Shown: piece after piece, positions 1 through 64,000 of the stretch
Numbering within the stretch: the stretch's first letter is position 1
How the letters are laid out: each line of letters opens with the position of its first letter
Assembly: GCA_963740355.1 (NCBI GenBank)
Contig: CAVUDW010000002.1
Location: forward strand, 1,632,001-1,696,000
Source: an uncultured Gemmatimonadaceae bacterium
GTDB taxonomy: Bacteria > Gemmatimonadota > Gemmatimonadetes > Gemmatimonadales > Gemmatimonadaceae
DNA length: 64,000 nt
Direction: 5' to 3'
Position numbers and translations under genes: made by a program
Notes under the pieces: model-generated
What the model saw: the letters and a program-made list of their open reading frames with translations, nothing else
What the model was told of the DNA's origin: nothing
Databases searched by the model: none

Positions 1-702
1 CCCACCGCCGCGTGGACGAACGGCTTCAAGGGCGGCACCGGCGCGCCGGGACAGACGTGGGCAGCGCGCGGGTGGGCCGTGCTGTACCCGAACCCGCGCG
101 GCTCGACAGGCTACGGTGAATGGTGGATGCGCGCCAACACCGGCGACTGGGGCGGCGGCGACTATCGCGACATCATGACCGGCACCGACGAAGTGGTGCG
201 GCTGGGCATTGCAGATCCGGAGAAGTTGGCATTCGAGGGGTGGAGCTACGGCGGCTACATGACGTCGTGGGTTGTGTCGCAGACGACGCGCTTCAAGGCC
301 GCGATGATGGGTGCTGGGTTGCCGTCACTGCTCTCGATGGCCGGCACCACCGACATCCCCGGCTACATCAACACCTTCTTCGGCGACCCGCAGTACGATG
401 GTTCGATCATCAATCCGAACATCAAGAAGTACCTCGAGCGCTCGGCCATCAGCTACACGAGCCGCATCACTACGCCGCTACTGATCCTGCACGGCGGCAA
501 TGACGAGCGCGTGCCGATCGGCCAGCCGATGGAGTTCTATCGGGCACTGAAGGATCGGGGCAAGGCGGTGGAGCTGGTCTTCTATCCGCGCGAGGGCCAT
601 GGCCTGTCCGAGTACTACCACCAGGTCGATCGCATGAAGCGTGAGTACGAGTGGATCGCGCAGCACACCCTCGGCGCGCCACGGGCGACGGTGCAGCCGT
701 AG
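1..702 (+). CDS. S9 family (prolyl oligopeptidase/acylaminoacyl) peptidase, C-terminal part; 5' end lies outside window
   Basis: Frame open from base 1; NPRGSTGYG, GWSYGG nucleophile elbow, D-x-R-V and EGH catalytic motifs. Confidence 0.93.
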   Translation, partial: PTAAWTNGFKGGTGAPGQTWAARGWAVLYPNPRGSTGYGEWWMRANTGDWGGGDYRDIMTGTDEVVRLGIADPEKLAFEGWSYGGYMTSWVVSQTTRFKAAMMGAGLPSLLSMAGTTDIPGYINTFFGDPQYDGSIINPNIKKYLERSAISYTSRITTPLLILHGGNDERVPIGQPMEFYRALKDRGKAVELVFYPREGHGLSEYYHQVDRMKREYEWIAQHTLGAPRATVQP

Positions 703-738
703 CACTCCATTCGGGCGGAAGTTCATTACGCACCAACG

Positions 739-1848
739 TCACCGCGTGTCGAGAAACGGCTGATCGATCTCGTTCATCACGCGGTGCACGTTGATGCCAG
801 TCGCATTGGTCAACACGGCGGCGCCAAACCCGGCGTCGGGATAGAGCCGCATCAGGCCGTGAAAACCACCGCCTCCCCCTTCCTTGTAGAGCACGCGCTG
901 GCCCGCGACCTGCGCAACGTGCCAGGCGAGCGTCATCGGCACGAGCGACCCGTTGCTCACGCGCTGCTGCTCGCATAGCAACCGACAGCCGTCCGGCGTC
1001 AGCAACACCGATGCCGGGCGCAGCTGGTCCTGCAGAAACGCCGCGACGCCGCGCAGAGAGCCAACGATGCCGCCGAATGCGTTGCCGTCGACATGGTGAT
1101 CGCGGATGTTAACCCAGCCGCCCGTAGTGTCGCCGATCAACGTGCGGTCGATGACGAAGGACTTGCACAGGTTCAGGAACGACCATCGCTCGAGGTAGCC
1201 GCGCGCGTGCCTTCCGGCGTCCGGGATGGCATATCCGAGGGCCGATGCGGGCGGCCCAAGGCGGTTGAAGACGTGCACGCGCATGTATTCAGCAAAGGTT
1301 TCTGTGCGCACTCGTTCCACGAGACGACCGAGTAGCCAGTATCCGATGTTCGAGTATGCATATCGGCGACCAGGCCGGTCCGATTGGGCGGAGTGCTTCG
1401 CGAGGATCTTTTCCAGCGCTGCACTGTCGTCGAAACCTGGATGCCTGGCCGCCGCGTGCACCCATCGCAGTGGAAGGGGATTCGGGATGCCGGCCGTGTG
1501 AGAGAGCACCTGCCGAATCGTGATGGCGCGATCGTACGGCCAGGGCGAGATGTATCGTGCCATCGACTCGTCGACCTGCACCGCGCCTGACTCTACTAGC
1601 TGCAGCACCGCCACCGCGGTGAATGTCTTCGACATCGAATACGTCATCAGCGTCGTCTCCATGTCCATCGGTCGCTGCCGACCGATGTCGGCCCACCCGG
1701 CGGCATGTTCGAAGAGCACGCGGTCCGCCGTCACGACGATGTACTGCAGACCCGGCGCTCTCCCTGCCGAGCACAGGTCGTCGAGCTGCTGCGCGAGACG
1801 CCGGTGCAGGGCAGGCGAGATATCGTCGGTGGCTGGTGTCATCGACAC
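739..1848 (-). CDS. Serine hydrolase, beta-lactamase/AmpC-like family
   Basis: SxxK (YSMSKTF), LSHTAG, YSN motifs; start may be a few codons later (MTPAT). Confidence 0.88.
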   Translation of the reverse strand: MSMTPATDDISPALHRRLAQQLDDLCSAGRAPGLQYIVVTADRVLFEHAAGWADIGRQRPMDMETTLMTYSMSKTFTAVAVLQLVESGAVQVDESMARYISPWPYDRAITIRQVLSHTAGIPNPLPLRWVHAAARHPGFDDSAALEKILAKHSAQSDRPGRRYAYSNIGYWLLGRLVERVRTETFAEYMRVHVFNRLGPPASALGYAIPDAGRHARGYLERWSFLNLCKSFVIDRTLIGDTTGGWVNIRDHHVDGNAFGGIVGSLRGVAAFLQDQLRPASVLLTPDGCRLLCEQQRVSNGSLVPMTLAWHVAQVAGQRVLYKEGGGGGFHGLMRLYPDAGFGAAVLTNATGINVHRVMNEIDQPFLDTR

Positions 1849-1854
1849 GACACG

Positions 1855-2328
1855 TCAGGCAGGCGCACCGCTGAGCACGCGGATGCCGTGACGAGCGCAC
1901 GCGTCCAGCAACGCGGCGATCTCCTCGTCCGAAGGCGGGTTTGCAGGAGGCGGTTCGTGGCGCCCGACATCGCGGAAGAAGTCACGCATTGCTCTCTCCA
2001 CGACGACCAGCATGCGGGCGGTGGTGCTTCCCGCGTTGCGGTAGTTGTGCGGCATCTCCGATGGCACGGTCACGACGGCTCCGGGGCCGACGACAGTTTC
2101 ACTGGCGCCCTCGTCACCGAATTGACCGAAGGTGATCTCACCGGCCACGACATGGAAGATTTCCGGTGATGTGTGCACGTGGGGCGGCGTTCCAGAGCCG
2201 CTCGGCACCTCCACGTCGAGAACGGCGAGATCGGTACCATCGAGCTCGCCCATGAAACGAACGCGGTCGCGTACGACCCAGACTGCCTCGGCGTCTGCCG
2301 CGCGAGTGATGTGCATGGTGCTTGGCAT
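1855..2328 (-). CDS. Cupin domain protein
   Basis: PPHVH...E and VPSEMPHNYRN cupin motifs; start trimmed to MPSTMH after a GGGGGA purine stretch. Confidence 0.85.
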   Translation of the reverse strand: MPSTMHITRAADAEAVWVVRDRVRFMGELDGTDLAVLDVEVPSGSGTPPHVHTSPEIFHVVAGEITFGQFGDEGASETVVGPGAVVTVPSEMPHNYRNAGSTTARMLVVVERAMRDFFRDVGRHEPPPANPPSDEEIAALLDACARHGIRVLSGAPA

Positions 2329-2615
2329 GTTAATCCCCCGACGACGTGTCGGACTGCGAGATGTTGGAGTGGTGCCTCGATCGGCGCGTGAGATGTGCAC
2401 ACGGTGTCGGTGCGGGCACTTATCACCCACGACGACACGCGCTCGGATCGAGACACGTTTGGCGGCGGGATGATTGCTTGTCCCGAACAGTGGCACGGCG
2501 TGCGGATCGCGAAAATAGGTTGAACGACCCATCTCACGTTCGACGATTGCATCCGGCCGGGCTGGCGCGCATTCCTCAGCTCGCGTTTTCCTTCGCGACG
2601 GAGGGCGACGACCTG

Positions 2616-4652
2616 CTACAGCGGCATGACCGCACGCTCCGGCGCACTGATCTCGACCATCAGTAGCGCCATCTCGAGCGCAGACACCCGCCGTGGCGCA
2701 CTCGTTGCTGCCGCTACCACCACGCGCCGCGCATCGGCGACCCATCGAAGGTCGCCAGTCAGCTGGTGACGCCGCAGCAACGCAAAAACACGAGGAAGCG
2801 GATTTCTCGGGAGACGCGCAGCCAATGCCGATCGCCTGAATTGCTCGTCGCCATACATGTCGTACGCGGTGGCCCAGAGCCACACGTCGCCCGCGCGATT
2901 CTCGCGCAGGGCCTCGATTCGCGCGACCAGGTCATCCCGCACTGCGACGGTGCCGCTGACGGCAAGCGTCAATGCGACTCGCACGAGCGTCGCTTCTGTC
3001 GAGCGAACGGCGTCGTAGCGTGCGGCTGATGCGTGCAGCAGGTGGTCGAGACGTTGCTCTGCCCACGATGCCAGCTCCAGGATGTTTGATGCCCGCGACG
3101 CGTCGCCGTGGAGCAGCCGCGCGGCCGCGAGAAGCGCCACGGCCGCTTCGGGGCCGTCACGGAGCTTGTCTGCCGTCGTCATGAGGCGGGTGATGGCGAG
3201 TGTCTCTGCACGCACATCCGATCGCGCACGCGCAACCTGCACCGCAGTCGCAAGACTCCGCCAGCCCCGCTGTGCGCCAGCGATCAGGATGTCGGCAGCC
3301 GCCAGAAGCTCGGCGTCCTCGAGCGCCACAGCGGCGCGAAGCGCGAACCATGCCTGGGCGGCCGGATCAGTGTTTCGTGCCAGCGCGCGCACGTCAGCGA
3401 CGCTCTCGTCGAACGCACGTTGTGTTGCGGGTGGCCAGGGCGTACTCGTGTCCGTCGGCAGGACGGCCGACGAGAACGCCTCCGCCATCACCGAGACATC
3501 CAGGAATCGGTGCGCTGGCTCCTTGCTCAGTGCGCGTCTGAGAACGGCCTCGCCGGTTGGCCAAGCCGGGATCCCGCGCGCGGCGAAGGGCAGCATGGGC
3601 CGACAGACGATGTTCCTCAACAACTCATCGTGGATGGCGGGCGCGTTGATGGGAGGCAATCCCGTCAGCAACAGGTAGCCGAGCACTGCGATCGCGTACT
3701 GCTCCGATTTCGGCGTGGCTGCAGGAGGCAGTTCGCCAGCCAGCAATGCAGCGGCCATCTGCGGATCGTGGAACTGTGGAATGCCCGAACGCAGGGGATC
3801 GACCACGTCGTGTGCCGCAGTCGACCTCGCATTCCCGAAATCCAGCAGCACGACGCGACCATCGTCGCGCACGAGACAGTTGCCCGGATGGATGTCACCA
3901 TGCAGCACGCCCATGTGATGCAGTCGACCGTAGGCAGCGAACAGGTCGCTCACGATCTTCTGCAATCGGCGTGGGTCGCGCGCCGCACGTGCCTGTTGTG
4001 CTGCCGTGGCGATGGAGACGCCGTCACACCACTCCATGGCCACATACACCCGCCCATTCACCGATCCGTGATGCAGCAGACGCGGGCTGTCGTCGCCGCC
4101 GAGGCGGTCGAGCACACGCGCCTCGTGCGCCATCATGGCGATGATGCCGGGCCGATCATCGCGCGCGATCTTCAGCGCTACCGACACCGCGTCGGGACCG
4201 CGCGCCCGATAGACCTCCGAATCCTCGAGCGAGCGGATCAGCGCCTCGATCTCGAACCCGTCGAACTCCTGACCGGCAGCGAGGCTTGGCGCGGTGGCGT
4301 TCGCGTCAGGCGATCCGGCGGGCACGAGGATCCGTGTCTCGACGAGCGTCGCAATGGCATCGAACGCCAGCTCCAGCATTTCGTTGGGTTCCTGATCGTG
4401 CGCACGCGAAAATCGAAGGACGGCGTCAGTGATCAGACTGGGTGCGCGAAACTCACCGATCAGATCGGCGAGTGGACCCGGCACGAGCCGTGTCGTCACC
4501 CGAAAGCCCGGACGGGTGATGACGGCCTGCCCGACATCCACTGGGCCGATCCGCGTGCGCAGTCGACCCGATAGTTCCGATACCGCCAGAAACCTCGCAT
4601 CTGGCGGCAGGATGAAGCGTGTCGTGGCGACGTCTGGTGGCGCATTCGTCAT
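2616..4652 (-). CDS. Ser/Thr kinase with N-terminal RRE/PqqD-like region and degenerate LanC-like helical C-terminus (lanthipeptide-synthetase-like)
   Basis: VALK, HGDIHPGN, DFG kinase motifs; C-terminal ALLRRHQLTGDLRW resembles a LanC repeat; ATGA overlap with upstream gene. Confidence 0.75.
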   Translation of the reverse strand: MTNAPPDVATTRFILPPDARFLAVSELSGRLRTRIGPVDVGQAVITRPGFRVTTRLVPGPLADLIGEFRAPSLITDAVLRFSRAHDQEPNEMLELAFDAIATLVETRILVPAGSPDANATAPSLAAGQEFDGFEIEALIRSLEDSEVYRARGPDAVSVALKIARDDRPGIIAMMAHEARVLDRLGGDDSPRLLHHGSVNGRVYVAMEWCDGVSIATAAQQARAARDPRRLQKIVSDLFAAYGRLHHMGVLHGDIHPGNCLVRDDGRVVLLDFGNARSTAAHDVVDPLRSGIPQFHDPQMAAALLAGELPPAATPKSEQYAIAVLGYLLLTGLPPINAPAIHDELLRNIVCRPMLPFAARGIPAWPTGEAVLRRALSKEPAHRFLDVSVMAEAFSSAVLPTDTSTPWPPATQRAFDESVADVRALARNTDPAAQAWFALRAAVALEDAELLAAADILIAGAQRGWRSLATAVQVARARSDVRAETLAITRLMTTADKLRDGPEAAVALLAAARLLHGDASRASNILELASWAEQRLDHLLHASAARYDAVRSTEATLVRVALTLAVSGTVAVRDDLVARIEALRENRAGDVWLWATAYDMYGDEQFRRSALAARLPRNPLPRVFALLRRHQLTGDLRWVADARRVVVAAATSAPRRVSALEMALLMVEISAPERAVMPL

Positions 4653-5407
4653 GCGAGACACCCCTCCACGAATGCGTCGGGGTTCGCGTGCCAACGCACC
4701 GGATCGACACCCATCGCGCGCATGTCGGCGAGCACGGCGTTGGCGACATTACCCAACGGTGATGCGCGGTGCGTGGTGAGGCTGGCCGCGAGGCGCTTCG
4801 TGATCCATGATCGCCAGCTGACAGGTGTTTCGCTGGCGGGTGGATCGACGCCAGCGGAGAGGAGCCCGTTGCCGGCCAGCCCGGTGGTGAAGGGCACGCC
4901 TTGCGCGGGGCATCCCAGCAGCACTCGATCGAGCTCACGTGCAACCGTGTCGAGGTGGTCGTGCCCATCGAAGTAGGCGACGAGTTTGTCTGGGCGCAGC
5001 AAGCCTTCGATGCCGCGTCCCACCTTGAACGATCGCACGTTGCTTCGTGCGAGCACGTCTACGATGCGCGGAAACGCCTCCGCGAGTGCCTCCGGCCTCG
5101 GACTGACGTAGAGCTTGCAGGCCGGCTCGAACTGTAGCTGCAGCGGTAGTCGCGCGAAGGAATACCAGCCAGCGAATGAGGTGGCTTCGTACTCTGCCTC
5201 GAGTCTACGTCGTGCGGCGCCGCCGACAGTCAGGCCGAGCACGGCCATCGGGTCGTCGTCAGGCCCGAAGTCGCGCTCAATGGCTGGACCGCGCGGCAAC
5301 GTGCCGAATCGGTACAGCCACTGGGCGACGACGCCTGAATCCATCGACGGCACGCTGGCTGCCATTCGAAGCGCAGCCAGCGACAGCTGCTCGATACGCT
5401 CAGGCAT
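4649..5407 (-). CDS. HopA1/LanY-like putative phosphoSer/Thr lyase
   Basis: KLYVSP...SFKV...RPDKLVAYF...VPFT pattern resembles HopA1-type and class III/IV lanthipeptide lyase domains. Confidence 0.68.
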   Translation of the reverse strand: MPERIEQLSLAALRMAASVPSMDSGVVAQWLYRFGTLPRGPAIERDFGPDDDPMAVLGLTVGGAARRRLEAEYEATSFAGWYSFARLPLQLQFEPACKLYVSPRPEALAEAFPRIVDVLARSNVRSFKVGRGIEGLLRPDKLVAYFDGHDHLDTVARELDRVLLGCPAQGVPFTTGLAGNGLLSAGVDPPASETPVSWRSWITKRLAASLTTHRASPLGNVANAVLADMRAMGVDPVRWHANPDAFVEGCLA

Positions 5408-5427
5408 GCGGCATCTCGGTAAAGGCG

Positions 5428-6006
5428 TTAACCGAGACTCTTCAGTGCCCCTTCGAGCTGCGCGCGAACCGCGGCAACTTCAGCCCCACGCGGCGCCTGC
5501 GCCGCCGCCGCGCCGTCGACGAACTTGACCGTCTGCGCGAGCTGCTTCTGCAGGCGCGGCAGCTCGCTGACGCGATGCACCGCCAACCCGACATGCACGA
5601 TCGGCGTCAAAGTCGGTGGAATCGTCTCCAGTGAGGTGCCGCCGCATTCAGGGTCGGGGTATCCTACGGCGCCACCACCGAGGCCAGCGTAGGCCGCACT
5701 GGCGACGACTGCGGCGCCGATCTCGTGAATCGCTTCCCGGATCGCCGGGCTGCCGCCGCTTCCACCAGCGACGAATGCGCCGGCGATATCGTCGAACTTC
5801 TTTGCCTTGATCGCTTCCGCGATCGTGCCGCGTACCGCCTCGATGCGCGCCAGGTTCGCAAGCACACTTGCAATCGGCGATATCGGTGATGGTGGTGTGG
5901 GATCGTCGGGTCCTGGCATCCACGTACCGCCGCGACTGGCTGCGCCGATACTGACCACCAGATCCTTGATGAGAAAATCCTTTCGGGAAAAAGCTCTCGT
6001 CGCCAT
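5428..6006 (-). CDS. Putative large precursor/substrate protein of the lyase-kinase operon (192 aa)
   Basis: GGAG RBS before ATG at 6006; N-terminal FLIKDLVVSI; two P/S/T-rich segments each followed by an amphipathic helix; 20 nt upstream of lyase gene. Confidence 0.6.
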   Translation of the reverse strand: MATRAFSRKDFLIKDLVVSIGAASRGGTWMPGPDDPTPPSPISPIASVLANLARIEAVRGTIAEAIKAKKFDDIAGAFVAGGSGGSPAIREAIHEIGAAVVASAAYAGLGGGAVGYPDPECGGTSLETIPPTLTPIVHVGLAVHRVSELPRLQKQLAQTVKFVDGAAAAQAPRGAEVAAVRAQLEGALKSLG

Positions 6007-6412
6007 TTCATTCTCCATGCTCAAGGGGAACAGCAAACCCACGATCCATTCCAACAACGATGCCACGACGGGCGTTGTGCACGGCGCTGGCGTGCTGCGG
6101 ACTCCATCGCGTCACAGGATGGAGCAGAAGACTCTCTGCGACGTGGACGAAACGCTCGATGCATTCATCGATGATTGGCCGGTCGCTCGAGTCGCGCCGC
6201 AGCGGCGACAACAGTGAGTGACGGCTTTCCGTTCGTCAAGCACCGAATGTGCGCCACGACAAGCAACGTGTCAGTCGTGTTGCTCATCTCACTCGATGGC
6301 AGGCTCGACGTTCACGACGACGACCTCGACACTGCTACGTGCGCCTCATGCGCAACGCGTTCATCAGCTCGCTGGCAATTGTCGTGAGCGTTTTTGCGCG
6401 GCGATTTCGTGT

Positions 6413-6473
6413 GGCCAATCCGGTGACAGTGCACGCATTTCAAAGAAATGCGTGCACTGTCACCGGATTGGCC
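6413..6473. repeat. REP-like palindromic element (perfect 29-bp arms, 3-nt loop)
   Basis: ggccaatccggtgacagtgcacgcatttc-aaa-gaaatgcgtgcactgtcaccggattggcc. Confidence 0.95.
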
Positions 6474-6596
6474 GGGATTCACAGCGCGTGGCGCCGCTCT
6501 CGACCGTACGCCATACTTCCCGGCACGGCGTGCAGTTCACCCGTCGCGGATGCGCGAGGCAAGCGATCACGAGAGCTTTACCACCAGACCCGACCA

Positions 6597-7343
6597 ATGA
6601 GCGAGCTGTTCGGAGCCACACGCGACACGGTTCGCGCACGATACGCATTGCGCACACCTGCTGGCTTCGTGCCAAGTCATCTGCCTGGCTGGAGCGCGTG
6701 CGAGGTCGTGATCCAGATCTCTCCGGCGATGGGCGCACGGTTCGCCCAGTATTTCATCACGCTCGATACCGCTGGTGAAGGCCGCGGCACGGGCGGCGAT
6801 ACCGAATACTTCTGTTTTGTCGTTCAGGGCCGATGCGCAGTCGACATCGGTGTCGACACACATGCGCTGACGGCAGGCAGCTACGCCTTCATCCCACCGC
6901 AGACTGCGTTTCGTGTGCACGGGGCTGAGCGCGACACGCAGCTGCTGATCTTTCAGAAGCGCTTCGAGCCGCTGGCCGGTGCGCGGCTACCCGAGGCACG
7001 AGTGGGGCATGAGTCGACCATCCCGAGCCAGTCCTTCCTCGGCAACGATGACGCACAACTGCAGGTCCTGCTGCCCGACGAGCCGGCGTACGACATGGCC
7101 GTGAACATCTTCACCTATCAGCCCGGCGCAACGCTGCCATTCGTCGAGACGCACATCATGGAACACGGGCTCCTGATGCTGCGTGGACAAGGCGTATATC
7201 GGCTTGACTCGGAATATCATCCCGTCATGGCCGGCGACGTGATCTGGATGGCACCCTATTGCCCACAATGGTTTGTGGCCATGGGCAAGGAGCCGGCGAG
7301 CTACATCTACTACAAGGACGTGAATCGCGCTCCGGTGCTGTGA
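6597..7343 (+). CDS. allE: (S)-ureidoglycine aminohydrolase (bicupin)
   Basis: PFVETHIMEHGLLML, GDVIWMAPYCPQWF, YIYYKDVNR are characteristic of AllE/YlbA. Confidence 0.92.
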   Translation: MSELFGATRDTVRARYALRTPAGFVPSHLPGWSACEVVIQISPAMGARFAQYFITLDTAGEGRGTGGDTEYFCFVVQGRCAVDIGVDTHALTAGSYAFIPPQTAFRVHGAERDTQLLIFQKRFEPLAGARLPEARVGHESTIPSQSFLGNDDAQLQVLLPDEPAYDMAVNIFTYQPGATLPFVETHIMEHGLLMLRGQGVYRLDSEYHPVMAGDVIWMAPYCPQWFVAMGKEPASYIYYKDVNRAPVL

Positions 7344-7380
7344 GCGCGCGGCGGGATGCGTGGTTCACGGGGCATCGCTG

Positions 7381-7423
7381 AAAGGGGCAGAATCCTTGGA
7401 ATCCAGGATTTCTGCCCCCTTTT
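7381..7423. terminator. Probable bidirectional intrinsic terminator
   Basis: Imperfect inverted repeat aaaggggcagaatccttgga / tccaggatttctgccccctttt with A/T tails, between convergent genes. Confidence 0.6.
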
Positions 7424-7462
7424 ATCGACCGCTTCGGCGCACGAGGATGCGCCGTCTCGACG

Positions 7463-8125
7463 TCAGCGCTTTCCGAAGCCGAACGAGACGCCGACGCCGT
7501 AGGATGCATCGGCGCCATCGAGTCCGAACGGGACTTGCACGAAGGGTCGCAGCAGTACAGTCGGGCTGAAGACGATGCCTACTCCGCCCGACAGGATCCC
7601 ATAGGTTTCGTTGGACGTATCCGAGAAGCTGCCGGCGGACACCTTCAGGCGAGTGTAGGCTGCGCGGACGGAGGCGAACGGGATGAAGCTCACGCTCGAT
7701 GAGCTGTTGACCACGCCGCCGATGGCCACCCCTGCGGCGGCGCCCATCGCGCTCGCGTTGTACGTGCCTCCGTCGCCATCATCGATGTCGGGGCTCTTCT
7801 GATAGTCGACGGATGCCACAGGGCAGAGCATCCCGGCCTTCTTCTCGCCCATCGGGAACGAAAGCCCGCCATCCACAGTGGCGCCCTTCGATGTGCCGCT
7901 GACACCGTCTGTCTTCACCACCGATGCGCTCACGCCGCCGAAGGCCTTTGCGGTGCCAAAGCCAAATCGGGCGTCACCACCCTTAGCGCCATCAGAGAAG
8001 ACTGCGCCAACGGTGAAGTTCATCGGTCGTACTTCCAGTGACGCCAGGCCGAGGCAGGCCTGACCCTGCACGGCGGTGGTCGAGAGCATCGCGGCGGCAC
8101 AGATGGGCAAGACACGGACGTTCAT
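7463..8125 (-). CDS. Outer-membrane beta-barrel protein
   Basis: Signal peptide, alternating hydrophobic beta-strands, C-terminal GVSFGF; GGAG RBS. Confidence 0.75.
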   Translation of the reverse strand: MNVRVLPICAAAMLSTTAVQGQACLGLASLEVRPMNFTVGAVFSDGAKGGDARFGFGTAKAFGGVSASVVKTDGVSGTSKGATVDGGLSFPMGEKKAGMLCPVASVDYQKSPDIDDGDGGTYNASAMGAAAGVAIGGVVNSSSSVSFIPFASVRAAYTRLKVSAGSFSDTSNETYGILSGGVGIVFSPTVLLRPFVQVPFGLDGADASYGVGVSFGFGKR

Positions 8126-8245
8126 TGGTAATCTCCCTTTCTCTTGCGATTGGAGTCGTACAGCTACCAGCGTGAACCTTGCGCAATGCATGCAACTCGG
8201 GCTCGCATAGCGCAAGAGGGTGATTGCCCGACATGTCGGGCGCCC

Positions 8246-8752
8246 CTATCCCGCGCAGCTCCAGCGGTGAAACGCCGCAGCGTGGTAACGATCGATCAGC
8301 CACCGCTTGCCGTCGCGAACGAAAACGATCGTCTCGAGGAAGTCCGCCTGACACTTCTTCGCGTCCTTCCCCTGCGACACTTCATGGTTCCTGAGCGTCG
8401 TCCAGGCCACGTCACCGACGATGCGGGTGCGAAAGTCGCTGAACTCGGCCGACCATTTAGCGTCCGTGCCGCCCTGCTTGAGCCGCGCGATGAGCTGCGG
8501 GCCGGTGAGCGGGAGCGTGTCTTCGAGCAGCAGGAACTGCGGTGTCAGTGGTGCGAGCGTCGCCGCGGAGTCAACTGCCTGCATGGCGACGTACCAGCCG
8601 TCGAGAGTCGCGCGGATTGCCGCGGAATCGGCCGCTGGGTCGGGGACGGCCTTCGCCGACACTGTCGCCTGCGTCGAGTCTGTGCCGCGGGAGGGGCCTT
8701 CGGGAGCGCAGGCCGCAATCGCGACGAGGGCAACCACGAGAAATCCACGCAT
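8246..8752 (-). CDS. NTF2/SnoaL-like (DUF4440) lipoprotein
   Basis: Lipobox IAAC; GDVAW...ETIVFVRDGKRWLIDRYH pattern. Confidence 0.8.
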   Translation of the reverse strand: MRGFLVVALVAIAACAPEGPSRGTDSTQATVSAKAVPDPAADSAAIRATLDGWYVAMQAVDSAATLAPLTPQFLLLEDTLPLTGPQLIARLKQGGTDAKWSAEFSDFRTRIVGDVAWTTLRNHEVSQGKDAKKCQADFLETIVFVRDGKRWLIDRYHAAAFHRWSCAG

Positions 8753-8840
8753 GACAGGGCTTCCGTGAGAGTGTGAGAGTGGCGCCGTGAGGGGACGCCG
8801 TGAACTTCCGACTCGGGAAGCATGCTCTCATCCCCCGGTT

Positions 8841-10439
8841 TCACCACCACTCGACGCCAAGGAGATTCGGCTCGGCTACCAACGCGTCGCGAAACCGAAG
8901 GTTGACGAACGCACCGTCGGTGACTCGTACTGCGCGGAGCAGGCGGGTCGAATTGATTCGCGCGAGCAGCATCGACCCATCAGGTGACCAGCTGATGCCG
9001 CCGAAATAGTCACCCACGTTGAGGAGGCGTGTGCCGGTGCCATCCGTGCTGACCACCGACATCCCAACGGCCGGGGTACCGATGGCATTGGCATTCGCCA
9101 CGAGGTATGCCACCCGGTCGCCGGATGGCGCGAACATCGGCTCCCGAGCCATTGGCGCGAGTACGGTGGAAGCACCGGAGGCTATGGTGAGCAGGCGGAG
9201 TTCGCTGTTCTGCGCCCCAGTGTAGGAAACGAAAGCGAGACGCGTGCCGTCCGGGGAGAGATCGGCGCCGAAGAACTGCGGGATCAGCGTCGGGAGGTCC
9301 GCGAGCTTCGTGATGGCGCCGTCGGTCGTCGCACGGTACACCGCCATGTAGTTCGGACTCGGGTACGGCTCGATGGGTCGCGCGACCATCATCACCGTGC
9401 CGTCTGCCAGCACTCGCGCCGTGAGGATATCCTGGAAGTTGGAAGGATTTCGAATCGTGCGGATCGTCGCACCGAGCGAATCGATCACACGAATGCCAAG
9501 TGTCGCGGGTCCCTGCGCGGTATCTGTCACAACGCGAACGAGGGCCCGATTCTGAGCCCGACTGGCGGCACGGAGGTAGCCGACGAGTGAGGGCCCGGAC
9601 GGGAAGACCGATCGTTCCTCACTGCCATTGAAGTTGAGCAAGCGAATGCCGAAGTCGTTGTCGCGTGTCACGCCGATGATGCGTCCCAGCGGTCGCACGC
9701 CGACATTGGTGGAATCGGCGGCGCCCCCTCGACGGGCGTAGATCCGTTGAGTTCCCATGTCGAGGGCACGGACGACGCCCGTCGCCGAGTCGATAGAAAC
9801 TGCGCTGCCCGTGGCTGCGGAAATGAGTGGACGCTCCGCCCTCGGATTGCCGAAGCGATCGGCGACGGTACCGGTGACGGTGGCTGTTGCCCCGATATCG
9901 AGGAGGATATCGCTCGTAAACGCGGTCACGCGCGCGGGCGCCCCCGGCGTCACAGTGAATTCCAGTGTGTCGCTATTCGGCAGCCCCTGAACCGCGGAGA
10001 CGATCAACATCTTGCCGGCGATATTTCCGAGTCTGACTCGAAATTCCGCCCGCCCGTCCTTGTCAGTGACGGCGCCGAGTGGCGCGATGCTTTTGGGGCA
10101 GGGTACGAGCGCTGGTGGGCAGACGTAGGCTGCTGCTTCGTCGAAGCGACCGGGATACACTCCTGCCGGGAGACCGCCGATCCCCACGATTACGCCGGGG
10201 ATCGGGTTGCCGTTCCGGCCGCGCACTTCAGCGATGATCGGCTGGATGATCTGTGCCTCGATCGTGTCGCTGACCACGCCAGTGTAGCGGAGCGTCACGC
10301 CAGCGCTTTTGGTGTCGGGGCCCGTCGCATCTCTGCAGCTGCTGGCGATCGAGAGCACTGCAAGCAGGACAGCGATCCTGCGCGCGCGGCGAGGTGAGGC
10401 GATGGTATTCGATGACGCTATCGGGTGTTGCACGTGCAT
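8841..10439 (-). CDS. Lipoprotein with Ig-like domains and TolB/PD40-like propeller
   Basis: Lipobox ASSC; TDKDGRA and DRFGN Ig motifs; LSPDG, FAPSG, WSPDG repeats. Confidence 0.78.
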   Translation of the reverse strand: MHVQHPIASSNTIASPRRARRIAVLLAVLSIASSCRDATGPDTKSAGVTLRYTGVVSDTIEAQIIQPIIAEVRGRNGNPIPGVIVGIGGLPAGVYPGRFDEAAAYVCPPALVPCPKSIAPLGAVTDKDGRAEFRVRLGNIAGKMLIVSAVQGLPNSDTLEFTVTPGAPARVTAFTSDILLDIGATATVTGTVADRFGNPRAERPLISAATGSAVSIDSATGVVRALDMGTQRIYARRGGAADSTNVGVRPLGRIIGVTRDNDFGIRLLNFNGSEERSVFPSGPSLVGYLRAASRAQNRALVRVVTDTAQGPATLGIRVIDSLGATIRTIRNPSNFQDILTARVLADGTVMMVARPIEPYPSPNYMAVYRATTDGAITKLADLPTLIPQFFGADLSPDGTRLAFVSYTGAQNSELRLLTIASGASTVLAPMAREPMFAPSGDRVAYLVANANAIGTPAVGMSVVSTDGTGTRLLNVGDYFGGISWSPDGSMLLARINSTRLLRAVRVTDGAFVNLRFRDALVAEPNLLGVEWW

Positions 10440-10794
10440 GTGACGTGAAAGGAAATGGCGTTGCCTGTGTGTCGGGCGACCAGCGTACCACGCTCCGGGC
10501 CGACTTGGGATCAGAAAAGGAATTAACCCGCGATCCGGCGCCGGGCAACGCCGTGCAACGACGTGCTACGGCGACTGCGTGGCGCGGCGAAAGGCCGAGC
10601 GCCGTCATGCAACGCGAGTCCTCCGCTCCCATCGGCATCGCGGGAATCTTCCGCTCTGGACGACCGTTCGAGCGACGGCTCCGAACGTGGCCTGAGGGTG
10701 ACAGCGTGCCACCCGGATGCGATACTCCTGTCCTCGGCGCGGGCGCATTCCACCTCGGCCCACTGCGAGTACACAAGCAAGGAGAGAAGGGCAG

Positions 10795-12777
10795 ATGCGA
10801 ACCGAACACCGGTCTTTCTCCGCGCGGGCGAAGAACACGCCTTTGGGCTTGCTCCTCACACTTGCTGCGGGCCTCCTCCTCGTAGCGACGACGGCGTTCG
10901 CTCAAGCGCGAAGCCTGGACTGGACTGCCTTCGCGGTCGACGCGCGCCTCGACAGCACGGGGACACTGATCGTTCGCGAGCGGCAGACGATTCTCTTCAA
11001 CGGCGACTGGAACGGTGGCGAACGCACGTTCGACGTGCGGCAAGGCCAACGGTTCGTGTTCCGACGGCTCTTGCGCGTCGACAGTTTGACGGGTGCCGAG
11101 GTCGCGATGCGGGAGGGGTCGCTCGATGTCGTGGATGGGTACGCGATGACGGATCGCCGCACCCTTCGCTGGCGCAGTCGATTGCCTGGCGATCCCGAGT
11201 TCCTGAATACGAAGATCACGTACGTGCTCGAGTACGAGTACTCTGATATCCTCCTGACCGAGGGCAGCGGATATCGGCTCGATCACGAGTTCGGGTTCCG
11301 TGATCGCACGGGCACCATCGCCAACTTCGACCTCACGCTTCGCCTCGATCCGGCGTGGCGCGCGCCAGCTGAGTTTACCGGCACCTTTCACCAACAGGTG
11401 CTTGAGCCCGGGATCGGCTACGTGGTCGATATCCCGCTCGTGTGGCGAGCGGCGGGTCTTCCCTCAGCGGTGCGACGCAGCCCGCCGATTACGCTGCGAC
11501 TGGGTTTGGCGGCTGCGCTGCTGCTCGCCATCGTGTTGATGACGATCCCCTTCCTTCGCGACGAAATTGCCGCTGGGCGATTCGAGCCGCTGACACCGAT
11601 CAGCAGCATCGACCGCCCATGGCTCGAGAAGCACGTGCTGTCGATGCGACCAGAGCTGGTAGGCTACGCCTGGGACGAATCGGTCGGACCGCCGGAGGTG
11701 TCGGCTGTGCTGGCGCGTCTCGTGAACGAGAAGAAGCTCGGCAGTCGAGTCGAGTCCTCGGGTGCGAAGTTCATGGCGCGACACATCCTGCATCTCGAGC
11801 TGCTGGTGCCACGGACTGAGTTCCACGGCTATGAACGATCCCTGATCGATGCCTTCTTCGCCTCGCACTCGACCACGACCAGCACCGACGAGATCAAGGA
11901 GCGTTACAAGAGTTCAGGGTTTGACCCGTCGGGCATCATCCGTCGGGCCTTGACCGAGGAGTTCACGCACACGGCCGGCATGGCTGAACCAAGCACGAAG
12001 GTGCGACGGTGGCCGCTGACCGTCGCGCTGTTCGTCTCCGGAATCGTACTGCTTGGAGTCGCAATTTTCTTGCGACCCGCGGATGGCGAAACGGCACTGC
12101 TCGCAGTGGCAATCGTCGGTGTGCCGAGCTTCGCGGTCGCGCGCGTGCTGGCCGAGCTCTGGCGGCGACGGGTAGTGAGGCCAGGGCGCCATCTGATGCT
12201 CGTGCTGCTGCCACTGGCGTTACTCGTTAGCGCGTACTGCTGGGTGGCTGCGACGGGGTACGGAATGCTCGGCCTTCTGGCGTTGGCTGCCTGGGCAGTG
12301 CTGACGATCGCCGCGCTTCTCTCGGTGCTGAACGGCTCGCGAACGATCTCGCCGAAGACACGCCTGCTGCGTCGCAAGGAGCTGGCGTCAGCGCGGGAGT
12401 ATTGCCGCATCGAGCTGCAGAAGCCGGCACCTGCGCTGGATGACACCTGGTACCCGTATCTGCTCGCGTTCGGACTCGGGCGTCACGTCGAGAAATGGTT
12501 CCGTGCCTTCGGCGGGGCGGCCACCACATCCATGTCGCGCAGTGGCTACACGGCCACCAACCATTCCTCGAGCGATTCCAGCAGTGGGTCGAGCGGCGGC
12601 ACGTTTTCCGGCTTCGGTGGCGGCGGTGGCTTCAGCGGCGCGGGTGCGACGGTGGCGTTCGGGTCCGCGGTGGGCGCGATGTCGAGTGGGGTCTCGGCGC
12701 CGAGCAGCAGTTCGAGCGGCGGGGGCAGTAGCAGCAGCGGAGGGAGTTCCGGCGGGGGTGGCGGCGGGGGCTGGTGA
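10795..12777 (+). CDS. DUF2207 family membrane protein
   Basis: N-terminal 'GTLIVRE..I.F.G..G.R' pattern, TM helices, YLLAFGL and Gly/Ser tail ending GGGGGGGW. Confidence 0.85.
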   Translation: MRTEHRSFSARAKNTPLGLLLTLAAGLLLVATTAFAQARSLDWTAFAVDARLDSTGTLIVRERQTILFNGDWNGGERTFDVRQGQRFVFRRLLRVDSLTGAEVAMREGSLDVVDGYAMTDRRTLRWRSRLPGDPEFLNTKITYVLEYEYSDILLTEGSGYRLDHEFGFRDRTGTIANFDLTLRLDPAWRAPAEFTGTFHQQVLEPGIGYVVDIPLVWRAAGLPSAVRRSPPITLRLGLAAALLLAIVLMTIPFLRDEIAAGRFEPLTPISSIDRPWLEKHVLSMRPELVGYAWDESVGPPEVSAVLARLVNEKKLGSRVESSGAKFMARHILHLELLVPRTEFHGYERSLIDAFFASHSTTTSTDEIKERYKSSGFDPSGIIRRALTEEFTHTAGMAEPSTKVRRWPLTVALFVSGIVLLGVAIFLRPADGETALLAVAIVGVPSFAVARVLAELWRRRVVRPGRHLMLVLLPLALLVSAYCWVAATGYGMLGLLALAAWAVLTIAALLSVLNGSRTISPKTRLLRRKELASAREYCRIELQKPAPALDDTWYPYLLAFGLGRHVEKWFRAFGGAATTSMSRSGYTATNHSSSDSSSGSSGGTFSGFGGGGGFSGAGATVAFGSAVGAMSSGVSAPSSSSSGGGSSSSGGSSGGGGGGGW

Positions 12778-12805
12778 AAGTCCGCTGACCGGCATCCGCT
12801 GTGCG

Positions 12806-12940
12806 CAATCCGGTGACAGTGCACTCAATTCGGGCGCGATCTGGTGACGGTGCGCGCGGGGCAATCCGGGGAAATCCGGTGACAGTGCACTCAATTCGGA
12901 GAATTGAGTGCACTGTCACCGGATTGCGGTCACCGGATTG
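12806..12940. repeat. REP-like cluster (one full palindrome plus extra arms)
   Basis: Several aatccggtgacagtgcactcaattc / gtcaccggatt units. Confidence 0.92.
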
Positions 12941-13107
12941 CTCCCCCCCCAACGATGGCGCGATGCCCCGCCTCCACCCCGGGTCATTCGACCCGGGCGA
13001 TTCGGAGGACCGCCACACACCTTGAGGAGTCTCCGGGCGCCACGCGCCTCACTCCCGCTCGCCACGCCTGCCTGTCCCCCCACGCGTCGCTTCGACAGCC
13101 TTCGCCC

Positions 13108-15939
13108 ATGGACACCCTCACGAACCCCGACCTTGCGGCCGGGCACCCGTTCGCATCGAGCGGCCAGCACCTCGAACTGATCGAGCAGCTCGCCGGCCTG
13201 GGCAGCTGGGAAATTTCGCTGCACACCGACGCCATCACCTGGTCGCGCGAACAACAGCGCATCCACGGCGTTGATGCCACGACCATGCCGCGGACCCACA
13301 CCGCGTTCATGAAGATGGTGCATCCCGACGACGTCGAGATCATCAATACCGGTATGGCGGAGCTCGAGCACGGGGCGCCGGTGACCGTGGAATTCAGGAT
13401 CATCCGCCCCGATGGGCAGGTGCGGCTGCTGCAGGCGCGCGGCCTCCTGCAACGTGATGCGGAGGGCTCGCCCGCGTGGGTCAGAGGCACGTCGCTCGAC
13501 ATCACCGAACGCCGCGCCACCGAGGCGGCGCTGCGGGCCAGTGAGGAATCGTACCGCACCATCTTCCAGCACGCGTCCGATGCGATGTGGCTGCATGACA
13601 TCGATACCGGCGCCTTCCTCGCCGTCAACGAAGCCGCCTGCCAGATGTACGGCTTCTCGATGGAGGAACAGCTGCAACTGGGTGTCGCCGGGCTCAGCGC
13701 TGGGGTCGCTCCCTACCGTCTCGAGGATGCCCTCGCCTTCATCACGCGCGCCGTGGCCGGCGAGCCACAGCGATTCGAGTGGCTCGGCAAGCACAAGAAC
13801 GGTGGCACGGTGTGGGGCGAGGTTCGTCTCCGTCGCGTGCGATTGAACGGCGTCGACCGTATCCTCGCGACAGCGCGCGACATCAACGATCGCGTGAGTG
13901 CCGAGCGTGCACTGCGCGACTCGTACGAGCAGCTCGAACGCCGCGTGGAAGAACGCACGCAAGAATTGGCAGCCAGCAACGCGGCGCTCGAACTGGAAGT
14001 CGCCGGACACACGCTCGCACGAAAGGCGCTCAGCGCGCGCGAGGAACACTTTCGCCGCCTGATCGAGGAATCGAACGACTACGTGATGATCGTGGACGCC
14101 TCAGGCGCGGTGACGTCGGTGGGTTCATCGGTGGAACGCGTGCTCGGCTATCATCCGGACGAGATGATCGGACTGCGCCCGGATGCGCAGCTGCATCCGG
14201 ATGACATAGCGCAGGCAGGCATCGTGCTCGCCGACGTGCTGGCGCACCCCGGGCTGACGCGTACGCTGGAGTGCCGGATCCGCCACAAGAATGGAAGCTG
14301 GCGCGTGATCGAGGCAATCGGTCGCACGGTCTCACCGACGAGTGTCGAGGAAGGCATCGTGGTGAATGCCCGCGACATCACCGAGCGGCTGAACGTCGAG
14401 CGTGCCGTGCGCGAGCGCGATGAGCGCTTCCGACAGATCATCGAGAACGCTGCCGATTTCGTGATGACATGCGATAAAACTGGTGCGCTTACCTATGTCG
14501 GGCCCTCCTCGCTCAAGATGCTCGGCTATGAGCCCAATGAGTTGCTGGGGACGCGTCCAATCGACCTGCTGCATCCGGACGATGTCGCCCGCACGATGCG
14601 CGAACTCGAGGTGGTGGTCCGGAATCCCGGACAGTCGATCACCAGCACGTTCCGCATCCGACGCAAGGATGGCAGCTACGTCGTGATGGAGAACGTGGGC
14701 CGGACCATGTCGCCGCACTCTCCTGACGAAGGTGTCATCGCATTCGGTCGCGACGTCACTGGCCGGCGCCAGGCCGAGGAAGCGCTGGCGCGCGCCAAGG
14801 AGGAGGCAGAGCGCGCCAACCGCGCCAAGAGCGAGTTCCTCAGCCGCATGAGCCACGAGCTCCGCACGCCGATGAACAGTATTCTCGGCTTCGCGCAGCT
14901 GCTCGCACGCGGGGAACTCTCACCACAAAACGGCAAGTCGGTCCAGCACATCCTCAAGGCAGGTCGACACCTGCTGCACCTGATCAACGAAGTGCTGGAA
15001 ATCGCGCGCATCGAGGCAGGCCGAGAACAATTCTCACTAGAGCCCGTGCTGCTGGCGCCGGTGCTCGAGGAAGCGCTCGGCCTCGTGCGACCGCTGGCCC
15101 ATCAGCATGGGGTGACGCTGCGGGGCGACGCCTGGCCCGCTGAACTGTACGTCCACGCCGATCGGCAACGATTGCTCCAGGTGCTGCTCAACCTGCTCAG
15201 CAACGCCATCAAGTACAACCAGCCTGGCGGGACCGTGGACCTCTATGCCACCGGTGATGCGACACAGCGTTGCCGCATTCGAGTGCGAGACTCGGGGAAG
15301 GGCATCGCAGCCGAGCGCGTGGACGAACTGTTCACGCCATTCGCGCGACTTGGTGCCGAGCAATCGGAGGTGGAGGGAACGGGCCTCGGTCTCGCGCTCT
15401 CTCGACGCCTCTGCGAAGCGATGGGAGGCCAACTCTCGCTCGAACATTCCGGAACGAACGGCAGCACGTTCGTCGTGGAACTCGATGCGACCATCAGCCC
15501 GCTGGCAGAGTTCGTGGACGCCGAGCGCGCACCGACCGAGCGCGCCGCCTATCGCGACGCAACACTGCTCTACATCGAGGACAACCTTGCGAACCTCGCT
15601 CTCGTGGAGACGATCCTGCTGTCACGGCCCGGCTGGCGCGTGGTGCCAGCCTTGCAGGGGCAGCTTGGCCTTGAACTCGCGCGCGAACACCAGCCGGACG
15701 TCATCCTGCTCGACGTGCACCTTCCCGACCTTTCCGGGCTCGAGGTACTGCGCAGGCTGCGCTCCGAGACGCGTACCGCCTCCACCCCAGTGGTGGTGGT
15801 CAGTGCCGACGCTACCTCGGCATCGGTTGAGCGCCTGCGCTCTGCCGGTGCCAACGCGTACCTCACCAAGCCGCTCGATGTCGACGAATTCCTGTCTGTC
15901 CTCGATCGGTACATCCCCATCGTGGAGCCGACGCGATGA
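13108..15939 (+). CDS. Multi-PAS hybrid sensor histidine kinase with C-terminal receiver
   Basis: Four PAS/PAC units (HPDD, DITER), MSHELRTP, NAIKYN, GTGLGL, receiver IEDN...LLDVHLP. Confidence 0.93.
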   Translation: MDTLTNPDLAAGHPFASSGQHLELIEQLAGLGSWEISLHTDAITWSREQQRIHGVDATTMPRTHTAFMKMVHPDDVEIINTGMAELEHGAPVTVEFRIIRPDGQVRLLQARGLLQRDAEGSPAWVRGTSLDITERRATEAALRASEESYRTIFQHASDAMWLHDIDTGAFLAVNEAACQMYGFSMEEQLQLGVAGLSAGVAPYRLEDALAFITRAVAGEPQRFEWLGKHKNGGTVWGEVRLRRVRLNGVDRILATARDINDRVSAERALRDSYEQLERRVEERTQELAASNAALELEVAGHTLARKALSAREEHFRRLIEESNDYVMIVDASGAVTSVGSSVERVLGYHPDEMIGLRPDAQLHPDDIAQAGIVLADVLAHPGLTRTLECRIRHKNGSWRVIEAIGRTVSPTSVEEGIVVNARDITERLNVERAVRERDERFRQIIENAADFVMTCDKTGALTYVGPSSLKMLGYEPNELLGTRPIDLLHPDDVARTMRELEVVVRNPGQSITSTFRIRRKDGSYVVMENVGRTMSPHSPDEGVIAFGRDVTGRRQAEEALARAKEEAERANRAKSEFLSRMSHELRTPMNSILGFAQLLARGELSPQNGKSVQHILKAGRHLLHLINEVLEIARIEAGREQFSLEPVLLAPVLEEALGLVRPLAHQHGVTLRGDAWPAELYVHADRQRLLQVLLNLLSNAIKYNQPGGTVDLYATGDATQRCRIRVRDSGKGIAAERVDELFTPFARLGAEQSEVEGTGLGLALSRRLCEAMGGQLSLEHSGTNGSTFVVELDATISPLAEFVDAERAPTERAAYRDATLLYIEDNLANLALVETILLSRPGWRVVPALQGQLGLELAREHQPDVILLDVHLPDLSGLEVLRRLRSETRTASTPVVVVSADATSASVERLRSAGANAYLTKPLDVDEFLSVLDRYIPIVEPTR

Positions 15940-17579
15940 CCGCCACCGTCGAACCCATCGCCGCGCTTCGGCATGCACGGACACGTGCATGCACGATCCT
16001 GCTCGTGGACGATGAACCGGCGAATCTCGACCTGCTCGAGGCGCTGCTCTCCGGTGAGGGGTACACGAGCCTCCTGCGCGCGAGCGATCCGCGTGTCGTC
16101 CCATCGCTCGTTGAGGCGCACGCCCCCGACCTGGTGCTGCTCGACCTGCATATGCCGCATCGGCATGGGCTCGATGTGCTGGCGGATCTTGCGGAGCTCA
16201 CACCCGCTGGTGACTACCGACCCGTACTCGTGCTCACGGCCGACGTGACGGCCGACGCGCGCGATCGAGCACTGGCGCTCGGGGCGCGTGACTTCGTGAC
16301 GAAGCCGTTCGATACCACCGAGGTGGTGTTGCGTGTGCAGAACTTGCTTGACACTCGTGTGCTCTACCTCGCGGAACGCGAAGCTCGCGTGCGCGTCGAG
16401 CAGGCGGAGATGCGTGCGGCGCTACTGGCGACGTGGAGCCGGATTCTTGCATCCGTCATCGACCCGCGGCAGGCGATCACCCACCTGCCGCGCCTGCTCC
16501 TGCCGCGATGGACCAGCGCCTGCGCGATGGGCGTTGGACTCGAACCTGGCGAGAAGATCGACTGGATAGGGGCAGATAGCGGAAGTGACGTCGACGCCGC
16601 TTCGCTCGAGACGGTTGCGAGGGTGGTGGTCGAGTCGCCGACGATTGCACGGGATGAAGCGATGTTCGTCTCGCCGATCATCACACGCGACGGCGTGGTC
16701 GGTGCACTGGTCGTGGCGCGGACGGCCAGCGCATCCGGCATGGACCAGACGCTGCTCAATGAATTGGCGGCACGCCTCGCGCTGGCTGTGGAGCATGCGC
16801 GACTGCTCGCCTCCGCAGAGCTGGCCGTGACGGAACGCGAGCGACTGCTTGCCGTGGTGGCGCATGACCTGCGCAATCCACTCGGTGCCGTCTCGATGTA
16901 CGCCGAGATGCTGGCCAACCTGCAGCCGTCACCGGATGACGATGCGCCGTCGCCGCCGGATGCGGAAACACGTCGGTTCGCCCATTCCGCGGTACAGACG
17001 ATCCATCGAAACGCGGCCGCGATGCAGCATCTGGTCGAGGATCTGCTTGACGCCTCGACGCTCCGTGCGAGTGCCATGCGCATTCATCGATCGCCGGTCG
17101 ATGTCGAGCCGCTCATCGATGATCTTCACCGGATGATGCGAGCGCGCGCGGACGACGCTGGGGTAACCCTCGACATGGAGTCTGACGGACCCGTCGGCGT
17201 CGTGACACTCGACGGCATTCGCGTCAGGCAGTTGCTGTCGAATCTCATCGGGAACGCGATCACATTCACGCCGCGCGGGGGTGAGGTGCGCCTGCGCTAT
17301 GCCGTCGCGTCCGACACGGTGACGCAGCACCCGGTATTGCGAGGCAGCGTGTCCGACACAGGGCCCGGGATTCCAGCTGACGAGCTCCCGCATCTGTTCA
17401 CGGCATTCTGGCGCGGCGATCGGCGCGACCGGAAGGGGGCGGGGCTCGGGCTATGGATCGCCAATGCGATCTGCGAGGCGCACGGTGGCGACCTGCGCGT
17501 CGAGACCTTGGTCGGCGCCGGTTCGACGTTTCATTTTACGTTGTCGCTGGTAGACACGTCTCGGCGGCCGGAAGACTGA
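15936..17579 (+). CDS. Receiver-(GAF-like)-histidine kinase
   Basis: LLVDD...LLDLHMP...TKPF; AHDLRNPL; DTGPGI; GAGLGL; ATGA overlap. Confidence 0.9.
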   Translation: MTATVEPIAALRHARTRACTILLVDDEPANLDLLEALLSGEGYTSLLRASDPRVVPSLVEAHAPDLVLLDLHMPHRHGLDVLADLAELTPAGDYRPVLVLTADVTADARDRALALGARDFVTKPFDTTEVVLRVQNLLDTRVLYLAEREARVRVEQAEMRAALLATWSRILASVIDPRQAITHLPRLLLPRWTSACAMGVGLEPGEKIDWIGADSGSDVDAASLETVARVVVESPTIARDEAMFVSPIITRDGVVGALVVARTASASGMDQTLLNELAARLALAVEHARLLASAELAVTERERLLAVVAHDLRNPLGAVSMYAEMLANLQPSPDDDAPSPPDAETRRFAHSAVQTIHRNAAAMQHLVEDLLDASTLRASAMRIHRSPVDVEPLIDDLHRMMRARADDAGVTLDMESDGPVGVVTLDGIRVRQLLSNLIGNAITFTPRGGEVRLRYAVASDTVTQHPVLRGSVSDTGPGIPADELPHLFTAFWRGDRRDRKGAGLGLWIANAICEAHGGDLRVETLVGAGSTFHFTLSLVDTSRRPED

Positions 17580-17601
17580 CGTTGTCCTTCGCCTGACCGC
17601 C

Positions 17602-18249
17602 ATGCCGATCGCCACCACTGCGCACCGCGCTGCGCGCATTCTCGTCGTCGAGGATACGCCCGACTTCGCCGAGGCGCTATCCAGCATCCTGCGACTCGAA
17701 GGGCATGAGGTCATCGTCGCTGGTCGCGCCATGGAGGCGTTGGCGCGCGCACGCGCGGAACCGCCGGACCTCGTGCTCCTGGATCTGGGCTTGCCTGACC
17801 GCGACGGCTATCACGTGCTGCGTGAGCTTCGGGCGCGAGGCTGCGACTGCCCGGTGCTGATCCTGTCGGCGCGCTCGCTCGAGAGTGACAAGGTCGAGGG
17901 GTTTCGACTCGGCGCCGATGATTACGTGACCAAGCCGTTCGGCGCGCTGGAACTGATGGCACGCATCTCCGCACTTTTGCGCAGGTCGCGCGCCGTTGTC
18001 GTACCGACGACGCAGGCAGCGACGATGCGCCGGCTCGACGACGTCGACCTGCAGGCGCGGTTCGGGCTGACCGAACGACAGATCGCCGTGGCGCGCTTGA
18101 TGGCCGATGGGTGCACGAATGCCGAAGTTGCGGCGCGCCTTGGGCTGAGCTTCTTCACCGTCCGCAATCACGCCGAGCAGGTGATGTTGCGACTCGGCGT
18201 GAACAAGCGCTCGGCGGTCGGGCCGATGCTGCATGAGCAACTGCCTTAG
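17602..18249 (+). CDS. Response regulator with LuxR-type HTH
   Basis: LLDLGLPD, GADDYVTKPF; LTERQ..VA.L...G.TNAEVA..L.LS..TVRNH. Confidence 0.9.
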   Translation: MPIATTAHRAARILVVEDTPDFAEALSSILRLEGHEVIVAGRAMEALARARAEPPDLVLLDLGLPDRDGYHVLRELRARGCDCPVLILSARSLESDKVEGFRLGADDYVTKPFGALELMARISALLRRSRAVVVPTTQAATMRRLDDVDLQARFGLTERQIAVARLMADGCTNAEVAARLGLSFFTVRNHAEQVMLRLGVNKRSAVGPMLHEQLP

Positions 18250-18267
18250 GCCGAACGCCAATGCGGG

Positions 18268-19209
18268 TCACCGCTGGCCAAACGGTTTCGGTGGCACTGA
18301 CTGCAGGTAGGCCCAGAGCGCGCGCAGTTCCACGTCGTTGAACGATCTCGTGAACTTCCACGGCATGAGATCATTGACCTTCGTGCCAGCTGGACGCATG
18401 CCCGTGCGCAACAGCCGTGCGAGATCGTCGTAGCTGTAATGACCGATGCCCGTGGGCGTGATGTTCGCAGCCGCCATCCAGTCCGGCGGTGCACCAGGAA
18501 TCGGTCCGCCCGAGAGCCCGGGGCCGTGGCATCCGGTGCAGGTACTGGCGAGGTACTTCCCGTATTCACGGGTCGGCTCTTCAGGCAGCGATGCCGTGTG
18601 CGGCGCCGTGTGGTCGATTTCCGCGGCTGCGTAGACCGACACCTTGCCTCCGAGATCCAGCGCCCGCAACACCGGGCCCAGTTTGAGCGCACCATGCTGT
18701 GCGGTGCTCGATGGTACGGAGCGGGCATAGGCGATGATGTCACCCAGATCTTCGTCGGTGAGCGACGCAAACTCATGCGACGGCATGATCAGGAGGCCGG
18801 TGCCGTCGCGCCGCACGCCATGGCGCACCGCGCGTTCCCAGTCCGTGTCGGAGAGGCGCGCACCGGCGCCGCCTGTGGTGAGGTTGGGTGCGGCGATCCG
18901 TCCGACGGCGGCTTCGTCGAGCATCACGCGCCCAACGAGCCCCTCGCCATGACAGTCCTGGCAGAATCGCACCGTGGCGAGTCGCTTCCCGCGCGCGGCG
19001 GCCGCGGCAGTGGACGGCGCAGTGAACGCGTGTGTCGGCACATTGAACGTGCGACGCGCCTTCCATTCAGAGGCAGCGAACGCGGTGACGACTGTTCCGA
19101 GCAGCAGCAGGACGCCGACGATGACGAGCCGGGAGAGGAATCGCCCGATCCGTCGCGGGCGCGACGGTCGGCGAGTCGACGCACTGGAAGTGGCGTGGTG
19201 GATTGCCAT
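18268..19209 (-). CDS. Di-heme c-type cytochrome, membrane anchored
   Basis: Two CxxCH motifs (CQDCH, CTGCH), N-terminal TM helix. Confidence 0.9.
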   Translation of the reverse strand: MAIHHATSSASTRRPSRPRRIGRFLSRLVIVGVLLLLGTVVTAFAASEWKARRTFNVPTHAFTAPSTAAAAARGKRLATVRFCQDCHGEGLVGRVMLDEAAVGRIAAPNLTTGGAGARLSDTDWERAVRHGVRRDGTGLLIMPSHEFASLTDEDLGDIIAYARSVPSSTAQHGALKLGPVLRALDLGGKVSVYAAAEIDHTAPHTASLPEEPTREYGKYLASTCTGCHGPGLSGGPIPGAPPDWMAAANITPTGIGHYSYDDLARLLRTGMRPAGTKVNDLMPWKFTRSFNDVELRALWAYLQSVPPKPFGQR

Positions 19210-19328
19210 GAGCAGGACCTCGTCGAGCAGCGGGTGTCGATAGTCATGATCGCGCGTGGCGCGCGTTCACGTTGTGCTGCAGGATGTCTGGTGGCGGTTC
19301 TGCCCGCGTGGGTGGAATGACCTAAACA

Positions 19329-19449
19329 GAATCCGGTGACAGTGCACACAATTCCGCGAAGGCGGGAGACCAGGGAATCCGGTGGCAGTGCGGAATCCGG
19401 TGACAGTGCACACAATTCCTCGGAATTGTGTGCACTGTCACCGGATTCC
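19329..19449. repeat. REP-like cluster
   Basis: ggaatccggtgacagtgcacacaattcc-tc-ggaattgtgtgcactgtcaccggattcc plus two upstream arms. Confidence 0.92.
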
Positions 19450-19535
19450 CACCCACGGTCGCCAGTTTACGGGAGGGTCAGATGACCCAGCTCACGTCGG
19501 CTAGATGTGCACCGTGACGCGCCCAGGCCACGCGC

Positions 19536-20375
19536 TCAACTGCGCGATGGTTTCCCGATCCAGAGCCGGCTATTGCGCAAGTCGAAGGTCAGAACGTACT
19601 GACTCAAGAAGGGCTGGCCGAGGTTGCCGTCCAAGATCAGGTCCGTGACCAGCACTGGGCTATCGACGGTGATGTCCGGAGTGAGTGCGAAGTGGAGCCG
19701 CTGTTCCTTGATCGCTGGATCGAGGCCGAAGGCGCCTGCGTATTCACGGGCGATCAGCGACACGCCGCCCGCGCCGGAGTCGAGAGTCAACCAGGTGAGG
19801 CCACGTGGAGTGCGAACGCCCATGAATGCATCCAGCCCGCGCGCGGATGCCCCGCGCACGAGGCGAAATGGCATTTCGTGCATCGTCGTGATTCGCCTCG
19901 CAAGGCTCGCGGGTGTTTCAATCGTCAGCGTCGCTGCCTGCTGATCGAGCGTGATGCACCTGCCATCGAATGCATCGAGCGACAGCAGGCCATCCGGCGA
20001 GACGTCACCGCTGAAGCGATCGCCAAAATCGAACTTGCCGACGTCGACCGCTGTCAGCGCAACCTGACCTGCAGTGAGCTGCACGCCGTCGCAGTGTGGA
20101 CCGTCGCCGCGCTGGCCGAACATGTTGAACCCCGTCGTGCGGCCCCAGAAGGTGCAGGTCAGCCGGGATGCAAATCCCTCGGTCACCATTGTATTCCCGC
20201 CGCCGGTGTCGAGGAGAAAGTTGCCTGAGACGCCCTGCACGGTGACGTTCACTTTCCACAACGCTTTTCGGAAGCGCTCGAGTCGAATGACTTGCGGTTC
20301 GTCGCGGGCCACGGTGGGAAGGCCAGCCAGAAGCAGGAGCCCGCTCAGGAGCGCTGACGAGAGGGTCGGAAGCAT
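19536..20375 (-). CDS. Secreted two-domain retropepsin-like aspartyl protease
   Basis: LLDTGG and TLDSGA catalytic motifs, DGLL / GNLGQPFL flaps, signal peptide. Confidence 0.82.
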   Translation of the reverse strand: MLPTLSSALLSGLLLLAGLPTVARDEPQVIRLERFRKALWKVNVTVQGVSGNFLLDTGGGNTMVTEGFASRLTCTFWGRTTGFNMFGQRGDGPHCDGVQLTAGQVALTAVDVGKFDFGDRFSGDVSPDGLLSLDAFDGRCITLDQQAATLTIETPASLARRITTMHEMPFRLVRGASARGLDAFMGVRTPRGLTWLTLDSGAGGVSLIAREYAGAFGLDPAIKEQRLHFALTPDITVDSPVLVTDLILDGNLGQPFLSQYVLTFDLRNSRLWIGKPSRS

Positions 20376-20489
20376 GTTTATCAGAGATTGGGGGGATTGG
20401 CGGGCGCAGTGCCGCGCGCCCGTGCCATCCGTAGGACAGGGGATTGCCCAAATGCGTTGTGTGGGGCGACTCGCCTGCTGTCGGGTTCG

Positions 20490-20544
20490 AATTCCGGTGA
20501 CCGTGCACTCGAATTCGGCGATTGAGTGCACTGTCACCGGTATT
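20490..20544. repeat. REP-like palindrome (imperfect)
   Basis: aattccggtgaccgtgcactc...gagtgcactgtcaccggtatt. Confidence 0.85.
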
Positions 20545-20593
20545 GGGACCGCCCATCACGGTGCCAGTGCACTCCAATCAGCTGCGGAGCGCA

Positions 20594-20977
20594 CTATCGC
20601 CGCAGCGTTGACTCCGAATTACGGCGTCGGCCCCGACTTGCGGCGATGAGCGCTGCACCCACGACGATGCCAGCGACGGTTTGGAGCATGACTTGCTGCC
20701 AGAACCGCCGAGAGTCGGATAAATCGTGCCTGTGCATATCTGCGCCTTGGAGACGCGTGGCGTATCGAACCGGACTTTTGCTGATCTGCGTCCGACCACC
20801 GATGAGATCGCCCGAGGAGAATCCGAGCGTGAGCACCACGATCACCCACCCGCCGATGAGTAGCAGACGTCGGCGCGCGTTCCAACGGATCGGCAGAAAC
20901 TGAGGTAGCCAGTAGTCCGTCTGGCGCCACGCGAACGCGGCGAGGACGATGCTGAACGCGAGGAGGAGATTTGCCAC
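20594..20977 (-). CDS. Small hypothetical membrane protein
   Basis: Three hydrophobic segments; GGGAG RBS before GTG. Confidence 0.55.
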   Translation of the reverse strand: MANLLLAFSIVLAAFAWRQTDYWLPQFLPIRWNARRRLLLIGGWVIVVLTLGFSSGDLIGGRTQISKSPVRYATRLQGADMHRHDLSDSRRFWQQVMLQTVAGIVVGAALIAASRGRRRNSESTLRR

Positions 20978-21082
20978 GAATTCTCCCGTGATGATCGGGT
21001 GGAACCTGAGCCGTTCGTCGATGTTCTACGGCACCGAATGAATCGGAGCGCTCGCGCCGGTGATTCCTGCAACGCTAGCACG

Positions 21083-23245
21083 CTAGGTCGTTCCGAATTC
21101 GATGACCCGCCAGCCGGTTTTTGTTCGCTGAAGCGTGATCAGCCACCGCTCCTCGCGGGACGTCGGGCTACCTCGTACTGGTACGAGTCGCATCGTGACG
21201 TTCGCCTCGATATCGGTATGTGACCCAACTGTAGCGTCGTAGTCGCCTGAGCCGTTGATCGAAACTCCTTGGACTCGGATTCGCACCGACTTCAGCGTCT
21301 TGACCGAGTCCGAAAGCTCCGCAACGTCCTCCTCCGCGACAACAGCAGGGAACCGATTCCTGATCAGGCGCAAGTCGAGTGTTTCATGCGCCCGGGCAAG
21401 CGACTCGACGACAGCCCGCGCCTCCGATGCCAATTGCGCTTGCGTGATAGTTGTCACGAGCGGCGCGCCTCCGCCGCCAGCGACGCGAACCACGATGTCT
21501 ACGCGCCGCCGCCCGGCTTCGCCCGCATCCACCGTAATGAACGCACGGCCCGGAGCGATTGCCGTGACCATTCGCGTGACCGGATCAACGACGGCGACGC
21601 TACTGTCGCTTGTTGTGAAGCTGATTGCGGCGTTCACAGGTCCACCGGTCACAAGACTTTGGACCCAAGTGTGGAGCTGGACGCGCTGACTTGGCCGTAG
21701 CTCGCCCTCGCTTCCCCTGTTGACCACTAGCCTGGTTTGTCCGATTGTCGTGGTCTCCCTCACGGGAGTCGTTACAGCTGCTATGACGGCCTTGTTCGAG
21801 GGCACCGCTCGTCGCGGCGCTGCAGTGTCAGATGTGACCGTGCTTGAAGCACGCTCACGCTCCACCGCTGGCTCACCGCGCAGAAGCGCCCAGCCGCCGA
21901 CAACGGCCCCGAGGACGCCGCCGCCGATCGCGACCAACGGATGGCGTTTTACTGGTGCCGTTCGCGGATCGACGGTCTTTGGCCCGGCGGCACGCGATTT
22001 CGGCGGAGAGGAATCCGTCGCTGCTTTGACAGCGGGCGCCTGCGCAACCTGCCGCCCTCCGTGCCAAATATCTTTGACCGCCGAGGCCTCGATCGCCTCA
22101 GCCTCGCGCACCGGCGGCGCGCTTGGCGTATCGGCGACCGGGCGGGGGAGCGGAATAGGAATGACGGGTGGGCGGAGCGGGTCGCCGAGTGCTGCCCTTG
22201 GCTCCTGTTCCGCGGCCAGATGCACGATCACGGCGCGCACCTGCGAATCGTCGCCGACTGGATATGCCTCCAGAGATTGCAGTGCCTCGGGGATGCTCGG
22301 AAAGCGATCGGTTGGCGACTTCGCCAGCATGCGAAGGATCGTACGCTCCACCGACTCGGGAATAGCAGGCATGACGGCACGAATGGACGGCACTGATTGT
22401 CCGATGTGCCCGGTCATGATGGAAATCGGCGAACCGGAGAACGGAACACCGCCAGTCAGCATATGGTAGGCAACGATGCCCAGTGAATACTGGTCGCTCC
22501 TGCCATCAAGTTCCCCTGCATGACACTGCTCGGGACTCATGTACGCCGGTGTGCCAATCACCATCCCAGTCACGGTGTGTGACGGTGCCGCGGCGACCTT
22601 CGCGATGCCGAAGTCGGTGACGAGGGCATCGCCGTCGCTGGAGAGGAGCACGTTCCCCGGCTTGATGTCGCGATGGATCACGCCGCGGCGGTGCGCGTAC
22701 GCGAGCGCAGTTCCGACCTGGTAGAGAATTGGGCGCGCGATGTCGAGCGGTAGCGCGTGATGGTGGCGCAGGACGGCTTCGAGTGACTGCCCCTCGATGT
22801 ACTGCATGACGAAGAACTGGAGGTCCTGAAGCTGCCGCACGGCGTGCACCGTCACGATGTTTGCGTGCTGCAAATTCGCGATCGTGACGGCCTCCTGTCG
22901 GAACCGATCGATCATCCCCTCGCCCATCAGGAGGCCGGGCGCCATCACCTTGATCGCGACCTTTCGGTTCAGCGCCAGGTCGTGTGCGAGGAACACCGCA
23001 GCCATGCCACCGCGTCCGAGTTCGCGACCGATGTCGTACTCGCCGAGAGTGGCCTGTCGCAGCCGAGCAAGCACGCCGTCCCATGGCGAGTGCTGCGCAG
23101 CGAACGCTATCAACGACGGTGACCAGTTCCCACCAGTCACTAGCCCCACACCGCTGACCGCTGCCCCGCACTGGGGACAGTACCGACTCTGGTCAGAGAC
23201 TGGGCTGCTGCAACTCGGGCAGGTAGCAGTGCGCGACGCGGTCAT
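21083..23245 (-). CDS. Ser/Thr protein kinase with N-terminal zinc ribbon, TM helix and extracellular Ig-like domain
   Basis: CPSC..CPQC; LGRGGM, VAIK, HRDIKPGN, DFG, GTPAYMSPE; Big_2-like SDSSVAVVD. Confidence 0.92.
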   Translation of the reverse strand: MTASRTATCPSCSSPVSDQSRYCPQCGAAVSGVGLVTGGNWSPSLIAFAAQHSPWDGVLARLRQATLGEYDIGRELGRGGMAAVFLAHDLALNRKVAIKVMAPGLLMGEGMIDRFRQEAVTIANLQHANIVTVHAVRQLQDLQFFVMQYIEGQSLEAVLRHHHALPLDIARPILYQVGTALAYAHRRGVIHRDIKPGNVLLSSDGDALVTDFGIAKVAAAPSHTVTGMVIGTPAYMSPEQCHAGELDGRSDQYSLGIVAYHMLTGGVPFSGSPISIMTGHIGQSVPSIRAVMPAIPESVERTILRMLAKSPTDRFPSIPEALQSLEAYPVGDDSQVRAVIVHLAAEQEPRAALGDPLRPPVIPIPLPRPVADTPSAPPVREAEAIEASAVKDIWHGGRQVAQAPAVKAATDSSPPKSRAAGPKTVDPRTAPVKRHPLVAIGGGVLGAVVGGWALLRGEPAVERERASSTVTSDTAAPRRAVPSNKAVIAAVTTPVRETTTIGQTRLVVNRGSEGELRPSQRVQLHTWVQSLVTGGPVNAAISFTTSDSSVAVVDPVTRMVTAIAPGRAFITVDAGEAGRRRVDIVVRVAGGGGAPLVTTITQAQLASEARAVVESLARAHETLDLRLIRNRFPAVVAEEDVAELSDSVKTLKSVRIRVQGVSINGSGDYDATVGSHTDIEANVTMRLVPVRGSPTSREERWLITLQRTKTGWRVIEFGTT

Positions 23246-23499
23246 GTCGAGAGTCGAGTGTGGAGGAGCGGGGCGAACGGCTCTCAGGCAGTGACCGGTG
23301 GACGGCCGTGGCAGTCGATCCGGCGGTCCCGCCGCCCCTTCAGCGGGATAGATAGCATCGTGTCGCCAAAGTGGCACTGGAATCGGGCCCCGCGGCAACT
23401 GGCGGTGCATTCGCCGTGTTTCCGGTGGACCGATCTGGGTATCCTTGTAGGCTAGCCAGCGCACCACTCGGCCCTATCCCGGCCCTTTTCCAGCTCCGC

Positions 23500-25122
<1,623 letters not shown>

Positions 25123-25156
25123 CACTGTCGTAGGGATCGTGTCGCGAAATGCGCCG

Positions 25157-26655
<1,499 letters not shown>

Positions 26656-26806
26656 GTGAGCGGAGTGGAGTACGGGCGCAGCGTCGATGGCGGCGCCTCG
26701 GGCGCCTGGGAAAGCGGAATCTCGGCTCCGGACCGGAATGCACAAGGCGTGTGTCGGGAGGCGATGCGTGCGCTGCGTTCCACGTCCGTCGCGGGGTGCT
26801 CCGGTC

Positions 26807-26865
26807 AGAATTCCGGTGACAGTGCACTCATTTCGTAGAAATGAGTGCACTGTCACCGGAATTCT
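26807..26865. repeat. REP-like perfect palindrome
   Basis: agaattccggtgacagtgcactcatttc-gta-gaaatgagtgcactgtcaccggaattct. Confidence 0.95.
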
Positions 26866-26974
26866 TAGCGCGCATCGCCACGCGCCCAACGGGCGTGATT
26901 GGGAGCGGCCTCGATCGTCCTTGAGTGGCCACCGCACGACTGAAGTGCACCGGAACTCCCCCTGCCACCCGCGC

Positions 26975-27820
26975 ATGCCACGCCGAAAAGTGGAGTTCCG
27001 CACGACCACGGCTCGTAGGGGCTGGATCGGCATGGTGAGCCTCGTCCTGACGGTTGCCGGCTGCAGCAGCGACGGCGACTACCCTCGCGGTTGGGCCCCG
27101 CTGCGGACGCCAGCGACGGTGTCGGGCGTCTCGGGGACCGACCCGGTTGGGCGGGACTGTCCAGATCTGGCTGGACTCTACCGAATCAACGACTCGATCA
27201 TTTTCCGACACCTGATCGCGCGGCGGCTGACTCGCGAGCAACGCGAGATCTCGTGGTTCCGCGTGGCGATCGGAAGCCGCACGGACGACTCACTTCGCGC
27301 GATCGTCGCACGCAACGATCTGCGAGACACCGTCTGGCTCAGGTTCGGACAGGACTTCAACTGCAGCGGCGGTTGGCTGACGGGGGCGTGGCCGGAGTAT
27401 CTGCTGCGAATGCGGCCGAACGACGAGACGGATGACTCGCGCGGCTACCAAAGCCGACTCGACATTTCGCGCGATACCGAGGGCCGGCTGATCGGACGCA
27501 TGACGACGGTGTCGTACAAGCAGGTCGCCGTCTGGTGTGGCGACGGGTGCAGGTACGGGAGGATGCCGTTCACCAGCAAGAAGTCCGTGCGCTGGTTCCG
27601 GATGTCGACCGACCGACTTGCGGATGCCGACAACGGCGAGGAGATGCTCAACCCGACGACCGCAGCGCAGCTGGCGCGAGAGGAAGCGGCGCTGGAAGCC
27701 GGAACGCCGCCACCGATCGATTCCCGTGGAAGTGCAGCACAGATGCGCGTGCGTGCTCTCGAGGCCAAGGCCATGGAACAGGTTCGCCGGGCCGAGAGCG
27801 GCGAGCCCCCGCCTCGCTGA
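26975..27820 (+). CDS. Hypothetical lipoprotein
   Basis: Lipobox VAGC; CPDLAGLY; several Cys; start uncertain. Confidence 0.65.
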   Translation: MPRRKVEFRTTTARRGWIGMVSLVLTVAGCSSDGDYPRGWAPLRTPATVSGVSGTDPVGRDCPDLAGLYRINDSIIFRHLIARRLTREQREISWFRVAIGSRTDDSLRAIVARNDLRDTVWLRFGQDFNCSGGWLTGAWPEYLLRMRPNDETDDSRGYQSRLDISRDTEGRLIGRMTTVSYKQVAVWCGDGCRYGRMPFTSKKSVRWFRMSTDRLADADNGEEMLNPTTAAQLAREEAALEAGTPPPIDSRGSAAQMRVRALEAKAMEQVRRAESGEPPPR

Positions 27821-28041
27821 GCGCGCGCGTCTCGAGCGGGATCGGGAAATCGCAGGGCAGTGTCGCCACCGTTTCGCCCGAGCCGCACACCGAGACGGTT
27901 CGTCGCCGTGGCGCCGACGCGAGCCGCCTCCTATGCTCAGGTCACCCTGTTCGGGCTTCGCTCACGCACGAACGGTTGGCTCACGCATCGATTGCCGCCG
28001 GCCGACGATCGGCGCCTATGGATCGGAGGGAGGAGGCACGC

Positions 28042-29317
28042 ATGTCCCACCCGCGTTGGCGTCGCCATCCCATCGCGCTCGCGCTACTGGTAGGGCTCGT
28101 GGCTTGCACGGAGCCCGAACGCGCCCGTTCCTCTCCCGACCATCGCCATCGCCGTCACCCGCGGGGCCGACTGGTTCGCTTATCGCAATGATGGCGGCAA
28201 CTGGACGCCCCTCGCCGCTGGGCCGGGCGGCCGCTACGAGTTCCTCGCCACGCCGAAGGTGGCGATCGCGTGGGCCATCAACCGCGCGGCGGTCGTGCCA
28301 AGCCTTAGCGTTGAGTACCAGACCGCGGAATCGTTCCTCAATGAAGCCGCACACGCCGGACCGCCGGCGCCGCAATACACCGGCGTCGCGAGCGGCACGG
28401 TTCGCAGCATCCCGATGGGCCCCTTCTACGCCGCGCTCGGCCACGGCCCGGGTCGCGAGCATGTCACTGGTGCCTCCGCGACGACTCCCGCGTTCTCCCT
28501 TCTGACGTGGGCGATACCGATGGACCTCGTGGCGACGATGATCTCAGTCGCCGACTCCACTCGCGAAATCGCGACGGGTGTTCGCGCGATCCTACGTCGT
28601 GATCAACAGCTGTCTCCAGGGAATACGATCGCCGTGGATTTCTCCGACGCCGAAGCCTTCCCACTCGGCAGCGCCACGTTCTCGTGGACCGGCCCGGAAC
28701 TCGGTGTGGCGGTGGAGTTCATTTCGGCGACCGGCTCACGTGCGCTTCTCAGCCGCGTGCAGGAAACCGTCTCGGATAAGGCGCTCATTGCACGCTCACG
28801 CGTCGTCACGCGCATCCCAACGGAACGGCTCGTGGCTGGCGACCTGCATGAGGTGTCATTCGGTGATGGCACGCGACGAGTGACTCGCTGGACGCACGCG
28901 CTGAACGACGCGACGCTCGACCTCGGGCCAACGATCACGCCCCCCGCGGTCACTGTGGCATCGTCGGGGCCAGCCGTCCGTCCGCGCTTCCTGATCCCGG
29001 CGCAGGTGTCGTACGGCGACTTCGCGAGTGCGAGCGCTGAGCAGCGGGGGATCGTCCCCGGTTCGGCGTTCGTCGGCACGCTGCGCCGTGTCTCGGTGCT
29101 CGTCACGAAGGGCTATCTGGGCGCGATACCAGACCGGTGGACCCTCGAGGTGCCTGACCTGAGCAACGTGGCCGGATTCCCGTCCTCGGTGCTGCTTGCG
29201 CCCGGTGGGTTTTCGTGGACCGCGTCGGCGTTCGGCTGCAACTGCGCGCAGCGCGCCGACTCGGTCTTCGACGGCAAGGTCGAACGGCGGTGGGTAGTCA
29301 CCGACACGGTGAGGTAG
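28042..29317 (+). CDS. Hypothetical lipoprotein; apparent extra C at 28135-28137
   Basis: GGAGG RBS, lipobox LVAC; removing one C gives continuous SSPTIAIAVTRGADWFAYRNDGG into ORF 28259..29317. Confidence 0.7.
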
Positions 29318-29323
29318 TGGCGC

Positions 29324-29467
29324 GGACAATCCGGTGACAGGACAATCCGGTGACAGTGCGCTCATTTCGCTGGCATCACAACTCGGGACTGTGTGCGCTG
29401 TCACCAGAATTCCTGGGATTGCGTGCACTGTCACCGGATTTCGACGGGAATCTGTGCACTGTCACCG
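29324..29467. repeat. REP-like cluster with tandem arms
   Basis: (ggacaatccggtgaca)x2 then three gtgcrctgtcacc arms. Confidence 0.9.
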
Positions 29468-29478
29468 CAAGTCGCGAC

Positions 29479-29943
29479 TCAGATCTCGACGCCCGGGAGG
29501 CCGGACGCACGCAGCAGGAGCGAGAGTTGACCGGCGTGTGGCAGGTCGTGATCGAGCAGGCCCCAGATGACCTGGATGTCTGGCCCCTCGTTAGCGTCGG
29601 TAATCTCGTCCATGGCTGAGCCACGCATCAGACACTCGACGATCTTTGCCCAGGTCAGGTCCAACCCTCGCACGATCTCTGCCGCCGTGCGTGGAGGGTC
29701 GCCAGCGTGATCCCAGCTGAGCAAGGGCACGAGCGCGTCAGCCTCCTGGCCGAGCGCGCGGTGCGTGTGGAGCGCGCGTCCGAACACGATGTGTTCTGCG
29801 ATCTCGCCAACGGAGCGCCGGCCCGGGAGTGGGCGTTGGCGCAGCTGTGCCTCAGTCAGCGGCTCGATGGCTCGAACAAGGGCGTTCTGGTAGTCGAGCC
29901 AGGAGGCAAAGGCGCGCGCTTCGGCGATGGCGGCACGGATCAT
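29479..29943 (-). CDS. DinB family protein
   Basis: RSVGEIAEHI and HDLPHAGQL metal-binding His pattern. Confidence 0.85.
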   Translation of the reverse strand: MIRAAIAEARAFASWLDYQNALVRAIEPLTEAQLRQRPLPGRRSVGEIAEHIVFGRALHTHRALGQEADALVPLLSWDHAGDPPRTAAEIVRGLDLTWAKIVECLMRGSAMDEITDANEGPDIQVIWGLLDHDLPHAGQLSLLLRASGLPGVEI

Positions 29944-30238
29944 GGGGCGGAAGCTATCACGGTGTCCGCGCGCTCAAAGCGCTCGAGCTGCCGTCGAAAT
30001 AGCGCGCACCACTGCCGGGTGGTGGCTCGCGCATACCCCGACGAGGGCGGGGTAGAGCAGCCCACCTGCGACACTGCGGTTCAGCAACGTGAGCCATCGC
30101 CTGTCGAAGTGATGACATATCACGAAACCGCATCTGGCGTACTCCGCGTCCAAAGGCCGTCTGGCGTACCCAGCATTTCTGCGTTTATCTCTTGGTAGCA
30201 CTTTATCACTCCAAGTCACCGCTACCCGCCCGCCGTTC

Positions 30239-31723
30239 ATGCCAATTTCGCAGATGCCGCGCCTGATCTCACAACGCGCAATGAGGCTTTCACTCGCGGC
30301 GGAACCTGCTCGACGTGGCCATCGAATTGGCGCGGCTCGCCTGCGGCGTGTCCTGGTCGCCGCATCGACGCTCCTGCTGGGATGTAGCGGAGGCTCCGGT
30401 GGTGAGGTCACGCCGCCACCACTGACCGATACCTCGGCGCCCACCGTCACCATGACGACGCCGGCGAGTGGTGCGGTGGGTATCGCGGTGGACGCGGTGC
30501 TGACGGCATCATTTTCCGAGCCGGTCAATACCACGACGCTGAACACATCGAGCGTAACCGTTGCCGGCAGCGGAAGCGCAGCGCCCGTGACCGGAACCGT
30601 CACGGTCACTGGGACCACCGCGACGTTTACGCCGGCGGCGCCGTTGAGCCCTTCGACCACATACACGGTCACGATTTCCACGGCGGTGAAGGACGTGGCC
30701 GGGAATGCTCTGGCGTCGACCTATGTCTGGAGTTTTACCACCGCAGCACCGCCGGACGTGACGGCGCCGACGATCGTCAGCAGGACCCCATCACCCGAAG
30801 CGACGCAGGTCGCCTTGAGCGTGAAGCCGTCGGTCACCTTCTCGGAGCCGATGCGCAGCGCGACACTCAGCACCGCAACCATCACACTGACGAATGCCGG
30901 CACAGGCACTCCCGTCCCGGGAACGATCAGTGTGAGCGGCGATACGGCGACGTTCGTTCCGACGGCCGCCCTCGAGCCGACCACGCAGTACACGATGCGG
31001 GTCCTGACTGGCGTGCAGGATCTCGCGGGTAATGCATTGAACGCCCCGGCGACCTGGGCATTCAGAACGCTGACTCCAGCATCCGTGGACTACCAGTATC
31101 CGGCGAACGGCGCGATCGGTGTCCCGCAGGACATCGCAGTGACGGCGGGATTCTCTGAGGCGATCGATCCAGCCACACTCACGCCATCGACCTTCATGAT
31201 CTCGGGGCCGGGCGGCGGCGCAGTGTCAGGGATCGTGGTCGTGAATGTCACGAACAATGCCGCAATCTTCTACCCGGATTCGCGCCTGGCGGCGAACACC
31301 CAGTACACCGTCACTGTGAAGTCCACTGTGCGTACCGCCACCGGGAACGCGCTCGGACAGGACTTCACGTGGACGCTGACGACGGAAACCACGGCACCAG
31401 ACAATACGCCGCCTGAAGTATCCTTCACCTCACCACAAGATGGAAACTCGGGTATCGATATCGCGACCAGCATCACCGTGTTGATGACGGAGCGGATGTC
31501 GAATCCCACGATCAATACCGCAAGCGTGACGATAGCGCCTGCGAGTGGCGGTACTCCGCTTCCCGCGGCGATTGCGCTGTTCGGCCTCCGCTTCGTGGTC
31601 ACGCCGTCTTCGCCACTGCTCCCGAATACGCGATACACGGTGTCGATTTCCACGGACGTCAAGGATGTCGCAGGCAACGCGTTAGCCGCTGCCTACCGTT
31701 GGTCATTTACCACGGCGCCGTAG
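30239..31723 (+). CDS. Lipoprotein with four tandem Ig-like (Big_5-type) domains
   Basis: Lipobox LLGC; repeats of DTxAPT...FSEP...TxYTV...VKDxAGNAL...WSFTT; start uncertain. Confidence 0.88.
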   Translation: MPISQMPRLISQRAMRLSLAAEPARRGHRIGAARLRRVLVAASTLLLGCSGGSGGEVTPPPLTDTSAPTVTMTTPASGAVGIAVDAVLTASFSEPVNTTTLNTSSVTVAGSGSAAPVTGTVTVTGTTATFTPAAPLSPSTTYTVTISTAVKDVAGNALASTYVWSFTTAAPPDVTAPTIVSRTPSPEATQVALSVKPSVTFSEPMRSATLSTATITLTNAGTGTPVPGTISVSGDTATFVPTAALEPTTQYTMRVLTGVQDLAGNALNAPATWAFRTLTPASVDYQYPANGAIGVPQDIAVTAGFSEAIDPATLTPSTFMISGPGGGAVSGIVVVNVTNNAAIFYPDSRLAANTQYTVTVKSTVRTATGNALGQDFTWTLTTETTAPDNTPPEVSFTSPQDGNSGIDIATSITVLMTERMSNPTINTASVTIAPASGGTPLPAAIALFGLRFVVTPSSPLLPNTRYTVSISTDVKDVAGNALAAAYRWSFTTAP

Positions 31724-31936
31724 CGACCGAGAAATTCTCGCGGATTGCACCGGCAGTCTGGTAACTGACACTTGGTTGACAGGCGCTGCGCGTGAGGGTG
31801 CAGTTGACATCTCGGTAGCTCACGTGCCGGCGACCGTGCACTGGACATATCATGTGCGCATCACTGGCATGGAGCGCGCCGTCAGCGGAATGGCCCCAGT
31901 CCTGTTCCACGGTCGCCGGGGTACTCGACTCACGAT

Positions 31937-32644
31937 TCAGAAGAAGCGATCCGCCACCAACTTCGAAAACCCCTGCCACCAGACCGTGTGCCCCTGGCCC
32001 GGCATGATCACGGCGGCGATGGTGACCGCGATGTACACCAGCAAGGGTACCGCCGACTTCTTCTTCACCAGATCCACGATCAGCCAGATCAACGGCAAGC
32101 CAAGGAAGAGCAACCCGATGATCGGGCCGGCCACTGGAGGAGGAAAGTGGCCAAACAGGAAGCGACCCAGACCCGGTCCCAGCATAACGAGACCGATACT
32201 GGTGAAGAATCGCAGGTGCCATGCGGGGCGCTTCTTGTAGATGATCCCGAGCGAGTACAGGATCGAGATGAAGACGCATTCCGGGATACCATTGCGGCTC
32301 AACGCAGCGAGTGCATCCGTCTCACTGAGATGATTGACGAGGATGTTCTTCTGGTACTGCGCGCGTGCCATGAGGAGAAAGGAAAACAGGAGCAGCGGCA
32401 TCACGACGTACGACGCTTTGCCCACCTTGCGATGGATCTCGTAATTCTTCGCCCGGATCAGAAATGCCTGGGCAATCAGCATGCAGATCCACACCAGCGC
32501 GATGAGCGCATGGAAGTGGAAGGGCCAGGTGAAACCGTCGAACGCAGGAAAGTGCGAGAAATAGCTCGGGAAGAAGCCGAGCAGCGTGATGATGAGTACC
32601 GCGATGAAAAAGAAGCCGACATTCCGCTGCAATCGCTTTTCCAT
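31937..32644 (-). CDS. Hypothetical multi-TM membrane protein
   Basis: About 7 hydrophobic helices; HFHA, HRKVGK, WHLRF conserved-looking His motifs. Confidence 0.75.
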   Translation of the reverse strand: MEKRLQRNVGFFFIAVLIITLLGFFPSYFSHFPAFDGFTWPFHFHALIALVWICMLIAQAFLIRAKNYEIHRKVGKASYVVMPLLLFSFLLMARAQYQKNILVNHLSETDALAALSRNGIPECVFISILYSLGIIYKKRPAWHLRFFTSIGLVMLGPGLGRFLFGHFPPPVAGPIIGLLFLGLPLIWLIVDLVKKKSAVPLLVYIAVTIAAVIMPGQGHTVWWQGFSKLVADRFF

Positions 32645-32876
32645 GGGCATCCGATGGGGGTTCGCGCCGCTGCTGCCGCTGAACTGCCACACTCGATCGG
32701 GAAGCTTACTAGGCGGCCGCTGGCGAGGTCGGACCGTCTCGAGGCGGGGGCGGGTGCCATGCACGGCGGACCATGGCCTTCGGGCAAGGGCTTGCGAACT
32801 GAAAAACACTTAGGTAATTACAGAAGTATAGAATGGCGGTACGGTTTTCTCGTCGGAGCGATCACCACGCAATCGG

Positions 32877-33230
32877 ATGGTGCGGGACATGGTGCACACC
32901 GCAGTCACAGACGAAGTATTTCACGCCCTGTCGAACCCGACACGTCGAAAGGTGCTGGAGCGACTCTCGGCCGGACCCGCCACCGTCACTGAACTGGCGG
33001 CGCCGTTCGACATGCAGCTCCCCTCGTTCGTGCAGCATCTCTCCGTGCTCGAGCGGAGTCGGCTGGTGCGTTCGAGAAAGCACGGACGCGTGCGGACATA
33101 CGAGATGACGCCCGAGCGCTTCAGCGTGGTCGAAGACTGGCTCACCGCACGTCGGCGCGAGTGGGAGTCACGGCTCGACCGGTTCGATCAGTACGTCAAA
33201 CAACTCAAGGAGAAGGAAGCCCAATCATGA
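32877..33230 (+). CDS. ArsR/SmtB family transcriptional regulator
   Basis: VFHALSNPTRRKVL...ELA...QHLSVLE..GRVR. Confidence 0.93.
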   Translation: MVRDMVHTAVTDEVFHALSNPTRRKVLERLSAGPATVTELAAPFDMQLPSFVQHLSVLERSRLVRSRKHGRVRTYEMTPERFSVVEDWLTARRREWESRLDRFDQYVKQLKEKEAQS

Positions 33231-33715
33231 GCAAGGACTTCGCGTTCAACCCGAAGCTCGATTTCTCGATCGAACGGTTCATCGACGCTCCCACGCGCCT
33301 CGTCTGGGAAGCGTTGACGAAGCCGGAGCATCTGAAGGAGTGGTACATGCCCAAGGCCTGGGGACGCGTCTCGAAGGCCGAGATGGACCTGCGGCCCGGC
33401 GGCATCGTGAGTATCGACATCCTGGTCGGCGACGGTCAGGAGGTTCCCAACGTCGGCTGTGTGCTGGAAGTCGTCCCGTTGGAGCGCCTCGTCTGGACGG
33501 CGATGCTGTTTCCGGGCTATCGGCCGGCAGTGTTCGATGACATTCCGATCACGGCGGTCATGACGATGCAGGCCGAGGGGAGCGGGACGCGGTACGTGTT
33601 CACGGCGCTGCACCGGAGTGAGGCCGATCTCGCCACGAACAAGGAGTCAGGGTTCTATCAGGGGACGGAGATCGCCGTTGATCAGTTGGTGGCGCATGTG
33701 ATGGGGATGAAGTAG
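33227..33715 (+). CDS. SRPBCC/AHSA1 family protein
   Basis: LVWEALTKPEHLKEW, DLRPGG, ERLVWT; ATGA overlap with ArsR gene. Confidence 0.9.
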   Translation: MSKDFAFNPKLDFSIERFIDAPTRLVWEALTKPEHLKEWYMPKAWGRVSKAEMDLRPGGIVSIDILVGDGQEVPNVGCVLEVVPLERLVWTAMLFPGYRPAVFDDIPITAVMTMQAEGSGTRYVFTALHRSEADLATNKESGFYQGTEIAVDQLVAHVMGMK

Positions 33716-33740
33716 GGCGGGGGACATGCGGTGGAGATCC

Positions 33741-33870
33741 GCGAAATCCGGTGACAGTGCACTCAATTCAAGAATTGAGTGCACTGTCACCGGATTTCGC
33801 TCGCACGTCACCGGATTTCCCGGATTTCACCCATTGAGTGCACTGTCACCGGATTTCTGTCGCCGGATTT
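33741..33870. repeat. REP-like cluster
   Basis: gcgaaatccggtgacagtgcactcaattc-aa-gaattgagtgcactgtcaccggatttcgc plus extra right arms. Confidence 0.92.
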
Positions 33871-34286
33871 CACGGGTATCGCTCGCGCAGGTGCTCGATC
33901 GAGTCCTTCACGAGCGCGTCCAGTGCAGGTAGGTCGATATCCTCGAGCCGCTTGATGTGGATGCATCCCTTGCCCGCCTTGTACTTGCCGAGCTTGGCCA
34001 GCAGGGCGTCGTGGCGCGCAGAGCCCGGGGCGATGTAGAGCGTGATGCGATCCTTCCGCGGCGCAAAGGCGACCAGCATCCACTCCTCGGTGGTGCCATT
34101 GGCATACGTTCGGTTGTAGGTGCCACATCCGACGATCGTCGTGCCCCACATGCGTGCTGGCGCTTTCGTCGCCGCCTCGAAACGCTTCACGATCGCGTAG
34201 CAGTCCTGCCTACGTTGCTCATCCTCGATCGCGTCGAGGAATGTTTTGACGCTGGCGGTCGTCTCTCGGGTCTTGGGTCCGGCCAT
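33870..34286 (-). CDS. DUF1801 domain protein
   Basis: MWGTTIVGCG.Y, FAPRK..ITLY, KLGKYKAGKGCIHIKRL. Confidence 0.88.
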   Translation of the reverse strand: MAGPKTRETTASVKTFLDAIEDEQRRQDCYAIVKRFEAATKAPARMWGTTIVGCGTYNRTYANGTTEEWMLVAFAPRKDRITLYIAPGSARHDALLAKLGKYKAGKGCIHIKRLEDIDLPALDALVKDSIEHLRERYP

Positions 34287-34365
34287 TCGTTCAACCTCGA
34301 GGGTCAACGGTCATGGATCGCACAGGTGAATGAAGCCGTCGCAACTCTCGCCCACATCAAGCTCA

Positions 34366-37153
34366 TCACCGTTTCACCTTCGCCCGCACTTCGTCGAAGA
34401 AGTTCTGCACCACCACCAGCGTCGGTGTCCCCGCCATCTCCAACCAGCTGTTGTCTCGCACCATCAGAAACCGCTGATCGTCCGGCGAGAGTGCAAAGGT
34501 GCCGCTGGCCAGCGCTCCCGCGCGAACGAACTCTGGTATCGCGAACAAGACGCGCGGCGGTTCCGCCGAGAAGGGCGGTCCCGGATTGATCCTCACGACG
34601 TACATCTTCCCGTTGGCCACGTAGAAGAGCTCGCGCCCGTTGTGCGCCCAGATCGGTGGACTGCCACCGCCGCTCGACAGCTGCCACTTGCCTGCGCTCA
34701 CATCTGGAAACGGACGCACGAATACCTCATGCGCGCCCTGCTCGTTCGACACGTATGCGAGCCAACGCCCATCCGGTGACAGTGCCGCGCCCCTTTCGTC
34801 GTAACCTGTCGCCACGAGGGTGCGCGCGACGCTGTCAACGTTCGGTTGGGCGGCGAGAATCTCGCCGTGTACGGAACCACTGATCGACTTGTTCGCCCCC
34901 AGCAGCACCCAGCGCCCATCCGGACTCACGATCGCGTCCGTCGGACTCCCTCGGCCCCACAGGAGCCTGGCCTCACCGGTTCCGTCGGCCGCCTGCTCCC
35001 ACACGGTGAAGCCTGGAGTGGGCGGTCGAGTCGCTCTGGGCCGACACGAGTCGGTCCGACAGAAACGTGATGGCTTTGCCGTCGGGCGTCCACGCCGGCG
35101 ATCGGTCTTCACCGGGGTTCAGCGTGAGCCTCGACACCGGGCCTTTCGGTAGCTGCTTGATCCAAATGTCTCGGCCAAGCTCGGTGAGCAGCGTGAGCGC
35201 GATGCGCCGTCCGTCCGGCGACAGCGCGATTCCCCAGTCGATCTCGAAATCCCCGCTGTATCCGCCTCCGGTATTCACCTGCCACGAGGAATCCACCGGC
35301 TCGACCTGCCCAGTACGACTCACCCACACGACAGCAGCGTTCGGCGCCGGGCCCGGCACGAATTCCTGGCGTCCCACCAGGTAATACGCGGTGCCGTCAT
35401 TCGAGATCAGGAATCCCGGCGCCTGAATCCCATCCAGCACGGGGACTGGCCGACCAGTAGCAGAAAGAGTCGAATTGTCCCACGGCGCCGCCATGAGCGT
35501 GCCACCGCTGGTGAGGTACAACACATGTCCGGTCGGGATGTACCAGGCTCCGATGGCATCCTCGAATAACGCGCGAACGGTATCCCGACGCGCATCGTAC
35601 ACGTACACTCGACTGGGACGACAGCTGACCGGCCCCACGCACTGGGTGAGATGGGCCGTGAACAGGACACCACGTGAGTCAGGGAGCGGCGTTGGTATCC
35701 ATGGGAAGCGGCCCTCCAGCGCGGTGCGCGAGACGATCACCTTCGATTTCGCCTCTCCGGACCCGAGACGACGCAGCGTGCGAGATGTCGCGTCGTAGTA
35801 GACAATGGAACCGTCCTCCAGCCACGCGCCCCGGTTGTACACCGCGTTGACGGAATCCTCGAGCTTGAGGGACGTTCCGCCCGTGCTCGGAATTCTGCGC
35901 AGTTGGTTATTTGCGACGAATCCGATCGACGCTCCGTCGGGAGAGAAGAAGGGGCCCGATCCACCTTCCGTGCCGGCCAGCGGCCGTGCAACGACTTCAT
36001 CACGTCGCTTGATGTACAGCTGGCCGGGACCGGTCAGCGGACTGCGGAACACCAGTGACATTCCATCGGGTGAGAGCGCGGCTTCGACCCCGAACGTGAG
36101 CCCATCGAGTACGCCTTGCGCGCCAAGCGTCGTGACGTTGCGCGAGACGGACGTCGCTGCCTGACGCGGGCGCATCCACCCCCACGTCGCGAGAGCGATC
36201 GCCAGCAAGGTGACTGCTGTCAGCGCCGGAAGGGCCATGCGACTTGAGGCCATCCCTGTAGCGGCGACGGTCTTGCCAGCGGCGACGCGCCCGGTGAACG
36301 ACGGATTGCGAAGCGCCTCGGCGAACGCCTTTGCGCTGTCGAAACGGTCGGCCTGGAGTTTCTCCAATGAGGTCGCGACCGCCGCCGCGACGTGTGGCGG
36401 CACCGCCTTGCGCAACTCCCTGACTGGTCGCGCGACGTCCACCACGATCTTCATGATGATCATCTGCGCCGACGAGCCGGTGTGTGGCGGTTCTCCTGTC
36501 AGTAGTTCGTACAGGACTGAGCCAAGCGAGTAGATGTCCGAGCGGTTGGTGATGTGCTTCTCAGCCGTCGCCTGCTCGGGGGACATGTAGTGCGGCGTGC
36601 CCACCGACACACCGGTCTCCGTCATTCGACCGCCTGCCGCCGCGCTCACTGCCAGCGCGATGCCGAAGTCCGCGACGATTGCACGACCGTTGCTGAGGAG
36701 GATGTTTTCCGGTTTGATGTCCCGGTGCACGACGCCTTGCTCGTGTGCGTACTGCAACGCGTCCGCGACCTCGGTGGCGATGGTCACCGCCTCGTCGATG
36801 CCGAGCTGTTGCTCGCGATCGAGTTTCTCCCGAAGGTTTTCGCCTTGGATGAACGGCATGACATAGTACAAGAACCCCGGGCTGCCGCCGCCCGGCGAAA
36901 TCGTGCTGCCGCTGTCGTAGAGCGGCAGGATGTGCGGGTGCTGGAGCTGTGCGGTGGTCCTGATCTCCTGCACGAACCGGTCAGCGCCGAGCACGGCGGC
37001 GAGTTCGGGTCGCAGCACCTTCAGCGCGACCTTGCGGCCATGCTTCAGATCCTCGGCCAGGTAGACGGTCGCCATGCCACCCTCGCCGAGTTGACGCTCG
37101 ATGCGGTAGCGGTCGGCGAGGGCAGTGGCGAGGTGCGCGGTGATTTCAGCCAT
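34366..37153 (-). CDS. Ser/Thr kinase with TolB/PD40 propeller; apparent extra base at 35020-35022
   Basis: HRDIKPEN, DFG, GTPHYMSPE; SPDG repeats continue in shifted frame (ORF 34366..35112). Confidence 0.88.
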
Positions 37154-37273
37154 GCGCGTCGCGAGGCAGCGCGAAACGTGGCATTGTGTCGTGGGCCGGT
37201 CCGACCTGTCGATAAACGAGCAATGCCATGCGAAGCGATTGGGGTGGAGGATTCCAGCGTTGCGGCCCGACGC

Positions 37274-37732
37274 TCAGACGGCGGGTCTCGCCTCGCACAA
37301 CAGCTTGAGCCGCTGCAACGCCTTGGGCCAGGCCTGACTGATGTCCGCCTCCCACTCCTCGGTGACATCCTGGTCGACCGTCACGCGCGTGCCTTCGGTC
37401 GAGGCGATGAATGTGTAGTTCTCGTACGCCGGCGCCCAGGCGCGGATTGCATCGCTCTGGGTGTCTTCAACGCCATTGATGATGAATCCAATGTGGCGAA
37501 TCGATGTGAATTCGTTGAGCCGATGTTCCGCGACTTCAGCGACCATGCCATCACCAGACGGTCCCACGAATTTGATCTTCTCACCACGCTGCCACGATCC
37601 ATCGTACCGCGAGCCTTCGGCGAAGGCCGAGGCCCATTCCTGGTAGGACTCCGGATCGAGCATCGTCTGAAATACCACCGAGACGGGGGCCGTGATCTCC
37701 GTGGTGAATCGAACTCGTCTGTTCGTCGACAT
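37274..37732 (-). CDS. SRPBCC family protein
   Basis: ITAPVSVVF...YQEW...EGSRYDGSW...WPKALQRLKLLCE. Confidence 0.85.
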   Translation of the reverse strand: MSTNRRVRFTTEITAPVSVVFQTMLDPESYQEWASAFAEGSRYDGSWQRGEKIKFVGPSGDGMVAEVAEHRLNEFTSIRHIGFIINGVEDTQSDAIRAWAPAYENYTFIASTEGTRVTVDQDVTEEWEADISQAWPKALQRLKLLCEARPAV

Positions 37733-37889
37733 CTGCACCTCGTCTGGGCTTGATTCGTCGCCTGAAGCGAACCGTTTTCGCTGCGCGGTCACCGCCAATG
37801 TCGGCGATCCTCACGATACGCCGCTGGCAGAGTCAGCGACAGGCCGCGGGCCGCTCCCAACGCGCTGGTGGACGCGCCCTTTGTGGCCG

Positions 37890-39200
37890 TCACCTCGCCG
37901 GCACCGCAGTGCTTGCGGTACCGAAGTGCAGCACGAGGTGCGAATGCTCACCGAGGAAGAGTCGCGAATCCTGTCCTGTCCATGCGCTCGTGCCACGCAT
38001 CGACGGATCCCCGAGCGCTTGCACGTACCACGCAGGCTTCGGTCCGTTCGGGAGCGCGTCGAGCCGGATGGGCGTTGCGGGCGCGGGCTTCGGTGCTGCC
38101 ATCGCCGGCACGAAGGTGAGATAGTTTCCATCCGCGTCGAATGCGCGCGCACCGGACACCTTGTTGAGCAGGAGCATGAAGGCGCCCACGTGCGTGTTCC
38201 ATGAGAGTGATGGCCCCCAGTACCCGCCGCCATCTTCGCGCAGCCACGATTTCGCCGGTGGCAACAGCGGTGTGGCCTGGCCCAGTGGTGTCGTCGCCCA
38301 CATCTGGCCGACGCGCGGGCCAGGCGTGCCCTGAAGTCCGGGGGCCGACCAGGCGCCGTTGTGCCAGCGATGTGCCTTGCTCGTGCCGTCGGGCGCGAGT
38401 GGGTGATCGAGGTCGGCTAGTGCGATGCGCGCCAGCTGGATGCCCTGGGTGCTCGCATCATCGCCGGTGTAGTCGGTGAAGGCGATGTAGGCATAGGTGC
38501 TGTCTGGGCCCACCGCCATGCTCGGGTCACCAACGCCGCCGGTGAAGAAGCGCGCCGGCTGGTCGCAGCTGATTGCAAAGCTGCCGTCACTGACGATGAT
38601 GGCGAGGTTTTCCCAGGTGCGCCCGTTGTCGGTGGAGCGTCCGAGCCCGATGTGCGGCACCGATAGATATGGCCGGTCATTCGGAGGCGGACAGTGCACG
38701 TACGGCCCTTCCTCCAGATGATAGAGCCCGTAGAGAATGCCGGTGCGCGGCGCGCGATAGACCCCTTCCATCCAGCGCATGCGTGTGGTGGTCGGTCCAT
38801 CGGCGCTGTTGATGTCGTGCACATACCACTTCTTCTTCGCATCCCAGGCGAACTTCGGGTCGTCATCGGTGAAGCGCATCGGCTCGAAGGGCTGTGCCGA
38901 ACCGGCATCACGCCCGCCGACGCTGCGCCACGGATGCTGGTTCGAGACCATCTGGAAGAGCGTGTCGCCGACCCACCATGACGGACGGTTGCAGTCGCTG
39001 CCGACGGGGCTCGTCACGCGCACGGTGTCCACGGTGACGAGGGTGACGGTCGGCACGGTGAAGGGTGTGGCGGTGGCGGTCGCGGTGGAATCGGTGACTA
39101 CAGGGCGTGTGTCGCGGGCGCAGGCCGTGAGCAGCGCCAGCGCGAGGGTCAGGCGGCGCGGTGCAATCAGTCGTGGCGTGCGGGGATGCGTCTGGAGCAT
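37890..39200 (-). CDS. Lipoprotein, possible beta-propeller glycoside-hydrolase/sialidase-like fold
   Basis: Lipobox LTAC; Asp-box STDNGRTW; GVGDPS, YWGPSLSWN. Confidence 0.65.
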   Translation of the reverse strand: MLQTHPRTPRLIAPRRLTLALALLTACARDTRPVVTDSTATATATPFTVPTVTLVTVDTVRVTSPVGSDCNRPSWWVGDTLFQMVSNQHPWRSVGGRDAGSAQPFEPMRFTDDDPKFAWDAKKKWYVHDINSADGPTTTRMRWMEGVYRAPRTGILYGLYHLEEGPYVHCPPPNDRPYLSVPHIGLGRSTDNGRTWENLAIIVSDGSFAISCDQPARFFTGGVGDPSMAVGPDSTYAYIAFTDYTGDDASTQGIQLARIALADLDHPLAPDGTSKAHRWHNGAWSAPGLQGTPGPRVGQMWATTPLGQATPLLPPAKSWLREDGGGYWGPSLSWNTHVGAFMLLLNKVSGARAFDADGNYLTFVPAMAAPKPAPATPIRLDALPNGPKPAWYVQALGDPSMRGTSAWTGQDSRLFLGEHSHLVLHFGTASTAVPAR

Positions 39201-39273
39201 GATCGGCCCAAAGGGATGCGACGATGGGTGATGGAGCGACAGCCTGACGATATGTGCCGTGCCGCTCGCCGGT

Positions 39274-39431
39274 CAATCCGGTGACAGTGCACACATTCGG
39301 AGAAATCCGGTGACAGCAGGAATCCGGTGACGAGTAATCCGGTGACAGTGCACTCAATTCCAACGAATTGAGTGCACTGTCACCGGATTACTCCGGATTA
39401 CTCAGTCACTGATTTCTCGTCACCGGATTTC
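39274..39431. repeat. REP-like cluster with multiple truncated arms
   Basis: Four aatccggtgac starts and several gtcaccggatt-like ends around one full palindrome. Confidence 0.92.
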
Positions 39432-40145
39432 TCAGTCGCCACGCGGCCGCTTCGGCGACAGGATTCGCACCTCGGCGCGATGGATCAGGACCTCGGGTGG
39501 CGTGTTCACGACACTCATCACCGCCGCCGCCACGTCGTCGGCGCGCAGCTGCGACGTCGCGCGCGGGCCACCGCCGCCGCCGAACTCCGTGGCCACCGAG
39601 CCCGGGCTCACCACCGACACTTTCACGCCGGCGTCGCGTACCTCGAGCATCAGGTTCTCGGCGAAACCCATCACCGCATGCTTGGTCGTCGCGTAGCCGG
39701 CGCCTCCCACGAACGCGCTCCGCCCCGCGATCGACCCGATGATCACGATGTGGCCCTGGCCACGCGCGACCATGGCAGGCAGCACGGCACGCGTCACGTG
39801 ATAGAGCGCGTTGACGTTGACGTCCATCATCGTGTGCCACTCGTCGGGCGTGAGCTCGAGCAGCGGCTTCATCACGCCGACGCCGGCGTTGTGCACGAGG
39901 ACGTCCACGGTGCGCCCGTGCAAAGCGCTCGCGATTCGGTTCGCGATGCCCGGTGCGTCACTGAGGTCCAGCAGCAGTGACTCCGCTTCGCCGCCAGCTG
40001 CCTGCACCTCGGCGACAACGCTGGCGAGCGCTTCCTCATCACGCGCCGCTGCCAGCACGCGATGGGTCGCGGCGAAGCGGAGTGACAGGGCGCGACCGAT
40101 GCCACGCGAGGCACCGGTGATGAAAACGAGGGGCTTGGACGTCAT
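39432..40145 (-). CDS. Short-chain dehydrogenase/reductase
   Basis: TGASRGIG, HNAG, YATTK. Confidence 0.95.
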   Translation of the reverse strand: MTSKPLVFITGASRGIGRALSLRFAATHRVLAAARDEEALASVVAEVQAAGGEAESLLLDLSDAPGIANRIASALHGRTVDVLVHNAGVGVMKPLLELTPDEWHTMMDVNVNALYHVTRAVLPAMVARGQGHIVIIGSIAGRSAFVGGAGYATTKHAVMGFAENLMLEVRDAGVKVSVVSPGSVATEFGGGGGPRATSQLRADDVAAAVMSVVNTPPEVLIHRAEVRILSPKRPRGD

Positions 40146-40256
40146 GTCACCAGAATGCCGCATTGTGCGCACGCTGGCAACACGGTTGAGGTGCGATCAC
40201 GGGGACGGAGATCCTGAACCTTTCTGATCTCCGTCCCCATGATCGGCGCTGACCGT

Positions 40257-41357
40257 TCACGGATACAGCGGCGTCTTCCCGAAGACGTTGAACGGCATCA
40301 GCGTGAAGCCGGTCCACATCACGTGCGTCATCTGCTTGTCCTCGTCACGGATGACGTGATGCAGTCCGCCGTAGTACCAGAGCACCACGTCCTGCTGGCG
40401 CACCGACTCCCCGTTGGTGTATGTCGGCAGTGCTGTCGCCGTGAACTCGTTCCAGCGGTAGCGCGTCACCCAGACGGTGTTCTTCGTGAACGCCTCCTGG
40501 TGCACTGGGATTCCCGTCACCTGCGGCATCAGGTGCCAGGCTGAGGGCTTCCCGTTGGTGTTGCGAAGCGTCGCATCGGTGATGTCCCAGCTTCTGAAGC
40601 CCGTCGCCGACCAGGGCATCCCACCCTCCGTCACGATCGGCGTGTGGCTGTCCACGCCTTGTGCACCAGACTCGGCGTGCGTCATCATCATCACCTGATC
40701 CGAGCCGGCACCGTTGAGATCCAGATCGAGTCGCCACAGCGGTCCATGCATGTGTGTCGTGGTGCCGGCCGGGATGCCTGTCGCGCCGACGCGGGCGGTC
40801 ATGATCCCGTCGTCGCGGAATGTCCACTCGATGATGTAGTTGTAGTTCGCTGCCGCGAGCACGCTGAACAACACCAGTTCCTCACCGCGCCGCTTTTGCC
40901 CGTCGTGCTTCCATGCGAGCCCGCGGTCGTGCACCTGCTTGCAGACTTGGCTAGCGCCGAGCACCACGCCGGTTGGGGCAGGGCAGTCAGTGCCGTCGAG
41001 TGGCACCCAGCCGAAGTTGTAGCCGACGTCCAGATAGCGCGGCGATCCGCCGTGGTACGGCACGAACAGCTCGGCGAGTCGCGCATCGTAGACAAGCTTG
41101 ATCCACGCGGCGTTCGGCGAGGGCCGGAACCACGCGCCGGAGATGATGAGTCCATTCCCGCGCACCACCTGCCAGCACAGCTTCCAGCGCGTCTCCTCAG
41201 TGCCCGAGGTAGGAAAGCGCTGTTCGATGTAGTACGGCTCCGAGCAGCTCTGCGCCTGCGCATGCAGCTCGGGCACAGGCGCCATCGACGCGAGTACGAA
41301 GCCGAGCGTGGTCATGGCGCCGCGCAGCAGTGCACGGGGAAAGAGGCGCTGTGTCAT
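40257..41357 (-). CDS. Secreted copper amine oxidase, catalytic domain only
   Basis: YLDVG (base Asp), ANYNY (TPQ Tyr), HMH...WRLDLDL and GLHHVIRDED (Cu His); signal peptide. Confidence 0.82.
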   Translation of the reverse strand: MTQRLFPRALLRGAMTTLGFVLASMAPVPELHAQAQSCSEPYYIEQRFPTSGTEETRWKLCWQVVRGNGLIISGAWFRPSPNAAWIKLVYDARLAELFVPYHGGSPRYLDVGYNFGWVPLDGTDCPAPTGVVLGASQVCKQVHDRGLAWKHDGQKRRGEELVLFSVLAAANYNYIIEWTFRDDGIMTARVGATGIPAGTTTHMHGPLWRLDLDLNGAGSDQVMMMTHAESGAQGVDSHTPIVTEGGMPWSATGFRSWDITDATLRNTNGKPSAWHLMPQVTGIPVHQEAFTKNTVWVTRYRWNEFTATALPTYTNGESVRQQDVVLWYYGGLHHVIRDEDKQMTHVMWTGFTLMPFNVFGKTPLYP

Positions 41358-42037
41358 CGCGCACCGTCCTTCACCATAACGGAGTCGTTCAGCAGGTCGA
41401 CCACCACTCGGCCGAGATGCACATAGGAGTTGTTGACGCGAAAGAAGAGCGCAACACATCGTCGATTCGCGCACCGATCGCCGGGTGGCCCCAGGAGCCG
41501 GATACCGTCGATGCGGGTGGCGGCGGTATCGGTCGGTTCGCCCGCCGCACGCTGGAGGCGGAACTCCGGCAGACGTCCATCGAACAGCTTGCGCACGCGT
41601 TCATCGGCGATCGCGATGCGCGCTGCACGCGCGACCTCTTCCTCGGACAGCGGCACATCGGCACCGCGGGCGCGAGTCACGTCGAGCACCTTGGCCGTCG
41701 CGAGATCCACCAGTGCCGTGACGCCTGTGTTGCGGGCGCGGACGAAATACTGGACGGCGGCCTGGCGAGAGACCTCGGCGTCGCCGTCGCGATTCTCGCG
41801 GCGTGGCTTGCCGGCGATGAAGCTGACGTCAACGAGCACCGGTGCGTCGCGACCGATCAGTTCGCGGAGCCGCGGGTCGGCGCGTGCGACGCTGTCGGCT
41901 AGAACGCGTTCGCGCGGGGTGAGCGGGTCGAGCGGTCGGGGTCGCTCGATGACAGGCTGCGCGGTGAGTGTCGCGGCGAGCAGCAGGGTCGCGATAGGGC
42001 TGGCGAGCCGAGGCAAGGTGGGGCGGGGAGTGATCAT
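41354..42037 (-). CDS. Secreted protein resembling amine oxidase N2/N3 domains
   Basis: PLDPLTPRE and PLSEEEVARAARIAIADERV motifs; translationally coupled to the oxidase gene. Confidence 0.65.
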   Translation of the reverse strand: MITPRPTLPRLASPIATLLLAATLTAQPVIERPRPLDPLTPRERVLADSVARADPRLRELIGRDAPVLVDVSFIAGKPRRENRDGDAEVSRQAAVQYFVRARNTGVTALVDLATAKVLDVTRARGADVPLSEEEVARAARIAIADERVRKLFDGRLPEFRLQRAAGEPTDTAATRIDGIRLLGPPGDRCANRRCVALFFRVNNSYVHLGRVVVDLLNDSVMVKDGAR

Positions 42038-42135
42038 GCGGTGCCTCCTGGAGGGGGTGGCGTGCATATATCAGGACGCTGGAATCACCGGGGACTCTCA
42101 AGCCTGTTGTGATCGCGTCGTACGGCCGTTCCCGT

Positions 42136-42190
42136 AATTCCGGTGACAGTGCACTCAATCATTGAAATGAGTGCACTGTCACCGGTTTTC
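42136..42190. repeat. REP-like palindrome
   Basis: aattccggtgacagtgcactcaatcattgaaatgagtgcactgtcaccgg. Confidence 0.9.
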
Positions 42191-42340
42191 CGCCGTGCCG
42201 CTCGCCAGACGTGGCGTGCGGTAGCACCGGCGCTGTTGCTTCGCACGCAGGCTTCCTCCGTTGCAACCATCCCGTCCCGGCATCGTATTCGGGAAGCATG
42301 CGGCACGCTTGAGAGTCCAACCAATCCCCCAGGCAGATTG

Positions 42341-43270
42341 ATGCGCAAGTTTCAGGTGGTCATGGCCACCGTTGGATTGATGGCCTGCTCGAGCGGTCTG
42401 CGCCCTCGCGCCGACGTCGCGAGTGCCTCTGCAGGTGCGGACGAACAGTCCGTCCCGCTTCTCGAAGTTGACCGCCGTCTCGGTGCTGCCGCCGCGACGA
42501 AACCGATGCTGGAAGGACTGGCCTCGATGCTCGCGCCCGATGCAATGTCGCCAGCTTCAGGCCTCGGACTCCTCGACGGGCGCGACACGATTCTCGCGAC
42601 ATTCGCTCGTGACACCCTCAACGCGACATCGCGGGTGCGATGGGTGCCCGTGCGCGCGGGCGTCTCGGCCGACGGCTCACATGGCGTCACCATCGGTCTG
42701 CTGACTGTCACACGAAGCACCGGGGTGACTCAGGAGTACAAGTATCTGGCGTACTGGGTTCGCGCGGCCGATGGATGGCGGGTACAGGTATGGCGTCGCA
42801 CGCCGCGCGCGGCTGGCGTCACCAGCGCGACCAGCGAAGCGCCGTGGCTTCCGTATTACGGTGGCTCGCCGCCCCGCATGCTCAGCGGTGCGGCACTTGA
42901 TAGCGCGCGCCGTCAGCTCATGGGCATGGAGACCCTCTTTTCCGATTCAGCAAAACGCATCGGCCTCGGGCCAGCCTTCCTTGCATTTGGTGCCGCCGAC
43001 GCGATGCACCTCGGCGGACCGCAGAGCCCGGACCTGATTCGTGGCAACGTGGCGATTGCGCGGTCGGTGCAGGGTGATGGGCCGGCGAGTGCGAGTCCCG
43101 TCACATGGAGCGCCGAGCGTGCGCTGATCGCGCCAAGCGGCGACCTCGGCGTGACACTTGGATACATCGTGCCGAATGGCGCCGGAACGGCAGGCAATCC
43201 ACCGCGACGCATCCCGTTCTTCACCGTATGGCGCCGCGACGCGGCGGGGTGGAAGTACATCGCCGAATGA
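42341..43270 (+). CDS. Lipoprotein with tandem NTF2/DUF4440-like domains
   Basis: Lipobox LMAC; VSADGSHG.T.G...YLAYW and SGDLG.T.G...FFTVWRR. Confidence 0.8.
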   Translation: MRKFQVVMATVGLMACSSGLRPRADVASASAGADEQSVPLLEVDRRLGAAAATKPMLEGLASMLAPDAMSPASGLGLLDGRDTILATFARDTLNATSRVRWVPVRAGVSADGSHGVTIGLLTVTRSTGVTQEYKYLAYWVRAADGWRVQVWRRTPRAAGVTSATSEAPWLPYYGGSPPRMLSGAALDSARRQLMGMETLFSDSAKRIGLGPAFLAFGAADAMHLGGPQSPDLIRGNVAIARSVQGDGPASASPVTWSAERALIAPSGDLGVTLGYIVPNGAGTAGNPPRRIPFFTVWRRDAAGWKYIAE

Positions 43271-43330
43271 GCGACGCGTGATCCGGGACACCGAATCGGA
43301 TGGCGACAGCGACTGAAAGTCCGCCGAAGT

Positions 43331-43394
43331 CGGTGACATTTTTTCCGGTGACAGTGCACTCAATCATCGAAATGAGTGCACTGTCACCGGTTTT
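43331..43394. repeat. REP-like palindrome, near-identical to the 42136 copy
   Basis: ccggtgacagtgcactcaatcatcgaaatgagtgcactgtcaccggtttt preceded by truncated cggtgaca. Confidence 0.9.
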
Positions 43395-43403
43395 GCCTAC
43401 CGC

Positions 43404-44030
43404 TCACCGCGGCGGGCGTCCCTTGATCGGAATCGACAGGCCCGCCGCCGCTTTCGGCGCGGCACGCAGGGATTCATTTGTCAGCTCAATGCGTGTGCCC
43501 GCCATCGCGCGCGCCGCCCGTCCGGGGAGCTGGCAGCTGATGCCCGTCCCGATGACGTACTGACCAGACAGTTCGGCCGGCAGGTCGACGAACCCGGTCG
43601 ACTTTCCGCTGAGGAAGCCGTTACGCTGCGGCGTCGGCGCAAGCGCGAGCGGAGCGGTCGGCTGAATCGGTGTGACATGCAGACGCCCGGGGCTATCCTC
43701 GACACCGACCTTCGCGATGGTCATCCCAAGCTGCGGGCTGGTACAGGTGGCCGGTACGGTGTAGCTGACGCTGAGCGTGACGCGCGCGGCCTTCGACAGG
43801 CGGAACACCTTGAGGGACGGCGTTTCGCTCACGAGCGTCAGCGCAGATGCATCTGGCGTGGACAGGGAGGCGACACTGGTCACCCCGCCGCACCCATTCG
43901 TCGGGTTCGCACACTCGATGTTGCCCTGCGCGTGCGCGACGGTGACCGTGCCGGCCAGCAAGAGCGTGACGAGTATGCCAATACGCGGCGCGGCGTTACC
44001 GCATGAAATAGTCAGCGCGGTCAGCGCCAT
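43404..44030 (-). CDS. Secreted Cys-containing hypothetical protein (paralog B)
   Basis: GAGGAG RBS, signal peptide ending AHA-Q; similarity to 44078..44719. Confidence 0.7.
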   Translation of the reverse strand: MALTALTISCGNAAPRIGILVTLLLAGTVTVAHAQGNIECANPTNGCGGVTSVASLSTPDASALTLVSETPSLKVFRLSKAARVTLSVSYTVPATCTSPQLGMTIAKVGVEDSPGRLHVTPIQPTAPLALAPTPQRNGFLSGKSTGFVDLPAELSGQYVIGTGISCQLPGRAARAMAGTRIELTNESLRAAPKAAAGLSIPIKGRPPR

Positions 44031-44077
44031 GATGCACTCCTCGAGAGATGGGGAAATGGACAACGTGGCGGCAGCGA

Positions 44078-44719
44078 TCAGTCGAGCGGTGGAATCGGCG
44101 CACGTGGCTTGATCGGAATCGCAAGACCGTCGCGCGCCTTCGTCGGAGCGGCGAATGGGATGTCCACCCTGACCAACGTGTACGTGTTGATCTTCAGGCG
44201 CTGCGCCTGCGCGGGCATCTGACAGGAGAACTCGGCGGCATAGGCGTATTCGCCGGTCAGGCCGGCCGCGAACTTCACCGGGAACATCTTCCAGCCGTCC
44301 GCCACCTCGGGACGCGTCGCGTTGGCTGTCAGGGGATACGGCAGGTTCGCCGCGATGGTCTCGATCTTCGGCCGTCCGGCGGCATCGACGACACCAGCCT
44401 TTGAGCTGGTGATCGTGACACGCGGGTCGTAGCAGGCCTTCAGACCGTTGACCAGCATCCTGATTTCGATCGCCGCCGGCTCCGTCAGGCGATAGGTCCG
44501 CGTGGTCTCGACGGGATTCGTCGCCTCCAGGTTCGACTTCGAGACCTGACCCAACGAGAGCGACACACAGATCTGCTGTGAACACGACCTGCCGACAGTC
44601 GACTGGGCACCGGCAGCATTCGCGCCGAGCAGGCTCAGGGCGGCCGTCGTCGCAGCGACGCGTGGCGCGCTCCCTGCACGGTCGCGCACGGAACGGAATA
44701 CGCGAAACGCGATCGCCAT
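44078..44719 (-). CDS. Secreted Cys-containing hypothetical protein (paralog A)
   Basis: Signal peptide ending AGA-Q; similarity to 43404..44030. Confidence 0.7.
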   Translation of the reverse strand: MAIAFRVFRSVRDRAGSAPRVAATTAALSLLGANAAGAQSTVGRSCSQQICVSLSLGQVSKSNLEATNPVETTRTYRLTEPAAIEIRMLVNGLKACYDPRVTITSSKAGVVDAAGRPKIETIAANLPYPLTANATRPEVADGWKMFPVKFAAGLTGEYAYAAEFSCQMPAQAQRLKINTYTLVRVDIPFAAPTKARDGLAIPIKPRAPIPPLD

Positions 44720-44798
44720 TGGGCACTCGGGGCACGGGAAAGCCGGTCGATGGGCCACGACCGGCTTCGAAAGAGACGCCCAAGCTCGCCGGTTGTTC

Positions 44799-45974
44799 TC
44801 ACTGCGCTGCGGCAGACCGCGGCCCACCGCAGGCGACCGGTGACTCGATTTCGTGCGCGCAGATCACCCGGGCGCGGCCCTCCGCCTTGGCTCGATACAG
44901 TGCCAGGTCGGCCTGCTTGAGCGCGCTGGTCAGATGATCGGGATGTGCGCACTCGGCCACTCCGGCGGAGAAGCTCACCCGGAGCCCCGGGGCAAAATCG
45001 TCGAATGACATGCAGTGCATCCGCGCTTGCAGACGTGCCAAGAGGGACTTTGCGCTCTCGAGGTCACCGGCCGGCAGGGCGATCAGAAACTCTTCGCCGC
45101 CCCACCGCGCAAACAGGTCGCCAGCGCGTGCTTCCAGCTCGGATGCACGCGCGAAACGTTGCAGCACGGCGTCGCCTGCAGCATGGCCGTATCGGTCGTT
45201 GACCTGCTTGAAGTGGTCCAGATCCAGGAGTGCCAGCACCATGGGTGGCGGCTCGGTGCGCTGGCGAAGCGTCAGCGCACCGAGCAGACGGTCGCCAGCA
45301 GCCCGGCGGTTGAGCAAGCCCGTCAGTTCGTCTCGCTCGGCCAGTTCGCGGTTGCGCTCCAGTGCCGCCGACAGCTGTGCGTGCTGTTGATGCAGGCGCT
45401 CGCGCATGTGGGTGATCCGCCGCGCCAGTACCGCTATTGCGGACAGCACGATCACGGCGAACACGAAGTGCATCAGTTCTACGCGTGGGTCGTAACGTGC
45501 GGGATCTGTCCACGCCTTGAACATCATCACGGATGCCAGCATGGCGGCGCATGTGACAGCCATCATACGCGCCTGGCCTGCGCTGAGCGCAATAACGCCA
45601 TAGAGCATCACCGGCACCGTGATGAGTATCACGGCACCGCGCGCCGGTCCGGTGATCGCATAACTCCAGCTGATGGCCTACATCGCCCACACAGACTGGG
45701 GAATCGAGAACGAAGCGTCACCAGATTTGACGAGGCGCCGATTGGCTCCACTGCGAATGAGCGCGTAGAATCCTATGCCCCCCGCGAGGCAGAAGACCGA
45801 CAGGGGCCACGAATCATCGAAGTCGATCAAGCCCACCATCACTTCGATATGCTGTACGACCGCGAACACCGCGTACACGAGCAACACCGTCAGCGTTTGC
45901 ACGACGACAAAGCGTTGGCGTCGCTCGACGCCGAGCACTGCGTCCGCAACGCGGGTGGTCGAGGGCAATCTCAC
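44799..45974 (-). pseudogene. Membrane diguanylate cyclase (GGDEF) interrupted by in-frame TAG at 45678-45680
   Basis: DELTGLLNRR, DLDHFKQVND, RWGGEEF; ORFs 45678..45974 and 44799..45632 are in the same frame (VWAM*AISWSYAITGPARG). Confidence 0.82.
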
Positions 45975-46073
45975 CTAGCGTATATCGGCCGCTCGCGGAA
46001 ATTCTTCAGTGAGGGCCGGGCGGTCTCGGGACGTCTGCCGGCATCGCCGCGCGCCACGATGGCGCGCATCCTC

Positions 46074-46117
46074 GACGAATGCGGTGACAGACGAATGCGG
46101 TGACAGTGCACTCATTC
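46074..46117. repeat. REP-like single arm with 16-bp tandem duplication
   Basis: (gacgaatgcggtgaca)x2-gtgcactcattc. Confidence 0.8.
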
Positions 46118-46401
46118 TTCAAGGCGGGGCATCCCTCGACCTCGTCAACCACCGTCGCGGTGAGGTGCGGGGCACAGCGGCACCATACGCAATCGGGCAA
46201 ACCGCGACAGCAGCAGGCCTGCGCAAAGCACGACTCCATGAAATCACCGCTTCTTGGCAAGCTGTGACATCGGATGTATAGATGATCAACGCCAGCGTGC
46301 CAAACTCAGGCTGCCTGGTGTCCTACCCACTCGTGTTCCTGCACGAGGGTACGGATGCGCGTCGAAGCTCCCCATTCGGCCAGGGATCGGGATCAGTCCC
46401 C

Positions 46402-49314
46402 ATGCAAACGTGTCGGGTCTTGCGCTATCGTGTCGTCCGTCTGGCGACACTCCTTGCAATCGTCTTTCTCGGTGCGCCCGCTGGCGCGCAGACGCCGACG
46501 GTGCGCGATACCACCGCGATCCGGAAAGAGCTGGCAGCTGCACGAGATGCCAATCGCATCCCCTTGCTGCTCGAGCTGGGCGAACGGCAGCGGGACCAGC
46601 CCACCGACGCCCTCACGAGCACAGCGGAAGCGCTGGCTTTGCTCGCCGCACATCCCGCGATCAGGGACGAGATCCGTGTGCGAATCGCGAGAAGTTATGC
46701 ATTGCAGGCCCTTGGCAGATATCCGGAGGCGCTCGACGAGGCCGCGCGGGCGGAACGTCTCGGGAATGATGCAACTGATGACCGGCTCCTCGCCGATGCG
46801 TGCTATCAGTTGTCAATCGTCCAGTGGCGCATGTCGAGTTACGATGCTGCACTCGTCAATGCCGAGCGCGCGCGAATGCTCCTGCTGCCCCACGGCGCGT
46901 CGCCTGCCCTCGCTCGGACGCTGTCACACATCGGCGCGATCCACTACAACCAGAGCGAGCTCGCTGAGGCGCTCGAGAGCTATCTGGCGTCGCTCCAGAT
47001 GAGCGAGGGACTCGGCGACGAGATCGCCGTCGCGCGCGTGCACAACAACATCGGCCTCGTCTATCTCGACCTCGGACGTAACCAGGAAGCGTACAATACG
47101 CTCATGCGTGCGCTCGCCATTCATGAGCGACTCGGACCGCGCCACAATCTCACGAACACCCTCAACAACGTCGGGCTGGCCCTGATTCAACTCGGACGTC
47201 CCCGCGAGGCACTCCCGTATCTCGAGCGGGCACTGCGCAACGACCGCGAGTCGGGGGACCTGTATGGTCAGGCGAAGGACCTGAGCAACATCGGAGGAGT
47301 GCACGAAGGATTGAAGGCGTGGTCGAGGGCGATCGAATTTCATCAGCAGGCACTCGCATTGCGCGAGCGCATCGGCGACAAGGACGGACTCACTCGCACA
47401 CTAGGTGCCCTCGCGGAGATCCGGATGCGCCAGGGAGACGCGAAGGGCGCGATTCCGATCTTCGAGCGGTCGATCGCACTCGCCGCCGAGATCAACGCCC
47501 GGCGCGATGAGGCGGAGCAGCTGGCACTGCTCGCCGAGGCGCGCGCAACTGCGGGTGATTCGGCCGGCGCCTATCGCACGTATCGGCGCTTTCATGCACT
47601 TGAGGCGACGTTGGCAGACAGCGCCTCGCGTCGGCAGACCGCCGATCTCGAAGCGCGCTACCAGACGCGCGAGCGTCAACGGGAACTCGACGCGCTCCGG
47701 ACGCTGGCAGAGTCGCGCAAGGCTCGGCTCACCTGGCTCGTGATCGGGAGTGTGTCCCTCGCATTCTGTCTCGCCTTGCTGGGGATCGTGTTCGTGATGC
47801 GCGCACGGGCGCAGCGGGCCATCGCGGAATCGGAGGAGCGTTATCGCGCGTTGTTCCAGACATCCACGGTGCCCCTGATCCTCGTGGACGTGGCAACGCA
47901 GGAACTCATCGATCTCAACGCACCTGCACAGACACTGTGCGGGACCTCTTTCTCTACGAGCGCGCTGAAGATTACTGACGTCGAGCCAGCCTGGCTGGCG
48001 GAGGCGCTCGGCCGATTGTTCGACGGAGGGAGGATCCGCGAAGGGGCGGTCGACACGTCATGGGACGATGTCGAAGGACGTCAGCGCCGCTCTGAGGTCG
48101 GCGGTGCCGCAGTCGCACTCGGTGGCCGGCGTTGTGCGCTCGTGACCGTACGCGATGTGACGGAGGTGCGCCGCGAGGAGGAGACGCGGCAGCGGGAGGA
48201 CAAGCTGCAGTCGCTCGGCGTGCTCGCGGGTGGCATTGCGCACGACTTCAACAATGCCCTCATGGTGATCATGGGGCATGTGACGCTGGCCAGGGAGGCC
48301 ACGCCCAGTGAGCGACTGGAGATGCTGCAGGATGCGCAACAGGCGGTGATGGGGGCCAGCCGCCTCACCGCACAGCTGCTTGCGTTTTCAAGGGGAGGCC
48401 AGCCGAAGAGAGAGACCACGGACATCGGAAGGATGCTGCGCGATACCGTCGCCATGGCCGGTGCCGGCTCGCGGATGCGGGTCGAACTCGACGTGCCGGA
48501 CACGCTCTGGCATGCCAACGTGGACGCGGGGCAGTTCAGCCAGGTCGTGGCCAACATCGTCATCAACGCCAAGCAGGCCACCGGCGACGGCGGGCATCTG
48601 ACAGTGCGTGCGCGGAATCATTCCGGCGAATTGCCGGACGGTGCTGGCATCACGGCCGTTGCGCACGATCAGCGCTATGTGCGCATCGACTTCGCTGACA
48701 ACGGCGGCGGCATTCCGGATGCCATTCGGCATCGTGTGTTCGATCCGTACTTCACGACACGGGCGCGTGGCAGCGGACTCGGACTGGCCACCGCGTTCGC
48801 GATCTGCCGCAATCACGGTGGTGCGCTCACCTTCGACTCGCACGCCGGCGAGGGGACGACGTTCAGCGCATTCTTCCCTGCGTCGCACGACCGCGCCGAG
48901 ACAGTGGTCATCGCACCGTCGGCGGAGCCGGATGGCATCGGGTCCATTCTCGTCCTCGACGACGAGCCACCCGTCCGCCGCATTCTGCAGCGCATGCTCG
49001 AAAAGTGGGGTTACGAAGTGGAGGTGGTCGCCGACGGCAGCACGGCGGTGCAGCGCTACGTGGAGCGGATGCAGGCCGGACGGAAATTCGACCTCCTGAT
49101 CATGGACCTGACGATTCCGGGCGGGATGGGCGGTCGACAGGCGATGGCCGAGATCCTGCGGCACGATCCGAGTGCGCGCGCGATCGTGGCGAGCGGTTAT
49201 TCCGACGATCCGACGATGGCGGATTTTCGCGCGGCGGGGTTCGTCGCAGCGCTCACCAAGCCGTTTCAGAGCGAGGATTTGGGGAGGGCGGTGCAGGCGG
49301 CGATGGCGTCATAA
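46402..49314 (+). CDS. TPR-PAS hybrid histidine kinase with receiver
   Basis: TPR repeats (HNNIGLVY, LNNVGL), TM, LAGGIAHDFNN, YFTT..GSGLGL, IMDLTIPG; start uncertain. Confidence 0.9.
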   Translation: MQTCRVLRYRVVRLATLLAIVFLGAPAGAQTPTVRDTTAIRKELAAARDANRIPLLLELGERQRDQPTDALTSTAEALALLAAHPAIRDEIRVRIARSYALQALGRYPEALDEAARAERLGNDATDDRLLADACYQLSIVQWRMSSYDAALVNAERARMLLLPHGASPALARTLSHIGAIHYNQSELAEALESYLASLQMSEGLGDEIAVARVHNNIGLVYLDLGRNQEAYNTLMRALAIHERLGPRHNLTNTLNNVGLALIQLGRPREALPYLERALRNDRESGDLYGQAKDLSNIGGVHEGLKAWSRAIEFHQQALALRERIGDKDGLTRTLGALAEIRMRQGDAKGAIPIFERSIALAAEINARRDEAEQLALLAEARATAGDSAGAYRTYRRFHALEATLADSASRRQTADLEARYQTRERQRELDALRTLAESRKARLTWLVIGSVSLAFCLALLGIVFVMRARAQRAIAESEERYRALFQTSTVPLILVDVATQELIDLNAPAQTLCGTSFSTSALKITDVEPAWLAEALGRLFDGGRIREGAVDTSWDDVEGRQRRSEVGGAAVALGGRRCALVTVRDVTEVRREEETRQREDKLQSLGVLAGGIAHDFNNALMVIMGHVTLAREATPSERLEMLQDAQQAVMGASRLTAQLLAFSRGGQPKRETTDIGRMLRDTVAMAGAGSRMRVELDVPDTLWHANVDAGQFSQVVANIVINAKQATGDGGHLTVRARNHSGELPDGAGITAVAHDQRYVRIDFADNGGGIPDAIRHRVFDPYFTTRARGSGLGLATAFAICRNHGGALTFDSHAGEGTTFSAFFPASHDRAETVVIAPSAEPDGIGSILVLDDEPPVRRILQRMLEKWGYEVEVVADGSTAVQRYVERMQAGRKFDLLIMDLTIPGGMGGRQAMAEILRHDPSARAIVASGYSDDPTMADFRAAGFVAALTKPFQSEDLGRAVQAAMAS

Positions 49315-50055
49315 CGTCACGACGACGGGCCCCTGCTTGGTCGCGACGACCGTGTGCTCGTACTGGACGCACCGCGCTGCCGGACGGGCGACCAGCGTCC
49401 AGCCGTCATCGCCGCGGTCCTCAGCGAACCGGCCGCCCAGCGACAGGAACGGCTCGACGGTCAGCACCAGACCGTCGGCGATGGTCCGGCGCTCTGAGCG
49501 GTCGGGCCAGGTGGGGATCTCGGCGGGCTCATCGTGGAGGCTGTCGCCGACCCCGTGGCTCGCAAGATTTTCGATCAGCGTATAGCGATGGCGACGGGCA
49601 AAGGCGCCGATCGCATCGCCGATGTCGGCGAGCTTGCCGCCCGATCGCACGGCACGGATGCCCTCCCACATCGCGCGCTTGCCGTCACGGCAGAGCGCTG
49701 CGAGCTGCGGCGCGGCCTCCGGCACCAGATAGGAGGCTCCGGTATCTGCGAAAATCCCGTCGAGCTCGGCCGAGACATCGATATTCACTAGATCTCCCGC
49801 CGCGATCACGCGCGCTCCTGGGATGCCGTGGGCGATCTCTTCGTTTACCGAAATGCAGGTTGCGCCCGGAAAGCCGTACGTGATCCGGGGCGCCGAACGG
49901 GCGCCATGCGCGTCGAGGAAGGCGTTGCCGATGGCGTCGAGCTCACCGGTGGTGATCCCCGGACGCAGCGCGTAGGCCATGGCATCTCGCGCCAAGGCAC
50001 AGACCCGGCCGACCGCCTTCAGGCGGTCGAGCTGATTTTCGCTGCTGATGGTCAT
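49309..50055 (-). CDS. map: Type I methionine aminopeptidase
   Basis: GFPGATCISVNEEIAHGIP, NIDVS, ADTG, SHGVG..LHDEP, VEPF, QYEHTV. Confidence 0.95.
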   Translation of the reverse strand: MTISSENQLDRLKAVGRVCALARDAMAYALRPGITTGELDAIGNAFLDAHGARSAPRITYGFPGATCISVNEEIAHGIPGARVIAAGDLVNIDVSAELDGIFADTGASYLVPEAAPQLAALCRDGKRAMWEGIRAVRSGGKLADIGDAIGAFARRHRYTLIENLASHGVGDSLHDEPAEIPTWPDRSERRTIADGLVLTVEPFLSLGGRFAEDRGDDGWTLVARPAARCVQYEHTVVATKQGPVVVTL

Positions 50056-50090
50056 TCGGGCATCCCGAGCACCTTGGATTCATGGCGCGG

Positions 50091-51125
50091 TCAGCGCCTC
50101 GTAGCGTCGGCGGGCTTCCCAGGCGGTGGGAACACAGGGCCTGCCGAGTCCTGCGGCGTAGGAACCGACAGGTCGATGCGATCGTGCAGGAAAACCAACT
50201 GATCGAAGTAATGCGCCGCCGTGAGGCGATGCCCGGACTCGTACCACCGAATCTGTGTGCCGCGCGGCGCGGCGGCGTGGAAGCTCCGCGCGACGTGCGG
50301 GAGGACCGCTTCGTCCTGCGTGTTGTTCTGCAGAAAGATCTTTTGCCCATCGGCGCGAGGGAAGTACGTCGTGCCGGAGACAGGCTCCATCGCCGCGACC
50401 CAGCGGTCGCGCTGAACGGCGGGAATGGAAGTGAGTGGTCCGACCAGCGCGCCCTGCGGATCCCGGAAATGCGCGACGAACCCGAGGTCTCCAACGGCGA
50501 GTACATACGCGGCCAGGCGCGGTTCGACGCCAGCGAGCACCGCACCCATCGCGCCGCCGTAACTGATCCCAACGTACGCCACACGCGCGGAGTCCACGTC
50601 CGGCCGGGCGCTGAGAATGTCCACAAGCCTGCGGAGATCCACGATCGTCTGCACCTGTTCGACGGAATCGCGCACCGTGAAGCTCAGCGGCTCGCGAAAA
50701 TTCCGGCGGGCAAACGCGGCATCGATGCCGATGACGATGGCGCCCTTCTTCGCGAAGAAATTCCCACGCGGTCCCAGATTGTCGCTATTGCCAGGCGCGC
50801 CGTGGCCAAAGAGAATGGCCGCGTATTTGCGCGCGGGGACCGATCCCGCGGGCCTGAACATCTTGCCGGTCACGCGACCACCGAGCGGGCTGGCGAAGCT
50901 GATGACGTACTCGTCAACGCCCTCCGAACTTCGCACGAGCGAATCCCGCCACTCAGCGGGTGTGCGCGCGTCGTAGGCGAACGGGGATGTGCTTGCGGGC
51001 GCTGGCGATACCGACTGCGCGTCGATGGGTGCGGGTAGGCTCAGCCAGAGCGCAGCGTGGAGAACCGATAGCGCTTTCGCGAGGAGGACTACGTTTGTGT
51101 CGCGGTATCCATCCTTGAGTCGCAT
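50091..51125 (-). CDS. Secreted alpha/beta hydrolase (acetyl xylan esterase-like)
   Basis: GISYGG nucleophile, QDEAV, SGH. Confidence 0.8.
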   Translation of the reverse strand: MRLKDGYRDTNVVLLAKALSVLHAALWLSLPAPIDAQSVSPAPASTSPFAYDARTPAEWRDSLVRSSEGVDEYVISFASPLGGRVTGKMFRPAGSVPARKYAAILFGHGAPGNSDNLGPRGNFFAKKGAIVIGIDAAFARRNFREPLSFTVRDSVEQVQTIVDLRRLVDILSARPDVDSARVAYVGISYGGAMGAVLAGVEPRLAAYVLAVGDLGFVAHFRDPQGALVGPLTSIPAVQRDRWVAAMEPVSGTTYFPRADGQKIFLQNNTQDEAVLPHVARSFHAAAPRGTQIRWYESGHRLTAAHYFDQLVFLHDRIDLSVPTPQDSAGPVFPPPGKPADATRR

Positions 51126-51307
51126 GTCCTAATGCCTCTTTGGGTTGCTCGTGTGATGCGGCGTCCGCCAAAAAGGTTGCTCGACTTGGTGCGCTGGAAG
51201 CGGATCGACGGTCGCGTTGGTCAGGCTCTTCGTTGTAGCCTACGCCAACCTCGCGGGCAGTCCTGCTCCGCGGCACATCAACGCGACTCGCTTCTTCCGG
51301 ACAAAAA

Positions 51308-51724
51308 ATGACTGGTGACCTCCTCAGCAACTCCCTCACCGGGATCGTCGCGCACATGGTCCACCTCGGCATCGCGGCAGCAGCGGTTCTGGTGTTCGCG
51401 GCCATCTACCTCATGATGACACCGCATCGCGAAATCTCCCTGATCCGGCAGGGCAACTCTGCCGCCGCGATCTCACTCAGCGGGGCGATACTCGGCTACA
51501 CCATACCGCTGGCGAAGGCGGTGGCACAGAGTGAGAGTATCCAGGAGATGCTGCTCTGGAGCGGCGTGGCATTGGTGGCGCAACTCATCGCCTATGGCAT
51601 CGGTCGGCTGGTCCTCCCACAGTTGTCAGCGCACGTGAGCGAAGGGAAGACGGCGTCGGCCATTCTCCTCGCTGCCATCGCTGTCGCCGTCGGCCTGCTC
51701 AATTCGGCGGCGATGACCGCATAG
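51308..51724 (+). CDS. DUF350 domain membrane protein
   Basis: TPHREISLIRQGNSAAAISLSGAILG; GLLNSAAM. Confidence 0.9.
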   Translation: MTGDLLSNSLTGIVAHMVHLGIAAAAVLVFAAIYLMMTPHREISLIRQGNSAAAISLSGAILGYTIPLAKAVAQSESIQEMLLWSGVALVAQLIAYGIGRLVLPQLSAHVSEGKTASAILLAAIAVAVGLLNSAAMTA

Positions 51725-51831
51725 TCGGACGCGTCGTGTCGTGAGCGCGCCGCTCCGGCACCCGGCCTGACCTGCATTACCAACGTCAGTTACGTCAACA
51801 ACATCAGCTACATCAGTACATCACAGACCAG

Positions 51832-53743
51832 CTACATCAACAATTCGTTCACCGCCCGGCGTGCCTCGTCGATCGCAGCATCGGTGTACGAATACGCCGC
51901 CGCGTCGGCATTCGCGATCGCAATCCGCCCCAGTGGCTGGCGCGCGGCCACACACGGCTGCTCGCCGCCCGCGAGCCAGAACGGGTCGGCGAGGGAGTTG
52001 TACTGGTATGCGTATCCATGCGGCCACCGATTGACGGTGATACCGAGGATGTCCGCCGCTGGATCGAATCCGCCCGCGCCGAACATCCGGCCGAGCTGGT
52101 CGCGAATGCTACGCTCGATCGTCTCGAACGGTGTCGCAAGCAACTCCGCGCGGCCGACTGTGTGTTGCATCGGCCCCGGCAACCCAGGCTTGCATGCCGA
52201 CCGATTCATATGGAGCACCACCGGTTCGGTGGGCGACTTGCTGTGGACGTAGTCACCGATGCTGACTGGGGTATCGAGGCTAGTCGAGGAGTGCCACAGG
52301 CCGGGACTCGAGACACTGCTCACCTTCAGAGCCTGCATCGCGGTCCACTGACGCACGAAGACGTTGGTGTACACCAGCGGAACCTTCTTCGCATACCTGA
52401 GCGCCGCACGTTGCGGCTCGGCGAGATCAGGGCAGATGTGCGGAATGACATGATGCCAGCAGGCCAGCACGACGCGGCTGGCACTCGCGCGTTGCAGTCG
52501 TCCGTCGCGCATGTAGAGCACATCGACCGCGGTGGCGCCGTCGATCGGACCGTCGTGCGCGACCCTGCACGACGGTCGAATCAAGTCGCACCCGGGTGCG
52601 GGACGACGTGACGTCAAGCCTGCCATAGTCGATGCGCGCCGACACGACGTCATCGGCCGTCGATCCCGGAACAGCATCCGGAATCAGTCGCCGCATCAGC
52701 AGCCTCGCGATGGTCGCATTGCCATCGGGGAAGTGAAAGAAGTACGCATCCGCCTCGGCGCTGCGCATCGAGTCGTAGTTCTGGCCAACACCGTCGACAT
52801 CATCGAGCTTCATGCCCTGGAAGCCGGGCAGGCCGAGTCCAAATGCATCCTGCGCGGGTACGGCGTCGACGCCGAAGCCGAACAGCGTATGCGTCCGGGT
52901 CTGGTAGATGCCCAGGACGTGTGGGTCGAGTCCCCAGACCGTCGTGACGAAGTCGGTGTAACTCATTCGCGCGAGGCGACCCTTCTTCTCTGCCGAACTC
53001 AGTTCAGGCCATGGATCGCGCTGCTCGGTGTTGAGCAGCATGATCTGCGCCTGGATCTCCGCCGGCAGGGGAGTTCGGGCGAGGAACTCGGCATTCGCGG
53101 CGCGCGCGGATCCTGTCACGAGGCGATCGTCGCCGAAGGTCTCACGGTCGAAGAACGTCGCAGGTCCGAGTCCGAGCGACGAGTAGCGATCGCGATCGAG
53201 TACCGATGCATATCGTGACACGTCGATGCCCAGCTCTGTGATCAGCGCCTTGGCCTCGGGCGAATACGGTCGGGGGCTTTCGATCGACTGGGTGCCGCCA
53301 TATCCGATCCAGGTGCGATTGTCGTGCGTGAACTCGTTTCGCTTGGCGTGCCCGCCGAAGTCGTCGTGGTTGTCGAGCACCAGGATGCGCGACTCGGCAC
53401 CAGCCTGCTGCCTGAAGTAGTGCGCGGCCGCCAGCCCGCTGATGCCAGCGCCGACCACGATCAGGTCGTAGTGCTCACGGGTGTCGAGGGCTCGGCCGAG
53501 CGATAGGGCGCCATCGCGCAACTGGTGCGCCGCCTCGAACGAACCGGCATGATCACCGCGCAGGCCGGTGAGTGCGGGCGGGTACAGCTCACCCACATAC
53601 GCGGCTGAGTTGAGCCGCTGCGCGCCAGCCTCGCGAGAGTTGAGCAGCGAGCCGACGCCGAGGCCGACCGCGACGGTGCCGACGAAGTCCCGCCGGCTGA
53701 TGTTGCGGAACATGCCAAGCTCGCGATCGCGTGAAGCGGACAT
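51832..53743 (-). CDS. Tat-exported FAD-dependent oxidoreductase, spermidine dehydrogenase (SpdH)-like; apparent extra base at 52563-52565
   Basis: SRRDF, YPPALTGLRG, VGAGISG, DNHDDFGGHAKRNEF, HFPDGN, then VNRWPHGYAY in shifted frame. Confidence 0.82.
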
Positions 53744-53800
53744 GGGGCGAAGCGTAGCGGAGCGCGCACGGGGCAGGGAGTGGCATGACCACCGCGGGCC

Positions 53801-53941
53801 AATCCGGTGACAGTGCACTCATTCGCGAGAATTGAGTGCACTGTCACCGGATTTCGCGCGGCGCGATCAGGGGTCTCGAGCCGCAGGCTGAATGCGCGCA
53901 GGCACTGGACCGAGCACCTGCCCGTACGAGCCCGGGTGCTC
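53801..53941 (+). repeat. Direct repeat copy 1: REP palindrome plus decayed copy of the 3' end of gene 55255..56751
   Basis: Aligns with 55189..55329. Confidence 0.9.
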
Positions 53942-54095
53942 AATCTCAGAAACACGCCACTAGCCATCCGCGTCGACGTCCAACAGCTTCACGGCACTCG
54001 AATCGCACGCGACAGCGGGGCATGTTCGCGGGAATCGATGCCCTGGACTTCACAGTCGGCTCTGGGGCCACTCGATTCGGACTCCCGAGGCTCGC

Positions 54096-54452
54096 GTGAC
54101 GAACACGGACCATGGCGTTGATGCGGCTGTCGTCGACCGGACGAGCAGTCTGCTCACTCGGCTGGGCTTTTTGTACCTGTCGAGTGTCGCCGCACTCGTC
54201 ACCCTCGCCTACGAAGCCTTCGTCACATTGGCGAGCATGATGCCTGGCAGGCCGGCTCCGCTCTGGCAATACCTGCTTGGCTACGGCGTCGGACTGATCG
54301 GCGTGCTGATCTCATGGTTCGCTGGCAAGGCGTATCTCCGATCCTGCCGCGGAGCCAACATGCCACCCGCTCGCTTCGCAGTGCGGTGGCTGGGAGGCCC
54401 GCTCGCGCTGGTGGCATTCACAGGATTGGCGTTCGTCGTCCTGCGCTCCTGA
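54096..54452 (+). CDS. Small hypothetical 3-TM membrane protein
   Basis: Three hydrophobic helices; GAGG before GTG. Confidence 0.6.
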   Translation: MTNTDHGVDAAVVDRTSSLLTRLGFLYLSSVAALVTLAYEAFVTLASMMPGRPAPLWQYLLGYGVGLIGVLISWFAGKAYLRSCRGANMPPARFAVRWLGGPLALVAFTGLAFVVLRS

Positions 54453-54560
54453 TCGCTGCGCCGCTGCAATTCGCAGCCGGCACACCATTGCGCAGCCAAG
54501 TGCTGTGCGCGAGATCACCACACGGTGCCGCAACCATGGCATCGGCAACCCACCCGACCC

Positions 54561-55088
54561 ATGCGTTCTCGCCTGCTCATCCCGTCGTTCGTCATGATCA
54601 TCACCGCGAGTGCTGCGACAGCGGCGGGCGCGCAGACCGTTCCAGCGGGATGGCGTGCAATGCTGCGCTCGAGTCCTGAGGAGGAAAGCGTGTACCTCGA
54701 CGTCCAGAGTCCGCTCTCGGCTCTGCTGACGGTGCGGGAATCGGGCAGGACGACCATCGACGCGCCGACGCTGGGTGAGTGGCTGACGCGAATCACGCAG
54801 GCCGACCCGGCGCCGGGTGGCGGGCGCTGGAGCGAACCGGGGTCGGTCACGTCGAGAGACGCGAACACAGCGATTCTCGTCCGTACCTTCTCCTGGCGCG
54901 CCGGTAACGGCGTGGTGCAGTATGGCGCGACGAGCCGCGACGGCAAGCAGGGCCGCGTGATACGGCTCGTGTTCGGCACACGGGCAGCGGTCGACGGACC
55001 ACGCGGCGTGTTGGCACGCAACCTGTTCGGCGAGTTGATGCAGGCCGAGTTGAACGCCGGGGCTGCTGCGCCGGCTCCCAAGAAGTAG
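54561..55088 (+). CDS. Secreted hypothetical protein
   Basis: Signal peptide ending AGA-Q; coding-like GC3 pattern. Confidence 0.6.
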   Translation: MRSRLLIPSFVMIITASAATAAGAQTVPAGWRAMLRSSPEEESVYLDVQSPLSALLTVRESGRTTIDAPTLGEWLTRITQADPAPGGGRWSEPGSVTSRDANTAILVRTFSWRAGNGVVQYGATSRDGKQGRVIRLVFGTRAAVDGPRGVLARNLFGELMQAELNAGAAAPAPKK

Positions 55089-55105
55089 TGCTTCGTCGCG
55101 TCGCA

Positions 55106-55243
55106 TTCCGGTGACAGTGCACTGATTGCGCGCCGCTACGAATACTGTTCGGGGCAAATCGGTGACGGGGCAAATCGGTGACAGGGGCAAATCGGTGACA
55201 GTGCACTCATTCGCGAGAATTGAGTGCACTGTCACCGGATTTC
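55106..55243. repeat. REP-like cluster with triple tandem outer arm
   Basis: (ggggcaaatcggtgac[a])x3 leading into full palindrome. Confidence 0.92.
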
Positions 55244-55254
55244 GCGCGGCGCGA

Positions 55255-56751
55255 TCAGGGGTTCTCGAGCCGCAGGCTGAACGCGCGAAGGTCTGGACCG
55301 AGCACCTGGCCACACGAGCCCGGATGGTCCGGCTCCCACTCGACTGTCGCCGTCTCGCTCGGCGTGCCGTTCTCCAGCCGAGCGACTCGCAGCGCGGTAC
55401 GCACGCCACCGCGCACACGTGTGGCGCGCGCAGTGTAGACGCCGTGGGGGATGTCGGTGAGCCGACTGTTCCATCCCGCGCTGTTGTAGCGCACGGTGCG
55501 CGTGATCACTTCGCCCGCGCTGCCGTCGACGAGTGGTCCCTGAGGCACGAGCGCGACTTCCACGTCGTCACCGTTCTCCAGCACGGGGTTGTAGAAGTCC
55601 GACGACGCCACCAGCACCAGCGTCGCGCCGAAGTAGTTGTTCCCGGCGTCGGGGATGCGGCCAGTGAGCTTCCAGCGGAAGTCGCGCACCACGCCGGGGC
55701 CGGGCACGAACGCGTCGTAGTCGCCAGTGTTCGGCATGCCAAGTCGCACGCAGTAGGATCGTCCCGCGTATTCGACTTCGTGCCACGCCTGGACCAGGTG
55801 CGACAGCCCGGCGGGCAATCCGCGAACGGCGTAGCGACCATCGGCACCGGTGCGCGTGCGCACCACGTTCGGGTTCCAGACCATCTTGACCTGCACCATC
55901 ACGTTCGCGAGCGGCTGTCCTCGCGAGTCGAGTGCGACGCCGGTGAGGTCGTCTGGCGTGGGCGTGGGCGTGGGTGTTGGCGGCGGCGCAGCGGCGACGC
56001 GGACCACGACGACGGTGCTCACTGGCGCGAGCCCATCGGCGACACCGGTCAGCGTGATCGCGTAGTCGCCTGCGCCGACCGAGGCTGCGGCCTGAACGCC
56101 GATCGTTGCGGCCGGCCCGGCGATCGGCCCGTTCGCCAGCATAATGGTCATTCCCGCCGGCGCGCCCGCTGCACCGAACGTGACGTTGCCGGTGAAGTCG
56201 GTGCGTGCAATGGCGATGGTGGCGAATGTCGTGGCGCCGCCTGCGACAACTGCCAGTGGCGACGGCGTGACTGCGAGTGTGAAGCGCCCGACGGGCGGTG
56301 CGGGTGCGGGCGTGACGCGCAACACGATCGTAGCGTTCGCGTTGGCGCCGCCTCCAGCACCGGTGATGGTCACGGCGTGGTCACCTGTCGGCGTTGTGGG
56401 TGTGGTGACGAGAGTGACGACGCTCGCGCTGAGGTCCGACGGCAGCGTTGCAGGTTCGAGCGTCGTGGCGATACCAGTCGCACCGCCAGCGGCGAGTGAT
56501 ACGGCGGCGTTGTGCCCGCCTCTGGCGACAGTGACGGTCGTGACAGCGGTCTGGCCTTGTTCGACTGTCACGATCGCGGGTGCGGCCGTGATTGCGAGGG
56601 TGGGCGCGGGCGGTGGGGGATTGCTCGGCGCGGCCGGGCTGTCTGCGCCGCCGCCGCAGGCGGAGAGCAATGCGGTGATGGCAGCGGCGAGCAGGGTGTA
56701 CCGTGCGCGCCGGGAGCGAGGCGCGCTTGGGGGGAGACGAGTGGAGGACAT
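55255..56751 (-). CDS. Lipoprotein with Ig-like and carboxypeptidase-regulatory-like domains
   Basis: Lipobox LSAC; PTPTPT linker; LTGVALDSRGQPLANV...TGADGRYAVRGL. Confidence 0.8.
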   Translation of the reverse strand: MSSTRLPPSAPRSRRARYTLLAAAITALLSACGGGADSPAAPSNPPPPAPTLAITAAPAIVTVEQGQTAVTTVTVARGGHNAAVSLAAGGATGIATTLEPATLPSDLSASVVTLVTTPTTPTGDHAVTITGAGGGANANATIVLRVTPAPAPPVGRFTLAVTPSPLAVVAGGATTFATIAIARTDFTGNVTFGAAGAPAGMTIMLANGPIAGPAATIGVQAAASVGAGDYAITLTGVADGLAPVSTVVVVRVAAAPPPTPTPTPTPDDLTGVALDSRGQPLANVMVQVKMVWNPNVVRTRTGADGRYAVRGLPAGLSHLVQAWHEVEYAGRSYCVRLGMPNTGDYDAFVPGPGVVRDFRWKLTGRIPDAGNNYFGATLVLVASSDFYNPVLENGDDVEVALVPQGPLVDGSAGEVITRTVRYNSAGWNSRLTDIPHGVYTARATRVRGGVRTALRVARLENGTPSETATVEWEPDHPGSCGQVLGPDLRAFSLRLENP

Positions 56752-57003
56752 CGTGGTGGGGGCCGAGAGTGATGGCGCGCTGGCATGAGTGCCGGGGGAT
56801 GCGCTATCACTTTCGTGTGATCAGGCCCTGGTGGGCATGAGTCGTTCGACCCCATTTCGCTCAAGTCACTGCCACGACGTTTTCACGGCACCTCGCACCG
56901 GTCGCCAACGCCTGGAAGCACGGCCACAAGTAGAGCGTGTTGCTTCGGCGCAGGCCCCGAAGCGCTGCGCCGATGGTGAGCTGGGAGCGGCCTCGCGCGA
57001 CGA

Positions 57004-57663
57004 CTACTCGAAGAGCGCGGAAGGAAGTTCCAGTTGCCAGTCGACTTGGGCGCGTGCGCCGCCTAGACCCGACCGGACCTTTTCAAGGATAGAATTTCGG
57101 TGAGCGGCACCCACCAGAAACACGCCGGTCGCGAGCTCGCTGTCTGCAGCAAAAGCGGCGATGTTGGCGAGCATCACCCTATCGCGCAGGTCGTTCTTCT
57201 CTATCCATGAGTCGTAGACAGGATGGAGCTCCGTCGCGCGAAGGTACTCGATCGACGCGCGTACTTCGTTGTGCAGGTTCAGGCATGCCTGCACGCATTC
57301 CTCACTGTTCAGATAGCGCAGGCCGCCCGTCCTGACCGCTGCGCTGTGGCTGTCGCAAAGGTTTCGATAATCTCGGCTGACACGCTCGACGCGATCGAAC
57401 ACTACTTTTGTCGACCGAAAGAACTGCTCGTCAGGCTCGTCGTGGTCGACTGCAACCACGACGATTGGGTGCCGCGTCGCAAAATCCGCAACAGCGAGCG
57501 ATTCGAGGTTGCCGTGGGAGCCATCGGTGTACTGCTTGGCCTTCTCCTTCGGAATCTCGGCAAAGACGACTCGGGGCTTCAGCCGTTCAAGAAGCGCTAC
57601 GAGTGCTTCGCTGGTTGCGCGACCGCTGTCGCCGTGCACGGTGCTGATCAGGGTGACGTGCAT
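57004..57663 (-). CDS. Hypothetical protein (possible TraB/Tiki-like fold)
   Basis: STVH..., VVFAE, RDRVMLANI, FLVGAAHR motif order. Confidence 0.6.
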   Translation of the reverse strand: MHVTLISTVHGDSGRATSEALVALLERLKPRVVFAEIPKEKAKQYTDGSHGNLESLAVADFATRHPIVVVAVDHDEPDEQFFRSTKVVFDRVERVSRDYRNLCDSHSAAVRTGGLRYLNSEECVQACLNLHNEVRASIEYLRATELHPVYDSWIEKNDLRDRVMLANIAAFAADSELATGVFLVGAAHRNSILEKVRSGLGGARAQVDWQLELPSALFE

Positions 57664-57764
57664 CTGCGAATTGCGGGAATAGTGTGTCTCTCACCACGAT
57701 GGCGTTGGCCGTTCGTTCTTCGGACTACCTGATGCAGCAGTACAAGAAGCGCGAGCTGTCGCGG

Positions 57765-57943
57765 CGCGTGCGCCCGAGCACGGTGTCCATTTCCCACTGC
57801 CCGATGCGTGAGCGATTCGTCGCCCCCGCTGGCCGCGCCGAGCTGTGACGTTTCCCGGCGAGCCGCTCGCGACTGTCGTACTTCCTGTAGCGTTTGCGAA
57901 TGCGCTTGTTAGCGCGGCGAAGATGCACATGCAACGTCGGCAT
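57765..57943 (-). mobile_element. IS30-family transposase fragment
   Basis: LRRANKRIRKRYRKYDSRERLAGKRH..RP....RSRIGQWEMDTVLG resembles the IS30 segment containing the first catalytic Asp (GHWExDT); no full ORF or IRs seen. Confidence 0.75.
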
Positions 57944-57980
57944 TGACGACCCCGACGTGACACCGTGTCACCGCCGTACC

Positions 57981-59336
57981 TCACCACGATCGCGGCACGC
58001 TCACCGTATCGGCTCGCGTCAGCCTGATCCGCAGCGATTTCCCGCTCCGCACCAGCATCGTGTCAGCGGACCATTCGCCCGCATCGTCGAGGCGAAGCGT
58101 GAGTGGTATCGTCGGCTGACCATCTGCGCGTGTCATCACGAGACGAATACGTGCCATCATGGCGCTGTCCAGCGCGGATCGCGGCGGTATGTAAGCCTCG
58201 AGCGCTGGCCAGATCGAAGCGGGTGCAGATCGCAGCTTGAAGACGAGCTCCGCCTGCAACACGCGCACGACTTCATTGGTGGGCATTCCCGGCCGATCGG
58301 TTGACGCGAGCCAAACGAGCTTCGCCGGATTGTCTCGCGTCGTTGGCGTCGCCGCAGCAGGCAGCGACATGCGATCGTCAGCAGCGTATCCGACGAGGTT
58401 GTAAGCAGCATACGGTGCGCGCACGATCTCCGTGGTGCTGCGCACACTGTCCGGCCCTTCCCACCGGTACGCGGGCTTGTCAACGGTACGAAACCACCAC
58501 GTTGCAGTGGAATCATCGGCGGTCATTGTGACGCGATAGCTGCCCCGCAACCGGCTGGGCCTTGTCGCGATGCGTTCCATGTCATGCTTCAGGATCGCTG
58601 AGCGAAGCAGTCGCCGGATCGGCTCACGCTCGCTCTGCTCAGCGTGGGCGCGAGCCCATGCGAGCATGTTCGCATCCGACACGGAGTCGGCCAGCCCCGG
58701 TCCGAAGTCGTCAGGGCTCGCGCTGGGATTCGACACGGTGAAATCGAACAACGCCTCCGGCGAGGACACCAGTTCTCGTGACGCGGCCGGCGCGAAGCGC
58801 ATCAGCAATCCCTGTTTACGCGGAAATGGATAGTTCCAGGTATCCGGGATCACGAGCACCGGGACATTGTTGAGCCACGCCTCGCGCGGCGCCAGTGTCG
58901 CGACGATGTAGCCGATGTCGCCGCGGCGCACCCAGGCGACGGTGTCGTTCCACACCAGCGCGCGACAGTCGGCGCCGTAGGGCCGCGCCTGGATGTACGC
59001 CGTTGGTTCACTGTCACGGATGCCCGCGGCTGCAAACTCGGCACGCGTGGCGGAATCGAGTCGAGTGAGACGCACGCGGGCCGACGGCATCGGAGTGTCC
59101 GGTCCGGCAACCGGTGGTGCACCGGGACGCGCGGGTGGTGTCGAGAACGACATCGCCTTCAGCCGACTGATCACGAGCGGCAGCGTCGTATCCAGCTCGA
59201 CGCGCACCACGGCCTTCACGCTGCCGGGCGCCAACGTGCAGCGCGCTCGTTCAACACCGTGCGCCGGCGCGTCCATCGCGGCACGCAACGTCAGCGCGAG
59301 CGCCGGAAGAATCGCCAGCGGGATCGGGAGCTTCAT
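57981..59336 (-). CDS. Secreted hypothetical protein
   Basis: 451-aa ORF with signal peptide. Confidence 0.7.
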   Translation of the reverse strand: MKLPIPLAILPALALTLRAAMDAPAHGVERARCTLAPGSVKAVVRVELDTTLPLVISRLKAMSFSTPPARPGAPPVAGPDTPMPSARVRLTRLDSATRAEFAAAGIRDSEPTAYIQARPYGADCRALVWNDTVAWVRRGDIGYIVATLAPREAWLNNVPVLVIPDTWNYPFPRKQGLLMRFAPAASRELVSSPEALFDFTVSNPSASPDDFGPGLADSVSDANMLAWARAHAEQSEREPIRRLLRSAILKHDMERIATRPSRLRGSYRVTMTADDSTATWWFRTVDKPAYRWEGPDSVRSTTEIVRAPYAAYNLVGYAADDRMSLPAAATPTTRDNPAKLVWLASTDRPGMPTNEVVRVLQAELVFKLRSAPASIWPALEAYIPPRSALDSAMMARIRLVMTRADGQPTIPLTLRLDDAGEWSADTMLVRSGKSLRIRLTRADTVSVPRSW

Positions 59337-59375
59337 GAGGGTCTCGCCTGATTTCGTTGCGGTTCAAAGTTGACT

Positions 59376-60380
59376 TCAGACGCCCCGCGCCACTTTTGCA
59401 ACCCAGCCGAGCAAGCCATCGTAGTCTTTGCCGTCGACGCGCGCGTTCGCCATCATAAACTCTTTTGCACCTCGCGTGAACGTCGAGGTGGTGACAAGAA
59501 CTCCCTTGTTTGCCTGATGTGAATCACTCGCAACCGTACCAAGCAGCGACCTCATGGTTTCTAGGCCGACTTTATTCTTGTTCGCGTACTGCTTGCACTC
59601 GAAGTAAATGATCAACGGAATACCTGCTACTGTGTGGCTGGCCACAATGTCTTTGCCGCCGTCACGGCTTCTTGGGGTCAGCTGTACGTCTTCAAACCCC
59701 AAACGCGAGAGCAGATCAGCGATGAACTCCTCGAACTGCCGCGGTGAGATACTTCGAACCTCTGAAGGATTGCGAAGAATTCTTGAAAGGACGTCGAGCG
59801 GAAGCCGCGCTGCCGTGACAAAGCTTCTTGGCTCAGTGCGAACTAGGTCAATCGTTTCCAGTTCGATTGCATCGATGTCGTCAGCGGTCGGGTCCGCGAT
59901 CGTGACCGGGCTAATCAGCGCAATTGCTTGCAGCTGGGCGGCAAGTCGCTCCGAAAAACGGTTCGTCGCTGCATTGCTTTCTTGAATCTGACGTAGAAGC
60001 TCTGTGTCGATCACGGCTCGGCTGAGCCGCGCGCTTTCCGCGATATTACGAATCGCAAGCTGTGCGCGTGAGTCTCCAGTCGCGATCAGACCAAGATTCT
60101 GCTGCAATATGGAAATGCCTTGTACTGCGTTCCACAGCGCGCCACGCGGCTGAACGTTTGAGTTGCGAGCCAGAGAGATCTTAAGCTGAAGCGCGGCCAC
60201 GCTGTCGGCGGCAAGTCGTGCTGCGGCTTCAATGCTACGATAACGCGCGGCGTCGTGCATTCGGAGAGATTCCGCGAGCGGTGCCACGGCGTCGTGCTGT
60301 GGTCCCATCAACTTCTTCTGGGACTCCATGCTCGCAAGGAGCGCTGCGGAACGCCTGATCGATTCCTCTATGCTCGACAT
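59376..60380 (-). CDS. Mrr-family restriction endonuclease domain protein, likely integron cassette gene
   Basis: SPRQFEEFIADLL...DGGKDIVA...FECKQY...GVLVTTSTFT; helical N-terminus; more AT-rich than flanks. Confidence 0.85.
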   Translation of the reverse strand: MSSIEESIRRSAALLASMESQKKLMGPQHDAVAPLAESLRMHDAARYRSIEAAARLAADSVAALQLKISLARNSNVQPRGALWNAVQGISILQQNLGLIATGDSRAQLAIRNIAESARLSRAVIDTELLRQIQESNAATNRFSERLAAQLQAIALISPVTIADPTADDIDAIELETIDLVRTEPRSFVTAARLPLDVLSRILRNPSEVRSISPRQFEEFIADLLSRLGFEDVQLTPRSRDGGKDIVASHTVAGIPLIIYFECKQYANKNKVGLETMRSLLGTVASDSHQANKGVLVTTSTFTRGAKEFMMANARVDGKDYDGLLGWVAKVARGV

Positions 60381-60393
60381 GCCATGTGTGGCG

Positions 60394-60488
60394 AACGAAC
60401 GAACATGGTTCTGCTGCGAAGCGGCCAACCGACCGCTCTCCTGTTCACAATTCTCTGGCCGCTTCGTCAGCAGCAACCGGCGTTAGAG
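60394..60488 (-). other. Integron attC recombination site (95 bp)
   Basis: Minus strand CTCTAAC-gccgg-TTGCTGCTGACGAAGCGGCCA...TGGCCGCTTCGCAGCAGAA-ccatgttc-GTTCGTT, with two unpaired bases (G, A) at the canonical positions. Confidence 0.8.
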
Positions 60489-60515
60489 TGCCACTCCGGT
60501 TCGGCGCGACGTAAC

Positions 60516-60950
60516 TCAGATGGTGAGCGGACTTGACAGCGATGTGTTCTCGCTGGCTTCCGCTTGCCGAATCCCTCGAAGCGTCAAAGTGCCTCGCCAA
60601 GCGTTGTAGAATGCGAGACACAGCAGACTGCCGAAGATGAGAATCACGAACGAACCCATTGTCAACACGCGAAAGACCACATTTCCGGCCGTGAGCACGC
60701 CGAGGATCTGTGCGGCAATGGGGCTCTGGTGTCGATACATCCACCAGCCGAGCGCGCAGTTGAAAGCCGCGCTCGCCTCAGCACGCCAGAACAGTCCCCA
60801 CTGGTCGGAGCTTACGGCAATGACTCCGAAGACCGCACCGGAGAACGACGCGCTTACCCACGCCGCGACTACTGCGATCTTGATTTGGCGCAGGGCGTGC
60901 TCGCGCAAAGCTCGGCGCGCACGGAGGTCCACAGGGACTGCTTCCTGCAT
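60516..60950 (-). CDS. Hypothetical 4-TM membrane protein, first integron cassette gene
   Basis: Hydrophobic ORF bounded by GTTAGAG upstream and attC downstream. Confidence 0.7.
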   Translation of the reverse strand: MQEAVPVDLRARRALREHALRQIKIAVVAAWVSASFSGAVFGVIAVSSDQWGLFWRAEASAAFNCALGWWMYRHQSPIAAQILGVLTAGNVVFRVLTMGSFVILIFGSLLCLAFYNAWRGTLTLRGIRQAEASENTSLSSPLTI

Positions 60951-60973
60951 GCGAAACCAAAGTTAGTGTGGCT

Positions 60974-60992
60974 CTCTAACGAGGATTATACC
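60974..60992 (-). other. attI-like site
   Basis: Minus strand GGTATAA-TCCTC-GTTAGAG (7-5-7 geometry); core is the exact complement of the attC R'' CTCTAAC; no attC hairpin upstream. Confidence 0.6.
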
Positions 60993-61034
60993 GCCAGCCT
61001 CCCGATATCCCGAGGCTGTAGAACCGTTCTTCGC

Positions 61035-61043
61035 AGTATAGCA
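61035..61043 (-). promoter_or_regulatory. Candidate extended -10 promoter (Pc-like) facing the cassettes
   Basis: TGcTATACT on minus strand about 55 nt upstream of the attI-like core. Confidence 0.4.
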
Positions 61044-61136
61044 CCAAGAAATCCCCAACGCACCACCCGCCATTCTCGGTTTCTGCGCCGGCTTCTCCCG
61101 CAACCGCTCTGCAGAACCACACCCGAACGCGCCCCC

Positions 61137-61174
61137 AAACAAAAAGCCAGCCCCCGCGATTTGCGGAGACTGGC
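61137..61174 (-). terminator. Intrinsic terminator downstream of lolA
   Basis: GCCAGTCTCCGC-aaatc-GCGGGGGCTGGC followed by TTTTTGTTT. Confidence 0.75.
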
Positions 61175-61224
61175 CCGAACCCTCATCTGGCCCCAACGAA
61201 CCGGCAGCAGGGACCTCGACTCCC

Positions 61225-61914
61225 TCACATCCCCCGCGTCAACGCCGCCTGATCCACCACCGTGATCCCACGCGGCACCGCGAAGCTGAACGCGCCTGCC
61301 GCCATCGCCACACCACGAGTGATCGTGGTAAATGACAACGTCCGCACGAGCCCGGAATGCTCCGTCACCTCGAGCTGCTTCAACACGCCAGTCCCCGGCA
61401 CCACGGTCAGAACGGCCCGCGAAAACCCAACCTCGCTCTTCGGCACCAACACCAGCTTCCGCAGGGCAACACCACCCACGGTCACGGCCCCACCGTCCGT
61501 CACGACAAACTTCCGCGAAGGCGAAGTAAAGAACTGCCCCACAAGGTCAACACCCCCCGGAGCTCCGGCACCAACCGGCATCTTCAATACCTGCCCCGGC
61601 GTCGCACTCGGCACGAACACCCACAGCGTCTTCCCATCGGAAACGATCCGATCCCCCGCCGGCTGCGAAAAGTTCACCGAAAACACCCCAGGCCCGCGCT
61701 GTAAATAGCTGCCTGCCGAGGGTGTTTCAGTAGACGTTATCGGATTCTTCACCCGCTGCGTGAACTCCGCCCGCAAGCCGCGCGACCCGGTATACAACGC
61801 CGCCGTGCGTTCCAGCAAAGCCGAAGCAGACGGCGCGCGCGTCGCAGGCCGAGCCTGCGCCGTCAGCAGCGCAGGGACCAGCAGGGCAGCAGCAGCCAAT
61901 CGATGATATTTCAC
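61225..61914 (-). CDS. lolA: Outer-membrane lipoprotein carrier protein LolA
   Basis: AAGGAGG RBS + GTG; LRAEFTQ, GDRIVSDGKTLWVF, FSFAVPRGITVVDQ. Confidence 0.85.
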   Translation of the reverse strand: MKYHRLAAAALLVPALLTAQARPATRAPSASALLERTAALYTGSRGLRAEFTQRVKNPITSTETPSAGSYLQRGPGVFSVNFSQPAGDRIVSDGKTLWVFVPSATPGQVLKMPVGAGAPGGVDLVGQFFTSPSRKFVVTDGGAVTVGGVALRKLVLVPKSEVGFSRAVLTVVPGTGVLKQLEVTEHSGLVRTLSFTTITRGVAMAAGAFSFAVPRGITVVDQAALTRGM

Positions 61915-61969
61915 GCTTACCTCCTTACGCAGAATTACAGCAGAGCTTCCTCGAGATGTGGTACCCCCC

Positions 61970-63010
61970 TCAAGCAACTGCCGTTCCTGCGCCCATGATC
62001 GAGCGACCCACCGCCTCAGCAATTGGGATCAGGCTCCGCACCATCTCCTCGAACTGCGGCGGATGCAGGCTCTGCGCACCATCGCTCCACGCCTTGTCCG
62101 GCTGCTGGTGCACTTCGACGATCACACCATCAGCGCCCACGGCCACCGTCGCACGCGCCAGCGGCGGCACGGCATCACGAATGCCGACGCCATGGCTCGG
62201 GTCACCGATGATCGGCAGGTGCGACAACTTCTGGATCACGGGAATGGCCGCGAGATCGTACACGTTGCGTGTGGCAGTGTCGTAGCTGCGAATGCCGCGC
62301 TCGCACAAGATCACCTTGCGGTTGCCTTCCGACATGATGTACTCGGCCGCCAGCAACCACTCGGTGATCGTGGCAGACATGCCGCGCTTGAGCAGGATCG
62401 GCACGTTCAACTTTCCGAGATGCTTGAGCAGCGAGAAGTTCATCATGTTGCGCGCGCCAAGCTGGATGCAGTCGGCGTACTTGGCCACGAGATCAGCCTG
62501 GCGCTCGTCCATCGCCTCGGTGATGATGGGCATGCCGGTCTCGTTGCGCGCGAGTGCGAGCTGACGCAGGCCCTCCTCACCCAGTCCCTGGAATGCATAC
62601 GGCGATGTGCGCGGCTTGTAGGCGCCGCCGCGCAATGCGACAGCACCGGCGGCCTTCACGAGGTGCGCGATGTGGAGGATTTCCTTCTCGCCTTCGACGC
62701 TGCACGGGCCGGCGATGACGGGAACTTCCGTGCCACCGAACACGACACCGTTGCCGATCGATACCAATGACTTGTCGGGTTGCCACTCGCGCGAGACCTG
62801 CTTGTACGGCTTCGAGTCGTAGAGCACACTGGCCACGCCAGCCATGCCCTCGAAGTGCGACGTGTCCACCTGACCGTCGTCACCAGCCACGCCGATCGCG
62901 GTGCGCATCGCGCCCGGCATCGGCAGGGGATTGAAGCCCAGCAGCTTGATCGCATCACACACCGCTTCGATCTCTTGCGGCGTGGCATTCCGTTGCATCA
63001 TCACCAGCAT
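61970..63010 (-). CDS. aroF: 3-deoxy-7-phosphoheptulonate (DAHP) synthase, type I-beta with N-terminal regulatory domain
   Basis: IAGPCSVE, RGGAYKPRTSPYAFQGLG, LGARNM, LCERGIR, DPSHG, SDGAQSL. Confidence 0.96.
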   Translation of the reverse strand: MLVMMQRNATPQEIEAVCDAIKLLGFNPLPMPGAMRTAIGVAGDDGQVDTSHFEGMAGVASVLYDSKPYKQVSREWQPDKSLVSIGNGVVFGGTEVPVIAGPCSVEGEKEILHIAHLVKAAGAVALRGGAYKPRTSPYAFQGLGEEGLRQLALARNETGMPIITEAMDERQADLVAKYADCIQLGARNMMNFSLLKHLGKLNVPILLKRGMSATITEWLLAAEYIMSEGNRKVILCERGIRSYDTATRNVYDLAAIPVIQKLSHLPIIGDPSHGVGIRDAVPPLARATVAVGADGVIVEVHQQPDKAWSDGAQSLHPPQFEEMVRSLIPIAEAVGRSIMGAGTAVA

Positions 63011-63021
63011 CGCGTACGTCC

Positions 63022-63780
63022 TCAGCAGTCGAGCACGAGGCCGTCCGTGGCAATCACGGTCGGCCCGGCCCAGCGCGCGCCAAGCTCGGCGCGCAGATCG
63101 ATCCCCTCAAGCGGGGGATACATATGGGTCACCACCAGCAGCCCAGGTGTCGCCGCCTCGGCCAGCGCCGCGGTCTGCGACGGGGTGAGATGGATCGACA
63201 CGGGCATCGAGTCGGGCAGGGAACACTCCGCCAGCAACAGGTCGCACCCCGCCGCCCACGGGCCGAGTGACGGGTCGTCACCGGTGTCCCCGGTATAGAC
63301 CAGCCGCTTGCCGCCGTGCGTGAGGGAATATGCCACGCTTTCGGGCGTATGTGGCACCGAACGGCTGCTGAGCGTCACGGACTCCGACAGGGCCACCGGA
63401 GTCTCGAGCATCGGCTCGATGACCTCCACGGGGAAGCCAGGGGCCTGCAACCAGTCTCCGAGTGCGGCGGCCCACCGCACGATCAGCTCCTTCGTCCCCG
63501 CCGGGCCGACAATCGTCAACGGCGCCGTCCTCGGCTCCAGCCGCGCATGACGCCAGGCGAAAATCAGCGTCGGCAGGTCACCTATGTGGTCGAGGTGGAA
63601 ATGGGTCAGCACGATGTGCGTCACCCCCCACCAATCCATCCCGTGCCGCGCCATCGTATGCGCCGCCCCGGGCCCACAGTCGAAGAGCACCTTCAGCTCC
63701 CCCACATCCACCAGATACGCCGCACACCCGCGCGTCGGCGACAGCGAAATCGTGCCGGAGCCAATCACCGAAAGTCGCAT
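63022..63780 (-). CDS. MBL-fold metallo-hydrolase (RNase Z-like)
   Basis: DCGPG, THFHLDH, YTGDTG, LLAEC, VVTH. Confidence 0.9.
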   Translation of the reverse strand: MRLSVIGSGTISLSPTRGCAAYLVDVGELKVLFDCGPGAAHTMARHGMDWWGVTHIVLTHFHLDHIGDLPTLIFAWRHARLEPRTAPLTIVGPAGTKELIVRWAAALGDWLQAPGFPVEVIEPMLETPVALSESVTLSSRSVPHTPESVAYSLTHGGKRLVYTGDTGDDPSLGPWAAGCDLLLAECSLPDSMPVSIHLTPSQTAALAEAATPGLLVVTHMYPPLEGIDLRAELGARWAGPTVIATDGLVLDC

Positions 63781-64000
63781 TTGCGGGATGCTCGTTAAAA
63801 GGAGAGGAGTCCGAGCCGTTCAGCGAGTCTGTCCCCTTGAACATTCAAGGACTCTGACCCCATGACCCCCCATGAACCGGTCCCCAAGAAACAAACGCTC
63901 GCGTCACGACCAACGCTGCTGCGGTCGCACTCCGTGAGCTCCGTGCGCTCCCCCTCATTGCAGTTCCTTCACGCGCGATCGCGAAAGACAGCTGCATCGC

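Follow-up and report, generated by a model that had tools for sequence, protein, structure and literature searches.

Gene organization of the locus

The window (the whole 64-kb stretch of DNA analyzed here) carries a closely packed trio of co-oriented reading frames on the minus strand, named g1, g2 and g3. The genes and their features are listed in Table 1. The first-pass annotation had described the gene order and common orientation, a 20-nt gap (from the stop of g1 to the ATG of g2), an ATGA overlap between g2 and g3, a 192-aa protein, three lyase-like motifs in g2 (KLYVSP, SFKV, and RPDKLVAYF), and the sequence LTGDLRW in the g3 tail; all of them were found again when the DNA was re-read. 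The ATGA overlap is consistent with translational coupling of g2 and g3. The g1 start was assigned to the ATG at 6006 and not to the GTG at 6066 because the g1 homologs are 190 to 193 aa in length. Across the whole window no Rfam family and no tRNA was found, and the signals in a promoter/terminator scan did not exceed the shuffle expectation.

Table 1. Genes, domains and sequence signals of the g1-g2-g3 locus (window positions).
Feature	Position	Strand	Description
g1	5428-6006	minus	ATG at 6006, stop at 5428, 192 aa; proposed substrate
g2	4649-5407	minus	ATG at 5407, 252 aa; predicted stand-alone phospho-Ser/Thr lyase, HopA1/LanY fold
g3	2616-4652	minus	678 aa; RRE-like domain, Hanks-type kinase and LanC relic
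GGAG, Shine-Dalgarno-like	6013..6016	minus	6 nt 5' of the g1 ATG; read from sequence
ATGA	4649..4652	minus	g2 stop overlapping g3 start
RRE-like (PqqD-like) domain	4293..4652	minus	g3 residues 1 to about 120; beta-then-helices in the predicted model
Hanks-type Ser/Thr kinase domain	3393..4280	minus	g3 residues about 125-420
Degenerate LanC-like domain (relic)	2616..3392	minus	g3 residues about 421-678 and stop

g2 is predicted to be a free phospho-lyase

The AF2 model of g2 has a pLDDT of 92.7 and a pTM of 0.91. A Foldseek search of the PDB returned 21 matches at E ≤ 1e-3, and all those among the matches listed are phospho-Ser/Thr lyases. The best structural match is LxmY (9dk1_B, E 1.4e-7), followed by HopA1 (4rsw/4rsx), the lyase domains of SalKC, CuvL, and ThurKC, and SpvC/OspF/VirA (E 2e-4 to 1e-3 for SpvC/OspF). 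The phosphothreonine-lyase fold proposed at first pass is thus borne out by the model: g2 is predicted to be an alpha/beta fold protein of the OspF/SpvC/HopA1 phospho-lyase superfamily with a candidate catalytic Lys and Tyr. Six residues (K98, Y100, K128, R138, D140, and Y145) are invariant. The spacing K128-10-R138-7-Y145 equals that of K219/R229/Y236 in CaoY, an equivalence drawn from spacing and not from superposition; mutagenesis showed these CaoY residues to be important, according to the accessible text of PMC9486802.

Sequence searches reached less far. g2 does not reach the Pfam family PF17914, and one of 15 g2 relatives scores against it, with 19.6 bits for a cutoff of 22.7. A PDB sequence search with g2 gave only weak matches, which were taken as chance, and the lyase alignment, used as a profile against the PDB, produced no significant match (best E 0.3). 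In a non-significant match to 9wop (E 0.61), K98-L-Y-V-S and F-K128 of g2 pair with K-I-H-I-S and F-K, which lie close to the N-terminus of a chain of 871 aa named 'protein kinase domain-containing protein'. Atlas features point g2 to HopA1 (0.93). An N-terminal extension of about 130 aa, carried by distant relatives, is missing from g2.

g3 carries a putative RRE-like domain, a kinase, and a LanC relic

The first-pass annotation had proposed an RRE-like module at the g3 N-terminus. In the model (pLDDT 79.3) this domain has three strands (residues 20-23, 43-46, and 54-57) followed by three helices (59-69, 74-84, and 89-105), a topology that fits the RRE pattern. Among the 30 Foldseek matches listed, 22 are RiPP-maturation proteins, including MibB, PqqD, ThcOx, TbtB, TbiB1, the PbtF RRE, MccB, MadB, and TruD, and eight are unrelated proteins. 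The matches are weak (best E 5.4e-3, TM 0.4-0.53), and none reaches E ≤ 1e-3. The domain shares homology with the N-terminal extension found in the long lyases of distant relatives (hhalign 89%, E 2.2e-6). We weakly suggest, on the basis of the model, that it is RRE-like and could recognize the N-terminal motif of g1 described below.

The kinase domain of g3 has its catalytic residues intact. Pkinase matches g3 residues 145-342 with E 1.7e-13 and 51 bits (39 bits for the APH model), PknE and PknB are the best PDB sequence matches, and the catalytic residues K161, H251-G-D253-I-H-P-G-N258, and D271-F272 are invariant among 54 sequences. This agrees with the Hanks-type kinase named at first pass. 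The LanL model NF038150 scores 69.7 bits on g3 (cutoff 650), its profile positions 189-496 aligning to g3 residues 131-437 only, and the LanKC model scores 46 bits (cutoff 575). Other Ser/Thr kinases are abundant in the window and in related loci.

For the g3 tail the claim of a LanC-like domain holds in part. No match to LANC_like (PF05147) was found in g3 at E ≤ 0.1. Aligned with the LanC domains of 53 distantly related sequences, the tail gave an hhalign probability of 99.6% (E 9e-24, 249 columns), which establishes homology to LANC_like; the catalytic His and all zinc-ligand motifs are lost, however, since deletions and replacement have removed the AHGWAG His motif, the GWCxGSAG motif, and the CCG motif. 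None of 14 close-clade kinases has the His or GWC motif, while 49 of 60 distant kinases have all three motifs, and a full LANC_like domain is present in 8/8 distant relatives tested. The relic remains 35-52% identical among close loci. Without its His and zinc-ligand motifs, enzymatic cyclization by g3 is doubtful.

g1 is highly conserved and related to Cys/Thr-rich precursors

We found 396 homologs of g1, the top 120 with 68-84% identity. At 15 of the 17 close loci g1 is conserved more strongly than g2; it ranks first in conservation among the three proteins, and its conservation extends over the entire length. Near the N-terminus lies a leader-like motif, F11-L-I-K-D-L-V-V, in which F11 and D15 are invariant and I13, K14, and L16 are near-invariant. 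A Pro-rich stretch (T37-P-P-S-P-I-S43-P) follows. The sole Cys, Cys121, is invariant and lies within C-G-G-T-S125-L-E-T128-I-P-P-T-L-T134-P, where the flanking Ser/Thr residues, including S125 and T128, are invariant as well. Exactly one Cys is present in 52 of 53 aligned g1 sequences.

By hhalign, g1 matches the Cys/Thr-rich precursors of a sister family (see below) with 91% probability and E 9.4e-7 over 157 columns. The two profiles agree at their N- and C-terminal ends and around CGGTS, and the C-terminal part of g1 aligns to a conserved C-terminal segment of the sister precursors. As to the features of a RiPP precursor, the conserved recognition (leader) motif is present in g1, and the short length with a variable, residue-rich core is absent (192 aa, conserved throughout, one Cys).

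Searches of Pfam, NCBIfam, and PADLOC gave no match to g1, and Atlas gave no usable match. Weak PDB sequence matches to menin (E 0.006 and above) were taken as chance. A candidate Tat signal (SRKDFL) was discarded, since it has a single conserved Arg and runs on into the family-wide F-x-V-K-D-L leader. An origin of the g1 middle region from the lyase N-extension was also rejected (hhalign 0.8%). In a check for transmembrane segments, the best 19-residue hydropathy of g1 is 1.55.

Synteny, distribution, and a larger sister family

We collected 80 genome loci with the lyase alignment. A kinase-domain match is found directly 3' of the lyase in 78 of them; in the two exceptions the contig ends right after the lyase (L007) or after the N-domain only (L074). 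g1 lies directly 5' of the lyase in all 17 close-clade loci, and also in L025 and L067. The kinase ORF is complete in 14 of the 17 close loci, is cut by a contig end in two, and is missing from L007 as noted above. In one locus (L011) the g1 match spans residues 3-160 only. The three genes stay together, as the first-pass reading had required, and the arrangement is not due to chance. In a quick tree search the close clade brings together four phyla on one branch (SH-aLRT 97), and hundreds of metagenomic homologs of the cassette proteins were found.

The absence of a decarboxylase, transporter, or protease, also remarked on at first pass, is upheld at the level of conserved neighbors: none is conserved beside the cassette. 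The immediate neighbors on both sides at 11 close loci (22 ORFs) share no common family, and all-against-all ORF clustering found nothing conserved beyond the three-gene module. No Pfam match to LanX or a flavin-dependent Cys decarboxylase was found in window ORFs of at least 150 aa or among the 22 neighbors. The neighbors at these 11 loci look like ordinary metabolic or housekeeping genes and not like a defense island.

A sister family, larger than the clade of the window, consists of a long lyase and a protein with RRE-like, kinase, and full LanC domains, so that both enzymes carry an RRE-like domain. It is found in many phyla, from Acidobacteriota to Bacillus, and in archaeal (Nitrososphaerales) MAGs. 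LanL is the best NCBIfam model for these distant g3 relatives, with 123-172 bits over kinase and cyclase. Upstream (5') of the enzymes are Cys/Thr-rich precursors of 85-250 aa, which do have the short length and variable core typical of RiPPs. The same N-terminal motif occurs in 41 of 46 sister upstream ORFs (by a loose pattern), with 3-29 Cys (median 8), and several are repeat-bearing (e.g., CTPTPPD x5). The sister lineage L025 combines a one-Cys g1 homolog with a full LanC domain having all three motifs, which argues that this Cys is cyclized in L025. The cassette in the window looks like a derived offshoot of a larger family of split lanthipeptide synthetases.

Comparison with known systems

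The first-pass annotation had stated that the locus fits neither class III/IV nor class V lanthipeptide synthetases, and we agree: a same-chain lyase, a full LanC domain, and a stand-alone APH-type LanK are absent, as are LanX and a decarboxylase among window ORFs of at least 150 aa. Class IV LanL, like g3, has a LanC-type domain C-terminal to a Hanks-type kinase, and it uses the phosphorylation and then elimination chemistry proposed for the cassette; NF038150 is also the best NCBIfam model for g3. Unlike LanL, g3 has an RRE-like domain in place of the N-terminal OspF-type lyase domain, its score is far below 650, its LanC part is shortened and lacks all three catalytic motifs, and the lyase of the cassette is a separate HopA1/LanY-type gene. 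Among the class III/IV features, g3 thus has the kinase domain with catalytic residues, and does not have the same-chain lyase, the full LANC_like domain, or a score above an NCBIfam cutoff. Class III LanKC enzymes (e.g., ThurKC) likewise combine kinase, lyase, and cyclase domains, and their lyase domains match g2 structurally. In contrast to the cassette, LanKC is a single chain with a full-size cyclase; the g3 domain is short by about 130 residues and the lyase is separate. According to the accessible text of PMC10604976, the class III LanKC cyclase domain has no zinc ligands.

The class V LanK-LanY pairs (LxmKY and CaoKY) resemble the cassette in having a free HopA1-fold lyase and a separate kinase, with LxmY the best match of g2. 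The differences are that g3 best matches Hanks-type kinases and not the APH-type stand-alone LanK, that its kinase shares a chain with an RRE-like domain and a LanC relic, that the proposed substrate is a conserved 192-aa protein, and that window ORFs of at least 150 aa include no LanX/decarboxylase. The OspF/SpvC effectors share the fold of g2 and act on protein-sized substrates; g2 differs in being encoded together with a kinase of its own and a proposed substrate. The position of SpvC His106 appears to correspond to g2 Tyr100, as judged from motif alignment and not from superposition.

HopA1-like genes beside LanC genes are already in print (Eyles et al., 2021; PMC8153245). In the accessible part of that work these clusters contain TsaD-like (PF17914-type) proteins, phosphotransferases, and short peptides; the family described here differs in that PF17914 does not recognize it. 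Of four genus or species names taken from the loci collected here, Nitrosomonas, Roseomonas, and Bacillus mycoides are absent from two of the supplement files of PMC8153245. Sphingomonas occurs four times in supplement file 2, including Sphingomonas sp. PP-CE-3G-477, and an overlap with the loci here is possible.

Proposed function and alternative explanations

We favor, with modest confidence, the reading that g1-g2-g3 is a self-contained phosphorylation-elimination cassette, a derived branch of the split family, which would modify the ribosomally made 192-aa g1. A phosphorylation-elimination system was already suggested at first pass; the fold of g2, the synteny, and the homology of g1 to precursors support it, and the individual chemical steps are what we infer from sequence, fold, and synteny. 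The RRE-like N-domain of g3 would bind the N-terminal strand motif of g1 (F-x-I-K-D-L). The g3 kinase would then phosphorylate conserved Ser/Thr residues of g1, the candidates being S43, S125, T128, and T134, and also T37, S47, T124, and T132. g2, probably docked on g3 by analogy with LxmY on LxmK, would beta-eliminate the phosphate to leave dehydroalanine or dehydrobutyrine in g1. Cys121 may add to a nearby dehydro residue to form one (methyl)lanthionine. No zinc cyclase would take part: the ring would close spontaneously or with the LanC relic as a template. The loss of the cyclase motifs counts against this thioether step. Since no protease or exporter accompanies the cassette from locus to locus, the product would probably remain protein-sized and intracellular.

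g1 could be a partner rather than the substrate, because it is conserved over its full length, in contrast to the usual RiPP core, and has a single Cys. It might be a scaffold, chaperone, or regulator, with the kinase-lyase pair irreversibly erasing phospho-sites on other cellular proteins, much as OspF/SpvC erase phospho-sites on MAP kinases. The 68-84% identity, so unlike a hypervariable core, would suit such a role, as would the lyase fold, which is also that of effectors targeting folded kinases, and the abundance of other Ser/Thr kinases in the window and related loci. We nevertheless regard it as unlikely, given that g1 is homologous to the repeat-bearing, Cys/Thr-rich precursors found ahead of full LanC systems, that g3 retains an RRE-like domain typical of leader-binding enzymes, and that the sole Cys and its flanking Ser/Thr are invariant. 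A phospho-switch, in which the kinase marks g1 and the lyase erases the mark irreversibly and thereby puts g1 into a one-way state, with no crosslink and no natural-product role, also seems improbable to us. The invariant Cys121 beside invariant S125 and T128, the LanC relic that is still 35-52% identical, and the full cyclase that L025 retains for a one-Cys homolog all speak against a switch, even with the cyclase motifs gone, no export or processing genes conserved nearby, and a g1 that is protein-sized and conserved.

The LanC deletions, the lost lyase N-extension, and the loss of all Cys but one might instead indicate a decaying, functionless remnant of a lanthipeptide cluster. That is very unlikely for a cassette in which g1 and the lyase are kept in 17/17 close loci and the kinase ORF is complete in 14, whose catalytic residues are invariant, whose g1 shows the strongest conservation among its proteins, and which has hundreds of metagenomic homologs and a clade extending over four phyla. 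We give equally little credence to an anti-phage defense or toxin module built around a Ser/Thr kinase. The kinase domain does match the PADLOC PD-T4-6 and mad6 models (about 70-100 bits), and the patchy four-phylum distribution would fit horizontal transfer; these matches are limited to the generic kinase domain, with none for g1 or g2, and the neighbors at the 11 loci look metabolic or housekeeping.

Taking the phosphorylation-elimination cassette together with its relatives, we tentatively put forward, at somewhat less than even confidence, a joint reading. It would comprise a widespread, apparently undescribed class of split lanthipeptide synthetase, in which a HopA1-fold lyase is paired with a kinase-LanC protein and both have an RRE-like domain. 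The two would act on precursors of 85-250 aa built from a leader at the N-terminus, a core rich in Cys and Thr, and a C-terminal segment that is conserved. The branch in the window would have given up the cyclase, and its kinase and lyase would now be dedicated to equipping a conserved cellular protein with dehydroamino acids and perhaps a single thioether, as a housekeeping modification and not a secreted natural product. To our knowledge, dehydroamino acids and lanthionines have been described in short peptides that are secreted and, as damage inflicted by pathogen effectors, in host kinases. If the proposal is true, an operon that aims dehydration chemistry at its own 192-residue protein would make it a regular protein modification, and the enzymes would provide an orthogonal pair for introducing electrophilic residues into proteins. 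Lanthipeptide biosynthesis would gain another architecture through the sister family. A search of the literature outside subscription journals found no description of this architecture. The mining rules given in the accessible text of PMC7268733 place any kinase-plus-LanC protein in class III/IV and discard precursors longer than 120 aa, and such a family could be missed because of this class lumping and the 120-aa limit.

Gene order and flanking genes

The three co-oriented genes of the first-pass annotation, with their 20-nt gap and ATGA overlap, are all present in the sequence. The peptide motifs quoted there were also found (KLYVSP, SFKV and RPDKLVAYF in g2, LTGDLRW in g3). The cassette is flanked by genes for a cupin, a beta-lactamase-fold protein and a ureidoglycine aminohydrolase, and no second copy of g1, the lyase or the g3 N-domain is found elsewhere in the window. 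The longest ORF of the downstream cupin gene overlaps the end of g3. Its cupin domain begins only at residue 219 and the gene start is probably internal; a true overlap of the two genes is therefore unlikely.

Coordinates of the cassette genes, other window features and sites at related loci
Feature	Source	Position	Strand	Description
g1	window	6006 to 5428	minus	192 aa; GGAG 6 nt ahead of ATG
g2	window	5407 to 4649	minus	252 aa; 20-nt gap from g1
g3	window	4652 to 2616	minus	678 aa; start within g2 stop (ATGA)
Cupin gene, longest ORF	window	1855-2883	minus	268-nt overlap with g3 end
Peptidase_S9 ORF	window	1-702	plus	runs off window start
Two Hanks-type kinases and PD40/Big_1 protein (as a group)	window	34973-37153, 21083-23467, 8841-10439	minus	
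ORF	window	10717-12777	plus	686 aa
ORF	window	55255-56751	minus	498 aa
ORF	window	57981-59336	minus	451 aa
Regulatory run	window	12904-18249	plus	PAS hybrid histidine kinase, second hybrid kinase, LuxR-type response regulator
Mrr-type protein	window	59376-60476	minus	
Sister cassette	L032	1862-6199		Nitrososphaerales MAG contig
Sister cassette	L033	4845-9182		Nitrososphaerales MAG contig
Upstream ORF family, example	L018	1094-5251		
Upstream ORF family, example	L078	1635-5150		
Lyase and kinase-LanC genes	L066	4554-8175		Bacillus mycoides GOE10
Precursor-like ORF repeats	L027	5276-5533		CTPTPPD x5
Precursor-like ORF repeats	L058	4807-5127		CDGESTREVA x5
Precursor-like ORF repeats	L078	5298-5606		CPDDT-type, tandem

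The stand-alone lyase

Neither g2 nor g1 matches Pfam at E<=0.1. A word-indexed search gave 793 g2 relatives at E<=0.001 among 6542 scored candidates, and those bearing names are all called 'hypothetical protein'. With an exhaustive search there were 1159 relatives at E<=0.001, counted as 50% cluster representatives; many have about 390 aa, including an additional N-terminal region of about 130 aa. The AlphaFold2 model of g2 (113-sequence alignment; pLDDT 92.7, pTM 0.91) has 21 Foldseek matches in the PDB at E<=1e-3. The best is LxmY of the lexapeptide LxmKY dehydratase (9dk1_B, E 1.4e-7; also 9dk2 and 9dk3). Since the listed matches also include HopA1 (4rsw, 4rsx), the LanKC/LanL-type lyase domains of SalKC, CuvL, ThurKC and PneKC, and SpvC, OspF and VirA, the earlier lyase call for g2 is borne out. 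A protein-language search led to HopA1 clusters as well (0.93), with a recognition value below the tool's reliability mark. PF17914 matches neither g2 nor any of four long g2 relatives; one of 15 g2 relatives scores 19.6 bits (cutoff 22.7).

K98, Y100, K128, R138, D140 and Y145 of g2 are invariant. The spacing K128-10-R138-7-Y145 is identical to that of K219, R229 and Y236 in CaoY, in which elimination is abolished by K219A and R187A and impaired by R229Q (PMC9486802). We infer that g2 K98 is equivalent to SpvC K104 (Arg187 of CaoY) and Y100 to SpvC His106, based on spacing and a non-significant profile alignment (E 0.61). In that alignment the lyase profile pairs with K-I-H-I-S ... F-K close to the N-terminus of a PDB chain of 871 aa whose title is 'protein kinase domain-containing protein'.

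Kinase, N-terminal domain and tail of g3

Residues 145-342 of g3 are a protein kinase domain by Pfam. All 54 sequences compared keep the catalytic Lys161, the H251-G-D253-I-H-P-G-N258 loop and D271-F272-G, and PknE and PknB are the closest solved relatives by sequence. In NCBIfam the best profile after the MAD6 defence kinase is LanL (69.7 bits, cutoff 650), and this match spans only profile positions 189-496, the kinase part.

The first-pass annotation described the N-terminal module as beta strands followed by three helices and as RRE-like. The model of residues 1-133 (68 sequences, pLDDT 79.3) has this topology, with short strands at 20-23, 43-46 and 54-57 and helices at 59-69, 74-84 and 89-105, but no PDB entry is matched by Foldseek at E<=1e-3. 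RiPP-maturation proteins make up 22 of the 30 listed rows, all above E 1e-3 (MibB, TigE, PqqD, ThcOx, TbtB, TglHI, TbiB1 with leader, PbtF RRE, MccB, MadB and TruD), and the remaining eight are PKMT1/2, GdmN and Elp123. For PqqD and PbtF the RRE domain is named in the PDB entry titles; in the other RiPP entries the aligned parts are presumably the RRE domains. We assign the domain as RRE-like with moderate confidence.

The C-terminal 260 residues of g3 have no Pfam match. The tail is a LanC relic, because its window-clade profile, compared with that of the LanC domain from 53 distant proteins, gave 99.6% (E 9e-24, 249 columns). The LanC-like character claimed for the tail thus holds as homology, but the His, GWC and CCG segments are lost: by alignment the FYN...SPYH loop and the GWCNGSAG and LCCGLAG segments are deleted in the window clade, and the AHGWAG stretch is replaced with loss of its His. 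The His or GWC motif is found in none of 14 close-clade kinases. AHGWAG, GWCxGxxG and C[CH]G are all present in 49 of 60 distant kinase ORFs by strict patterns, and CCG, which we take to be the mark of the three-Cys zinc site of ProcM-type enzymes, is found by pattern in 51 of these 60.

Synteny and a sister family

A genome scan with the lyase alignment as query (one genome per species) confirmed 261 places, and 80 loci were retained. A kinase-domain match lies directly downstream of the lyase in 78 of the 80 (tblastn with window proteins). In L074 the N-domain is followed by the contig end, and in L007 the contig ends 5 nt past the lyase match. The close clade comprises 17 loci (lyase identity 52-73%), all with g1 directly upstream of the lyase (only g1 residues 3-160 are matched in L011); conserved three-gene synteny is thereby confirmed. 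The kinase is a complete ORF in 14 of the 17 and is cut by the contig end in two more. A quick IQ-TREE search on the lyase catalytic part (80 rows, the cut L007 lyase left out) placed the window together with 16 of the 17 close-clade loci on one branch of 17 rows (SH-aLRT 97). We read this as horizontal spread because four phyla, Chloroflexota, Acidobacteriota, Verrucomicrobiota and Pseudomonadota, are mixed on it. L025, from an Actinomycetota MAG, is sister to the branch (support 90).

Behind the window cassette is a wider, seemingly undescribed sister family. In its 63 distant loci, lyase identity is 32-43%, the lyase is about 390 aa and the kinase protein about 800 aa. All eight distant kinase proteins tested carry full LANC_like (PF05147; E between 5e-22 and 3e-35, spanning profile positions about 5-349 of 350). 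The four of these eight that were also compared with NCBIfam match LanL best, in kinase and cyclase only, at 123-172 bits (cutoff 650). The long lyases have an N-terminal extra region homologous to the kinase N-domain (hhalign, 89%, E 2.2e-6, 87 columns), and both sister-family enzymes therefore carry the putative recognition domain. The window's lyase has lost its copy.

No further gene travels with the cassette in all-against-all ORF clustering of the 80 loci, which yields the module and its shadow ORFs and, beyond these, only lineage-specific neighbours. Among 22 immediate neighbours in 11 close loci, 13 match unrelated families (including PPIase, M20 peptidase, PsiE, amino-acid permease, deaminase, ribosomal protein S1, amidase and thiolase) and nine have no Pfam match.

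Full sister cassettes were also seen on two Nitrososphaerales (archaeal) MAG contigs. The precursor-like ORF there has 245 aa, the lyase 396 aa and the kinase, which contains LANC_like (E 3e-35 in L033), 816 aa. This placement may reflect MAG mis-binning. For Archaea, a 2020 survey reported only class II clusters (PMC7268733). At 17 distant loci, most of them from Thermoanaerobaculia and other Acidobacteriota, the small precursor ORF is immediately preceded by ORFs that belong to one family. Its longest members measure 1140-1400 aa, and both of two tested have two Pkinase domains and a PD40 beta-propeller. Cultured Bacillus mycoides GOE10 carries a 408-aa long lyase and an 840-aa kinase-LanC protein, but at this locus none of the upstream ORFs of at least 80 aa is a precursor ORF; the strain could be tractable for tests.

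The substrate candidate g1

There are 396 g1 relatives at E<=0.001; the best 120 show 68-84% identity and range in length from 185 to 249 aa, mostly 190-193 aa. Among cultured bacteria, g1 homologues are carried by Sphingomonas parva 17J27-24 (L015), Roseomonas alba HJA6 (L016) and Lysobacter tyrosinilyticus. Invariant residues include F11, D15, C121, G123, S125, E127, T128, I129, P130 and P135, and near-invariant ones T37, S43, S47, T124, T132, T134, H138 and H144. Exactly one Cys is present in 52 of 53 aligned sequences, within a C-G-G-[TS]-S motif in every printed sequence. The g1 HMM matches the 17 close loci, L025, L067 and, weakly, L019.

Upstream ORFs of the distant loci form a cluster of 34 loci, which includes L025, L067 and L019, and a second of 14 loci, in which the ORFs have about 85-120 aa. 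Both share the N-terminal motif F-x-[VI]-[KR]-[DE]-L-[MT] (F-L-I-K-D-L-V in g1), a variable Cys- and Thr/Ser-rich middle, and a conserved C-terminal segment, L..L+.QL...L. A loose pattern finds the N-terminal motif in 41 of 46 distant upstream ORFs, which contain 3-29 Cys (median 8). Core repeats in three ORFs (L027, L058 and L078; see table) suggest repeated, ladder-like thioether rings. The g1 profile matches the 34-locus family even when L025 and L067 are left out (91%, E 9.4e-7, 157 columns), and the match takes in the CGGTS site as well as the leader motif and the C-terminal segment. Because of this match we place g1 in a lanthipeptide-type precursor family, as a member that kept one Cys and turned into a conserved protein.

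Proposed mechanism and alternatives

The feature is real, and sequence, fold and synteny support its first interpretation as a phosphorylation-elimination system. Gene order, folds, invariant residues, homologies and synteny are shown; the mechanism proposed here is, as a whole, moderately probable. The RRE-like domain of g3 would bind the g1 leader, the g3 kinase would phosphorylate conserved Ser/Thr of g1, with S43, S125, T128 and T134 as predicted sites, and g2 would eliminate the phosphate to give Dha/Dhb. Cys121 might then form one thioether without a zinc cyclase, a step we rate lower than the whole. The best available hint that Cys121 crosslinks comes from L025, where a g1 homologue with one Cys is paired with a complete LanC domain. 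The product would remain protein-sized, with no dedicated export system.

Four alternatives are less likely. g1 may be an accessory protein; its conservation over the full length speaks for this and its profile match to precursor-like ORFs against it. The cassette could also act as a one-way phospho-switch, a reading favoured by the lost cyclase motifs and opposed by the invariant Cys121. The deletions in the g3 tail would fit a decaying remnant; against this, g1 exceeds the lyase in conservation at 15 of the 17 close loci. A defence module is suggested by matches to defence-kinase profiles, but in PADLOC these are restricted to the generic kinase domain.

By inference, the cassette would work like the class V LanK-LanY dehydratase and the class III/IV synthetases. 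Unlike class III/IV, it has no in-chain lyase domain and no full cyclase domain, and NCBIfam scores of g3 are far under the cutoffs; unlike class V, it has no stand-alone APH-type kinase, LanX or decarboxylase. The claim that the locus fits neither group therefore stands. Eyles et al. found 20% of 1,340 HopA1-domain proteins in the vicinity of LanC-like cyclases or joined with them in a fusion and called such HopA1-LanC sets possibly a new lanthionine synthetase (PMC8153245). Of four genus/species names from cassette loci, three are absent from two supplement files of that paper; Sphingomonas occurs 4 times, and among the entries listed one row is a different strain. 'Class VI' in print denotes streptococcal LanKCb enzymes (PMC12328550). 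Literature searches that took in few subscription journals yielded neither a protein-sized conserved substrate nor an RRE-kinase-LanC protein alongside a HopA1-fold lyase of its own gene.

Other genes in the window

About 1.9 kb past the g3 stop, on the opposite strand, is an ORF with a Peptidase_S9 match (prolyl oligopeptidase family, E 6e-49; the scan took in part 79-702). Some class III leaders are processed by prolyl oligopeptidases, and g1 is Pro-rich; a Peptidase_S9-type gene is not conserved in the 11 close loci examined. Pfam gives nothing at E<=1e-6 for three large ORFs of 686, 498 and 451 aa. The window also encodes two further Hanks-type kinases, one of which has PD40 repeats, and, 2.8 kb upstream of g1, a PD40/Big_1 protein. 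They resemble the kinase-PD40 proteins adjoining sister cassettes, possibly by coincidence. Two hybrid kinases and a response regulator lie in a run, and a protein with an Mrr-type restriction endonuclease domain is encoded further along the window.
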